NCBI RefSeq assembly: GCF_036971445.1
Contig: NC_091470.1
Span: 184,822,001-184,886,000 of the forward strand
DNA: 64,000 nt
Reading direction: 5' to 3'
Source: Narcine bancroftii
Lineage: Eukaryota
Below, one piece after another: positions 1 through 64,000 of the stretch. Both the position numbers and the translations under genes were made by a program. Under the pieces are notes generated by a model that searched no databases, was not told the DNA's origin, and worked only from the letters and a program-made list of their open reading frames with translations. The number at the start of each line of letters is the position of its first letter. Positions within the stretch are counted from its first letter, which is position 1.

Positions 1-1045
1 GTCGGACTCGGTCTAGACGAATCGGTCCTCCGCCTAAGCTGATCGTGCCTCCTTCCATGCGCCATTTCCAGTCATCGTGGGAAGTATGGGGACGACCCAG
101 GGGAGGCACGAGGCGGTGAAGGAGACCACCAGGGGGCAGAAGTGATGCCCACGACCCTGCCCTCCCACTGCTCTATCCAGGCGCTGCTCATCCCTTAATG
201 AAGGCCCCAGGCCTGAAACGCTGGTTATGTAGCCACGAAAGACGAAAGACGTGGCTTGACCTGCTGAGTTTCTCCAGCATTTTGAAACTAGTGCCATAGT
301 GTCTGCAGACTTTCCTGTTTAACTGTCAGGTGCATTTTTTTAAGTGTCTGATGAGCAGCTACAAAGATGCGGTGAACCTGAACACAGGACTCATTATCTT
401 GGCTTGAATCTGGCTGAAGTGAGTGGGAGGGTGGGGGGGAAACCAGGTATCAGATCCAGGATGTGAGGGGGTTGCCGAGGGCCGCTGGAGGCTTCCTGAC
501 CAAGTTGGAGGTTCGGATCGGGTTGCTGATGGTTTGGATTGGACTGGCCTGCAGGAGTGCTGGAGGTGAATCTGTGGAGACTCTGGGTGGGGGGAGGGGG
601 GGTGGGGGGAGGGGGGGTGGGGCGATATCTCTCTTTTGCTTCTCATTCCTTGACTGTAAGAGGCGCTTCAGGCAATTCCTGCCAGTGGTGAACCTGTCTG
701 CAAAAGCAGTTACACATAACATGACCCGGTTTTTATGACATAACCCATTAAATCTTTGATCTTGAATCTTGTGTGGTAAGAGAAAGCCTGCAGAGGAAAT
801 GCACAGTTGCCGATCTTCCTGTTCCACCATGCTCCTCAAGCACTATTGCACCAAGAAGGAAAGACGCCACGGGTGGACGGAAAAGATTCACATCCTGTTA
901 TTTAATCTGCACAGGGGCACAGCATGATCCCAACTACAACAAGGACAGAGCTCTGCCCATTCAGCAAAATCATCCCTGATTTGACAGTAAGTTCAATCCA
1001 CGTGCAATAAAACTCCTGGTATCCAACAGACTGATAGATGTCGGA

Positions 1046-1256
1046 TGTGATAGTACAGATTCTATCACCAATGTGTCGGATGACTGTGATTGGCTGAGAG
1101 TGTAGCACCACCTACTGGCAGGTCTTAAAGGGTTGCTCCTAGCCAGACCAGGTCATTCTGGACTGGTCGACCTACTTGTGATATGCTCCAGTCTTCTAGT
1201 TAATAAAAGCCTTGGTTTGGATCAACGAGTCTTCGGTTCTTTCGACGCACTCTACA
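1046..1256 (+). mobile_element. Short solo LTR (family A)
   Basis: TG...CA ends and an internal AATAAA. An inverted homologue lies at 54697-54927. Confidence 0.75.
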
Positions 1257-1409
1257 CCAGATAAGTGTACTTTCCGGTTGCTTGAGATTTACAGTGCTTA
1301 AATAATACACCTCCTTGAGAATAAACAGATTGAAATATAAAATTATTCTCCTGTACTTACACTGAACAAACTTCACTTGCATGAACATAGGCCTATTGGA
1401 CATTTCAGC

Positions 1410-1860
1410 ACAGAAAGCAGGCCCCTTTCGGCCCTTCTAGGTCAAACTATTATTCTGCTTAGTGCCATTGACCTGCACCTAGTCCATTGCCCTCCATACC
1501 CCTCCCATCCATGGGATTTAACTTCTTAAATGTTAACCGAGTTCATCACTTCAGCTCGTTCCACGCTCCCACCACTCGGTGTGAAGTTCCCCCTAAACCT
1601 TTTCCCCTTTCACCCTTAACCCAAGTCCTCTGGTTTGTATCTCAGTGGAGAAAGCCTTCCTGCTTTTACTAACCCCCCTCATAATTTTAAATGCCTCAAT
1701 CAAATCTCCCCTCATTCTTCTATGCTCCAGGGAATAAAGTTCTCGCCTGTTTGACCTTTCCCTGTAACTTAATCCTGGCAACATTCTAGTAAATCTCTGC
1801 ACTCTTTCAACCTCATTGATATCTTTCCTGTCGTTAGGCGACCAAAACTGAACGCCTGAA
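1410..1860 (-). mobile_element. Decayed CR1 3' fragment
   Basis: VQFWSP..RKDI..ERVQR..RRMRGDLIE. Confidence 0.75.
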
Positions 1861-2445
1861 AGCATTTTACTTCCTTTTCACTCACATTCTTTGAAAATAT
1901 TTAACTGTCGCTGTATCTCAAGTCAAGAAAAGTCACCTTTATTTTTCGTTCATACCATAAAGACAAGATAGAATTTCTCTAGGACCACGGAGCATATTTA
2001 CATAAGTATAGGTTAGAATAGAAGTTCAATATTTTTAAAATATTATCAGTCCACAGTACCCAATCCCCAAATGTTCTGGGAGTTCAGGAGTGCGATGGCT
2101 TGGTGGTGGGGGGGGGGGAAAGCTCTTGCCCACTCTGGGCCCAAGGGCTGAAGAACCTCCTACCAGATGGCAGAAGGGAGAACTGTTGGTGTGAGGGATC
2201 CGTGGGGTCCTTTCGCCTGCATCGAGTGCCATTGACACCCGTCATGGTAGGACATGAGCCCCGGCGGCCTTTTCCCACTGACCCCACCATCCTCTGTGGG
2301 CCTCGTGGGTTCTGCAGGTTCCTCCCCCTCAATGGAGCTGCCTGAACATTATCAAACTTCCCCTTCCCACCCCCCTCCCAAAGCTTATGGATGAAGCCCC
2401 TAACCGGAGCAACTCCAACTGAGCAGGGATAAGGAGACATGTTAA

Positions 2446-4695
2446 ACAGAGTGAAGAGCAAGGAGGGGCCTAAAGTTGAGGTTCTGGATTGGAGAAGAGC
2501 AAATTTCGAAGGAATAAGAAGGGATTTGGGGAGTATTGAGTGGGACAGGATATTTTCAGGTAAGGATGTAAATGAAAAATGGAGGATATTTAGAAAAGAA
2601 ATTTTGCGGGTACAGAGTAGATATGTCCCAGTGAGGATCAAAGGAAAGGCTGGAAGTCACAGGGAGGCTTGGTTTTCGAGGAATATTGGAAATTTGGTTA
2701 GGAGAAAAAGGGAGGTGTACAAGAGGTATAAAGAGCAGGGAGCTGAGAGTTTGAAGGAGGACTACAAGGAGTGTAGAAGGAATTTTAAGAAAGAAATTAG
2801 AAAGGCCAAAAAAAGGCACAAAGAGGCTTTGGCAGAGAGAGTAAAAATAAATCCAAAGGGTTTCTATAGGTACATTAAAAGTAAAAGATTAGTGAGGGAT
2901 AAAATTGGACCCCTTGTAGATAGCGAAGGTAGGCTGAGTGAGAAGTCAGAGGAAATGGGGGAAATTTTGAATGATTTCTTTGCCTCGGTATTCACTAGGG
3001 AAAAAAATATTGTACCAGTTGAAGTAAAGAAAAATAGTGGGGAGGTCATGAAGTATATAAGGATAACCGAGGAGGTAGTGATGGCTGTGTTGAAAAAGAT
3101 AAAGGTGGATAAATCTCTGGGACCGGACAAAATATTCCCAAGGACACTCAGGGAGGCTTGTGGACAGATAGTGGGGCCATTAACAGAGATATTTAGGATG
3201 TCACTGGTCATGGGGGTAGTGCCAAAGGATTGGAGGGTGGCGCATGTGGTTCCGCTGTTTAAGAAAGGGTCCAAATGTAAACCTGGGAATTAAAGGCCCG
3301 TGAGTCTGACGTCTGTGGTGGGTAAGTTGATGGAAAGTGTTCTGAGGGATGGTATTTACAAATATTTGGAGGTACAGGGATTGATAGGGAGTAATCAGCA
3401 TGGTTTTGTCAGGGGTAGATCATGCTTAACAAACCTGATTGAGTTTTTCGAGGGGGTTACAAAAAAGGTTGATGAAGGGAAAGCTGTAGATGTTGTCTAT
3501 TTAGACTTTAGTAAAGTTTTTGACAAAGTTCCCCACAGGAGGTTAGGAAAAAAGGTGGAGGCATTAGGTATAAAGAAGGAGGTAGTGAAATGAATTCAGC
3601 AATGGTTGGATGGGAGGTGTCAGAGAGTAGTGGTAGAAAATTGTTTGTCCAATTGGAGGCCGGTGACTAGTGGAGTTCCTCAGAGATCGGTACTGGGTCC
3701 ACTATTGTTTGTTATATATATTAATGATCTGGAAGTAGGGGTGGAGAATTGGATAAGCAAGTTTTCAGATGATACAAAGATTGGTGGTGTTGTGGACAGT
3801 GAGGAAGATTACCGTAGATTAAAAGGTGATTTAAGAAGGCTGGAGGTGTGGGCTGAGAAATGGCTGATGGAATTTAATACAGATAAGTGTGAGGTGTTAC
3901 ATTTTGGAAAGGCAAATCTAAATAGGTCATATGCATTAAATGGTAGGCTATTGAGATGTGCAGAACAACAAAGTGATTTAGGAGTGATGGTAAATAGTAC
4001 CCTCAAGGCTGATACTCAGGTAGATGGTGTGGTGAAGAAGGCATTTGGAATGTTGGCCTTCATAAATCGGAGTATTGAATTCAAGAGTAGGGAGGTTATG
4101 ATGAAATTGTACAAGGCATTGGTGAGGCCAAATTTGGAGTAGTGTGTACAGTTTTGGTCACCAAATTATAGGAAAGATATAAACAAAATAGAGAAAGTAC
4201 AGAGAAGGTTCACAAGAATGTTGACAGGATTTCAAGGTTTGAGTTACAGGGAAAGGTTGTGCAGACTGGGGCTTTTTTCTCTGGAGCGTAGAAGATTGAG
4301 GGGGGACTTGATAGAGGTGTTTAAGATTTTAAAAGGGACAGACAGAGTAAATGTGGATAGGCTTTTTCAATTAAGAGTGGGGGAGATTCAAACTAGACAT
4401 GGTTTAAGATTGAAGGGGGAAAATTATAAGGGGAACATGAGGGGAAATTTCTTTACGCAAAGGGTGGTGGGGATGTGGAATGAGCTTCTGGCAGACGTGG
4501 TCGAGGCGGGATCATTGGTTACATTTAAGGAAAGACTGGATAGTTACATGGAGAGGGGAGGACTGGAGGGGTATGGACTGGGTGCTGGTCAGTGGGACTA
4601 GGAGGGTGGGAATTTGTTACGGCATGGACTAGTAGGGCCGAACTGGCCTGTTCTGTGCTGTAAGTGGTTATATGGTTATATGGTTATATGGTTAA
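2446..4695 (+). mobile_element. 5'-truncated CR1 LINE (ORF2 RT region and 3' UTR)
   Basis: Collinear ORFs 2439-4601 carry QHGF..GRSCLTNL, YLDFSK.FD, GVPQ.SVLGP, FSDD and RRRLRGDLIE, with in-frame stops. The 3' tail is an 8-bp repeat (GTTATATG)n at about 4667-4694. Confidence 0.95.
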
Positions 4696-6672
4696 GAGTC
4701 ACCCCAACGGCGAAAGGCATCGACCGGCGCTTCATTCTGGGCGATTCACACAACATTATTCAAACAGCTGCTACAAGCAAAGCCCGGCCAAGGCCTTCCG
4801 CTGGCTGAATATTCGCTCCCATCTTCAACAAAGTGCTACTCCAGAATTTTAAACGTACATATTTTTAAACAATTTTTAAAAATTATTAATTATCCTCGAT
4901 ATTTTTGGCAGTTTCTTGAATTCTGGGTAGCGGGGGTTTTGCTGTATCGAGCTTACCGACAGTAGCATTTTGTGTGTCTTCCCCCCCCCCACCCACCACC
5001 AAGATGGGACGGTTAGTGCTGCGGTTAGCAGAACGCTGTTAGAGCGCCAGCAAAGCAGGTTCGAATCCAGCGCCGTCTGTTTGTAGGTTCTCCCCATGTC
5101 TTCATGGGGAATCCTCTGGATGCTCCAGTTTCCTCCCACATTCCAAAGATATCCGGACGGAAGATGATGTTCGGGAGCAGTTCCGAGCCCAGAGGATCCC
5201 AAAACCCAGCAACAATAGATATTCACCAAGACAAATAGTTACTTAAACAAAAGTTGTTTTTAATTATCTTTAAACATGAAAATAGAATCAAGCGTTAACT
5301 TATCTCTATTGACTTAACTAACCTAACTTAATCCCCTTCTAATTCTAAGAGACGTGTATTTAATGTGTGTGTAAGTTCAGGAACGTTCTTTGGTTCACAG
5401 TCCAATCTCATTCCTCCAAGTTCACTGGTTGCAGGCAATTAGGGGCATTTAAAAGACAGGCACACTGAAGAAAGAAATATAGAGGGTTACATGGAAGATA
5501 AGGTTTAAATTTTAAATCAGAATCAGGATTTATTGTCAAGAACAAACCGCGAATGTTGGGGTTTGCGGCAGCGTCACAGTGCAAACTGTGACTGTAAAAA
5601 AAGTAAGGCAGTGTCTTGGGTTCATTGATCATCAAGAAATCTGATGCCAGATAACAAGCTATTCGGCCCATGGGCCAGTGCCGCCCAGTCGGCTTTGGAC
5701 GCGGGTACAGTAACTTTGGGGTGTTTTTTTGTAGAAATAAATAGGTCAGCACAACAGTGAGGGCTGAATGGCCTGTACTATGTTCTATGTTCTTCCTGGA
5801 ACACCGCTCAGACTGGCTCGCCCACCCACTGACCCGCTCTTCTGTCTGGCGCAACTTGTTCTCACCCCAAATTACTTCTCATTTGGTGTCTTTCAGGGGC
5901 TTCCACCCAGGGTGGTAACTCATGGTGTCAGCCCCCAACCCCCTCCCCCCGCCATGGACTTGAATGGCAATAGTAATGAGATAAACAGCCAGCAAAATGA
6001 AACTTACACCTTTAAATTAGAATATAATGCAAATATTATATGAATATTAACAAGACTGTTTTTTACATTGAATCACAACATTATTCATGACTGAGCAGAA
6101 GCCTTTCCAATTTTTCTCCTTTTTTTCCTTTAATTATGACTTCATCGCCAAAAAAATTCATTGATGTCGATTCACAAATACTAATGACCACAAGGTTGTA
6201 GCTAAAACACCAGAGCATTTGGCCAAAACAGCGATTCTAAAAACACCGGCAGCAACAAAAACAACAGCGCTTGCTTGTGCAGGTGAACCCATGGGATATG
6301 AACTGTCATCATCATTGGGTCATAATGACAGCTCTGACCTGAGGTTCAAAATGTAAATAAGCATCAAGTTTTGGCCTCATGGGTCTATCGATACATGTCA
6401 GCTGGGCTGATGGAAAATGTTTTTGTTGATGGAACTAGCTAGAACCATAGCACAGAAAACAGGCCATTCGTTCTCTCTAGTCTGTGCTGACCATCATCTC
6501 CCTAGTCCCACTGACCTGCCCCCATTCCATAACCCTCCAGACCTCTCCCATCCAAGTATCTATCCAATTTATTCTTAAAACACACAATCGAACCCGCATT
6601 CACCACATCAGATTGTTCCACACTCCCCCCACTCTCTGAGCAAAGAACTTGCCCCTAATGTTCCCGCTAATC

Positions 6673-7020
6673 CAGGGGTTCTCAACCTTTTCCTTTCCAC
6701 TCACATCCCACCTTAAGCAATCCCTATGTCATTGGTGCTCTGTGATTAGTAAGCAATTGCTTAAGGTGAGTAGGAAGGGAAGGTTGAGAATCACTGCTCG
6801 AGACCCAATTGTTACTGAAATATTTTGCTTGACAAAAATTGTCATTGGCCCATTTCCTTTCGAGTCATGAAACCACGAGTCAATTAGGTGCGATTAAAAC
6901 AGTGGTTCTCAACCTTTTTCTTTCCCCCCACATCCCACCTTAAGCAATCACAGAGCACTGATGGCATAGGGATTACTTAAAGTGGGATGTGAGTGGAAAG
7001 AAAAAGGTTGAGAACCACTG
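6673..7020. mobile_element. Composite hAT-like MITE (two inverted ~120-bp units and a spacer)
   Basis: TIRs CAG(G/T)GGTTCTCAACCTT...AAGGTTGAGAA(C/T)CACTG on both units (6673-6796, 6900-7020). The outer 8-bp flanks CGCTAATC and CCCTAAAC match at 6 of 8 positions. Confidence 0.8.
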
Positions 7021-7356
7021 CCCTAAACTTCTCCCCTTTCAGCTAAAAACTATGACCTTGTGCTGACTCACCACAAGGCAGGCGAACCGGCCCCGCTTGT
7101 AAGCCACACGGCGGGGCAGCTTGCCAAAATGGCGCCGTTGGGAGATTCCCTTCCTTCCAGCTCGGGGCTCAGAAACCCGTGCTTGGGGACCATGTGATGC
7201 ACGGGTGACATCAGTGACCTCCAGCGCGGTTCTCAGCCAGGTCCGGGCTGGGATTATAAGTGCAGCCCAGCAGCCTGCAATAAACTAGTCTGCTCACTGA
7301 GCTCAACCCATCTGGTTGCATGTATTATTGCAGGAGCAATGTAGCTGCTGCTACAA

Positions 7357-8124
7357 TTGGTGACCCCGACTGGTTCAAATGTCTTTGAACCCATCATGAG
7401 TGAGCCTGGGATCAGTGCTATAGCTGTGAAACTTTCTGAATTCTGCATTCAGGAGCCAGAGACCTGGTTTGTCCACACAGAGGCCCAGTTTCACTTCCAC
7501 CAGATTTTGTCTGACACGACCAAATTCTACCATGCGGTCGCTGCCCTGAACCAGGCCACCACCAGATGTGTGCTGCACCTTGTTCAGCACCCACCTGCTG
7601 AGGACAAGTACAAGACCATCAAGCGAGTGCTTACTGAGTCCCTCAGACTATCCAGACACCAGCGTGCCGCTCGGGTGCTGCATCTTGATGCCCTGGGAGA
7701 CAGGTCCCCAATGGAACTGATGGCTGAGATGCTCGCGCTCATAGGTGAGCACACCAACTGCCCACTTTTCGAGTGCATCTTCCTCGAACATATGCCCGTG
7801 GACATACGGCCACTGCTGATTCAGGAGAGCTTCATTGACCCAAGGAAGGTCGCCCAGAAGGCCCAAGAGCTATGGCTTGTAAATTCTAGGAAGGCTCAGT
7901 GGTCCAGCAGGTCACGAGGGACGGGCACGAGGAATGACCATGCCAAGCCCACCCCTAACACTGCAGTAGAGCACCTGGCCCCTGCAGGGGCCCCCAAGAG
8001 CAGAACCAAGGCCACAGCATCCGCTTCAGGCCTCTGCTTCTACCACCAGTGCTGGGGAGCCAAGGCTTGGAAGTATCATCAGCCCTGCTCGTTCCAGGGA
8101 AATGACCAGGTTGGCCGCTGTTAA
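7357..8124 (+). pseudogene. Gypsy gag
   Basis: 255-aa ORF with VKLSEF..PETWFVHTEAQF and a degenerate C-terminal knuckle (LCFYHQCWG...PC). It starts at the 5' LTR/PBS boundary. Confidence 0.8.
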
Positions 8125-11100
8125 TGGCTGCGGCAGCTGGCCAAGGACACAGCCTTCTCTACCTGCGGGACTCAGTCAGCGGCCTGCGGTTCCTTGTTGA
8201 CACTGGAGTCCAGATCAGCATCATACTGGCCATGGCCATCGAATCCAGGAAGCGACCTCGTGGACCTCCCCTCCATGCGGCCAACTCAATGGCAATCCGG
8301 ACGTATGGAGACAAGACAGTCCACTTCCAGATCGGCCAACAGAATTTTGCGTGGAGGTTCACCAACTTGTCCCTCCCGATTGCCATCCTGGGTGCAGACT
8401 TCTTCCTTGCACACGGGCTTCTGGTGGACATTCGAGGTAGGCACCTGGTGGATACCCGTACCTTCCAGGGCATTAACCTCGACGCCTCCCGCTCGGAGCA
8501 ACTGCAGATGGCCACAATCAGCATGCCCAGAGATGAGTTCCAGCAGATCCTGGACAAGTTCCCGACACTCCTCAAGGCACAGTTCTCCGCTGCCTCGCTG
8601 TGCCACAGGGTGTTCCACCACATCCCGACCCAGGGCCCGCTGGTTCATGCCAAGGCACGCCGGCTTCCACCTGACAAGCTCCAGGTAGTGAAGAAGGAGT
8701 TCTCACACCTGTTGGAGCTGGGGATTATTCGGCGGTCTGACAGCCCATGGGCCTCGCTGCTCCACCTGGTCCCGAAAGCCTCTGGTGGCTGGCGTCCCTG
8801 CGAAGACTATCGACAGCTCAACAAGGCAATTGTTCCTGACCGTTACCCCATCCCTCACATCCAGGACTTTACGGCCAACCTGCACAGCACAAGGGTCTTC
8901 TCCAAGGTTGATCTGGTGCGCAGATATCACCAGATCCTGGTGCACCCCGAGTACATATCCAATATGGCCATCATCACCCCCTTTGGCCTGTTCGAATTCC
9001 TGCGCATGCCATTCGTACTCAAGAATGACGTTCCGACCTTCCAGCACCTCATGGACTCAGTGGACAGGGACTTGGATTTCGTCTTTATTTAATTGAACGA
9101 CATCCTTGTCGCCAGCAAGGACCGGGCGCAACACAAGGCCCACCTATGTGTCCTTTTCTCCCAGCTGGCCGACTTCAGCCTTACCATCAACCCGGCCAAG
9201 TGCCAGTTCGGGAAAGAATCCATGCAGTTCCTGGGACATAGCATCACGGCCGAAGGAGCCACGCCCGCCGCTGCGAAGGTTGCCGCCATCAGGGAGTTCC
9301 CACACCCGGACAGCCTCAAGGGGCTGCAGGAGTTTGCGGGTATGGTCAACTTCTACAACCGATTCATCCCAGGAGCTGCGCGCATCATGCAGCCGCTGTT
9401 CACCCTCTTCGCAGCCAAGCACAAGACACTAGCTTGGAACCCAGAAGCCTGCACTGCATTTGAGGCCACAAAGGACACCCTCGCAAAGGCCGCCATGCTC
9501 TCCCACCCGCACACCGACCTGCGTATAGCGCTGTCTGTCAATGCTTCTGCCACAGCCGTCGGTGCCATCCTGGAGCAGCAGGTGAATGGACATTGGAAGC
9601 CACTTGCATTCTTCAGCTGCCTGCTCCACCCGCCGGAATGCAAGTATAGTGCCTTCGACCGCGAGTTATTGGGCATGTACCTGGCGATGTGGCATTTCTG
9701 CTATTTTTTGGAGGGGAGGACTTTTACCATCTTCACTGACCACAAACCCCTCACCCAGGTGCTCACGATGGCAAAGGATCCCTGGTTGACCCGCCAGCAG
9801 AGTCACCTCTCCTTTGTGTCGGAGTTTACCACCGACAATCGGCACAAGGTGGGGAAGGACAATGTGGTTGCTGATGCATTCTCGCGACCAGCCATCTGCG
9901 TGCTGATGCCCGGCCTCGACTTCGACCACCTCGCCCGGGACCAGGAAGCTGATGAGGAGACAAGGGCCTTCAAGACAGCCATCACCGGCCTGCAGTTCTG
10001 AGACCTCCTAACTCCGAGCGGCGAAGGCACCATCCTGTGCGATATCTCCTTGGGCACCCCGCGGCCAGTGGTTCCGCTGCAGTGGTGGAGGCAGGTCTTC
10101 TGTCACATCCACGACCTTTCACATCCGTCCATCAGGTCCACTGTCCGGATGGCGGATGGTGGCAGAACAGTTCGTATGGCATGGGCTGTGGAAGCAGATC
10201 ACGGGCTGGGCCAAAACATGCACCCATTGCCAGACGTCCAAGGTGCACAGGCACATCAGGGTGTCCGTACAGGAGTTCGAGCATGTCCGGGAACAGTTCA
10301 GCCACATTAACATGGACATCGTTGGGCCCTTACCTGTTTCCCGGGGCAACTGTTACCTGTTTACGGTGGTAGACTTCACCACTCGCTGGCCCGAGGCGAT
10401 CCCAATGCCAGACACCTCCACCGACTCCTGCTCCCGAGCCCTGCTGCATGGTTGGGTCACCCAGTTCGGCGTCCCAGCTCACCTCACCAGCAATCAGGGC
10501 ACCCAGTTCACATTTGCGCTCTGGGCACAGCTCGCCGACAGGTTGGGGATACAGCTACACCGCACCACAGCCTACCACCCTCAGGCCAATGGACTGGTCG
10601 AACGTCTACACTGCCACCTTAAGTCAGCGGTCATGGCCCACCTCACCGGTCCCGACTGGACAGACAAACTGCCTTGTGTGCTCCTGGGCATCCGCTCCAC
10701 TCCCAAGGAAGATCTGCAGGCATCATCCGCTGAGCTGGTCTACGGTGCGCCACTGGAACTACCTGGTGAGTTCGTCAACGCACCTCACAATCCCCAGCGG
10801 TCGCCACATGAACTACTTCCTCACCTCAGGGCACGCTTGGACTCGTTCGAACACTCACTGCCACCCAGGCATGGCACCCACCCGTCTCACGTTCCCGGCG
10901 AACTGCTTTCCGTGAAGTTCGTTTTCGTTCAGCGGGGCCCGACCACGGCACCTCTACAGCGACCATACGAGGGGACGTACAGGGTTGTGCAGCATTTCAG
11001 CTCGACATTCACGCTGGACATTGGCGGCAGGCATGACCTGTTTACCATGGACAGGATGAAGCCAGCGCACCTCGATCCCACCGAGCCCGTGGTCATTGCC

Positions 11101-11160
11101 CAGCCCAAGAAGGGAGGCTGCCTGGCAAAAAGGACATTGGCGCCGGTTCTGGGGGGGGGG
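8124..11160 (+). pseudogene. Gypsy pol (PR-RT-RH-IN), inactivated
   Basis: Motifs DTG, SPWAS.LHLV.K, DRYPIP, YSAFDRELL, TDHKPL, HINMDIVGPLP, YHPQANGLVER. The catalytic YxDD reads TAA-L-N-D at 9090-9101. There is a further stop at 9999-10001 and frameshifts near 10040-10150. Confidence 0.92.
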
Positions 11161-13889
11161 GCTGTGTGGCGGCTCACCACAAAGCAGGCGAACCAGCCCC
11201 ACTTGTAAGCCACATGGCGGGGCAGCTAGCCAAAATGGCACTGTCGAGGGTTTCCCTTCCTTCCAGCTTGGGGCTCAGAAACCAGCACTTGGGGACCACA
11301 CGATTCACGGATGATGTCAGCGCCCTCCAACACGGTTCTCAGGCAGGTCCGGGCTGGGAATATAAGTATAAACTAGTCTGCTCACTGAGCTCAACCCGTC
11401 TGGTTGCGTGTGTTATTGCACGAGCAGTGTAGCCGCCGCTACAACCTCTCGTATTTATCTCCCCCAATCCATGTGGAAGAAGCCTATTCGCATCCACTCT
11501 GTCTACACCTCTCATAACCTCGTAAGCCTCGATCAAATATTCCCTCATTCTTCTACGGTCCAGGGAATGAAGTCCTACATCTTATCTGCACTCTTTCTAT
11601 CTTATCAACCACGGAGATCTTTTTATAAAACATAATAAAATTCTGCTGAAACACTGCACAAAAATGTTATAGACAGTCATTTTGGTGTCACCACCCCCCT
11701 CCCCCCAATGATGGTGACCCCGGTGCGGTCCGCACTCCCCTAGTGATGTCAGTAGTGCCACTCACCTCTCAGATTAAGATTCTGTTGACACCAGTGATTA
11801 AGTGAAAAAACATACTAACGCTGGAGAAACTCAGCAGGTCAAACAGTGCCTTTATGTAGCAGAGATACATCACCGACGTTTCGGGCCTAAGCCCTTCATC
11901 GAGGTGTGGGGGGGGGCAACCACGAGAGATATCCGAACTAAAGGGGGGAGGGGGGTGGTGAGGGTGGGAGATGATAGGTGGAAGGGAGATTGCAGGAAGG
12001 GGGGAGAGGAGTCTAGGCTGGGTGGAGTAGGAACTGGAATGACTAGTTAAAAGTGGGGTCGGGGGGAGGCGAGCTGATTAGTGGAATGGAATGAACTCAA
12101 TGTTCATGCCCTGGGGTTGGAGGGGGCCCAGACAAATAATGAGGTGTTGTTCCTCCAATCTCTCCATAAAAGCAACGCTGGAACGGCCTTGTAGGCCTTC
12201 TCCTCTTCCATCATCAGGGTCCTGGGTCCCAAACCCTCCTTCCTCGCCCCGGTGCAAGGTCCCAAACAGATCTTTCAGGTGTAGCAACACTTCACCTGCA
12301 CCTCCAAAGAAATCACTAACTGCATCCGGTGCACCTTCTGTGGCCTTCTCTACGTCGGGGAGACCGGTGGCAGATTAGGAGATCGCCTCACCCCAGCTCC
12401 TCCCTTCCATCCGCCACAAAACCATTTTGATTCTGAGTCACCCTCTCGAGTTCTGTCCATGGCCTTCCGCACTACCCCCCCCCCCTTTGGTTCAGACACC
12501 TCTCATGTTTCCCCCCACACCTTGATGATGGGCTCAGGCCCGAAACGTCGGTGATGTATCTCTGCAACATAGAGGACACTGTTTGACCTGCTGAGTTTCT
12601 CCAGCATTCGTGTGTGTTTCAAATCAGAGGTGCTTCCGTGGGGCGCTTGCATGGGGCCCAACGATGCCCGCTTTTTTTTTGGTGGGGGACGTGCAGCAAT
12701 CCTTGTTCTGAACCCATTTAATTAATGGCTACAGTAGGTCTGCTTCCTGCGCCCGGGTCAAATCTGTCAATTCTAACTCCCCCAGCTTGAGGTTTCCTGT
12801 GTGACTCCGATTTGAGTCAACCTGTGTGTGCAAAACCTCCTGAAGGAAATGCATACGCGCCTGAGACGATGCAAGGGACAGAAGGTGAAGCCAGTGGAAG
12901 TGACAAGATCAGCCCTGCCCGCACAGGGAGCAGAGGAGCAGATGTGGAAACAGGCCTTACTCACCAGCAACTGTGGGAAGAGTTACATCATGATATCTGG
13001 TGCCGGCTTGAGGCTGTGAAATGTTTCTGACCACCAGATCCATGAGATGGAGCATTGTCCAAGGGACAGTGAAGTCTACAGCATAGGCCCTTCGGCCCTC
13101 GATGTTATATGGACCCATTTATTCCACACCCCCTCCCCCACCCAAATAAGCTCCTGCGTTCAGGGCAAAAGGGTAAAAGGTTTAGGGGGAAGATCTTCGC
13201 CCAGAGAATGTGGGAACAAGCTGCCAGCTGAATGCGGGCTCAGTTTTAAAATTTGAAAAGAATCTGGGCAGGTCCGTGGATGGGAGGGGTATGGACCGGG
13301 TGCAGGCCAGTGGGACTTGACAGAAAAATAGATTGGCACCATCTAGAAGGGCCTCTTTCTGGGCTATAATGTTCTGTGGTTCCAATCGTTTGGACATATG
13401 ACTCTATCATCCCAAGCATTCTCCCTTTTTTAAGCAAGGGAGCCACATTTGCTATTCTCCAATCCTCCGGCCCCTCCCCTGGGAGATCATCGTCAATGAC
13501 CGAGCTACCCATTTCCTCCCTTCCCACAGCAACCTGGGGTAAATCGCATCCGGCCCCAGGATATTACCCTTCTTCTGTCCAGCTTGTTCTATTCTGACCT
13601 CACCCTGACCAAGGTCCTTTTCTCTGGTGAATACTGAAGCAAAATATTAATTTAGGACTGTCCCTGCCTCCTCTGCCACCAGGCACACATTGCCTCCTTT
13701 ATCCTTAAGCGGTCCCACCTTCACTCCCTCAACCTTCTGTTCTACACATATGCATAGAACGCCTTGGGGTTCTCCTTGATCCTACATGACAGGCCCCCTT
13801 CGAGTTCTTACGTTCCTTCCTGGCTATCATATAATTTTCATGAGCCCTTCTTGTTTCCTCTTTTCTAAATCTAACATAGGCTTCCTGTT

Positions 13890-14420
13890 CATCAGTAGGT
13901 TTGCGGATGATACGTAGGTTGGAGGAGTTGTGGATAATGTTGAAGATCGTAGGTTACAAGACAGGCAGAAAAGTGGCAGATGGCGTTCAATCCAGATAAG
14001 TGTGAGATGATGCATTTTGGAAGGTCAGTTACTTAACAGTGCGGAGGAACAGAGGGACCTTGGGGTCCAAATCCATACATCACTCAAGGTCGCCACACAG
14101 GTTGACAGGATAGACTGTGGGATGTTGGGCTTTATTAGTTGAGGGATTGAGTTCAGTATCTCTGGTGAGACCGCAGTTAGAGAATTGTGTTCAGTTCTGG
14201 TCACCTCATTGCAGGAAAGATGTGGAAGCTATGGAGAGGGTGCAGAGGAGATTCACCAGGATGTTGCCTGGATTGGGAGACAAGTCTTAGTTATGAGGCA
14301 AGGTTAGCAGAGCTGAGACTTTTCTCTTTGGAGAGTAGAAGGATGAGAGGAGACTTGATAGAGGTCTACAAGATTCTGAGAGGCATAAATAGGGTGGATG
14401 GCCAGCACCTCTTTCCCAGG
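13890..14420 (+). mobile_element. Decayed CR1 fragment
   Basis: From FADD through LFSLESRRMRGDLIEVYKI. Confidence 0.75.
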
Positions 14421-16139
14421 CCTCCAGCGCTCCCTTAGCCGCCCAGACTTCCGTCCAAACCATTGGCCGCCTGAGCTCCAGACATGCACATTTGACAATG
14501 ATCAGGAAGCCCTTGGCACCCTCTCGCATCCCAATTACAGTGCCTGGTACTCCCTTCGGCCAGACTCCAGCAGCCCCCGCAGCCTGATGTGAATCCCTTT
14601 GACCAGCAGCCCCCGGAGCCTGCGCGTTCCTCAGCCTTAGTCCACCCCATCCCCTCCTCATTGGCCCACCGCCGCAGTCACCATCCCATAGGGGGCCCCT
14701 CCTCTGTTTCTCCTTCTCAAACTGGGGAGGGGTGGGGGAGAAGTGTTCTGCCCGTCTTCTTGTGCCCTGCACCACTCGTCCGCTTCTGGAATAGTCGCTG
14801 CTGATCACAGGTGCCGCCATCTTGGGCCCAGATCCTGCGGTTGCAGAACTTTAGGATAAGCCACCGTCAGTTCCTTTAATGGGCCTGTACAGAGCCGACA
14901 GCAGTAGCACTGGGTGGTAGGACCCTACAGGGGGAGAGGTGTGTCTCTGCTCCCCTCTCTCGGCGGGTCCACACCAGCTGCAGAGCTGCCGTTACAACAG
15001 CTCTGGCAGCCCCGCCATGTATTTTTGTCCCAGTAACGCTCTTCATTGCTTTGGGACAATAGTTCAGGTTTCAGATTTATTGTCAGAGTACGTACATGAC
15101 ATCACATACATCCCTGAGATCCCTTTTCCCAAGGGCGAGGCAGAATTGCCACTAACTGGTAATGCAAAAAATTAACTGTACACAACGTAAGCATGTAAAC
15201 AAAGAAATGCAAATTGATAACAAATTTAAACAAACTAACTTTTCAATACAGGGAGAACTAAAAAGAAAATCAATAAAGTGCACAAATAAGAGTCTCCAAT
15301 TGAGTTTGTCGTTGAGGAGTCTGATGGTGGAGGGGTAGCAGCAGTTCCTGAACCTGGTGGGAGCGAGTCTTGTGGCCCCTTACAGCTCTTTCCTGATGGC
15401 AGCAGCGAGAAACGAGTGTGGACTGGGTGGTGTGGCTCCTCGATGATTGCTGCTGCTCTCCAATGTTCCTCATGGGTGTTCTCGATGGTGGGGGGTGGAG
15501 GGTTTTGCCTGCGATGTCCTGGGCTGTGCCCGCTACCTTTTACAGGGCTTTACGCTCAGGGTGGGGGTATTGGCGGTCCCCCATAACAGACCACAATGCA
15601 GCCAGTCAGCGCACCTTCCACCGCACCTCTGTGGAAACTTGCCAGGGTTTCCGGAATCGTACCAAACCTCCGCCAACTCCTGTGAATCGACCGTTTGATC
15701 CAATGCTAATTTTATTAGAGGGGGATGTTAAGTCATTTGCTTCATGACTGAGACTGACTTTGTATGAAATTGAATTTTTACGTTTGGCTCTGGCCGTTTC
15801 TAAAAAAATGTTTGGCTATGATTTGGAAATTTGCTTTAGTGTTGGGAAAGATGGCGTGCTGAAATGAAATCCTGCATCCCTTTCGAAAAGATAGCGTATA
15901 ATTTAAGAGATAAATTTCATTTTTCTTGTAAAAGTATGGAGCCCATATTTAAAAGTTCAGTTTGAAGATTTTACCTCTCGGTCGGCATCTCGATCTCCGC
16001 AGCTAAGAAATTGATTAATATTGTCTTTAAGTGATTTTAACTGATGATCTCCTTTCTTCTTTTATGTAGGTGGGAAGGGGGAAGGAGGACAGGTGTTAGT
16101 GGGGTGGATGTGGGAGGGTTTTACTTAATTATATAATAT

Positions 16140-16449
16140 TGTGATAGAATATGGATGTGATTTTGGGAGATAAATTGGGGAAGGTTTGTTAGAGTAGGTC
16201 ACATACAAACACTTCAAAACAGATCTTATTTAAAATACTGGAGCTCTGCTCATGCAAGACATGTTGGGGCCTCAGAGCCTTTGCAAAAGCTTTGGAGAGT
16301 GCCCAAGAGACTTCACTAATGGACTGTTGTTTACAAAAAGGCAACAGATGAAAGAACGTGTCGGAGCCGCATTCTGTCTGGAGAGGGACTTGCTTTTCTA
16401 AGAGGATCATGTGGTTTTGCAAGCAGAGAGAGTCAAAGAGGCTTTCTCT

Positions 16450-16503
<54 letters not shown>

Positions 16504-17158
16504 ATTCTACTGTGTTACAGCCAGCAACAGCAGCTGGGACTGGAACAGGACAAGCTGGCAAGCCCGTTTGGAAGACGGCCTGGTCAAAGCCCTTGTGGTT
16601 TATGCAAGAGGAGAGGACTGGCTGTCTAATGTTTCACTTGGAATATGAGAAACAGAAACGAACTCTGTGGTGACCTGAAAGAAAGAGGTTATCATCTGGA
16701 GAACCCTGAAGGGGGAAAGTTTCATCAGCAAGACACTGAAGTGGCTGATCGGAAGGAATCAGTTGTGGATGTCCATCGAACAACAAATCTCTCTCTGAAA
16801 ACCGACAAGAACCTTCCGGAGTAGTAACCATTTACCTTCCAAGCACCAAAGCCTGGTGAACTTTATACATGTTAAATTCTGTGCACAGTATAAGAATTGC
16901 CTGCAACCAGTGAACTTGGAGGAATGAGAAGTGAGATTGGACTGTGAACCAAAGAACTTTTCTGATCTTACACACACATTACATACATGTGCACTTAGAA
17001 TTAGAAGGGGGTTAATTTAGGTTAGTTAAACCAGTAGAGATAAGTTAAAGTTTGATTCTGCTTTTAAAAATAATTAAAAACAACTTTTGTTTACGTAATC
17101 ATTTGTTTTGGTGAATATCTATTGCTGCAGGGTTTTGGGGTTCTCTGGGCTCATAACA
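16140..17158 (+). mobile_element. ~1-kb solo LTR (family B) with internal (GA)n at about 16452-16500
   Basis: TG...CA ends, collinear with 61143-62178. No clean TSD. Confidence 0.75.
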
Positions 17159-17388
17159 TTTTTTGTATGCATTGTATGTATGTAATGTATAATTAATGTT
17201 ATATGATTTAAAATGTATAAATAAAATATTTTTAAAAGATTCCAGATTACTTTGCTGTCATGTAATAGCGCATAACAAGTAAAATTACATGAAATTGCCT
17301 TTTGCCTGTCAAAAAGTCGCTATGAATGTTGCCCAGAGGCCCTGACAGTGCAAGAGAAAGTCCCTTCAGAGACAGTGAATGTCCGTGG

Positions 17389-17392
<4 letters not shown>

Positions 17393-17471
<79 letters not shown>

Positions 17472-17495
17472 AGAGAATGTGTGAGTGTGTGTGTG
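17393..17495. repeat. (GT)n microsatellite
   Basis: Read directly from the sequence. Confidence 0.98.
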
Positions 17496-19554
17496 TTGTT
17501 CCTCCAGTTTACAGGACCAGTTCTCTTTGCTCCTCTTATTGTAAATTGGAGGAACAGCTGCTAATTTTCCATCCAGGCCACCTCCCACCAGATGGCCTTA
17601 ACATCAACATCTCCGGCTCCTGCCGGCCCACACCCCATTCTCCTTCCCCCTCCCTCTGCCTCCTTTCCTCCTCCTCTCCACCCCCTTCCCTCTCCACTCA
17701 CAGAGCCACCCCCTCCTCCCCCTGTTCACTGCTGTGCCCTCCCTCCCTTATCCACCCATGACCTCCTGCTCCCGCCTCCCTGCCCCCCAACATTTTGCTC
17801 GTACCTTGAAGAAGGGCTCAAGGCCGAGACGTTGGTGAGGCGTTTATACCTTTGTGGTTGAAACTACATTGTCTGAGTTTCTCCAGTGTTTGTGTTTTTA
17901 CTTCAAACACAGTGTCTGCAAACTTCGATGTTTTACTTGAGAATTCCCCCCCCCCTGTAATGGAGGATTAAAACCATGTACCCAGATGCTTTTTGCTTAT
18001 GTGGAACTGACGACACTGGGTCCACACGCAGGTCACCTTACTTTCAGAACTAGCAGATGTAATTAAACTCAGCCATGGGGACTTATCTGAAGATACACTT
18101 TGAAATGGAATTCCACTGTGAGGCCCAGGGAAAGCAGTTGTCAAATGCAACACTCTGAAATTGACGAATTGGTCACAACCTGTCTTGCTCGAGAAGTTTT
18201 AATAAGTCTTTGTATCTACGAGATAAACCAGGAAATTATAACATCCTGGTTCCATAATAATTAATCTTCTAAATTGTAGAATGTAATGTTCAGTTTTGAT
18301 TTTGACTGACAAATATTAGAAGGAGTAGGCGCATGATTAATTGTTTTTGGGGTATATAAGCCTGTGGTCCTGCTGCTGAAGTTTAGATTCTCCGAGGGGT
18401 GGGAACACCCCTTGTCAAGAAGGAAGAACAGCCAGAGTCCAAGCAACGTCCCGGTCGGGGGAGGTGGAGAAGCTGCTACCAGCGCCCTGACAACCTACTA
18501 CAAGTGTGCAGTCGTTGCCTCGCTTCGGCAGTTGGGACCAGTCCAAGCATTGATAAGTATAGTTGGGAAGGGCTTGGATATTGTAGTGTGAAATCAGCTT
18601 TTGAATTAGTAATAAACATTTGTATAAACTGAACTGCTCTCGGTGTGTGTGTCTATTTTCTTTCGGTAACTCAAACACTGTGACCAATCTAAAATGAACA
18701 AAATGAGAGGTATAAGTTTACCCAAGACACCCCCCACCCCCCATGTTCAAAATCAGGTCCTTCCCTGCCGAGGCTGGAATGGATTGGCCGTTTGGAATTA
18801 TCAGGTCATTTTACACGTCCTTGATCATTTGGCTACACTGAGGACATGGGAGCGGGAGATTTCTCATCATGAGATCCTGTCATCGACTCCTTCAGTTATA
18901 AATCCCAGATTTATTTCAGGAGCTGAGTTGAAAATTGCCGCTGAATGATTTCTCACCTCCTCATCTGGGTAAGTGGTAAGTGTTAAACTTTCTGATGGTT
19001 GACATAAGGCTGGTGGGAGGTGGCAAATATCATAAAAAACGAAATTGTTTGGCCTTTCGTTGCTTACTGGGTATTTTTAAATTTTATTTACGGGATGGTA
19101 GAAGCTGATTCCAAGATGGAAAGGTGGGGGGAAACCGGAGCCCCCGGAGGGCGCCCACATGGCCACAGTGAGAACATACAAGCTCCTTAAATCCAACAGC
19201 GAATTCAAACCCGGGTCAATTGTTGCACTCGCCGGCACAATTGACGCAGCGGTTAAGCGGTTACGGATCAGTGGCCGGGACCGGGGTTTGAATATCGCGC
19301 TGTCTGGAAGGAGTCTACCCATTCTTCCCGTGTCCCTGCAGGTTTCCTCCGTGAGGGGGTGGCTACGGTTTCCCTCCCACCGTTCGAAACGTACCAGGGG
19401 TGTAGGTGTAAATTGGGTCAGACTCATGGTCCAGAATGGCCTGTCACCAGGCTGTGCGTCTACATTCTTTTTTAATTTTAAAAAAGTTTAAACTGACACT
19501 TTGAACTGAGCCCCCATTTCAAGGTATGAGCAGAAAGCAACTAGGCGCCCTGAA

Positions 19555-19790
19555 TTGGCGGGCGTAGCGGGTGAGCGCAATGCCATTACAGCACCAACGA
19601 CTGGGACCGGGGTCCGAATCCCATGCTGTCTGTAAGGAGTTTGTACGTTCTCCCTGTGTCTGCGTGGGTTTCCTCCAGGGGGCCCTCCAGTTTCCTCCCA
19701 CCATTCAAAACGTACCGATGGAGGGGGGGGGTGTAAGTTAATGGGGTGTAAATTGAGCTGTGTGGAAATGGCCCGTTATCATCTAGATTT
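19555..19790 (+). mobile_element. tRNA-derived V-SINE (representative; many copies, e.g. 5005-5160, 19100-19480, 25260-25440, 50250-50450, 59960-60350, 60930-61130)
   Basis: tRNA-like head followed by the core GGAGTTTGTACGTTCTCCC..GGGTTTCC...CTCCAGTTTCCTCCCAC. Confidence 0.75.
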
Positions 19791-22700
19791 TTAAAAATAA
19801 ATTAGATGTGAACCCTCCAGTTAGCAGGATTAAAGCAAATCCCAGCATTTTTTAAACTTTACCTGGGGTGTCAGCGTAAAGGGTTCGAACCCAGCCCTGT
19901 CTGTGAGGAATTTGTACAATCTCCCCATGACCTGCTTGAGTTTCCTCCGGGCATCTGGTTTCCTCCCACCCTCCATAACATGACGTGTTGGGGGGGTTGA
20001 AGGGTGTAATTGGGCGTTTTAATAACCACGCTGCTCTTAATTCCAGGACAATTCCTTGCGTAAATTCTCTCCAAAGCTTTATACTAGAGACCACGGTGCA
20101 CTAATTTGTCAGTTGTGAGAGACGGCTTTCTGACCCACAAGAGTAATTTATGAAGAGATGCTCAAGTCACAGAATTATTAATGATTTATTTGAAGATTGT
20201 GACACCTCGAGGGGGGATCTCGGAGGCCAACAGTTCATTAAGCAAACGGGCCTGCCTTTCATTAACGGGATTGAAGAGAGTTTGATCGCAACGGAGCAAA
20301 TGTTTAAATGGCTGCGGCCAGCAAACTCTTCCCGAGATAAGTGCCAATCCAATTAAGTCGGCTGAGATCGCTGAGATTTCTGGGTGATTGGCGTCTCTGT
20401 CCGAGGAATCCTTAGGTGAAAGAGAAATAACAGTTTAAAGAAGGCGCTGCCCGAGGATCGGACACCACTGTTCAGGAGAAACCCAGCAGGTCGCACAGCG
20501 GCCACGGAAGTAAAAGGGGGAGCAGCGTTTTCGGGGCCTGGGCTCTTTTCCAACAACGAGGAGACACCTGAATGAAAAGTTTGGGGGGGGAAGGAGAGGA
20601 TGGAGGAAGGGGTAGATCTTATCCCTCTCCCCCCACCCCACCCACCCCATCGTTTCTCTCTCTCCTCCCCTCCCATCTGTACCCAACTCTTACCTCTCGA
20701 AGGTCAGGAACGAAGCCTTAAGAACCATGGATCCGCAGAACATGACAGCACTGAAAACAGGCCCTTTGGCCCTTCTAATTTGTGCCGATCTATTATTCCA
20801 CCTTGTTTCACTGACCATACCCATCCATGGACCTGACTAAATGATTCTTAAGTGTTAAAATCGAGCTTGAAGCTGAAAGCCCATTCCACACTCCCACCGC
20901 TCTCTGTGTGAAGAAGTTTCCCACAATGTTCCCCCTAAACTTTTCCTCTTTCCCCCTTAACCCATATTCTTTGGTTTGCTACTTCCTCAGGAGTTTGCGG
21001 AGAAGCTAGTGGAGTTGTTCAAGTGAACCGGTACGGACTTGAAGGGCCGACATGGCCTGTTTCCATGCTGTAAACGGTTATATGGTATATGGTTATATGG
21101 TATCTCACCGACCCTCGGTGGAAAAAGCCAACCTACATTTATTCTGACTATCCCCCTCTATTAAATCTATTCTCATTTAGACTTACAGCACAGAAACAGA
21201 CCATTTCGGCCCACGTGCCACCCAATTAGCCTACACCCCAGGTACGTTTCAAACGGTGGGAGGGAACTGGATCCCCCGGAGAAAACCCACAGGCACGGAG
21301 AGAGAATGTACACACTCTTACAGACAGCGCGGGATTCGAACTCCGGTCCCATTCACTGGGATTGTAATGGTGTTGCATTAACCACTACGCCAACCTTCTT
21401 CTATAAAGTCCTAACCAGTTTGAGCTTTCCCTGTAACTCATTCACTGTGTACGTCCTTTCTTGGTTTGTCCTTCCAAAATGCAACACCTCACACTTGTCT
21501 GCATTAAACTTTACCTGCCATTTCTTGGTCAATTTTTCCCAGCTGGTCTAGATCTCCCCCTGCAAGCTCTGAAAACCTTCCTTGATGCACACAATCTCTG
21601 AAAACTTACTGATCCAATTAACCTCGTTATCATGCGGATCATCGATGTGGACAGACCATCTTTAGTGCCTTTCATAATTTCAGGGGATTTCAAAACGGGT
21701 GAACCATTTCGGAGGCCTATCAGTTGTCAGATGGGAAACACAGATCCCAGTCTGGGGACAGTCAGGTGCCCACAAATGAATTTAGGTATGCTCTTTTTTT
21801 TAAGAGCATAATAAGATCTTTCAAAGCCTCTGTTTAACCTCCCATCCCAGACATCTCAATCTAAGAGTGTTTGACTTTTTTTGACCTCAGGATTCAACTG
21901 TCGGGAGCATGTTGAAGTTTCTGGAGTGGGTCTTGATCTCAACACTACCCGACTTATTGCTTCCAAATGACCGCAATTAAGTTTTTACCCCTCTTTCATG
22001 GTTACCCCTCTTTCATGGCGGTTAGCACAGCACCGTCATGGCGCCTTGTGCCTGTTGGTCTGGATTCCTCCTCCTTCTGTTCATGCCTTCACACCAGCAT
22101 CTTTGATGTTTGCCTGCTCTTTGCTCACCCCTTTGAGAAGGGCTCAGGCACGGAAAGGGTCGGTAACACGTCTTTACCTCCCAAGGATGTCGTGATACAG
22201 GGCTCAGAGACAGGAGTCCATCCCACTTCCTTGCCTGCCCATGGTCTCACACACTGCCAGGCTAAGACCACCCATAAATTGGAGGAAGAGCACCTCACCT
22301 TCCGACTGGGTACTCTCCAACAAGACGGCATTAACGGCGACTTCTCCGGCTTTGGTTAAAATCCCCTTCTTCCCCCGTCGTCTCTCCCTTCCCTGCCTCC
22401 TTCTGCACAGATCTTATAAATTCCACCTCGCTCCTGATCACATCCAATTTAACACCTGCTGTTGGTCAGGATTCTTTCCCCATTGTTTGAATTCTGAGAC
22501 GTTCTGATCTTTCCTGTTTCTGCCTTTTGATTTTTCCTTGGAGAATGTGAGCCATTTTCAGGCATTCTCAGGCCCGAAACATCAAGACTATATCTTTGCC
22601 TCCTATGGATGCTGAATAGACCGGCTCCAGCCTTTTATTGTTTTTAACTACAATCACAGCGTCTGCAGCCAGTCGTGTTTCTCCCACCTCCAACCACAAA

Positions 22701-23537
22701 CAGTTCTCGGTGGAATGTTTGACTGAAGCTAAAGGTGAAGGTTCCATTATTGTCTCGTAAAATACTACATTTAGAATTTACAGGAAATTCTTTAAACTTA
22801 TGTTCACCGCAAGGCGGGTAGAGAGTCGCCACTTCGTCCAGCACCCCCTCACAGAACCTGGGGTCACTGGGCGGCCTCCCCTCCAAGTACTGACCAGTCC
22901 CAGGCCTGCTTCGCCTCTGAGATTGGGCCGCCTAGGAACACCGGGTGCCGCAGAGCCTCCTGTAACATGTACCGTGCGTTACCCATGGAAACCAGGCCCA
23001 CCAACTTGCTGGTTGCCGAGAAACCGGCCTTTCATTTTCGTCAAGTTCATGCATGTCTTCTCAAATACACACTACCTAAACACAGTAAAACCCCTGGCAT
23101 CCTGAACTCAGGCAACCAGCAGCCTCAAGCAACCAGCAGAAAAAAAAATCGAAGAAAATTAATTGAAAAAAATTAAAATAAATTAATAGGTAAAAAAGAA
23201 CACTATGTTTAAAATTGTTAAAATAATCTTCTTTGAAGTAACTCATAAACCTTTGGTGAAGTTTGGAGCAAATATTCAAATGCCTTGGTCGGGCTTTGCT
23301 CGTAGCAGCTGTTTGGATAAAGTCCTGTGAATCAGCATCGGCGTCGCCCAGGATGAAGCGCCGGTCGATGCAGCTCACCGTTGGGGTGACGTTCTTAAAG
23401 TGTCTCCTTATCCTGCTGAATAAGAGTCACCCCCGGTCAGAAGCTTCATCTGTAAACTTGGTGGGGGTGGGGGGTTAATTATCGATAATGTTATTGTTCA
23501 TCTTTGGAGGGGGAGAAACCTGCAGATGCAGCAACGG

Positions 23538-23559
23538 TTAAACGTTTTCAAGAACGTGA
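23538..23559 (-). CDS. Candidate short secretory tail exon of the Ig-like gene (S-HVLENV*)
   Basis: Acceptor cctttattttcag|T fits the phase-2 donor of C3 and lies in apparently unique sequence. An alternative acceptor at 23519 gives R-FLPLQR*. No transcript evidence. Confidence 0.4.
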
Positions 23560-24405
23560 CTGAAAATAAAGGTTTATATATTCACGCAAGTGAAGTTTGT
23601 TCACTGTAAATACAGTGTAGTATTTATGTCTTTTAAACTCTTAATACAGATTAGTTAGCCATTGTAAAATTCTCAAGCAACCGGAAAATACATTTATCCG
23701 GCATCTACCAATCCCTATAGGACTGGACTAGAAACAATTTGCAGTTTCCAATAAGGACCGAGGCCATGGGGGAGACATACAAACTCTGACCTGAGGGCTG
23801 GGTCGAACCCGGGTCTCTGGGGTCTTGGGACAGGGTCTAAATGGCGGCCGGGCCCACTCTCACATAACCGGTCTGATGGAAGGCCGGCTCTCTTCTGCTG
23901 CCTGCTGGACAACAGCTGGGCACAATTTCAAAAGGCCATTGGAGCTGGAATGGGTCATTCAGCCCATCAAATCTGCCCTGCCACTTAATCAGGAGCCGTT
24001 CAATCCTCCCACTGCTTGGGCCTTCTCCCCAGAACTTTTGGTGTCCTGGCTAATCAAGAATCTATCAATTTCTGTCAGATACACCCAATGGCCCAGCCTC
24101 CACAACTGCCTGTAGCAACAAATCCCACAGATTCACCACTCTGGCTGAAGAAATTCCTCCGCTTCTCTGTTCTAAGCGGGTTCCCTTCAGTCCTGAAGTT
24201 GTGCTCTCTTGACCTGTGCTCTCCCATCAGGGGAAACAATCTTTCTATGTTTAGTCTGGTCCACACCTTTCAACATTTGAAATCTCTCCCTCATTCTCCT
24301 AAATTCCAACCAATACAGACCAAGGTCTGTCAAACGCTCCTCATGTAACTCTTTCATTCCAAGAATCTTCCTTGCGAACCTAAACGAAAGGAGGCAGTTG
24401 CTTAC

Positions 24406-24724
24406 CTGATCTGGAACCACTTCTCTATGGGATAGGAGAGGGACTCGTGTCCCACCACGCACACGTACGTGAGCGAGGAATTCACGTCCGCCAGAAGGAT
24501 GGTCATTTGACTGGCCGTGCTGTAGGTCCCGCTCGCATCTGGGACCACCGGGAAATTGCTGACCCAGTCCAGCTCCGTCAAATCCCTCTCCGTCCTCCAG
24601 GTCACGTAGATGTCAGCCGGGTAGAAGCCTGAGACGTAGCAGGCCAACGTCACCTTCTGATCCCGGACCTCGTCGTCCGTCTGGAGTCTGATAGGGGTGA
24701 TCGTTGGCTGACGGAAGTTCAGTT
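24406..24724 (-). CDS. Ig C1-set constant domain exon 3
   Basis: ttttgttttccgcttcgggcag|AA, phase 1. Translation ELNFRQPTI..KVTLACYVSGFYPADIYVTW..GTYSTASQM..TYVCVVGHESL. It ends ATC AG|gtaagc, a phase-2 donor that reads Arg-TAA (24402-24404) if unspliced. Confidence 0.9.
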
Positions 24725-27005
24725 CTGCCCGAAGCGGAAAACAAAACATTGGGGGTTGGAGGCTCGGTGGGATGGCTGATCACCTTGGCCGATCGCCTGG
24801 CCGACAATGGGATGTCCCGAAACCATACCGCAAAGGAAAGACCCTCAGCCCATCTAGTCTGAGCCAAACTATAATTCTGCCCAATCCCACTGACCCACAG
24901 TGGGTCTGTGCACATTCCATCGCCCTCCCATCCTTGGAGTAGTCCAAATTTTCCTTCAATGTTAAAATTGGCCCCACATTCGGCACAGTCAGAGTAGCGG
25001 TTAGCACCATGCCTTTACAGCGATCAGGACCGGGGTTTGAATCTCGCACTCTCTAGGAAGTGATGCTGCGACTGTTTAAGGCATTGGTGAGGCCAAGTTT
25101 AGAGTATTGTGTTCAGTTCTGGTCTCCAAATTATAGGAAGGATATAGATAAGGTGGAGAGGGTGCAGAGAAGATTTACAAGGATGTTGCGTGGCTTACAA
25201 CATCTAGAGTATGGAGAAAGATTAGAGAGACATTAAAGTTAGGCAACCCCATGAGCCCAATTGAACCCCCCCCCCCCACCAGTACATTTTGAAGGGTGGG
25301 AGGAAACCAGAGCCCCCCTGGGGAAAACTCGTGGGGACACAGGTAAAATGTACAAACTCCTTACAGACAGTGCAGGATTTGAACTCCAGGTCCGGTCCCG
25401 ATCACTGGCGTCGTAGCAGTGTTGCACTGACCGCTTTGTCAAATGTGATGCTTAGTACTTTCCTGTTTCCATTTCAGATTTACATCATCTGCATTGTTTT
25501 TTTCAGTTTCATTTCTATAGCGCCTTTCAGGACACCCCAAACCAATTTACAACCAGCGGCAAGAACTGGTACACAGCAAGCCCCCCCTCAACAATAGGAG
25601 CAGAATTAAACCATTCAGCCCATCAAGTCTGCCCCATCATTTAATCATGACCTGATCCATTTTCCCCGCTCAGCCCTGCTGTCTCCCCGTAACCTGGCTG
25701 ATCAAATCCCTCTCAATCCCTGCCTCAAGGACCCTGCTTCCACAGCCGCCCATGGCAACAAGTTCCACAGACTCACGTTTCTCTGACCAAAGGTAATTCT
25801 TCTGCATCTCTGTTTTAAATTGTCGCCCTTCTATCCCGAAGTAGTGCCCTCTTGTGCTAGACTCCCCGACAACGGGGAATTACTCTGTCTAGGACTTTCA
25901 GCATTCAAAATACCTCTACAGGGTTCCTTCAATGGGAACAGTCCAAGAGCCGACAAACATTCCTCATATACTAATCCTTTCACCCCACCCAGCGCATGCC
26001 CTGTTCTCGCTGCTGCCAGCAGGAAAGGGGTATCAGTGCCACAAGACTCGTACCACCAGGTTCAGGAACCCCTCTTCAATGACAAACTCAATCAGGGGAT
26101 CATTTTATTTTGGCACTTTATTGATTTTTTTTCTCTCTCTCTGTATTGCACAGTCAGTTTGTTAACATTTCTTTATTTGTTTTACATGTGTACATTTTTT
26201 TGCACTACCAATAAGTGAGAGTTCTGCCACGCCCAGAGGAAAAAGAATGTCAGGATTGTATGTGATCTCTGACAATAAACCTGGAATCTAAATCTTCTCT
26301 GAACCTTCTCCAACGCCAGCATGTCTTTTCTCAAATAAACCAGCCAAAACTGAACTCCAAGTGGGGTCTCACCAGTGCCCTGTAGAGTCTCAACATCACA
26401 TACCTGCCCTTCCTCTAGAAATGAACGATAACATTGCATGTGTCATCTTCAACACTCCATCGATCATCTCAAGCCTTGAGTTCAACATCAAGCTATCTCA
26501 CTGTTTCGAAGATATTGGTTAAACGTTGAACAAATCCCGAGTGTTTACGTACGGGTACAAACAGAATATTTAGATGACATACTAAGGAACTAAAGAAAAG
26601 ATTCTTGTTAACTCGGCCTGCAACATCACGGGCACCCGCCTTCACTCCATCTACAAGAAACAGCCTCTATCCTCAAGGACCCACCACCACCCAGGCCCTC
26701 TTCACACTGCAGCCATCAGGGGAAAAGGGTCCAGGAGCCTGAAGATGAGCTCAAGGACAGCTTCTTCACCGCTGTCATCAGATTCCTGAACCATAATCCC
26801 TTAACCTATCAGGCACTATTTCTATTAATTTATTGTAAGGTAGTTGATGTGAACGTTTGTGCTGTGATGCTGCCACAAAACAATGAATTTTGCGATTTGT
26901 TCGTGACAATAGATTCCGATTCTGCTAGATTTGGGATCGATGTGTCATGAGCAAGGGGAAAGCTGGGGGGTGGGCAGGAACAGGCAAAGCACTGAGTTCT
27001 CCTAC

Positions 27006-27326
27006 CATTTGTCTTATAAATGCTCTGGACCACCCCATGTGGCACCGAGACGTGTTGAACCTCGCACGAGTAAACGGTGCCTTGGTTCCACTCTTCCTTG
27101 GATGCCACCAGCTCGCTTCGGGAACAGTAGGTGCCGTTGCCGTACAAAACCGGTGCAGAGCTTTTGATGTTGTCCAGCACTGGAATCCTGTCAGCCAGCC
27201 AGCGGAAGGAGATTTCACCGGGGTAATAGCCGGCTGCCAGACAGGCAACGGTGGCCTTTCCCGTCATATCCAGTTCCTCGAAGCTCGGGGGCAAAGCGTA
27301 CACCTTCGGCGTCCTGGAATACTGAC
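27006..27326 (-). CDS. Ig C1-set constant domain exon 2
   Basis: tgtagcag|GT (NAGNAG acceptor) ...AATG|gtagga; 321 nt; phase 1-1. Translation GQYSRTPKVYALPPSFEEL..KATVACLAAGYYPGEISFRW..NGTYCSRSEL...EEWNQGTVYSCEVQH. Confidence 0.93.
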
Positions 27327-27519
27327 CTGCTACAACCACAATTATACAATTAGAGGACCCGACAACATATCCCAGGGATATTTTCCCTGATCCAATTCAT
27401 GAGCCCTCTCACTCCATAGAACTACAGGTTTTAAGGGTGGGAAAGTGAATGAAATTCATGGGTTTTAACCTGAATCAGGTGGTTTCAGTTACAAGGAGAG
27501 ACAGCGTTGGAAGTAAATC

Positions 27520-27760
27520 CCAAAAATCTGTACACACCGTGGTTGAAGTAAAAACACAAAAAGCTGGAAAAACTCAGCAGGTCAAACAGTGTCCCTTATG
27601 TAGCAATGGCAAAGATGCATCACAGACGGTTCAGGCTTGTGACTCAGAACTGAAATGGTTGGCTACTGGGAGGTCGCTGTGGTTGCAGACGGAGACAGGG
27701 TGCCCAGCGAAGCGATCTTCCAACCTGCAACCTGTCTCTCCGATGTAGAGCTTTTCCTGT
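27520..27760 (-). mobile_element. Penelope-like GIY-YIG remnant (others near 12270-12390, 28040-28260 and 52700-52800)
   Basis: LYIGETGCRLEDRFAGH...DLPVANHF. Confidence 0.65.
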
Positions 27761-28389
27761 GGCAAAGGGGTTGAGGTACCCGAGAGAGGAACATGAAACG
27801 GCGCAACACACCAACATGCTGGAGAGCAGGTCATGTGAGGTTATAAAGAGGAGGATAATTCACTATACATTGATCACAAATTCATACAGCACATCAAGGG
27901 ATGCAGCAGACCCAGCCCCAACTTCCGTAAAGGGTTTCTCTAGATGAAGGCAAGCCCGGAACATGGATCAATGAGATGTCACAAATTTTACATTTGTCAC
28001 CTAGACAAGTTATATCTGAAAGAAAACGAGATCTTCCGTTCTGGCCTTGTCGACATCGGAGAGACCGGTCATATTGGGAGTTCGCTTCGCCGGGCACCTC
28101 ATCTCCGTCCCCAACCATAACGACCTCCCAGTAGCCGACCATTTCGGTTCTGGATCACACTCCCATGCTCCCATGTCTGTCCATATGTCCAATCCCACAC
28201 TGACCACCTTATTTCCGTCCGGGCATCTTCCAGCCAGATGGCATTAACATTGACTTTACTGCTTTCCACGAAACCTGCTCGCCTTGTCTTTCCCTCCACC
28301 CTCCCCCGCCTTTTCTTCCCAGTTCAGACATGAACTCTATGGACTACTTTAAATGGCAACCAACAGGTTCGTGCACGAAAGCAGCTATT

Positions 28390-28690
28390 CTTGACACTTC
28401 TTTGGTTCACATGCTCTGGACCTGCCCTGGTCTAGAAAAATTTTGGAAAGGCAACATTGAAACTTTATCAAATTATTGAAACAATATCAAATTAAATCGG
28501 TGCCCTTTAATTCCACTTTTCAGAACATTTCAAGAAGATGATGTTTCACTAACTCCAACTCAAAACCAAATTTTATCTTTTACTTCACTGATGGACAAAC
28601 ATAAAATATTGATGAAATGGATAGAAAATACCCCACCTCCATGTGTAAAATGGTTAAACGGCATCCCACCTACACAAACACCATGTTTAA
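28390..28690 (+). mobile_element. L1/Tx1 ORF2 C-terminal fragment, continuing after the minisatellite at about 32230-32270
   Basis: Translates SLVHMLWTCPGLEKFWK...LMKW..NTPP..KWLN. The right side resumes with LNYIM..LNLEK. Confidence 0.7.
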
Positions 28691-28710
28691 ATGATTCTCC
28701 ACCTACACAT

Positions 28711-29586
28711 CTTTGGCTTGGCTTCGCGGACGAAGATTTATGGAGGGGGTAAAAAGTCCACGTCAGCTGCAGGCTCGTTTGTGGCTGACAAGTCCGATGC
28801 GGGACAGGCAGACACGATTGCAGCGGTTGCAAGGGAAAATTTGTTGGTTGGGGTTGGGTGTTGGGTTTTTCCTCCTTTGCCTTTTGTCAGTGAGGTGGGC
28901 TCTGCGGTCTTCTTCAAAGGAGGTTGCTGCCCGCCAAACTGTGAGGCGCCAAGATGCACGGTTTGAGGCGTTATCAGCCCACTGGCGGTGGTCAATGTGG
29001 CAGGCACCAAGAGATTTCTTTAGGCAGTCCTTGTACCTTTTCTTTGGTGCACCTCTGTCACGGTGGCCAGTGGAGAGCTCGCCATATTAAACGATCTTGG
29101 GAAGGCGATGGTCCTCCATTCTGGAGACGTGACCGATCCAGCGCAGCTGGATCTTCAGCAGCGTGGACTCGATGCTGTCGACCTCTGCCATCTCGAGTAC
29201 TTCGACGTTAGGGGTGTAAGCGCTCCAATGGATGTTGAGGATGGAGCGGAGACAACGCTGGTGGAAGCGTTCTAGGAGCCGTAGGTGGTGCCGGTAGAGG
29301 ACCCATGATTCGGAGCCGAGCAGGAGTGTGGGTATGACAACGGCTCTGTATACACTAATCTTTGTGAGGTTTTTCAGTTGGTTGTTTTTCCAGACTCTTT
29401 TGTGTAGTCTTCCAAAGGCGCTATTTGCCTTGGCGAGTCTGTTGTCTATCTCATTGTCGATCCTTGCATCTGATGAAATGGTGCAGCCGAGATAGGTAAA
29501 CTGGTTGACCGTTTTGAGTTTTGTGTGCCCGATGGAGATGTGGGGGGGCTGGTAGTCATGGTGGGGAGCTGGCTGATGGAGGACCT
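28711..29586 (-). mobile_element. RTE-clade LINE 3' fragment, copy 1
   Basis: FTYLGCTIS...RLAKANSAFGRL..VW..TKISVYRAVV.PTLL.GSESW...LRW.GHV.RM. Flanked by the repeat CACCTACACAT. Confidence 0.88.
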
Positions 29587-29663
29587 CACCTACACATACA
29601 CAATGGTTAAATGATACCCCACCGACACAAACACCATGTTTAAATGATTCTCCACCTACACAT

Positions 29664-29784
29664 CTTCTTTGGCTTGGCTTCGCGGACGAAGATTTATGGA
29701 GGGGGTAAAAAGTCCACGTCAGCTGCAGGCTCGTTTGTGGCTGACAAGTCCGATGCGGTACAGGCAGACACGATTGCAGCGGTT
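29664..29784 (-). mobile_element. RTE-clade LINE extreme 3' fragment, copy 2
   Basis: Nearly identical to the 3' end of copy 1 (ctttggcttggcttcgcggacgaagatttatgg...). Confidence 0.85.
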
Positions 29785-29942
29785 GGTTAAATGATACCCC
29801 ACCTACACAAACACCATGTTTAAATGATTCTCCATCTACACATACACAACGGTTAAATGATACCCCACCTACACAAACACCATGATTAAATGATACCCCA
29901 CCTACACATACACAATGGTTAAATGATTCTCCACCTACACAT

Positions 29943-30864
29943 TCTTTCTTTGGCTTGGCTTCGCGGACGAAGATTAATGGAGGGGTAATGTCCACGTCAG
30001 CTGCAGGCTCGTTTGTGGCTGACAAGTCCGATGCGGGACAGGCAGACACGGTTGCAGCGGTTGCAAGGGAAAATTGGTTGGTTGGGGTTGGGTGTTGGGA
30101 TTTTCCTCCTGTGTCTTTTGTCAGTGAGGTGGGCTCTGCGGTCTTCTTCAAAGGAGATTGCTGCCTGCCGAACTGTGAGGCGCCAAGATGTACGGTTTGA
30201 GGTGATATCAGCCCACTGGCGGTTGTCAATGTGGCAGGCACCAAGAGATTTCTTTAGGCAGTCCTTGTACCGCTTCTTTGGTGCACATCTGTCTTGGTGG
30301 CCAGTGGAGAGCTCGCCATACAACACGATCTTGGGAAGGCGATGGTCCTCCATTCTAGAGACGTGACCCACCCAGCGCAGTTGGATCTTCAGCAGCGTGG
30401 ATTCGATGCTGTTGGCCTCTGCCATCTTGAGTATTTCAATGTTGGTGATGAAGTCGCTCCAATGAATGTTGAGGATGGAGCGGAGACAACGCTGGTGGAA
30501 GCGTTCTAGGAGCCGTAGGTGATGCCGGTAGAGGACCCATGTTTCAGAGCCGAACAGGAGTGTGGGTATGACAACGGCTCTGTATACACTAATCTTTGTG
30601 AGGTTTTTCAGTTGGTTGTTTTTCCACTCTTTTATGTAGTCTTCCAAAGGCACCATTTGCCTTGGCGAGTCTTTTGTCTATCTCGTTGTCGATCCTTGCA
30701 TCTGATGAAATGATGCAGCCGAGATAGGTAAACTGGTTGACCGTTTTGAGTTTAGTGTGCCCGATGGAGATGTGGGGGTGCTGGTAGTCATGGTGGGGAG
30801 CTGGCTGATGGAGGACCTCAATTTTCTTCAGGCCTACTTCCAGGCCAAACATTTTGGCAGTTTC
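29943..30864 (-). mobile_element. RTE-clade LINE 3' fragment, copy 3
   Basis: ORFs 30589-30894 and 29997-30656 carry the RTE C-terminus with a CxxC...H motif (FPCNRCNRVCLSRIGLVSHKRAC). It is diverged from copy 1 and has a different 5' breakpoint. Confidence 0.88.
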
Positions 30865-32240
30865 CACATACACAATGGTTAAATGATACCCCACCTACAC
30901 AAACACCATGGTTAAATGATACCCCACATACACAAACACCATGGTTAAATGATACCCCACCTACACAAACACCATGGTTAAATGATACCCCACCTACACA
31001 AACACCATGGTTAAATAATACCCCACCTACACAAACACCATGGTTAAATGATACCCCACCTACACAAACACAGTGGTTAAATGATATCCCACGTACACAA
31101 ACACCATGGTTAAATGATACCCCACCTACACATACACAACAGTTAAATGATACCCCACGTACACAAACACCATGGTTAAATGATACCCCACGTACACATA
31201 CACCATGGTTAAATGATACCCCACGTACACAAACACCATGGTTAAATGATACCCCACCTACACAAACACCATGGTTAAATGATACTCCACCTACACATAC
31301 ACAACACTTAAATGATACCCCACGTACACAAACACCATGGTTAAATGATGCTCCACCTACACAAACACCACGGTTAAATAATGCCCCACCTACACAAACA
31401 CCACGGTTAAATGATGCCCCACCTACACAAACACCACGGTTAAATGATACCCCACCTATACAAACACCATGGTTAAATGATACCCCACCTACACAAACAC
31501 CATGGTTAAATAATACCCCACCTACACAAACACCATGGTTAAATGATACCCCACCTACACAAACACCATGGTTAAATGATTCCCCACCTACACAAACACC
31601 GTGGTTAAATGATATCCCATGTACACAAACACCATGGTTAAATGATACCCCACCTACACATACACAACAGTTAAATGATACCCCACGTACACAAACACCA
31701 TGGTTAAATGATACCCCACGTACACATACACCATGGTTAAATGATACCCCACGTACAAAAACACCATGGTTAAATGATACCCCACCTACACAAACACCAT
31801 GGTTAAATGATACCCCACCTACACAAACACCATGGTTAAATGATACTCCACCTACACATACACAACAGTTAAATGATACCCCACGTACACAAACACCATG
31901 GTTAAATGATGCTCCACCTACACAAACACCACGGTTAAATAATGCCCCACCTACACAAACACCACGGTTAAATGATGCCCCACCTACACAAACACCAAGG
32001 TTAAATGATACCCCACCTATACAAACACCATGGTTAAATGATACCCCACCTACACAAACACCATGGTTAAATAATACCCCACCTACACAAACACCGTGGT
32101 TAAATGATATCCCACGTACACAAACACCATGGTTAAATGATACCCCACCTACACATACACCACGGTTAAATGATACCCCACGTACACATACACAACAGTT
32201 AAATGATACCCCACCTACACAAACACCACGGTTAAATTAT
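30865..32240 (+). repeat. 33-bp minisatellite, roughly 40 units (further units at 28650-28710, 29587-29663 and 29785-29942)
   Basis: Unit AAACACCATGGTTAAATGATACCCCACCTACAC with recurring variant units. Confidence 0.95.
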
Positions 32241-34301
32241 ATTATGTCTTCTTAAATTTAGAAAAAAAATTTTTATCACCTTAAAGCGTCAAATATTAAC
32301 TTTCTTTTCAATCTTTTTATTAAACATATTATAATACATGAGGGGAATAGAATCTCGAATTGATAGTAAAAACAGAAACATCAATATGTTGCAATACTTT
32401 AATACAATGTGTAACATAACAACCTATTGAACAATGCTAACCCTTTCTCCTCAATTCGGAATATCCAAAAAGGAGAGAAAAAAAATCTTGTTAAAATCCC
32501 ATGTAACCTACCCAAATGAATTAAAAACAAGGCCAAGTGGCCTAAACCAAGATTTATCCCAACAGATAGTACAAACTATTTATCTGGTCCTTACCAATTA
32601 AAAAAATAACATGAATCCAGGACAGTCTGGAAGATAAAGTGAAAATACAGATGAACTCCTACGAAAATAGTTTAGAATGGGATGGCGAGTCTCTTCAAAC
32701 TTAACGGAGGTACCAAAAGTGCAGCTTCTCATTGCTTTACTAAACTGAAACATGACATAATTTGAGAGCGCCATTGCCCTAACGCCGGGGAATTAGAAGA
32801 CATGGGCCCATTTATGGACCATGATCATAACCTAACAGATGAGGGTGTCTAGATTCTTTGGTGCTATCTGGTTTCAAGTTCCTGTCACCTGATTCCCATG
32901 TATCTTTAATTAGTGTTCGAGGTTTAGATTTATAAAGATTTTGGGGATTTTTTTTCTTTATTTTTTTTCTATTGTTTTTAAATCTTATTGTTTTTATTGT
33001 GCTCGGAATTTTGTTATGATGTTAATATTGTATGGTGTTTCAATTATTTTCTTTTTTGAAAACTGTAGCGCCTTGTTCGAGTGTTTATATTGTAAAACAA
33101 CAATAAAAAATATTTTAAAAAGAAAAAGGATTTTTCAGCATTCATTATCCAATTATTCCATTCTTCATGCATGGCTTGTTCTTGCAGACATCCATTTGTG
33201 TAACAAAAAGTAACAACTTAATAAAATGTTTTAAACTGGTTAAGACAGAAGCTGGCGACAGACTGAACCGCGAATCGCTTTGAAACGGTGCTTCGCCCAC
33301 CTACTGGCTCAGTTTCACACACGTATTGTACTATTATGTTTGGGGGCCATCTTAAACCACTGATATGAGCTAAAACCATGAAATTCAGACTGAAATTGGC
33401 GTCTCATCTTGTCTGAAGGTCATCTTATCTGCCGAAAGATAGTCACATGCAGCACGGTAACAGCCCTTTTCGGCCCACAAGGCCAGATCGCCCGATTACG
33501 CCCGATTGACCTATACCTCCGGCACGTTTCAAGCAGTGGGAGACCCCCGGGTGGAAAACCCACGCAGACTCGGGCAGAACATACAGAACTCCTTCCAGGC
33601 AGATTCGAACCCCTGTCCTGGTCACCAGCACTGTAACAGCGTCGCGCTGACTGCTATGCCCGCCATCTGCCCATAATGCAGCCAAAGACATCGTTCAGAG
33701 GGAGGGCTTCAGGTTTCTAGATCATTGGGCTCTCTCCCAGGAAAGATGGGACCTGTTCCGATGGGACAGCTGGCATCTGAACTGTAGGGGGACTAATATC
33801 CTTGCGGAAGGTTTGCAAGTGCTGTTCTTGGGAGGGTGGGAACCAGAGGGCCAGAGTAGAGAGAGGAGTGGAGGAGAGAACAGATGATGTAAACATTGCA
33901 TGCACTGTTAGAAGTCAACGGGTTGTACATGGTGGAAATTTTCTAAAATGCATCTATTTTAATAAAACGAGTTTTGTAGGAAAGGCAGGCGGGACTAGAG
34001 CGGGAATTGGCAAGTGGAATGATGACATTGTGGCCATTAGTGAAACTTGGTTGCAGGAGGAGCAGGGCTTACAGTTCAATGTTCTGGGCTCACATTTCTT
34101 TATTCGCAATAGAATGGGGGAGATGAAAGGGGGAGGAGTGGCGTTGCTCACCCGGGAAAGTAGCACAGCAGTGTGCAGGCAGGTCAGGCCCAGAGGATTC
34201 GTCTCCTGAGGCTATATGGGGGAAGCTGAGGAATAGGAAAAGGTATGACCACACTCATAGACCACCCAAAAGTCACTAAGAATTGGAGGAGCAATGCTGA
34301 A

Positions 34302-34311
34302 GAGAGAGAGA

Positions 34312-34366
<55 letters not shown>
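34302..34366. repeat. (GA)n microsatellite inside a CR1 endonuclease remnant (about 33680-34480)
   Basis: Read directly from the sequence. The flanks encode ISETWL, GGGVALL and VGDFNFP. Confidence 0.9.
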
Positions 34367-34367
<1 letters not shown>

Positions 34368-35379
34368 AAACGACTGCAGAAAATAAAGGTTGTGACAGTA
34401 GGAGATTTTAACTTTCCACATGCTGGAAAAGGCTGGAGTTTGTCAAATGTATTCAGGAAGGTTTCCTAAATCAATAGATAGAGGTACCACTCCCTGGCCT
34501 CTCCCTGTAAACCCCTGACTAATCAAATACCTATCAACTTCTGCCTTAAATACACCCAAGGTCCTCGCTTCCACAACGCCTATGGCAAAAAGGTTCCACA
34601 CACTCACGTCCCTCACCACCCCCCACCCCGACCAAAGAAGTTTTTCCACATCTCTGTTTTAAATCAACACCCTTTTATCCTGAAGTGGTGCTCTCTTGTC
34701 CTGGATGTCCCTCTCGACCATGGAAACATCCTTGCCGCGTCTACTCTGTTTGGGCCTTTCAGCGTCCGAGATGCCTCCATGAGGTATTCCCCCGCCCCCC
34801 ACCATCCTTCTGTACTCCAATGAGTGCAGTCCAAGAGCCGCCAATCGTTCCTCATACATTAACCCTTTCACTCCTGGTATTTTTCTAAAAATCACATATA
34901 CTAACAAAAAAAGTGGGAACGTCTGTACACATTTCTTCGTGACTTTTTGATTTTACTCTGAAACTGTGAACACTTTAGAGGAAGAAACATGATCGAAATT
35001 GGTAGTGATTCTCAAGTACTTGCGCCTATAAGTAATTCAATCATCCTAAACCACTCATTTCTTCGTTGTATGGACAGGTACAATTTTTTTAGACCTACAG
35101 CAGGGTAACAGGCCCTTCAGGCCGACAAACTTGTACCGCCCAATTGCACCTAATTAACCTACAATCCTGGTATGTCTTGAAGGGTGGGAGGGGCAGCTGG
35201 AGGAGCCCAGGCAGACCCGGGGAGGACGAGCAAACTCCTCACAGGCAGCGCAGGATGTGAACCTGGGTTGCTGGCGCAGTAGCAGCACTACACTGACCGC
35301 ATCTCCCCAAAACGTGACAACCTTAAAAGGAATCTTACAGTTTGGATATCTCACTTTTCTTTGTTCTTTGAACAAGTCG

Positions 35380-38300
35380 GGGAACCCAACCCCAGTCCTC
35401 ATCGAGGGCTCGATAGCGGAGAGGGTCAAGAACTTCAAATTATTGGGGGTGAACATCTCCGAGGATCTGTCCTGGAGCCTCCACATTGATGCAATCACAA
35501 AGAAGGTTTGCCAGCGGCTAGACTTGGTGAGGCGTCTGAGGAGATCCAGTACGTCACCAAAGATTCTCGTAGAGGAGTCACGTGATGGAGTAGTGGCCGG
35601 ACGGTGAACTCCAGCCCTCTCCAGAAAAGTCGGAAAAAATAAAGGAAAATACAAAGGCACAAAAATAAAAATTGAAGTAAAGTGAGTATAAAGGTGGAAA
35701 GAAGATGGCGACGAAAAAAGAAAAATCGAAACCAACGGTAAGAAGAGAGGAAGAGAAGACAACGGAAGAAGAAGGAGAAGGCCTTACCTGTTCGAAGAGG
35801 CCCGCGGTGGAGAGAGAAACCCGCTCCCTCAGGTCGGTAGAAAGTGGACTACAAAAATGGCTCGCTGAGCCGAGTAAAAGTGCGCAACCGCACATGCAAA
35901 AAAACACACCGACGGGAGGGGTGACCAGCTGGGGAGTCGATCTCCACAGCCGGCAATGACAGCTGCAGAACACCTGCAGCAAGAGGAGAACATAGAAGAC
36001 AACGAAAACAAGAAAGAAGAGAAGAAAAGGACAACAAAGAAACAACAGATGGCCAACCCAGAGGAAGAAGAAGAGGAAGAGGAAGAGTACAGTGAAATAG
36101 AAGAAGAAGGGAAAGGCAAGATAAAGGATATACTTTCTCTTATTAAAGAATACATGGAGTCATTTAAAGAATGGCAAGCGCAAGAATTTAATGATTTAAG
36201 AAGAAGAATAAACAATACAGAAGAGAAAATGAATAAAATAGATATGACCATATCAGAAATGGGAAAAAGAATGGACAAGGTGCAAGAACGAGAAGCAGCA
36301 GTAGAAATGGAGGTAGAGGACTTAAAAAAGAAATTAGAGGAATCTAATAAAAAAGTTAAAGAGACACAAGAACTGTTAGCTCAGAAAATAGATATAATGG
36401 AAAATTATAACAGAAGAAATAACATAAAGATAGTGGGCCTTAAGGAAGATGAAGAAGGCAAGAATATGAGAGAGTTTATAAAAGATTGGATCCTAGGATG
36501 TCCAGAACTACAACAAGAAATGGAAATAGAAAGGGCACATAGAGTATTGGCCTTTAAACCACAACCACAACAAAAGCCAAGATCTATTTTAGTAAAATTC
36601 CTAAGATATACTACAAGAGAAAAGGTACTGGAGAAAACAATGGAAAAAGTAAGAGAGGACACAAGCCACTGGAGTACAAAGGGCGAAAAATCTTCATTTA
36701 TCCAGATATAAGTTTTGAACTCCTGAAGAAGAGAAAGGAGTTCAATGCAGCAAAGGCGATTTTATGGAAGAAAGGGTATAAATTTATACTAAAGCATCCA
36801 GCGGTATTGAAAATATTTGTTCCAGGACAGCAAAACAGACTATTCTCGGATCCAGAGGAAGCACGAAAATTTGCAGAACAATTACAAAATAGACTGAGAG
36901 ATGAAGACGTGTAACGAGAGTACAAAAGACTGCGAACTAAAAAGACACATAAGTTTTGAACTCCGGAAGAAGAGGAAGGAGTTCATTACAGCGAAAACGA
37001 TCTTATGGAAAAAAACTATTCTCGGATCCAGAGGAAGCAAGGAAATTTGCAGAACAACTACAAAACAAGCAGAGAGATGAAGACATGTAATAAAAGTAAA
37101 AATGACCACGATTTATATGTATGTGGGTAAAGAGGTATATGTGTGTATATGTATAGTGTGCATACATGAATGTATCCGTATTTAGAGGAAAATATAGAGA
37201 GTATAGACAAGAATTAATAAGGGAAGGAAATGGAATGGAGGGAATAAGGAGGGAATTAAAAGAGTGACCTTTGTTACATATGAAAAGTGAAATCTTTTCT
37301 GGGGGAGGAGTTACGGTCACTGCAAAATCAGCTGACGCTTGCGAGTGAATTCGCAAATCCAAATGGAGAGGGGAGATGTGGTTGTCCGACAAGGGATAAA
37401 GGACAACTCAGGAGGGGAAGGGGAGATTGGGGCTAAAGAAGTTTTAAATAGGAGAATAAGGAAAATGTTGGATGTTTTAGGAATGTTGTCTTATAAAGGG
37501 TTCAAAACAAGAAAACAGAAATGGATAAGAAGGAAAGGTAATGATGGAGAAACGGAAAGGGAAGATAAACAAAGTATAAAATGGCTACGTTGAACTATAT
37601 GACTTTAAATATTAATGGAATACATAACCAAATTAAAAGGAAGAAACTGATAAATTTACTGAAAAAAGAAAAAATTGATATAGCATTTGTGCAAGAAACA
37701 CATTTAACTGAATTGGAGCACAAGAAATTAAAGAGAGATTGGGTAGGACACGTAACAGCAGTATCGTATAATTCAAAAGCAAGAGGAGTAGCTATATTAA
37801 TTAGTAAAAATGTGCCATTTAAAATAGAAGAGGAAATAATAGATCCAGCAGGGAGATATGTAATGATAAAATGTCAGATATATTCGGAGTTTTGGAATCT
37901 ACTCAATGTATATTCACCTAACGAAGAAGATCAAAAGTTTATGCAAGATATCTTTTTGAAGATAGCAGATACGCAAGGGAACATATTAATAGGAGGGGAT
38001 TTCAACCTGAATTTGGATTCAAATATGGACAAAACTGGGAAAAAAATTAACAGAAAGAACAAAGTAACCAAATTTATAATTAAATCGATGGAAGAAATGC
38101 AACTTTTGGATATATGGAGGAAACAACACCCAAAGGAAAAGGAATATTCATATTACTCGGCTAGACATAAAACATACTCAAGAATAGACCTATTTTTGTT
38201 ATCAGCCCGTATGCAAGATAGAGTAAGAAAAACAGAATATAAAGCTAGAATACTATCAGACCATTCACCCTTAATATTGACAATAAAGTTAGAGGACATC

Positions 38301-39760
38301 CCTCCAAGAATGTATAGATGGAGATTAAACCCCATGTTACTTAAAAGGCAGGATTTTAGAGAATTTATTGAAAGACAAATTAAAATGTATTTTGAAATAA
38401 ATACGAAATCAGTGAAAGATAAGTTTATACTATGGGATGCAATGAAAGCATTCATTAGAGGGCAAATAATAAGTTATGTAACCAAGATGAAAAAGGACTA
38501 TAATCAGGAAACAGAGCAGTTGGAAAGGGAAATAGTAAATATAGAAAAAGAATTAGCAATGAAGGAAGATACAACTAAATGAAGAGAATTGGCGGATAAA
38601 AAAATAAAATATGAAACACTACAAACGTATAAGGTGGAGAAGAACATAATGAAGACAAAACAGAAATATTATGAACTAGGGGAAAAAACGCACAAAATTC
38701 TAGCATGGCAGCTTAAGACAGAACAAGCTAAGAAAATGGTATTGGCATCAAGGAAAAAAGACAAACAAATTACATATAATTCAAAGGAGATCAAGGAAAA
38801 CTTTAGAGAATTCTATGAACAATTATACCGAACTGAAAACGAAGGGAAAGAAGGGAAAATAGATGGATTTCTAACTAAAATTGAACTACCAAAACTACAA
38901 ATAGAGGAACAAAATAAATTAACAGAGCCATTTGGAATAGTAGAAATACAAGAGATAATAAAAAAATTACCAAATAATAAGACACCAGGAGAGGATGGAT
39001 TCCCAATAGAATTCTATAAAGCATTTAAAGACTTATTAATTCCGCCCCTCCTGGAAGTAATCAACCAGATTGATAAAACACAAAGCTTACCAGATTCATG
39101 TAAAACAGCAATAATTACAGTAATACTAAAGCAAGGGAAAGATCCACTCACACCAGCGTCATATAGACCAATATCTTTACTTAGCACAGATTATAAGATA
39201 ATAGCTAAACTATTAGCAAACAGATTAGCAGAGTATGTACCGAAAATGGTAAATCTAGACCAAACTGGATTTATCAAAAAAAGACGCACAACAGACAATA
39301 TTTGTAAATTTATTAACTTAATTCATGCAGTAGAAGGGAATAAAGCGCCAACAGTAGCAGTTGCTTTAGAAGCACCAAAGATTCTCGTAAACCTGGCATT
39401 CTGGCCAGTTGCATCACTGCCTGATACGGAGGCGCCAACTCTCAGGGCAAGAATAAACTCCAGAAGGTCTTCATAAAGCACCCTTTATCCTCAAAGACCC
39501 ACACCACCACCCAGACCATGCCCTCTTCACTCTGCTACCACCAGAAGCCTAAAGACAAGCCCTCAGTGGCACAAGGATGGCTTCTTCCCCTCTGCCATCT
39601 GATTCCTGAATGATCAATGAACCAAAGACACTGCCTGACTTTTCATGCACTCTTTTTTCTATAGTAATGTTGTAAGATGGTTATAATATGAACGTTTGCA
39701 CTGTGATGCTGACGCAAAACCCCGAATTTCGTGACTTGTTCGTGACAATAAATTCTGATT
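35380..39760 (+). mobile_element. Rex-Babar/L2-like LINE 3' fragment interrupted by the L1
   Basis: VKNFKLLGVNISEDLSWSLHIDAITKKVCQRL..RRLRR lies to the left. The remainder (PHHPDHALFTLLP-like) resumes right of the TSD. Confidence 0.7.
35572..39372 (+). mobile_element. L1/Tx1-clade LINE, 5'-intact and 3'-truncated, with 17-bp TSD
   Basis: 5'UTR, then ORF1 35956-~36913 (coiled coil, ENYNRRNNIKIVGL, IERAHR; frameshifted). ORF2 starts at 37581 with APE motifs (NING, QETH, GGDFN, SRID, SDH) and the RT start, ending at AVAL(D). Flanked by CACCAAAGATTCTCGTA at 35555-71 and 39373-89. Confidence 0.93.
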
Positions 39761-39861
39761 CAGAGTGTCCTGAACTACAGGCAGTGCCAGGAGGTCTCAT
39801 CTTCCAGCCACACCTGGTCTGCACCCCACCCGGCACTGAGACAGACAAAAGGGGAGCTTAC

Positions 39862-40179
39862 CAGTGTTGCTGACATGTTTGGAGACAGGTGAAGGGAGAG
39901 TACTGTGAGACACGTGGCAGCTATAGACGGAGCCCTGGGTCCACTGGGCCGTGGCAATGGTCAGCTTGCTCATCTCGGTGAAGGTCGCGTTGGGCTCCAG
40001 CAAGGACATAGTCTGCGAGACCCCTTCATCCACGTCCTGCCCATCCACTGACCAGGAGATGGAGATGCCTTCAGGGTAAAAGTCCTCTGCCACGCACAGC
40101 AAAGTGATATCCTCCTGCTGGAGAAGGTCCTCAGGCCGCGGCTGGTGAAGGTGAACCACGGGAGGTGACTGCGGAGGGG
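39862..40179 (-). CDS. Ig C1-set constant domain exon 1
   Basis: ctctctcattgcag|CC...ACTG|gtaagc; 318 nt; phase 1-1. Translation APPQSPPVVHLHQP..ITLLCVAEDFYPEGISISW..NATF..SKLTI...W..GSVYSCHVSH has the C1-set motifs (CxxxxFYP, W, YxCxVxH). Confidence 0.93.
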
Positions 40180-40279
40180 CTGCAATGAGAGAGCCATGTT
40201 AACCGAGCCAGTGGAAATCACCCGGCAGATCCTCTCCCCACGTGAAATGAAACAGAAATCTCCGGAAACGCCAGGCAAC

Positions 40280-40760
40280 ATTGGCATCACCTGGGGGGGG
40301 GGGGTGCGGACCTCACCAGGTGACACCATCAGAGAGGATGACACCTAAATTTTTGTGCAGTGTTTCAGCAGAAATTGATTCTTTTTTATAAAGATATCCC
40401 TGTCGTTAGTTATAACAACAAAATTATTTTTTGTCAGCCCAACTGACATGGATCAATAGACCCATAAGGCGAAAACTCAATGTTCATTTACATTTTGAAC
40501 CTCCAGTCAGAGCTGTCATAATGAGCCAATGTTTCGAATCCTGTGGTTTTGTCTGCATAAGCAAGCGCTGTTGTTTTTGTTGCTGCCAGTGTTTTTAGAG
40601 TCACCGCTTTGGTTAAACCTTCTGGTGTTTTAGCTACGATCTTGGAGTCATTAGTATTTGTGGACCGAGATCAATAGTGTTTCTGAGAATGAAGCAATAA
40701 TTAAAAGATAAGGAGAAAAATCATAAAAGGGCTTCCGCTCAATTACTAATAATGTAGAAA
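40280..40760 (-). mobile_element. Non-autonomous DNA-transposon-like repeat; a split homologue lies at about 5905-6430 plus 11610-11760
   Basis: Reverse-complement similarity seen by eye (GCGCTTGCTT.TGCAG.., GGTTCAAAATGTAAAT.., TGCTGAAACACTGCACAAAAA). Confidence 0.6.
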
Positions 40761-43323
40761 ACAGTCTTGTTGATTGTATTCATAAAATCTGAGAAATGTT
40801 TCATATGGGAATTACCATTTACAAGTAACAATGGTACAAAACAAATGTTACTAAGGATTCTGTTTGGCCTGGTATGGGAGGAGGTCCATGGGGTTGTTAC
40901 CGGACAGAGTGAGACCAATTCTAGTGATACCACTGTCTCCCCACATGAAGTGAAACAGAACTCCCCAGGCCATGTTGTGGAAGAGAAATGGGGTCAACCT
41001 TCAAGGATGACAATATTCCATTGCAATAGATACAGAGAAAATGTGTGTGAGTGTGAGGGTTATAAATGCATGGGAGGGAGGCCCAGTCAATGCCTTGACC
41101 TGGAACCTCAGTGGCTCTCTCCTGAGGCGCTACATGGCCAACTGTCTGTTCGTTAAAACACAACACTGGAGAAACTCAGCTGGTCAAACTTTAGGTAGCA
41201 AAGATGCATCGCCAACATTTCGGGCTTCAAACCTTCATCGAGGTATGAACAAAATGTAGGCAGAATACGATGGTGGGAGAGGATGAGCTGGCGGGGTGGG
41301 GGGGAAGCACAGTCCCAAAGGCAGGAGATAATAGGTGGATAAGGGAGGGAGGGTACACCAGCAAACACGCAGATGGGAGGGGGAATGGCCCTGTGAATGA
41401 AGAGGGAAGGGGGTGCAGGGCAAGAGAAAAGAAGAACAGGGAAAAGAGAAGGGAGGGAGAATGGGGAGTGGGCTAGCAGCAGAAACCAGAGAGGTCGATG
41501 TGGAGAGCGCCTGGATGGAAAATCAAGTATTGTTCCTCCAATTTACGGGTGGTCTTGGTGAGAGAGCACACAAGCCCATGGGCTAGGATCACCACTCCTA
41601 TTGCAGAGGTACTGACATTCAGGGAGAATAAGAAACAAGACCAGGAGTCAGCCATCCGGCCCGACGAGCCCTGCTCTGCCTTTCATCAAGATAATGGCTG
41701 ATCTGACAATGGGCTCATCTCCCCTGACCTGCCTGTTCCCCATGTTCATTAATTCCCTTCTCATATCTATCCAACCTTGTCTATCCAACCTTGTCTTAAA
41801 TACATTAACTGTATTTAAATACATTAACTGAGGTCGTCTCCACTGCCTCCATGAGACTAATACGTAGGTGAATGGAACTGATAAAAAATGGTGGGTTCTG
41901 CAGTTGTTAGACCATAGGAGAAGGAGGCCATTGAGTCTGCCCCTGTGATTTAATCATGAGCTGATCCATTTCCTGACTCAGCCTCACTGTCTGGCCTCCC
42001 CAGAACCTCTGATGCCCAGGGCTGATCAAGAACCCCTGCCTTAAATAGACTCAATGACCTGACCACTTCACAACCACCTGTGGTGACAAATTCCACAGAT
42101 TCACACCCTCAGACTGAAGAAACTTATCTAAGCCTTCCATCCTGAAGTTGTGTGCCCTCTTGTCCTGGACTCTCCCACCATGGGGAAAAAATTTTCCACA
42201 TCTGCTCTGTCCTCGCCTTTCAACATTTGAAATGTTTCAATGAGATTCCTCCCCTCCCCACCCCCCCACCCCATTCTCCTAAATTCCAATGAGTACAGGC
42301 CAAGAGCTATCAAACGCTCCTCATATGATAACACTTTCATTCCCGGAATCATCCTTGTGAACCTGCTCTGAACCCTTTCCAACGTCAGCACATCCTTTCT
42401 TAAATGAAGAGCCCAAAACTGCTCTCGGAATCTTGTTCTTTCCCTAGACTTTCTTTCAGATGCCTCATACCTAGAGGAAGGGGTCAGGTCTGAAATGTCG
42501 GTAATATATCTGTTCCTACAATGGAAGCTGTGAGACCAGCTGAGTTTTTCCAGCATCTGTGTGTTTGGTCAGAAATCCCTCTCTCCTGTCCCAACAGGAC
42601 TTGTACTCACTGGGCTGGGGGTGGGGGCAACTTCCCTCCCAAATTCGGACAAAATAGTGGGGAAAATTCAGGCAAAGCAATGAGAAAAAAAAATCAGACA
42701 GAGAAAAGCGAAAAGAGAATCAAATTAATAATGACAGCGGCCCAGCTCCACCTTGTCCCACCCCTGGGGTCCTTCACCCCCGGGGCGCCCCACATCTCAC
42801 CTCCAACCCAAGGTCCGCGGCCTCCTCCAGGAACCCGCTCATTGCTGGGGTAACGGCACTCAGCATCAGTGTTCAGGGCCTTCCATGACGTCGGTGCGCA
42901 CACGCCACGCCGCCCGGGCACAGGACTGCTGCTGATGGGTGGAATGACTCGCAGTGGGCTTGCCGTGTATTGGCGTGGCATCACCCAACATCGTTCCCAC
43001 AGCAACAGGCCTTCCCCTGGATGGTGAAGCAGCCCGGGGCCTGGGGATGGAGGTGAGCGGGGTCGGAGCAGTCTGGGACAGCCCTCTTGCGCCCGGTGTC
43101 TGCGCTGGCAGCCGGTTCGAGGAAGAGGCAGCGGCCTGTGTCCGGGCCTAGAGCTGAGATGTGAGGCGTCTTGGGTGCAGACCAGGCCCTGTGTAAAAAT
43201 TTCAGGCAAATCTACCCCTCTGTCCCCCATACGCCCATATGCTTGCGCTCCCACACACAGCGCTGATTCTTCACGCCCGGAACTCTTGGTATGCCGCAGT
43301 CCGGTAAATGTGAGGGTACCTAC

Positions 43324-43701
43324 CAGGGTCCACGGTGACTGTCACTCCGCACCCGCTCCAGTCAGTGCTGTAGGGGAAGTAACTGTTGGAGCTGCCGCAG
43401 TAATACCTAGCAGAATCGTCCCGTTGCAAGCCCATGATGGTGAGGGAGAACCTCTTGCTGGCCCAATTCTTGGAACCAGTGAACCTCTCCGTCCCCGGCA
43501 CAGCGTGGAGCGCCAATGTTGATCCCGGAGTCCAGTACAGGATCCACGAGATCATCTTGTCGGTGGGCTTGGCGGAACCCCAGACCAGGAAATGGTCGTC
43601 CAGGTTCCTGGAGGTGAAGCAGTCTAGTGTCACCGTTTCATTTTCACGGCGCCTCATGGATATTGGGGAGATGTAGAGAGTATCATCAGCCAAAATCAGG
43701 C
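43324..43701 (-). CDS. Exon encoding a germline-joined V(J) Ig domain of an antibody-like gene (probable UrIg-type)
   Basis: Acceptor tttttttctgcatttcaccgcag|GC and donor CCTG|gtaggt, both phase 1. Translation: (x)LILA-DDTLYISP..TVTLDC..FLVW..SWIL..RFTGS..FSLTIMGLQRDDSARYYC-GSSNSYFPYSTDW-SGCGVTVTVDP. It shows the B-strand Cys, C-strand Trp, DxAxYYC and a J-like GxG-xTVTV in one exon. No CACAGTG/CACTGTG heptamer separates the V and J parts. Confidence 0.93.
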
Positions 43702-43929
43702 CTGCGGTGAAATGCAGAAAAAAACACACACACAGTAAACACTAGAGGAAATCAGCTGGTCTCGCAGCACCCAGAGAAGACGTTTCAGGCCTGAGCGAGA
43801 AAGAACAAGAAGATATGGAAATTAAATACTGGATCCGATGAGAGGAAACATGAGAATTGGTTGTGTCTCTATGAGAAGGATGGAGAGAGAGTGCAATCTG
43901 GGAGAAAAGGTGGCGGGGGACGAAGGATG

Positions 43930-45070
43930 TGGATTTTACCCGTGTGGACTTTAGAGAGGCCTTTGACAAGGTCCCACATGGGAGGTTAGTCAGGCAGGTT
44001 CCAACGGTCGATATTCATGGTGAAGTAATGAACTGGATTCGACAATGGCTGGACAGGAGAAGCCAGAGAGCAGTGGTGGACGACTGCTTCTCAGACCGGA
44101 GGCCTGCAACTAGCGGCGGGCCTCAGGGCTCGGTGCTGGGACAATTGTGATTTGTAGTCTCTAACAACCTGGATGATAATGTGGTAAATTGGATCTGCAG
44201 ATTTGCTGTAGATGGTGAGGAAGGTTTTCAGAGCTTGCAGGGAGACCTGGACCAGCTGGGAAAATGGGCTGAAAAATGGGAGATGGAGTTTAATGCAGGC
44301 AAGTGTGAGGTGTTGCATTTTGAAAGGGCAAACCAAGAAAGGCCGTACACGGTGAATGGTGGGGCACTGAGGAATGTTGTAGAACAGAGGGATCTGGGAA
44401 TACAGATACATAATTCCCTGAAAGTGGACAGGGTTGTAAAGAGAGTTTTTGGCACATTGGCCTTCATAATTCAAAGTATTGAATATAGGAGTTGGGAAAT
44501 TATGTAAAAGTTATATCAGACATTGGTGAGGCTAAATTTGGAGCATTGTGTGCAGTTTTGGTCACCAAACTACAGAAAAGATATTCATAAGTTAGAAAGA
44601 GTGCAGAAAAGATTTATTAGAATGTCGCCTGGACTTCAGGAACTGAATTAGATGGAAAGGTTAAACAGGTTAGGACTTTATTCCCTGGAGCACAGAAGAA
44701 TGAGGGAAGATTTGATAGAGGTATTTAAAATTATGAGGGGGATTGACAGAGTAAATGCAGGTAGGCTTTTCCCGCTGAGGGTCGGTGAGATACAAACCAG
44801 AGGACATGGGTCACGGGTGAAAGGGGAGAAGTTTACGGGGAACATGGTGGGGAACCTCTTCACTCAGAGAGCGATGGGAGTGTGGAACGAGCTGAGGTGG
44901 TGAATGCGGTCTCCATTGTAACATTTAAGAAGAATTTGGACAGTGATGGGTGGGGTGTGGAGGGCAATGGGCTGGGTGCAGGTCAGTGGGACGAGGCCAA
45001 AATAAAATGCTTTGCCACAGACTAGAAGGGCTGATGGGACCTGTTTCTGTGCTGTGATGTTCTGTGGTTC
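43930..45070 (+). mobile_element. Decayed CR1 3' fragment
   Basis: DFREAFDKVPH, PQGSVLG, W.MEFN..KCEVLHF and RRMREDLIE. Confidence 0.85.
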
Positions 45071-45701
45071 TAAGAAGGCGAGGGGATTTACCAGAAAACA
45101 GAGAAGTCGGTGTTAATGCCGTCCAGTCGGAGAAGGAGGGCCCGGATGGAGGATGAGGAGCTCCAGCTTGTGGGTGGACTTGGTCTGGCCGGCGCCTGGG
45201 ACCATATCGGGAAGGGGAAATGGGACGGAGATTTGAAGTGGGTGGCCACTGGGAAGATCCACGCTATTGTGACAGAATCCAGAGGGTAGAGTAATGAGTG
45301 GGGAGGGGGGTTTATTTTAACCTCTTGGAGGTGGGTTGGATGGAAGTAATCTTCAAAATCTGCCGCATTAAGGGGAACCGAGCAATGGAACAAAAACCAC
45401 CCTCCTCCAATGGAGTCAAAAATGAAAGTCTGCAGACACAGTGGTTGAAGTAGAAACAGGACGCTGGAGAAACTCGCCAGGCCAAACGGTGTCCTTTATG
45501 TAGCAAAGGTATATCACCGACGTTTCGGGCCTGAGCCCTTCATTGAAGTGGAGTCAAAATGCCTTTTTTTTGGCTCATAAAAGGAAAACATCAGTTCTGA
45601 ATCTTTATCTTTGCTGTATAAAGTTCACTGTTTGACCTGCTGAGTTTCTCCAACATTGAATTTTTAAACCCTCTCCCAATGCTGGGTTCGTCTCTCTGGA
45701 G

Positions 45702-45833
45702 CAGTGGTTTTCAAACCTTTTTCTTCCCACTCACATCCCACTTTAAGTAATCCCTAGGCCATCGCTGCTCTGTGATTAGTCAGGGATTCTTTAAGGTGGT
45801 GTGTGAGTGGGAAGGGAAGGTTGAGAATCACTG
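45702..45833. mobile_element. Single hAT-like MITE unit
   Basis: Same TIRs and internal sequence as the units at 6673-7020. Confidence 0.8.
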
Positions 45834-46742
45834 GTCCATTAGGTTGTTTTTGCTATCAATTGCATTTTCTCTCTCGCGTAACACCAGAGTATTGGTCTCG
45901 AGTTGCCCAGGACAGGCAGGAAGGACGAATGACCTCCTTCTGCGGGCTATTAGAGGCTGGGTGGACCACCCTAGGTAGCGATCCTGGGTGTTTGGATTGG
46001 GATAACATCCTCTGGGGCTCATGGGCCGCCCACCAGCCCTCGTCCAAACTCACTTCCCCAGGGAGGAAGACTTTGGAAGGGTTCCCACCGGTCCGGGGAT
46101 TATCCACTTGGCTGGCAGATTTGGGGGCGGGAGGGGCAGATCTGAGGCCAGGGGAGACGTACCTGGGCGAAGGGCCAACAGTGACAAGAACCACCACATC
46201 TTCTGAACCCGTCGCCACTGGGTGGAGCAGGTCGGGGGACTGAGCACAGATGGGGCTCCCAATACGGTCCGATTCTGCTCGCAGAGACAAGGCTCAAGAT
46301 CCAAGAGGACATCTGATGATTGAATCCCGACTTTCTCACAGTGGATACTGTCCGCACTGGCAAAAGTCCAACGTACCAACTAATAGCTCACTTATAAAGT
46401 TTGGCAGAACCCCCAATGCTGCGTATCTCCTGAAGCCGGCCCATTCACTCCCTCACCAAAGACGTTGTCCCATGTTGATCTTGCCACGATGGTGCAGTCA
46501 CAGCTGAACCCAGGGGCCAGGGTCTTGGAGCAGGTGGTCAGAGGTACTTCGGGCGCGATGCTGAGGCATGGAGGTTCAGGGGTGCCAGGACCCACCCGCG
46601 GCTGCCGGCTCACCTCTCTAGGGTTCCGGGATTGATCCTGACCTTGGCCGCTGTCGGTGGGGTTTGCACGTTTCTCACCCCCAACATTACCTCACCACTG
46701 AATGTGTGCAGGAATTGACGTCCGTGAATGTAACTGCAAGAA

Positions 46743-47092
46743 NNNNNNNNNNNNNNNNNNNNNNNNNNNNNNNNNNNNNNNNNNNNNNNNNNNNNNNNNN
46801 NNNNNNNNNNNNNNNNNNNNNNNNNNNNNNNNNNNNNNNNNNNNNNNNNNNNNNNNNNNNNNNNNNNNNNNNNNNNNNNNNNNNNNNNNNNNNNNNNNNN
46901 NNNNNNNNNNNNNATTTATGTGTGCGCGTGTGTGTATGTTTGTGNNNNNNNNNNNNNNNNNNNNNNNNNNNNNNNNNNNNNNNNNNNNNNNNNNNNNNNN
47001 NNNNNNNNNNNNNNNNNNNNNNNNNNNNNNNNNNNNNNNNNNNNNNNNNNNNNNNNNNNNNNNNNNNNNNNNNNNNNNNNNNNNNNNNNNNN
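46743..47092. other. Unresolved bases (N runs at 46743-46913 and 46945-47092) around a TG-rich island
   Basis: Read directly from the sequence. Confidence 0.99.
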
Positions 47093-47108
47093 CAAGCAAT
47101 GTACTTAC

Positions 47109-47172
47109 ACAAATGGATCAATACAACCCCCGGCTGAAGTTTGAATGTCCAATTAAAGATTAACAACGTTTT
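47109..47172 (-). CDS. Candidate leader (signal peptide) exon of the Ig-like gene
   Basis: Strong donor T|gtaagt (phase 1). Acceptors at ctttcactttag|47172 or cttcag|47133. Spliced to the V exon it gives ...QPGVVLIHL-C-LILA/DDT, a plausible hydrophobic region and cleavage site. The exon has no in-frame ATG. Confidence 0.45.
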
Positions 47173-50100
47173 CTAAAGTGAAAGGCCCAGCAGTGAGGTG
47201 TGGGTGGCACGTGCGGAGCAAGCTCAGAGTTCCTTGCTTTACAGAGCTCTGCATTCCTGATTCAACTCCAGTGGAGATGGCCTTAGGTTCACTTGGTCAT
47301 TGTGAAAGAGCTGTCGATGTAACACTGACCCCGACGCTCACTGCCCGCGCCCTCTGTAAAAAAATATTTACTCAGAATGAGGCTGTTCAGCCCATCGGAT
47401 TTCTGCCCACTCTCAGAGCATTTCCATCCATTCCACTCCCGCCTTTATTTACCTAAACAGAAGATCGCAGGAGCAGAAATAGTCCATTCAGCCCTTCGAG
47501 TCTGCCCCTCCATTCAATCATGAATTGATCCATTTCCCCACTCAGCCCCACTGCCCGGCCTTCTCCCCATAACCTTTGATGCCCTGGCCAATCATGAACC
47601 TGTCAATCTCTGCCTCAAATATATACCCAATGACCCAGCTTCCACAACTGCCTATGGTCACACATTCCACAGATTCACTGCCCTCTGGCTGAAGAAATTC
47701 CTCTGCATCTCTGTTCTAAGTGGACACCCTTCAATTCAGAAACTGTGCTCTCTTGTTCTGGAGTCAGGGGAAACAACCTTTCTACATCTACTTCATCCAT
47801 TCGAAATGTTTCAATGAGATTTCCCCCCCCCCCAACCAAATTCCAATAAGTACAGGCCAGGAGCCATCAAACAATCCTCGCGTGATAACCCTTGCATTCC
47901 CGGAATCCTCTGAGTCAACCTCCTCTGCTCTATGCAAACCTATCCAGTTACACTTGCACACTCGTTCCTGCCCCACCTCTAACCTGGGGTGGTTTACAGT
48001 GCAGCACACCCCGAAAGGTGGGGAGAAAAAAAAACAGTGCGGCCCTCTGGGGGCAAACGGGCCCAGTCCACAGGGAGAAAAGGGAGCACCAGAAGGACAA
48101 CATCCAAGGTCAGGGTCGAAGTGGGCTCATTGGATCTGTAAGGCCACCCTCTGCCTTTAAAATTGAAGCCTTGTTCATTGGAATCATGGAACCTGCAGGA
48201 AAGGGGCTACCATGTCCTGTACTGAATACTGGGAGAGCAAACTCTTCATGTAATAGTCGAGTTTTGGGGAACAATTTTTCGGGTCAAATTTGGAGGGGGG
48301 GTCCAACTTTTACAACCATACTACTTTTGACCACAGCATCATTCATGGCTTCGGGTGGGGGTGGACTCAGAGGGGCGGACAGTCGGGGTGAGGTTCCGTA
48401 GTCAGGGCATCGGGAGCTCGGATGGGTGGGCGTTGGGAGCTCGGATGGGTGGGCAGCCAGGGAGTCGAGAGACCGGATAGGGCAAGCAGCCAAGGTGAAG
48501 GTTCATGGTCCAGGTGTCAGGAGTTCGGGTGGACGGGCGGCCAAGGTGATGGTGCACGGGTCAGGGCGTTGGGAGCTCGGAGGGGCGGGCAGCCAAGGTA
48601 AATGTTCACAGTCCGGGCGTAGGGTGCTCGGGTTGTGGGTGGCCAAGGTGAGGAACCATGGTCGGAGCAACAGGAGCTTGGATGGACAGGGGGTCTTGGC
48701 CAAATTTTAGGTGGGGCGGGTCAACTCTTATAAGGGATTGACTATTACGCAAGTACATTGGACAACGAATCCTTTCAAAAGATTTGTTTCCTGTAAAACA
48801 AAAACTGGGGATTATGATGGACAACTTCAAGCTGAACACAAAGATCATTTCAGATTTTCTATATCACATAGGGAGTTGGAGAAACTTTTGTTGAATTTAG
48901 CAGGTTTAATCACATAATGATGTTGACACATTGCGTTAGTTCAGTCGATCTAAAAATGTTTTGCTGCTGGTTTTCATTTGTACTCAGCATCTGATGCCTC
49001 TCCTGTCAATGTCCAACAATACTCGGCCGGCGTGGATGGATTCCAGTTGCCCTGATACTGCTTTTCCGTGGTCGCAATGTCCTGGTGAAACCTTTCACCG
49101 TGATCATTCCTTTTACCACACCCAATTAGCACCTTTCGGTTTTTTTTTTGGTCTGGATTTTTTCTTTCCCCAGTTATTTAATTCGGACACCCGTGTTTTA
49201 CCTCGAAGAAGGCCTCAGGCCCGAAACACCGGTCTGATGAATGCTGCAAGGCCAGCTGAGTTTCTCCAGGATCTCTGCGATTTGCCTACAATCTGCAGGC
49301 TTCTTTGATATGTGAAATGATGGATAACCTCCCGCGCCCCACCCCCCCCCCAGCCCCGATCTTAGTAGAGGCAGTAAAGGATGGGGAATAAATGCTGGCC
49401 TTGCACGTTGAGAATCACAGTGAAACGGGGGCTCAAGGCCACCCGAACTTCCATCTGGCTTTCACTCGCTCCGGGTCATGGATTAACGCAGATGGCAAAC
49501 ACACGATCGATGAGCAGAGAGGCTCCTGCAAAGTAAATCCAGGTCCAAAGGCCGCCTGGGCCGGTAGGCTGCATATGTAACAATCTCAGGTGAAAATACT
49601 CACGCAGTTTCCAACACCATTCACTATCCATTTCTTTGGCGAGATTTTTAGATCCATTATATTGGCCAGCAGAGTTAGCGCCGTGGCCTAGGTTCGAATC
49701 CAGAGGTGTCTGTAAGGAGTTTGCTTGTTCTCCTCATGTCTGCATGGGTTTTCACCAGGGGTCTCCAGTTTCCTCCCACCCTTCAACACATACGGGGATG
49801 GGGGGGTTTAATGGAGTATTAACATAGAACACAGTACAGGCCTTTTGGCCCTTGACCTTGTGCTGACCTATCTAATTTTTTAATAATTTAAATTTAATTT
49901 AATTTAGACTTACAGCGCAGTGACAGGTAAAACCCTCCCTACCCCATAACCCTCTATTTTTCTTGCATCCACGTGCCAGTCTAAGTCTCTTAAATGCCCC
50001 AAATGTTTCAGCCTCCACCACCATCCCTGGCGAGTCATTTCAGGCCCCCGCAAAGCTCCGCATAAAGAACTTACCCCTGACGCCTCCCATTAAATTTGCC

Positions 50101-50459
50101 TCCCTTCACTTGGAACAGACATCCTCTGGTGCTTGCTACTCCCATCCTGGGGAGAAAGGCGCTGGCCGTCTGCCTTATCTATTTTTAATTTATTAATTGT
50201 AATTTAATTTAAATTTAGACGTACAGCAGGGTAGCGGGCCATTTCAGCCTATGGGTCTGTGCCGCCCAACTTACACCCAATTTACATACATCCCAAGTAC
50301 TTTTCGAACAGTGGGAGGGAACCGGAACCCCCCTCCCTGGGGAAACCCCATGCAAACACGGGAAGAACTTACAGACAGCGTGGGATTCAAACTCCGGTCC
50401 CAATTGCTGGCGCTGGAGAGATGTCGCACTCAACATTATGCCCACCATGACGCCCTATG

Positions 50460-51130
50460 TCTCTCAGAATCTTGTAAACCTCCATTAAATCTCATCTCAC
50501 CCGTCTATGCATTGAAGAGAAAAGCCCCAGCTCTGCTAACCTGGCCTCATAAGACTTATTTTCCAATCCAGGCAACATCCTGGTAAATCTCCTCTGCCCC
50601 CTCTCCGTAGCTTCCACATCTTTCCTAAATAAGGTGACGAGATCCTGAACACTAAGTGTGATCTCACCAGAGATTTATAGAGCTGCAACATTGCCTCACA
50701 ACTCAATCCCCCAATTAATAAAGCCTAACATCCCATTGGCCTTCTTAACTAACCTGAGCGGCAACCTCTGGATTTGGAACCCAAGGTCCCTCTGTCCACC
50801 ACGCTGTTAAGTATCCGTCCATTAACCTTGTCCTCACCTTTCAGGTTTGACCTTCCAAAATGCATCACCTCACGCTTATCTAGATTGTGCTCCACCTGCC
50901 ACTTTTCCTCCCAACTCTGCATCCTGTCTACATCCTCTCGGAACCCACAGCAACCTCCAGCACCATCCACAGCTCCTCCAACCTCTGTATTTTCTGCAAA
51001 CATTGCCCCACCTTTCGCCTCTTCATCCAGGTCAATTATAAAAATCACAAAGAGCAGGGGTCCCAGAACAGGTCCCTATGGAACTCTGCTAGCCATTGAC
51101 CTCCAAGCAGAATGGTTTCTGTCCACTAAA
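50460..51130 (-). mobile_element. Decayed CR1 fragment
   Basis: GSVLGPLLF.IFI.DL...MHFG motifs on the minus strand. Confidence 0.7.
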
Positions 51131-52804
51131 TCCTAGCCTTAAGAATTCTCGTGCTCTCCAATGACCAAACACTCCAGGTCCATCCTTCACTGTCTTCCAT
51201 CTCCGGCCCCAACCCCAACCCCCATCCAGTGCCTTTTTTTTCCCAGGACGGGAACAGCAAACACCAGAGGGCGTCCGCACATAGCAAAGGGAGGAAAGCT
51301 TGGGGGAGGCGCCTGGGGTAAGTTTCGTTCATGCAGAGCATTGTGGGTGCCTGGAATGACTTGCCAGGGAGGGTAGTGGAGACTGAAACATTTGGGGCAT
51401 TTAAAATACTCTTGGATGAAAGAAAAAGAGAGGGGGTTACAGGGTAGGAAGGGTCCCGGCTTTTTTATTGGTAAAAATATATAGGTCGACACAAAATCAA
51501 GGGGCCTGTACCCTGTACTGTGCTGTGGTGTTCTGTATTCGAAAACAGGGTTTGGGTATGTGGCATGGTTCGCCTACATCCTGCCCTCTGAGTTACCCCT
51601 TGACCCACATCTGGTCTGTAAAGGGAACTCTAAACATTGAACAGTTAAGGATGTGTGGACAATGTAATACAGAGGGGGCAAATTCTCAGCAGTTCACAGC
51701 TCTCTGTGGCCACCCAGACTTCAGATTTATTGTCAGTATTCAACAATGGCATCACATACAACCCTGAGACTCTTCTTCCTGTGGGCGAGGCAGAATTACT
51801 CCTAATTGCCAGTGCAAAAAAATAAACTGTACACAGCATAGACATGTAAACAAATAAATAAATGTAAACAAACTGACTGCGCAAGGAAGAGAGAAAACAA
51901 TCAATAAAGTGCACAAGTCAGAATCCTTAAATGAGTCCCTGATTGAGTTTGTCGTCGAGGAGTCTAAAGGTGGAGGGGGAGCAGCTGTTCCTGAACCTGG
52001 TGGTGCGAGTCTTGTTGCCCCGACACCTCTTTCCTGATGGCAGCAGCGAGAACAGAGCCTGTGCTAGGTGGGGTGGATCCTCGATGATCGCTGCTGCCCT
52101 ATGCGTTCCCCATAGATATTCTCAATGGTAGTGATGGTTTTAGTGACATCCTGGGCTGTGACATTATCTTTCGCAGGGTTTACACTCAAAGGGCATTGGT
52201 GTCCCCATCCCGGGCTGTGATGCAGCCGGTCAACACACATCCGTAGAAATGTCAGACCAAACCTTTACAAACTCTTGAGGAAGTAAAACGCTCAAACGCC
52301 TTTTCTTTTTAACTCTCTTATGGCCTTGCCTTTTGGAGGGTCCCCAGATGTAGGTCATCATGGAGGAGATTAACTCAGCGGGTCAGAAAGTGTTCAAGGG
52401 AGCAACGGACAGTCAACGATTCTGGCTAATACCCTCACCAGAACTTAGGAGAACGAAGGCAGAACCCAGAATAGAAAGGTGAGAGAGGGAGAGGAGTGGG
52501 AGCTCACAGGTTATGGTTGAATACTGATGGGAAGGGGGGGAGGAAGGTAGGTGGGGGAGAGGGAGAAGTGGGGAGAGATGGAAGAAGCTATATAGTGTCC
52601 TAGAATTTCACGACACAGGAAGCCGAAGCAATACCTCCTCCCTCCCCACCAATCGTCCCCTCAGGACCTAACCCTGTAACAGCAGGAGAGCTCCACTTGC
52701 GCCCACACCTCCTCCCTCACCACCATTCGGGCCTCAAACCGTCCCTCTGAGTGAAGCAACACTTCACTTGTGAATCTGCAAGGGGTCATTTACTGCATCC
52801 GGGC

Positions 52805-53055
52805 CTCTCTCTCTCTCTCTGTTCCCCCTGTCTCTTTCTCTATCTCCATCTCTCCCTCTGTCCCTCTTTCACTCTCCCTCTCTCTCTCTCTCCGCCTCTC
52901 TTTTTTCTTTCTCTCTGTCCTCCTCTCTCTGTTTCTGAATCTCTGTCTCTCTTACACTCTCCCTCTCTCTGTCTCCGTCTCTCTCTCTCTGCCTCCTCCG
53001 CCTCTCTGTTTCTCTCTCTGTCTATCCCTCTCCCTCTCCCTTTCTCTCCTTCCAA
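52805..53055. repeat. CT-rich low-complexity tract
   Basis: Read directly from the sequence. Confidence 0.9.
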
Positions 53056-53718
53056 TCCATCCAGTTTTATCTGTTTTCTCTGCATCCCCCCCACCCTCCA
53101 TCACCCATGTTCAGCACCCACCCTTATCCCCCACCCTCCATCACCCATGTTCAGCCTCCACCCTTCTTGGATCCATTCCACTTCTCCTCACTCCATTATC
53201 TGGTTCCATCTGCCCTTCCATTCTCCCTCAATGACCTCAGATTCCTGCACTGGTAGCCCGTGTCCCAGGAGCAGAAATAGGGCATTCAGCTCCTCAGGTC
53301 TGCCCCACCATTCAATCATGAGCTGATCCATTTCCCACCCAGCCCCTCTGCCCGGCCTTCTCCCCTTAACCTTTGATGCTTAGAAATTAATGCCTCCCTA
53401 CCCTGTAACTTTCTTTCATCCATGTGCCCGTTTCTTAAATGCCCCTAATGTTTCAGACTCTACCACCATCCCCAGAAATTCTATCCAGGCATCTATCATT
53501 CCCCCTGATTTCCTTCTATCCTCCAAATTATACGGGGTTTGTAGGTTAATTGAGGGCAGCACAGGTTTAAATTGGCTAGAATCCATTTCTACCCCCTGTG
53601 CTATAAATTTTTATAAAAACTTCTATATCATCTGTAAACTTTACCATGTGTCCAACCGGTAGCTGCATGTATCAAAGTAAAGCAAGGCTCCTCCCCCTAT
53701 CTGATCAAGAAACAGAAG

Positions 53719-54967
53719 TATTATGAGCCCAGAGGACTTCAAAATCCAGCAACAACAGATATTCACCAAGACAAATGGTTGCTTTTACTTATCTTTAAAG
53801 ATTAAAATAGAATCAAACTTTAACTTATCACTCTTGATTTAACTAACCTAACTTAACCCCCTTCTAATTCTAAGAGCACGTGTGTGTAATGTGTGTGTAA
53901 GTTCAGAAAAGTTCTTTGGTTCGCAGTCCAGTCTCACTTCTCATTCCTCCAAGTTCACTCATTGCAGGTAATTCTTATACTGTGCACAGAATTTAACACG
54001 TATAAAGTTCACCAGGCTTTGGTGCTTGAAAGATAAATGGTTACCGCTCAGGAAGGTTCTTGTTGATTTTCAGAGAGATTTGTTGTTTGCTGGACACCCA
54101 CAACTGATTCCTTTTAAATCAACCACTTCAGTGTCTTGCCGAAGAAACTTGCCTCCTCAGGGTTCTCCAGATGATCACCTCTTTCTTTCAGGTCACCACA
54201 GAGTTCCTTTTGGTTTCCCTTATTTCAAGTGAAACATTAGGCAGCTAGTCCTCTCCTCTTGCATGAACCACAAGGGCTTTGACCAGGCTGAACTAAGAAC
54301 TCACAACCCGTCTTCCAAATGGGGTTTTCCACAAGCTTGCCACCTTGTCCTATTCCAGTCCCAGCTGCTGCTGCTGACTGTAACACTGTAGAACTGATCT
54401 CTGTCTCTCTCTCAGAGAGAAAGCCTGTTTGACTCTCTGCTTGCAAAACCTAGAACATCAACTTCCACTCCAGACAATCTGTGGCTCTGACGAGTTCTTT
54501 CATCTGTTCCCTTTTTGTAAACAACAATACATTAGTGATGTCTCTGGGGCACTCTCCAAAGCCCTTGCAAAGGCTCTGAGGCCCCAACATGTCTAGCATG
54601 AGCAGAGCTCCATTAGTTTAAATAAGATCTGTTTTAAAGTGTTTGTATGTGACCCACATTAAAAACCCTGCCCCAATCTATCTCCCAAGAACATATTGTA
54701 GAGCGCGTCGAAAGAAACAAAGACTTGTTGATCCAAATCAAGGCTTGTATTATCTAGAAGGATGAAGCATATCACATGTAGTTTGACCAGTCCAGAATGG
54801 CCTGGTCTGGCTAGGAGTAACCCTTTGAGACCTGCCAGTAGGCGTGGCTACGCTCTCAGCTAATCACAATCATCCTACTCTACAATCTATATATATACAC
54901 ATTGGTGATAGAATCTGTACTATCACACATATCTATATACAATGCAAACACAACATAATCTGTCACA
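53719..54967 (-). mobile_element. ~1-kb solo LTR (family B)
   Basis: 4-bp TSD GAAG. Homologous to 16140-17158, 61143-62178, 62652-63110 and 5180-5440. Confidence 0.8.
54697..54927 (-). mobile_element. Short solo LTR (family A) nested in a family B LTR
   Basis: TG...CA ends with 5-bp TSD CATAT. Confidence 0.85.
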
Positions 54968-57900
54968 GAAGGCCTTGACACTCGTTCAAATCCCACCCCA
55001 GCCCACTTTGTTCAGACAACGCGATGGAAGTAAAAGCTCCATGCCGGAACATTGGTTGTGCGTGAGGCCTGGCGTTCAATGTAAAATACAAAATCTGCTC
55101 TGTGCGCCCTTGGATTGGAGCTGTTGCATCTTCGATACAATAGGTTGAGCCGACAATGTACGCAAACGCTTGTTGAGCATATAACGTGCAAGGACAAGCT
55201 GCTCTTGTTTGAGTTTTTTTTCAAATAAACTTTCCCGTCCTTCAACCATCAGCACCAGAACTCCTTTAACTTAGTAGATGCAGTTATCCATTAGTCTTGA
55301 GGGACTTTCAATAGCAATAATTCCTGGATAGTTCTTTTGTGACAGGCACTTTCAATTGGAGATTTGCAAAGTTTCTTCTTGCTTTTGATACAACTATTTC
55401 TCTTTAATGGTGTTCATTTCAAGAGGAATAGAATGTCGGAGCAGGGACGTGGACATATAGGCACTTGGTGAGACCTCACTTGGAGTCTTGTTTGCCGCAG
55501 TGGGAGAGTCCACAGCAGGAGGCACGACTTTCATGATTGAATGGGCGTCTGCCCGGAATGGAGGCGTGGAGGAATTTCTTCAGCCTGAGGGTGGGGAATC
55601 CATAGAATGTGTTGCCCCGGGCGGTTGTGGAGGAAAATACGGTCGTTGGCCGTATTTAAGCCAGAGATTCTTGATTGGCTAGGGTGTCAAAGGTTACAGG
55701 GAGAAGGCCGGGCAGTGGGGCTGAGTGGGGAGAAAGGATCAGCTCATGATTAAATGGGTCGGTGTGTTCCGCTCAACCCCTTCTTGTTTTAAATTCCTTT
55801 TGTACTGTTGAATCAGCCTATGATTGGTGCACCTGGGGCGGTGGGGGAGGGTGGTGGGGTTCAAGAGCCTGATAGCCGTTCTTGAAGCTGGAGGTGCTAG
55901 TTCTCAGGTATCTGTACCTTCTGCCTGATAAAGTTCTGCAGTGAGAAGAGGTTCTGCCACCAAAGTGATGGGGGGGGGGGGGGGGTCCTTGATGCAATGA
56001 GGCAGTGTCTCACCTACATATCTACAATGGATAGGAGGTCAGGCCATAATTCATAGTAAAACAATCACATTCCACTGAGTCTGGTTTTAGTCCTCTACCC
56101 CCCACCCCCCGAACACATTAACCATTTAAATTTATAAAGAGTCAAAAACGCTTATTCAACATTTTTTTAAAATCAAGACCCACTTGACCGAGGACAAATA
56201 ACAAATTAAAAAAGAAAAGAAAAATGCATTGACCCCAGGGTCCGTTGGAGCTCAACGCCCATCCTCTTACATTCATCTCGACTTGGCTTGTTTGGAATGG
56301 GCCCCTCCCCCCTCCCCCCAGGATAAGATGGGAGGGGGAGGCAATGAAGGACAGGGGACCGCACTGCAGGTAAGGCTGAGATTATACCTGAGATTATTTC
56401 TGAGATTGTACGCAACTTTTCTCGGGGGGTGGGGGGGTACACGGCTCTGCCTTTCCTTATTCCGATGCCCAGTTGAGAGTACGACTTCCCGGTCAGTCAC
56501 TTCCTAACCACCGCCAGACCGTTCAACCCAAATTGCTATTTTGATTAATAGAAAGTTAGCTTTTAAATTGGAATCGGTTTTTGAATCAGTTGGTAGGCTT
56601 TGGATTGTTAATTGAAATTTTTTTTTCCCAGGTGTTGGACTTTAATGAATATTTATGAGCAAGTTATGTTGGATTCTTTCCTTAATTTAAATTTATGATA
56701 AAATTATGGCAGGGGGGTGATTTTAACTGTTGCTTAGTTCCATTATTAGCTAAATCTCCAAAATCGGTAACTAGAACCAAAATGGCTAAATGGTTAATGA
56801 ACGACCTGAATTTGTTAAATATATGGAGAAGATTAAATCTTAGGAGAAAGATTTTTTCTTTTATTCATTCCATTCCATCATGATTCTTGTTCGAGAATAG
56901 ATTTATTTGTAGAATCAGCACAATTACCGAGTTTTGAAGGCTGAATATTTTTTGTCTGATCATTCTTTGTTATTAATTGCGTGGAGAGAATTGAGAACGT
57001 TTAATTCTTTTTTGTTGAAAAATCCTGAATTTTGTAAATTTATAAGGGATCAAATTCATTTTATTTTTCAAAGCAAATATAGGTTCGGTTGATAGTAAAT
57101 TTGTTTCATCGGAAGCTTTAAAAGCTTATTTACGGGGACAAATTATCAATTATACAGTTAAAATTAAGAAACTACATTCTTTGAGATCTGCCTTGGCTGT
57201 GGCGAGAAAATGTTTTTGGCAATTACTTGGGAGAACGAGACTAATTTGAGTATTCAGCGATGGCATTTGGAAATGAGATCTTCTATTCCATTGGGAAAGA
57301 TAACATATAATTTACCCGTATTTGGAATATATGGGGCTGAATTACTAATCTTCTTCCCACGCATTGATGGTATTGCCCCGAACCCTGGCAAACAACTGAA
57401 GAGTTTTACGTTACGTGATCTTCTCTTCCTTCTTTTCTTTTTTCTTTTTGGGGTGGTTTAGAGTGGAGTAGGAAGGGGTGGGTGGATTAGGGAAGGGGGT
57501 GGGGGGGTTTCAAGGGATATTATTTACAAAAGCATCATGTATGTTTTTCTTTATTTTATTTTTTTATTGTATGGCATCATGATTAATAAATAAAATGTTC
57601 CCAAAAAAATAATCACAAATAGGATCTGAAATTCGGACAGCTTCATCAAAAGCCTTATGTCCACGATGTTTCCTCAACAGGAACCACGCTGGGTCCTGTG
57701 GAAACTCCTTACCTATGATTTTTTTCCAGAGCTTGGCCTAGCTGTACCCAAAAGGGCCTGCCCTTGGCGCATGGCCAAAGGTTCCCACCTGAAACATTGA
57801 TGCGAAGTTCCTGGTTCAGTTTCTGTGGTGTGAGGTATAGCTGGTGAAGTAAGTTAGACTGCACCGTGAGTTCATTATTGTACGATCACGACACAGGCAC

Positions 57901-60531
57901 CCTTCATCTGTCGTAACGCCTAGGCCCAATTCCCATCTCAACCTTGACCTATGAAGCCCCAGTTTCGGGCTCTCCCGTTGGGAACAGGGAATACATTGCT
58001 GAAATAAACATTTTTATGTTCCCTCTCCATGCCGTGATCCAAATCATTCCTATACAACATAAAAAGTAGCAGCCCCAACACCAACCCCTGTGGGACACCA
58101 CAGACCACGGCAGCCAACCAGAATAGGACCCCTGCATTCCGACTCTCTGCTTCCTGCCAATCAGCCAATGGTCTACCCACGCTTGTGTTTCCTGTTATAC
58201 CACGGGCTCTTAATAAGTAGCTTCACATGCAGCACCTTGTCAAAGGCCTGTTGAAGGGCCCAGGCCTGAAACGTTGGTTAGACGACTTTACCTCCTGTGG
58301 ATGCTGCGCGACTGATTATATCCCCCACCTACACACTGCAGGTGACTTACAGGGAGAGATTGGCAGGTCCTTGATTAGCCAGGGCATCAAAGGTTATGGG
58401 GAGAAGGCCAGGCAGTGGGGCAGAGTGAATCTGCTCGTGATTGAATGGAGGGGAAGAGTCGATGGGCTGAATGGCCTATTTCTGCTTATTCAATCATGAG
58501 CTGATCCACTCAGCCCCATTCTCCCCAGAACTTTTGATGCCCCTGGCTGATCAAGAACCTATCAATCTCTGCCTTAAATACACCCAATGACCCAGCCTCC
58601 ACCACCGCAGATTCGCCAAAGAAATTCCTCTGCATCTCCAGTCGAAGCGGGCACCCTTCAATCCTGAAGTTGCTCCCTCTTGTCCTGGACTCTCCTACCG
58701 TGGGGAACAACCTTTCTACATGAAATCTGCCTGCTTGTGGAAACTCCGGGAAATTCCGTACACGGCAAACCACGCCAGAAAGATAACTACATTTCTTTAC
58801 TGGTCACGGTTAAAATTCAAACAAATCAAATTCTCAGCCCCAACTAAAAACAAATCTCATTAACTCTTTAGTTACCTCACTTTCTTCAGTTAGCTTCACC
58901 CGTGTGGACACATTGCCCGCTCTTCTCCCAGACTTCTGTGGGTGGAGTGAAACTCGGAAGTCTTCGGACGCTGTGATTGTAGTTAAAAACACACAGAAAT
59001 GGTGGAGGAAATTTGGCCGGTCTCACAGCATCCACAGAAGCTCAAGATGTACAGGCGAGGTTTCAGGCCTGAAATGCTGGCTACATATCTGGACATCATT
59101 GGGTCGCAGTGAGATCTGCTGATTTCCTCCAGAATTTCTGTGTTTACTACAATTAAGTCACCTGCAGATTTTTGTGATTCACTTTAATTAGTGCGGAGTT
59201 GTGAGATATTTGTTTGAAAATGGGGAGAAAGGTGTAGTGATAGGCTTGCTTTGATGAGTTGAACGGTCTGTCTGGCGCAGCTGTAGTGAAACTGCTGAAG
59301 CCTTTGAGTCCTCCAACATGCTTATGGCACTCTAAGCGAATGAAGTTCCTCAGAGGGTTTGGATTTGACATTTTAAATGTAAATTGTTTTTTTAATTTAG
59401 ACACCCAGGCCCTTCCGGCCCATGCACCACCCCAAATAAGCCAATTAGAGTGTGGGAGGAAACTGGAGACCCCGGAGGAAGCTCACCCAGGTCGCAGGGA
59501 GAACGTACAGACTTCTCGTGGGCATCGGGTGAATTCTAATCCGGGTTGCTGGCGATAGGTGCGATTACACGGAGCTAACCGTGCCTCGCCCCCCCCCCCC
59601 CCTCCAGGTAGGTAGGCTTCGACAAGGGAAGGTGACCATCGGATTGATTCAATGACCACTTGACCCCAGATCTTCTCGGTTAACCACGAATTCATCGAGC
59701 AGCCAGGGCCGCCATCTGCTGGTCGTGTCCAAACATTCACCCCAAGTCCTGATGGGGAGGCTGTGATGAGTCCTGGACCGTCTCTATCCTCAGATGATGC
59801 TGGCCAGTGAAGTTTTTTCCAAAACCCCTGTTTATCTTCAGAGCCCACCGATTTATTTGTCTTAAAAGCCTGGTCAGCCGCAGTCTGCAGTCTGGAGGCT
59901 GCAGTCATCTGCTTGCCTGCCTTGGCTGATACATTTCATTTAATCTAATTCAGACGTACAGCACGGTTCAGCCGACGAGCCTGCACTGGCCAATTAAACC
60001 CCCCCACCCGCACGTTTTTGAAGGCTGGGAGGACACCGGAGCTCCTCCCCCCCCCCCACCCAGAGGAAGCCCACGCAGGCATGGGGAGAACTCCTCACAG
60101 TGGCGGATTTCGAACCCGAGTCGCTGGCTCTGAAACAGCGTGGCGCGAACTGCCACCCCTTCTGAAGCAACAGGCGACCGGGGTCAGAATCCGGCACTGT
60201 CTGCATGGTGTTTGTGCATGTCTGCATGGGTCTCCTTCCTCTCTTCAAAACGTAGCGGGGGTGGGGGAGTTGTAGGTCAATTGGGTGGCGTGGGATCGTG
60301 GAGTGAAAGGGCCTGTCACTGTGCTGTATGTCTACATTTAAATTTACATTTTAAAAAAAAGTTAAAATGAAAATGGTAGTATGTAATGCAATATATTCCT
60401 GCACAATATTAAAGATAAAGGTTCCATTACTGTCATGTAATGTGACATTTAGAAATGTAATATACATGAAATTCTTTGTCTACCATAAGACCACAGGGAG
60501 TCATCATTTTGTCCAGCGCCCCTCACAGAAA

Positions 60532-60607
60532 TGGGGCCCCAGTGAAGAACAAACTCGCGACCCCCGGTTTACAAGATCAGTGTTCTAACCACTGAATTAT
60601 CGGAGCC
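60532..60607 (-). pseudogene. tRNA-Thr(UGU) pseudogene
   Basis: The minus strand reads GGCTCCGATAATTCAGTGGTTAGAACACTGATCTTGTAAACCGGGGGTCGCGAGTTTGTTCTTCACTGGGGCCCCA, close to vertebrate tRNA-Thr-TGT. It has a broken T-loop (TTTG for TTCG), stem mismatches and an encoded terminal CCA. Confidence 0.8.
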
Positions 60608-61142
60608 TCCCCTTGAAGTCTTGAATATCAAAATTCGTTAATGTAATTTAATAATTACAAAATCTGAGGGATTTTTGCCTGCTTTGCAGCCTCTCAGTGT
60701 GAGCAGTCAGATGACCTTGATCACGTCCTTCGGCACAGACCCCTTGCAGTGGGTACACATCTGTCAGTAGCACCCTCTCACTCGGCACGTGCCCATCGTC
60801 GAACCTAGATCCTCGCGGGGGAGGGCCCAGGTGCCACAAAAGCATCACCGAGTTGATGATTTGCGGCGGGTTTGATCTTTGTCTCAGTTGGCATGGTCTG
60901 CATGGCGTGGAACCTGGGTGTAACACTCCACGGTGCCAGCGACACAGGCATTGAATCCTGCGCTCCCTGTAGGAGTTTGCACGCTCTCCTTATGTCCATG
61001 TGGGTTTCCACCAGGTGCTCTGGTTTCCTGCCACCCTAAAGGGTGCGAGAATTGTAGGTTAATTGGTGTATTGAGGAGGCAAGGCCTTGTGGGATAGATG
61101 GGCCTGTTACCGTGCTGTGTCTCTTAAGTTAAAAATAAACAC

Positions 61143-62178
61143 TGTGACAGATTATGTTATATTTTATATTATGTATAGAAATGTTTTTGGGAGATAAATT
61201 GTAGGGTTTTTAGTTAGGTCACAGACAAATACAAGCACTTCAACACAGATCTCATTTAAAATGCCAGAGCTCTGCTCAAGCCAGACAGTCCAGGCTCCCA
61301 ATACCTTTGTAAGGTCAATGGAAATTGCTTTGCTGAAGGACTTCACAAGTAGGTGTTAATTGGACTTGCTGTGGAGTAACGGATTATTGTTTTGGAAGGC
61401 AACAGATGAACGAACTCAGAATATTAGGTCCAGAGCCACAGTCTGTCTGAGTGCAGTTGGCTGTTCTAAGAGGGTAATGTGATTTTCTCTGAGAGTGAGT
61501 GTGTGTGTGTGAGAGAGAGAAAGAGAGAGAATTCAGTTCTACAGTTCAGCAGCAGCAGCTGGGACTGGAACAAGACAAGTTGGCAAGCTTGTGGAAAACC
61601 CCATTTTGAAGACAGGTTGGGAATTCTGAGTTCAGCCTGTTCATAGCCCTTGTGATTCATACAAGAGAAGATGGCTGGCTGTATAATGTTTCACTTGAAA
61701 TAAGGGAAACTAAAAAGGAACTCTGTGGTGACTTGAAAGAAAGAGGTGATCATCTGGAAAACCTTGATGGAGCAAGTTTCTTCAGCAAGAAACTGAAGTG
61801 GCTGATCGGAAGGAATCAGTTGTAGGTGTCCAACGAGCAACAAATCTCTCTCTGAAAGCTGACAAGAACCTTCCTGAGTGGTAACCATTTACCTTTCAAG
61901 CACAAAAGCCTGGTGAACTTTATAAATGTTAAATTCTGTGCACAGTATAAGAATTGCCCGTGAACATGGAGGAGTGAGAAGTGAGATTGGACTGTGAGTC
62001 AAAGAACCATACATGTGTGCTTAGAATTAGGAGGTTAAGCTAAGTTAATAGTAACAAGTTAAATTTTGATCGTGTTTTTATGTTTAAATAAAATTAAAAG
62101 CAACTTTTGTTTAAGTGACCATTTGTCTTGGTGAATTTCTATTGCTGCTGGGTTTTGGGGTCCTCTAGATCTGTAACA
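61143..62178 (+). mobile_element. ~1-kb solo LTR (family B)
   Basis: TGTGACAG...GTAACA ends with 4-bp TSD ACAC. Confidence 0.82.
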
Positions 62179-62651
62179 ACACCATTAGATAGCTCTCTCC
62201 AGATCTTCACTGACCCCTGCTGGAAAGAGATGGATGATCATCTCAGGTGCAGGGATTCTGTGCATGAGAGTTCCATGGAAAGGTCAAGGGGCCATCACAG
62301 GCTGCGGGTTGCTGATGTCCTGTGGTCAAGGGACCCGCCCCAGTCTTTCATGATGCCCGGTTATCGGAACTGGGATCCAGGAGGGCGCTGAGGGCTCCCA
62401 AAGGGCCTCAGGCGCCGAAGGCTTCCTGATTATGTCAGAGGCTTGGACCGGGAGCTCAGGTCGCCAACCAGATTTAACAGGAGTCTGTGCAGAGGCTACT
62501 GGAGCACCAGAGGCGAATCTGCGGGCACTCCGTCGGTCCCCGCCATTCTAATCATGGGCTGAACCATCCTCCCACTCAGCCCCACTCCCCGGCTTTCTCC
62601 CCGTAATCCTTGATGCCCTGACTGATGTCAATCTCTACCTTAAAATACACC

Positions 62652-62978
62652 TGTGACAGATTATGTTGCTTTTGTATTGTATATAGATATGTTTTTGGGA
62701 GATAAATTGGGATAGGTTTTTAGTGTAGGTCACATATAAGTACTTTAAAACAGATCTTATTTAAAATACTAGAGCTCTGCTCATGCTAGACAGTCTAGAG
62801 CCTTTGCAGAAGCTTCAGAGAGTGCCCAAGAGACTTCACTAATGGATTGTTGTTTACAAAAAGGCCAGGCAGGGACGTGTCAGAGCCGCATTCTGTCTGG
62901 AGTGGAACTTGCTGTTCTAGCAGGATCATGTGGTTTTGCAAGCACAGAGAGTAACACAGGCTTTCTACCTGAGAGAGT

Positions 62979-63012
<34 letters not shown>

Positions 63013-63110
63013 GACAGAGATCAGTTCTGCAGAGTTACAGTTCAGCAGCAGCAGCTGGGACTGGAACAGGACAAGCTGGCAAACTTGTGGAAAACCCCAT
63101 TTGGAAGAAA
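62652..63110 (+). mobile_element. 5' half of a family B LTR
   Basis: Starts TGTGACAGATTATG like the copy at 61143, and similarity ends near 63110. Confidence 0.7.
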
Positions 63111-63229
63111 GGTTGTCAAAATAAAGACAAGGTTGGCAGGGAGACCAGGCCAACAAATGATGTTTAATTGGATACTACTGTGGAACCGGCAGTAGTATTA
63201 GCCAGCGGTTGGACCCTGCGGAGCCGGCA

Positions 63230-63790
63230 ATAGTATCTGCGAGTGGTTGGACCCCGTGGAGCCGGCAGTAGTACTACCAGCGGCTGGACCCAGCAGAGCA
63301 GTGCTGTGTCTCCGCTCCCCGCTGACTTCGGGACCACACCAGCGCAGCGGCTCCGTATTTGCTTTACAAATGCAATTGCATTGTATAGATTGGGTTCCCT
63401 GGTTGAAGCGATTCCGTCCCTGCCTGGAGTGTGTTGGGCATTGCCGGCGCTAGGACCCGGTTCTGCCCATATCTGAGCCGGCGCGAGGACCCGGGGCTGC
63501 CCGCGGCGGGCAGGACGTCACAAGGTGGCTGGAGCGGGGCTGCCGGGTCGGGTCGGCGAGCCGGTCCGGGTCCAGGTCCAGGTCCAGAAGCGGGGCCAAG
63601 ACCGGAGCGGGACCGGGTCCAGGAGCGGGACCGGAGCCGTGACCATGGCACCGGGTGGGGCGGCCGTCGGACTGCGGGTCCTGGCCACAGTCTGCTCGCT
63701 GCTGCCGCTCGGAGCGGCGCTTCCTGTTCCGGTCGGGACCGGGATGGAGGTGAAGAGGAGGAGTGAGAGGGGGGGGGCGGAGAGGGCGAA
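63230..63790. promoter_or_regulatory. CpG island / probable promoter and 5'UTR
   Basis: Very high GC and CpG density relative to the rest of the window, GC-box-like GGGCGG and GCGGGG motifs, and it contains the ATG at 63645. Confidence 0.65.
63645..63749 (+). CDS. Probable first coding exon (signal peptide) of an unidentified secreted or membrane protein gene, divergent from the Ig-like gene
   Basis: Kozak context gaccATGG inside a CpG-rich island. Translation MAPGGAAVGLRVLATVCSLLPLGAALPVPVGTGME, with a candidate donor GAG|gtgaag. It is missing from the ORF track, probably because the frame runs stop-free off the window. Confidence 0.6.
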
Positions 63791-64000
63791 GGGGGTAGGG
63801 GGGGCGAAGGGGGTAGGGGGGGCGAAGGGGGTAGGGGGGGCGAAGGGGGTAGGGGGGGCGAAGGGGGTAGGGGGGGCGAAGGGGGTAGGGGGGGCGAAGG
63901 GGGTAGGGGGGGCGAAGGGGGTAGGGGGGGCGAAGGGGGTAGGGGGGGCGAAGGGGGTAGGGGGGGCGAAGGGGGTAGGGGGGGCGAAGGGGGTAGGGGG
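63787..64000 (+). repeat. 18-bp G-rich tandem repeat (GGGGGTAGGGGGGGCGAA)n, running off the window
   Basis: About 12 near-perfect units. Confidence 0.97.

Follow-up and report, generated by a model that had tools for sequence, protein, structure and literature searches.

A non-rearranging UrIg orthologue in Narcine bancroftii, whose invariant G-strand cysteine probably joins two V domains

Introduction

A stretch of 64,000 nucleotides from Narcine bancroftii (the window, to whose first letter the positions below are counted) contains an immunoglobulin V exon that ends in a J-like strand with an additional cysteine. What is this gene, and what does the cysteine bind? An earlier note, made from the sequence alone, had proposed a V domain with a fixed CDR3 that probably does not pair with a light chain. 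We consider it highly probable (about 0.93) that the gene is the orthologue of UrIg, non-rearranging, MHC-linked and secreted, and that the G-strand cysteine likely forms a symmetric V-V disulfide in a homodimer which likely contains no light chain.

UrIg was described by Flajnik et al. (2023, J Immunol 211:1042) and is the tsIgH of Kondo et al. (2023, PMC10331284). According to PMC12227049, which cites the 2023 J Immunol paper on this point, it is an IgG-like, disulfide-linked homodimer 'without IgL chains'; in the same source it is given as secreted, made in the liver and present in the extracellular matrix. UrIg2 (Flajnik et al. 2025, Sci Adv, PMC12227049) shares with it the non-rearranging VJ and the cysteine Cys114, and represents the nearest solved fold (PDB 9DMX, 2.8 A). 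It differs, as described there, in being membrane-bound, with up to 9-11 C domains, located beside the IgH/TCR loci and faster evolving; it has two G-strand cysteines (112 and 114), which form the interchain disulfides 112-112 and 114-114 between the G strands, and a C1-C1 disulfide.

Gene structure and transcripts

The gene lies on the minus strand and consists of five coding exons, leader-V-C1-C2-C3, with no membrane anchor in the spliced model. The leader is split: its first coding part, located by a leader scan, covers 46163..46199 (37 nt) and is followed by a phase-1 intron, while the transcript of this exon extends upstream as a 5' UTR. The end of the leader and the whole VJ domain are encoded by a single exon of 378 nt (43324..43701). 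The V domain is complete within one open frame ending at 43324-43405 (minus strand); 43324 is the final base of the exon, and a GT donor comes next. The C1 exon (39862..40179) encodes a C1-set Ig domain, the C2 exon (27006..27326) contains an NGT sequon at a place like that of Asn297 in IgG, and the C3 exon (24402..24724) ends with TAA. All four introns have GT-AG ends, and the spliced frame is open over 457 residues before the TAA is reached. Neither a transmembrane segment nor a tailpiece was found in this model, whose highest 19-residue hydropathy is 1.43, against 2.1-3.0 in TM-bearing relatives.

Public contigs support all four splice junctions: the leader-V joint (46162-43700, GT..AG ends) and the V-C1 joint (43324-40179) are contained in contigs of run X1, the C2-C3 joint (27006-24724) in those of X1 and X2, and the C1-C2 junction is supported by matching loose contig ends of run X1. 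These two runs are among three of one study, presumed to be RNA, which are represented here by contigs only and whose tissue is unstated. The V exon is present in one of the three runs, where a contig of 978 nt matches it with 0 differences; we do not count this agreement as proof of invariance, and draw no ranking of expression from depth.

Contigs of run X1 also overlap from C2 into the next intron (about 26147-27005, minus strand, 0 differences, one run). This intron carries AATAAA/ATTAAA signals at 26177, 26122 and 26109, and a read-through past C2 gives a tail of 57 residues, beginning GRRTQCFACSCPPP, which overlaps repeat-like sequence. An intron-retaining or early-ending V-C1-C2 transcript may exist, minor if real. 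The intron between C1 and C2 includes a long tandem repeat (30756-32255), probably a minisatellite, which gives a repetitive open frame of 499 residues. Retroelement remains, recognized by eye from ORF translations, are located at 7345-11208, 2433-4142, 35878-39476, 28766-30677 and 43875-44903; they comprise a stop-broken Gypsy-like gag/pol/integrase set as well as CR1-like and L1-like LINE pieces, several of them within UrIg introns.

Orthology and genomic position

Judged by its sequence, the gene is an orthologue of UrIg. The homologue searches yielded four proteins at E <= 1e-12 among 119 candidates, and a fifth was obtained from a cluster look-up; a search limited to V-length proteins gave no match. 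The V domain is 84, 77, 72, 72 and 72% identical to these five orthologues (P0001-P0005, in this order), and 30-38% identical to the four UrIg2 proteins compared. P0005 is GCC18650.1, the protein from the look-up, which the Methods of PMC12227049 give as UrIg, and the houndshark gene described in PMC10331284 corresponds to P0003. In the supplement of PMC12227049 (fig. S2A), the V of nurse shark UrIg ends STDWSGCGVTLTV, also given as STDWSGCGVTLTVKA. The stingray model P0002 (XP_059827057.1) carries a RING/B-box (TRIM-like) part upstream of UrIg, which is probably due to a gene-model fusion; no match of this kind occurs within the 64-kb window.

The phylogeny was inferred from 39 V domains, namely this V, 16 family proteins and 22 others, with four isoform duplicates excluded. 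In this tree, the Narcine bancroftii V is placed within the UrIg clade (support 98/98), next to P0001 and a stingray sequence. In a search of PDB sequences, UrIg2 (9DMX) ranked first among the single-domain matches that span the full V, with E 1.5e-14 for the stretch, and the alignment pairs TDWSGCGVTVTV with TDFCSCGTTLKV; a solved structure of UrIg itself is found neither among the PDB sequence matches nor among those of Foldseek. With UrIg as described by Flajnik et al. and Kondo et al., the gene has in common the single-exon VJ, the split leader, three C1-set exons, the secreted form, the MHC linkage and the DWSGCGVT G strand, in addition to the V identity of 72-84%. New compared with known UrIg are the further species, the extra cysteine in C2 and the possible minor transcript into the intron that follows it.

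A search of the genome gave three matches, of which one is strong (the gene itself, E 1.7e-80); the other two, with E-values of 4e-5 and 4e-4, are a light-chain-like V and a TCR-like V. UrIg is present as a single close copy in the Narcine bancroftii genome. The gene is located at C5:184.87 Mb. Of six MHC class I matches, four fall within C5:189.8-191.1 Mb, about 4.9 Mb from the gene, and MHC class II alpha is found at C5:191.4 Mb, about 6.5 Mb away. From class I and class II alpha on the same contig, the gene is linked to the MHC; the genome search for class II beta was blank, and its controls gave no signal either. For elasmobranchs, PMC10751288 assigns UrIg to the MHC class III region.

The G-strand cysteine and its partner

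The reverse complement of 43324-43405 reads YYCGSSNSYFPYSTDWSGCGVTVTVDP. It encodes the CDR3 GSSNSYFPYSTD (43361..43396, minus strand), in which 8 of 12 positions are invariant in six UrIg sequences, and the J-like G strand WSGCGVTVTVDP (43325..43360, minus strand), supported by alignment and by the AlphaFold2 strand 111-120. The TGC codon of the non-canonical cysteine occupies 43349..43351 (minus strand), and in the alignment this residue matches Cys114 of UrIg2. Counting back from G-V-T-V-T-V puts a serine in the W/F place and the cysteine at x of GxG, as the earlier note had read this atypical strand. The register in which W-S-G-C would represent (W)GxG was rejected, since the register is fixed by the terminal G-V-T-V-T-V and by the alignment with UrIg2. 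Counted from Cys97, UrIg2 reads D110 F111 C112 S113 C114 (fig. S3 of PMC12227049); the cysteine of the gene is at 114 and its serine at 112. UrIg keeps one G-strand cysteine and has a serine in the place of the UrIg2 Cys112.

The stretch WSGCGVT is unchanged in 6/6 UrIg sequences. Its cysteine is found in the same six, in 13/13 aligned family rows and in all 20 family proteins retrieved. None of these 20 UrIg-family proteins contains the canonical (W/F)GxG; conversely, 28 canonical [WF]GxG[TS] motifs from 139 non-family proteins of the same search include no case with a cysteine at x. Because WSGCGVT is invariant and the canonical motifs do without this cysteine, the G-strand motif is not a product of chance.

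FR2 (WGSAKPTDKMISWI, 43541..43582, minus strand), which reads WGSAKPTDKMISWILYW, is invariant at 13 of 17 positions in the six UrIg sequences; for CDR1 the count is 4/12, for the CDR2 region 2/13. That FR2 and CDR3 are so constant hints at a fixed ligand for the GFCC' face. No change is seen within UrIg at Ile47, Trp49 and Tyr97 (V-query numbering) of the VH/VL-type face. At the places that we take to be hallmarks of VH/VL contact, the FR2 Gln is replaced by Ala and the J Trp by Ser, while the Trp of ISWI and the Tyr before Cys2 are kept. The VH/VL face of UrIg is lost only in part, at the former two places and not at the latter two, and the three invariant residues would be compatible with a partner on it.

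The AlphaFold2 model of the V domain (pLDDT 90.0, 13 sequences) predicts an unbroken strand over 111-120. With this model, Foldseek places chains of 9DMX first and third (rmsd 1.9 and 1.4 A), and no other match listed has a lower rmsd; by E-value, ordinary VH domains follow close behind. The earlier reading of the cysteine as lying inside a diglycine bulge is correct for its position at x of GxG, but the G strand of UrIg2 is without a bulge according to PMC12227049.

In 5/5 orthologues the mature chain contains exactly nine cysteines, that is, eight canonical ones and the G-strand cysteine; Kondo et al. also remark on the single extra cysteine (PMC10331284). A disulfide-linked homodimer of orthologue chains with one spare cysteine can therefore use only that one. 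In UrIg2, the V-V contact is formed by the edge strands A and G and not by the GFCC' face, and the 114-114 bond packs on Trp36 and the canonical disulfide, across the two-fold axis (PMC12227049, including the supplement and the legend of its fig. S4). The proposed V-V interchain disulfide is supported by this bond of the aligned cysteine, and the proposed lack of a light chain agrees with the homodimer published for UrIg.

It is improbable, though the best surviving of the alternatives, that the gene is UrIg and its cysteine engaged in another bond, either with matrix proteins or with the C2 cysteine of another dimer, which would lead to oligomers. UrIg does not possess the second G-strand cysteine of UrIg2, and its location in the extracellular matrix (PMC12227049) would suit such a bond. 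Furthermore, there is a second spare cysteine in Narcine bancroftii. It lies in C2 (NGTY-C-SRS, 27124..27126, minus strand), four residues after the sequon Asn that corresponds in place to the glycan-bearing Asn297 of IgG CH2; a contig over 27010-27159 matches with 0 differences, and 5/5 orthologues have a serine instead. The chain of this species accordingly has 10 cysteines versus nine in the orthologues, so that the argument from an only spare cysteine is not directly valid for it, and the G-strand cysteine, which had been called unpaired, is so within V without being the only spare one of the chain. Against another bond, it is this cysteine that is invariant in the family (13/13 aligned), the aligned residue of 9DMX is the one packed across the two-fold axis (PMC12227049), and orthologues with it as their sole spare cysteine are reported as covalent homodimers. 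In Narcine bancroftii, the C2 cysteine could confound a non-reducing gel, and a C-to-S mutant of the G strand could remain a dimer through C1-C1 and C3-C3 contacts. Because of these contacts and the C2 cysteine, a dimer that persists in the mutant would be an unsafe refutation of the V-V disulfide, which we continue to prefer.

Germline joining

Within 120 nt after Cys2, the best RSS-like match has 6 mismatches to the general consensus, compared with 2, 3 and 3 in the rearranging V genes L005, L006 and L003 of the same genome; the germline-joined light chain L002 likewise has 6. The V-C1 intron, read in its three sense frames, contains no WGxG/FGxG J segment. With neither an RSS nor a canonical J motif in the intron, CDR3 and the J-like strand are therefore germline-encoded, and the proposal of a fixed CDR3 is borne out. 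Among the genes used for comparison, L005 and L006 are two VH genes and L003 is a TCR-like V, all three on C11 and with a 23-bp RSS; L002 is a germline-joined light-chain-like VJ with a canonical FGRG at C9:204.6 Mb.

Germline-joined immunoglobulins of elasmobranchs (IgM1gj; the light chain L002) have the germline VJ and the missing RSS in common with UrIg, and L002 differs in retaining the canonical FGRG as its J motif. Such genes occur in multi-copy clusters, and their heavy chains pair with light chains. It is very unlikely that the gene descends in this way from a rearranging IgH cluster and that its cysteine is bonded to a paired light chain, although the V-C-C-C layout is like that of IgM1gj, the VH/VL face is kept in part, and Kondo et al. 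compare the extra cysteine with those of IgM and IgW (PMC10331284). (W/F)GxG is absent from all 20 UrIg-family proteins, and the C1 of the gene offers no additional cysteine; the genome has a single close copy, on C5 with the MHC, and its RSS-bearing VH genes are on C11; and UrIg is reported to be a liver-made homodimer without light chains (PMC12227049). The gene shows neither the canonical WGxG J strand nor the RSS or the IgH-cluster membership by which IgM, IgW, IgNAR and IgM1gj are recognized.

That the gene is UrIg2 itself, the paralogue that is membrane-bound and located next to IgH/TCR, is refuted by the tree and the identities and has next to no probability left: in the PDB, no full-length V match is better than 9DMX by sequence or by fold, and the G-strand cysteine is common to both, but V is 30-38% identical to UrIg2 versus 72-84% to UrIg, the two form separate clades in the V tree, and the gene has only three C exons with a stop after C3, no TM segment, a location on the MHC contig and a serine at the place of Cys112. 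Of the features that define UrIg2 (TM segment, repeated C domains, two G-strand cysteines, position beside IgH/TCR), none was found.

A putative third clade of UrIg-like proteins

Four shark proteins with a [DE]WCxC[GA] G strand (P0020, P0030, P0033 and P0055; from the best 150 of 158 matches, E <= 0.001) form a third group besides UrIg and UrIg2. They belong to bamboo shark, whale shark, smooth-hound and catshark, and their accessions include GCC32115.1, XP_078087760.1 and XP_072368086.1. Support for this group is 88/84, below the starred level, and 95/90 when P0020 is left out; it is nested in the family clade of 17 rows (99/96). In the three of the four that were compared, V is 31-44% identical to UrIg and UrIg2, and two members possess a TM segment. 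The whale shark has UrIg, UrIg2 and a third-clade protein as separate entries. Searches by the name 'UrIg3' and by the three accessions did not find the clade in the literature covered, to which the 2023 J Immunol paper does not belong.

In the Narcine bancroftii genome, a third-clade V query matched the UrIg gene and ordinary V/C exons but no orthologue, and V queries of UrIg2 from catshark and sawfish, one of them under a stricter filter, likewise matched this gene and ordinary exons but no UrIg2 orthologue. As UrIg2 is reported in other batoids, this may reflect either a loss or an assembly gap. Tentatively, and at less than even odds for the whole, the G-strand cysteine could be the hallmark of a family with three or more non-rearranging VJ-C1 paralogues, among them UrIg, UrIg2 and an undescribed membrane-anchored clade with two cysteines. 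According to the same joint reading, a membrane-bound, edge-paired V dimer with two cysteines would be ancestral, close to the gene that RAG split, and the Narcine lineage would seem to retain only UrIg, adding the free cysteine in C2.

Discussion

By analogy with the UrIg2 crystal, two UrIg V domains would meet edge-on by their A and G strands, with a Cys114-Cys114 bond packed on the core Trp and the canonical disulfide, and C1-C1 and C3-C3 would associate in the manner of Fab and Fc. The homodimer, the liver expression and the matrix location would apply here by transfer from papers on other species, and the presumed V-V geometry comes from a paralogue that is about 30-38% identical and has two G-strand cysteines, UrIg having one. 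The V domain of IgNAR and camelid VHH are likewise heavy-chain-only, with altered residues of the VH/VL interface. However, the genes of these two rearrange, and each V domain is a free monomer; unlike them, the V domain of UrIg is fixed and likely paired covalently.

The interpretation with which this study began is supported in substance, and it had already been published: the UrIg story, including the disulfide of the G strand, is known from the earlier work. With its conserved CDR3 and its free GFCC' face, UrIg would bind a putative fixed ligand, which would make it an innate, bivalent 'IgG-like' binder; to this family Narcine bancroftii contributes a further orthologue and with it confirmation that the cysteine is invariant.
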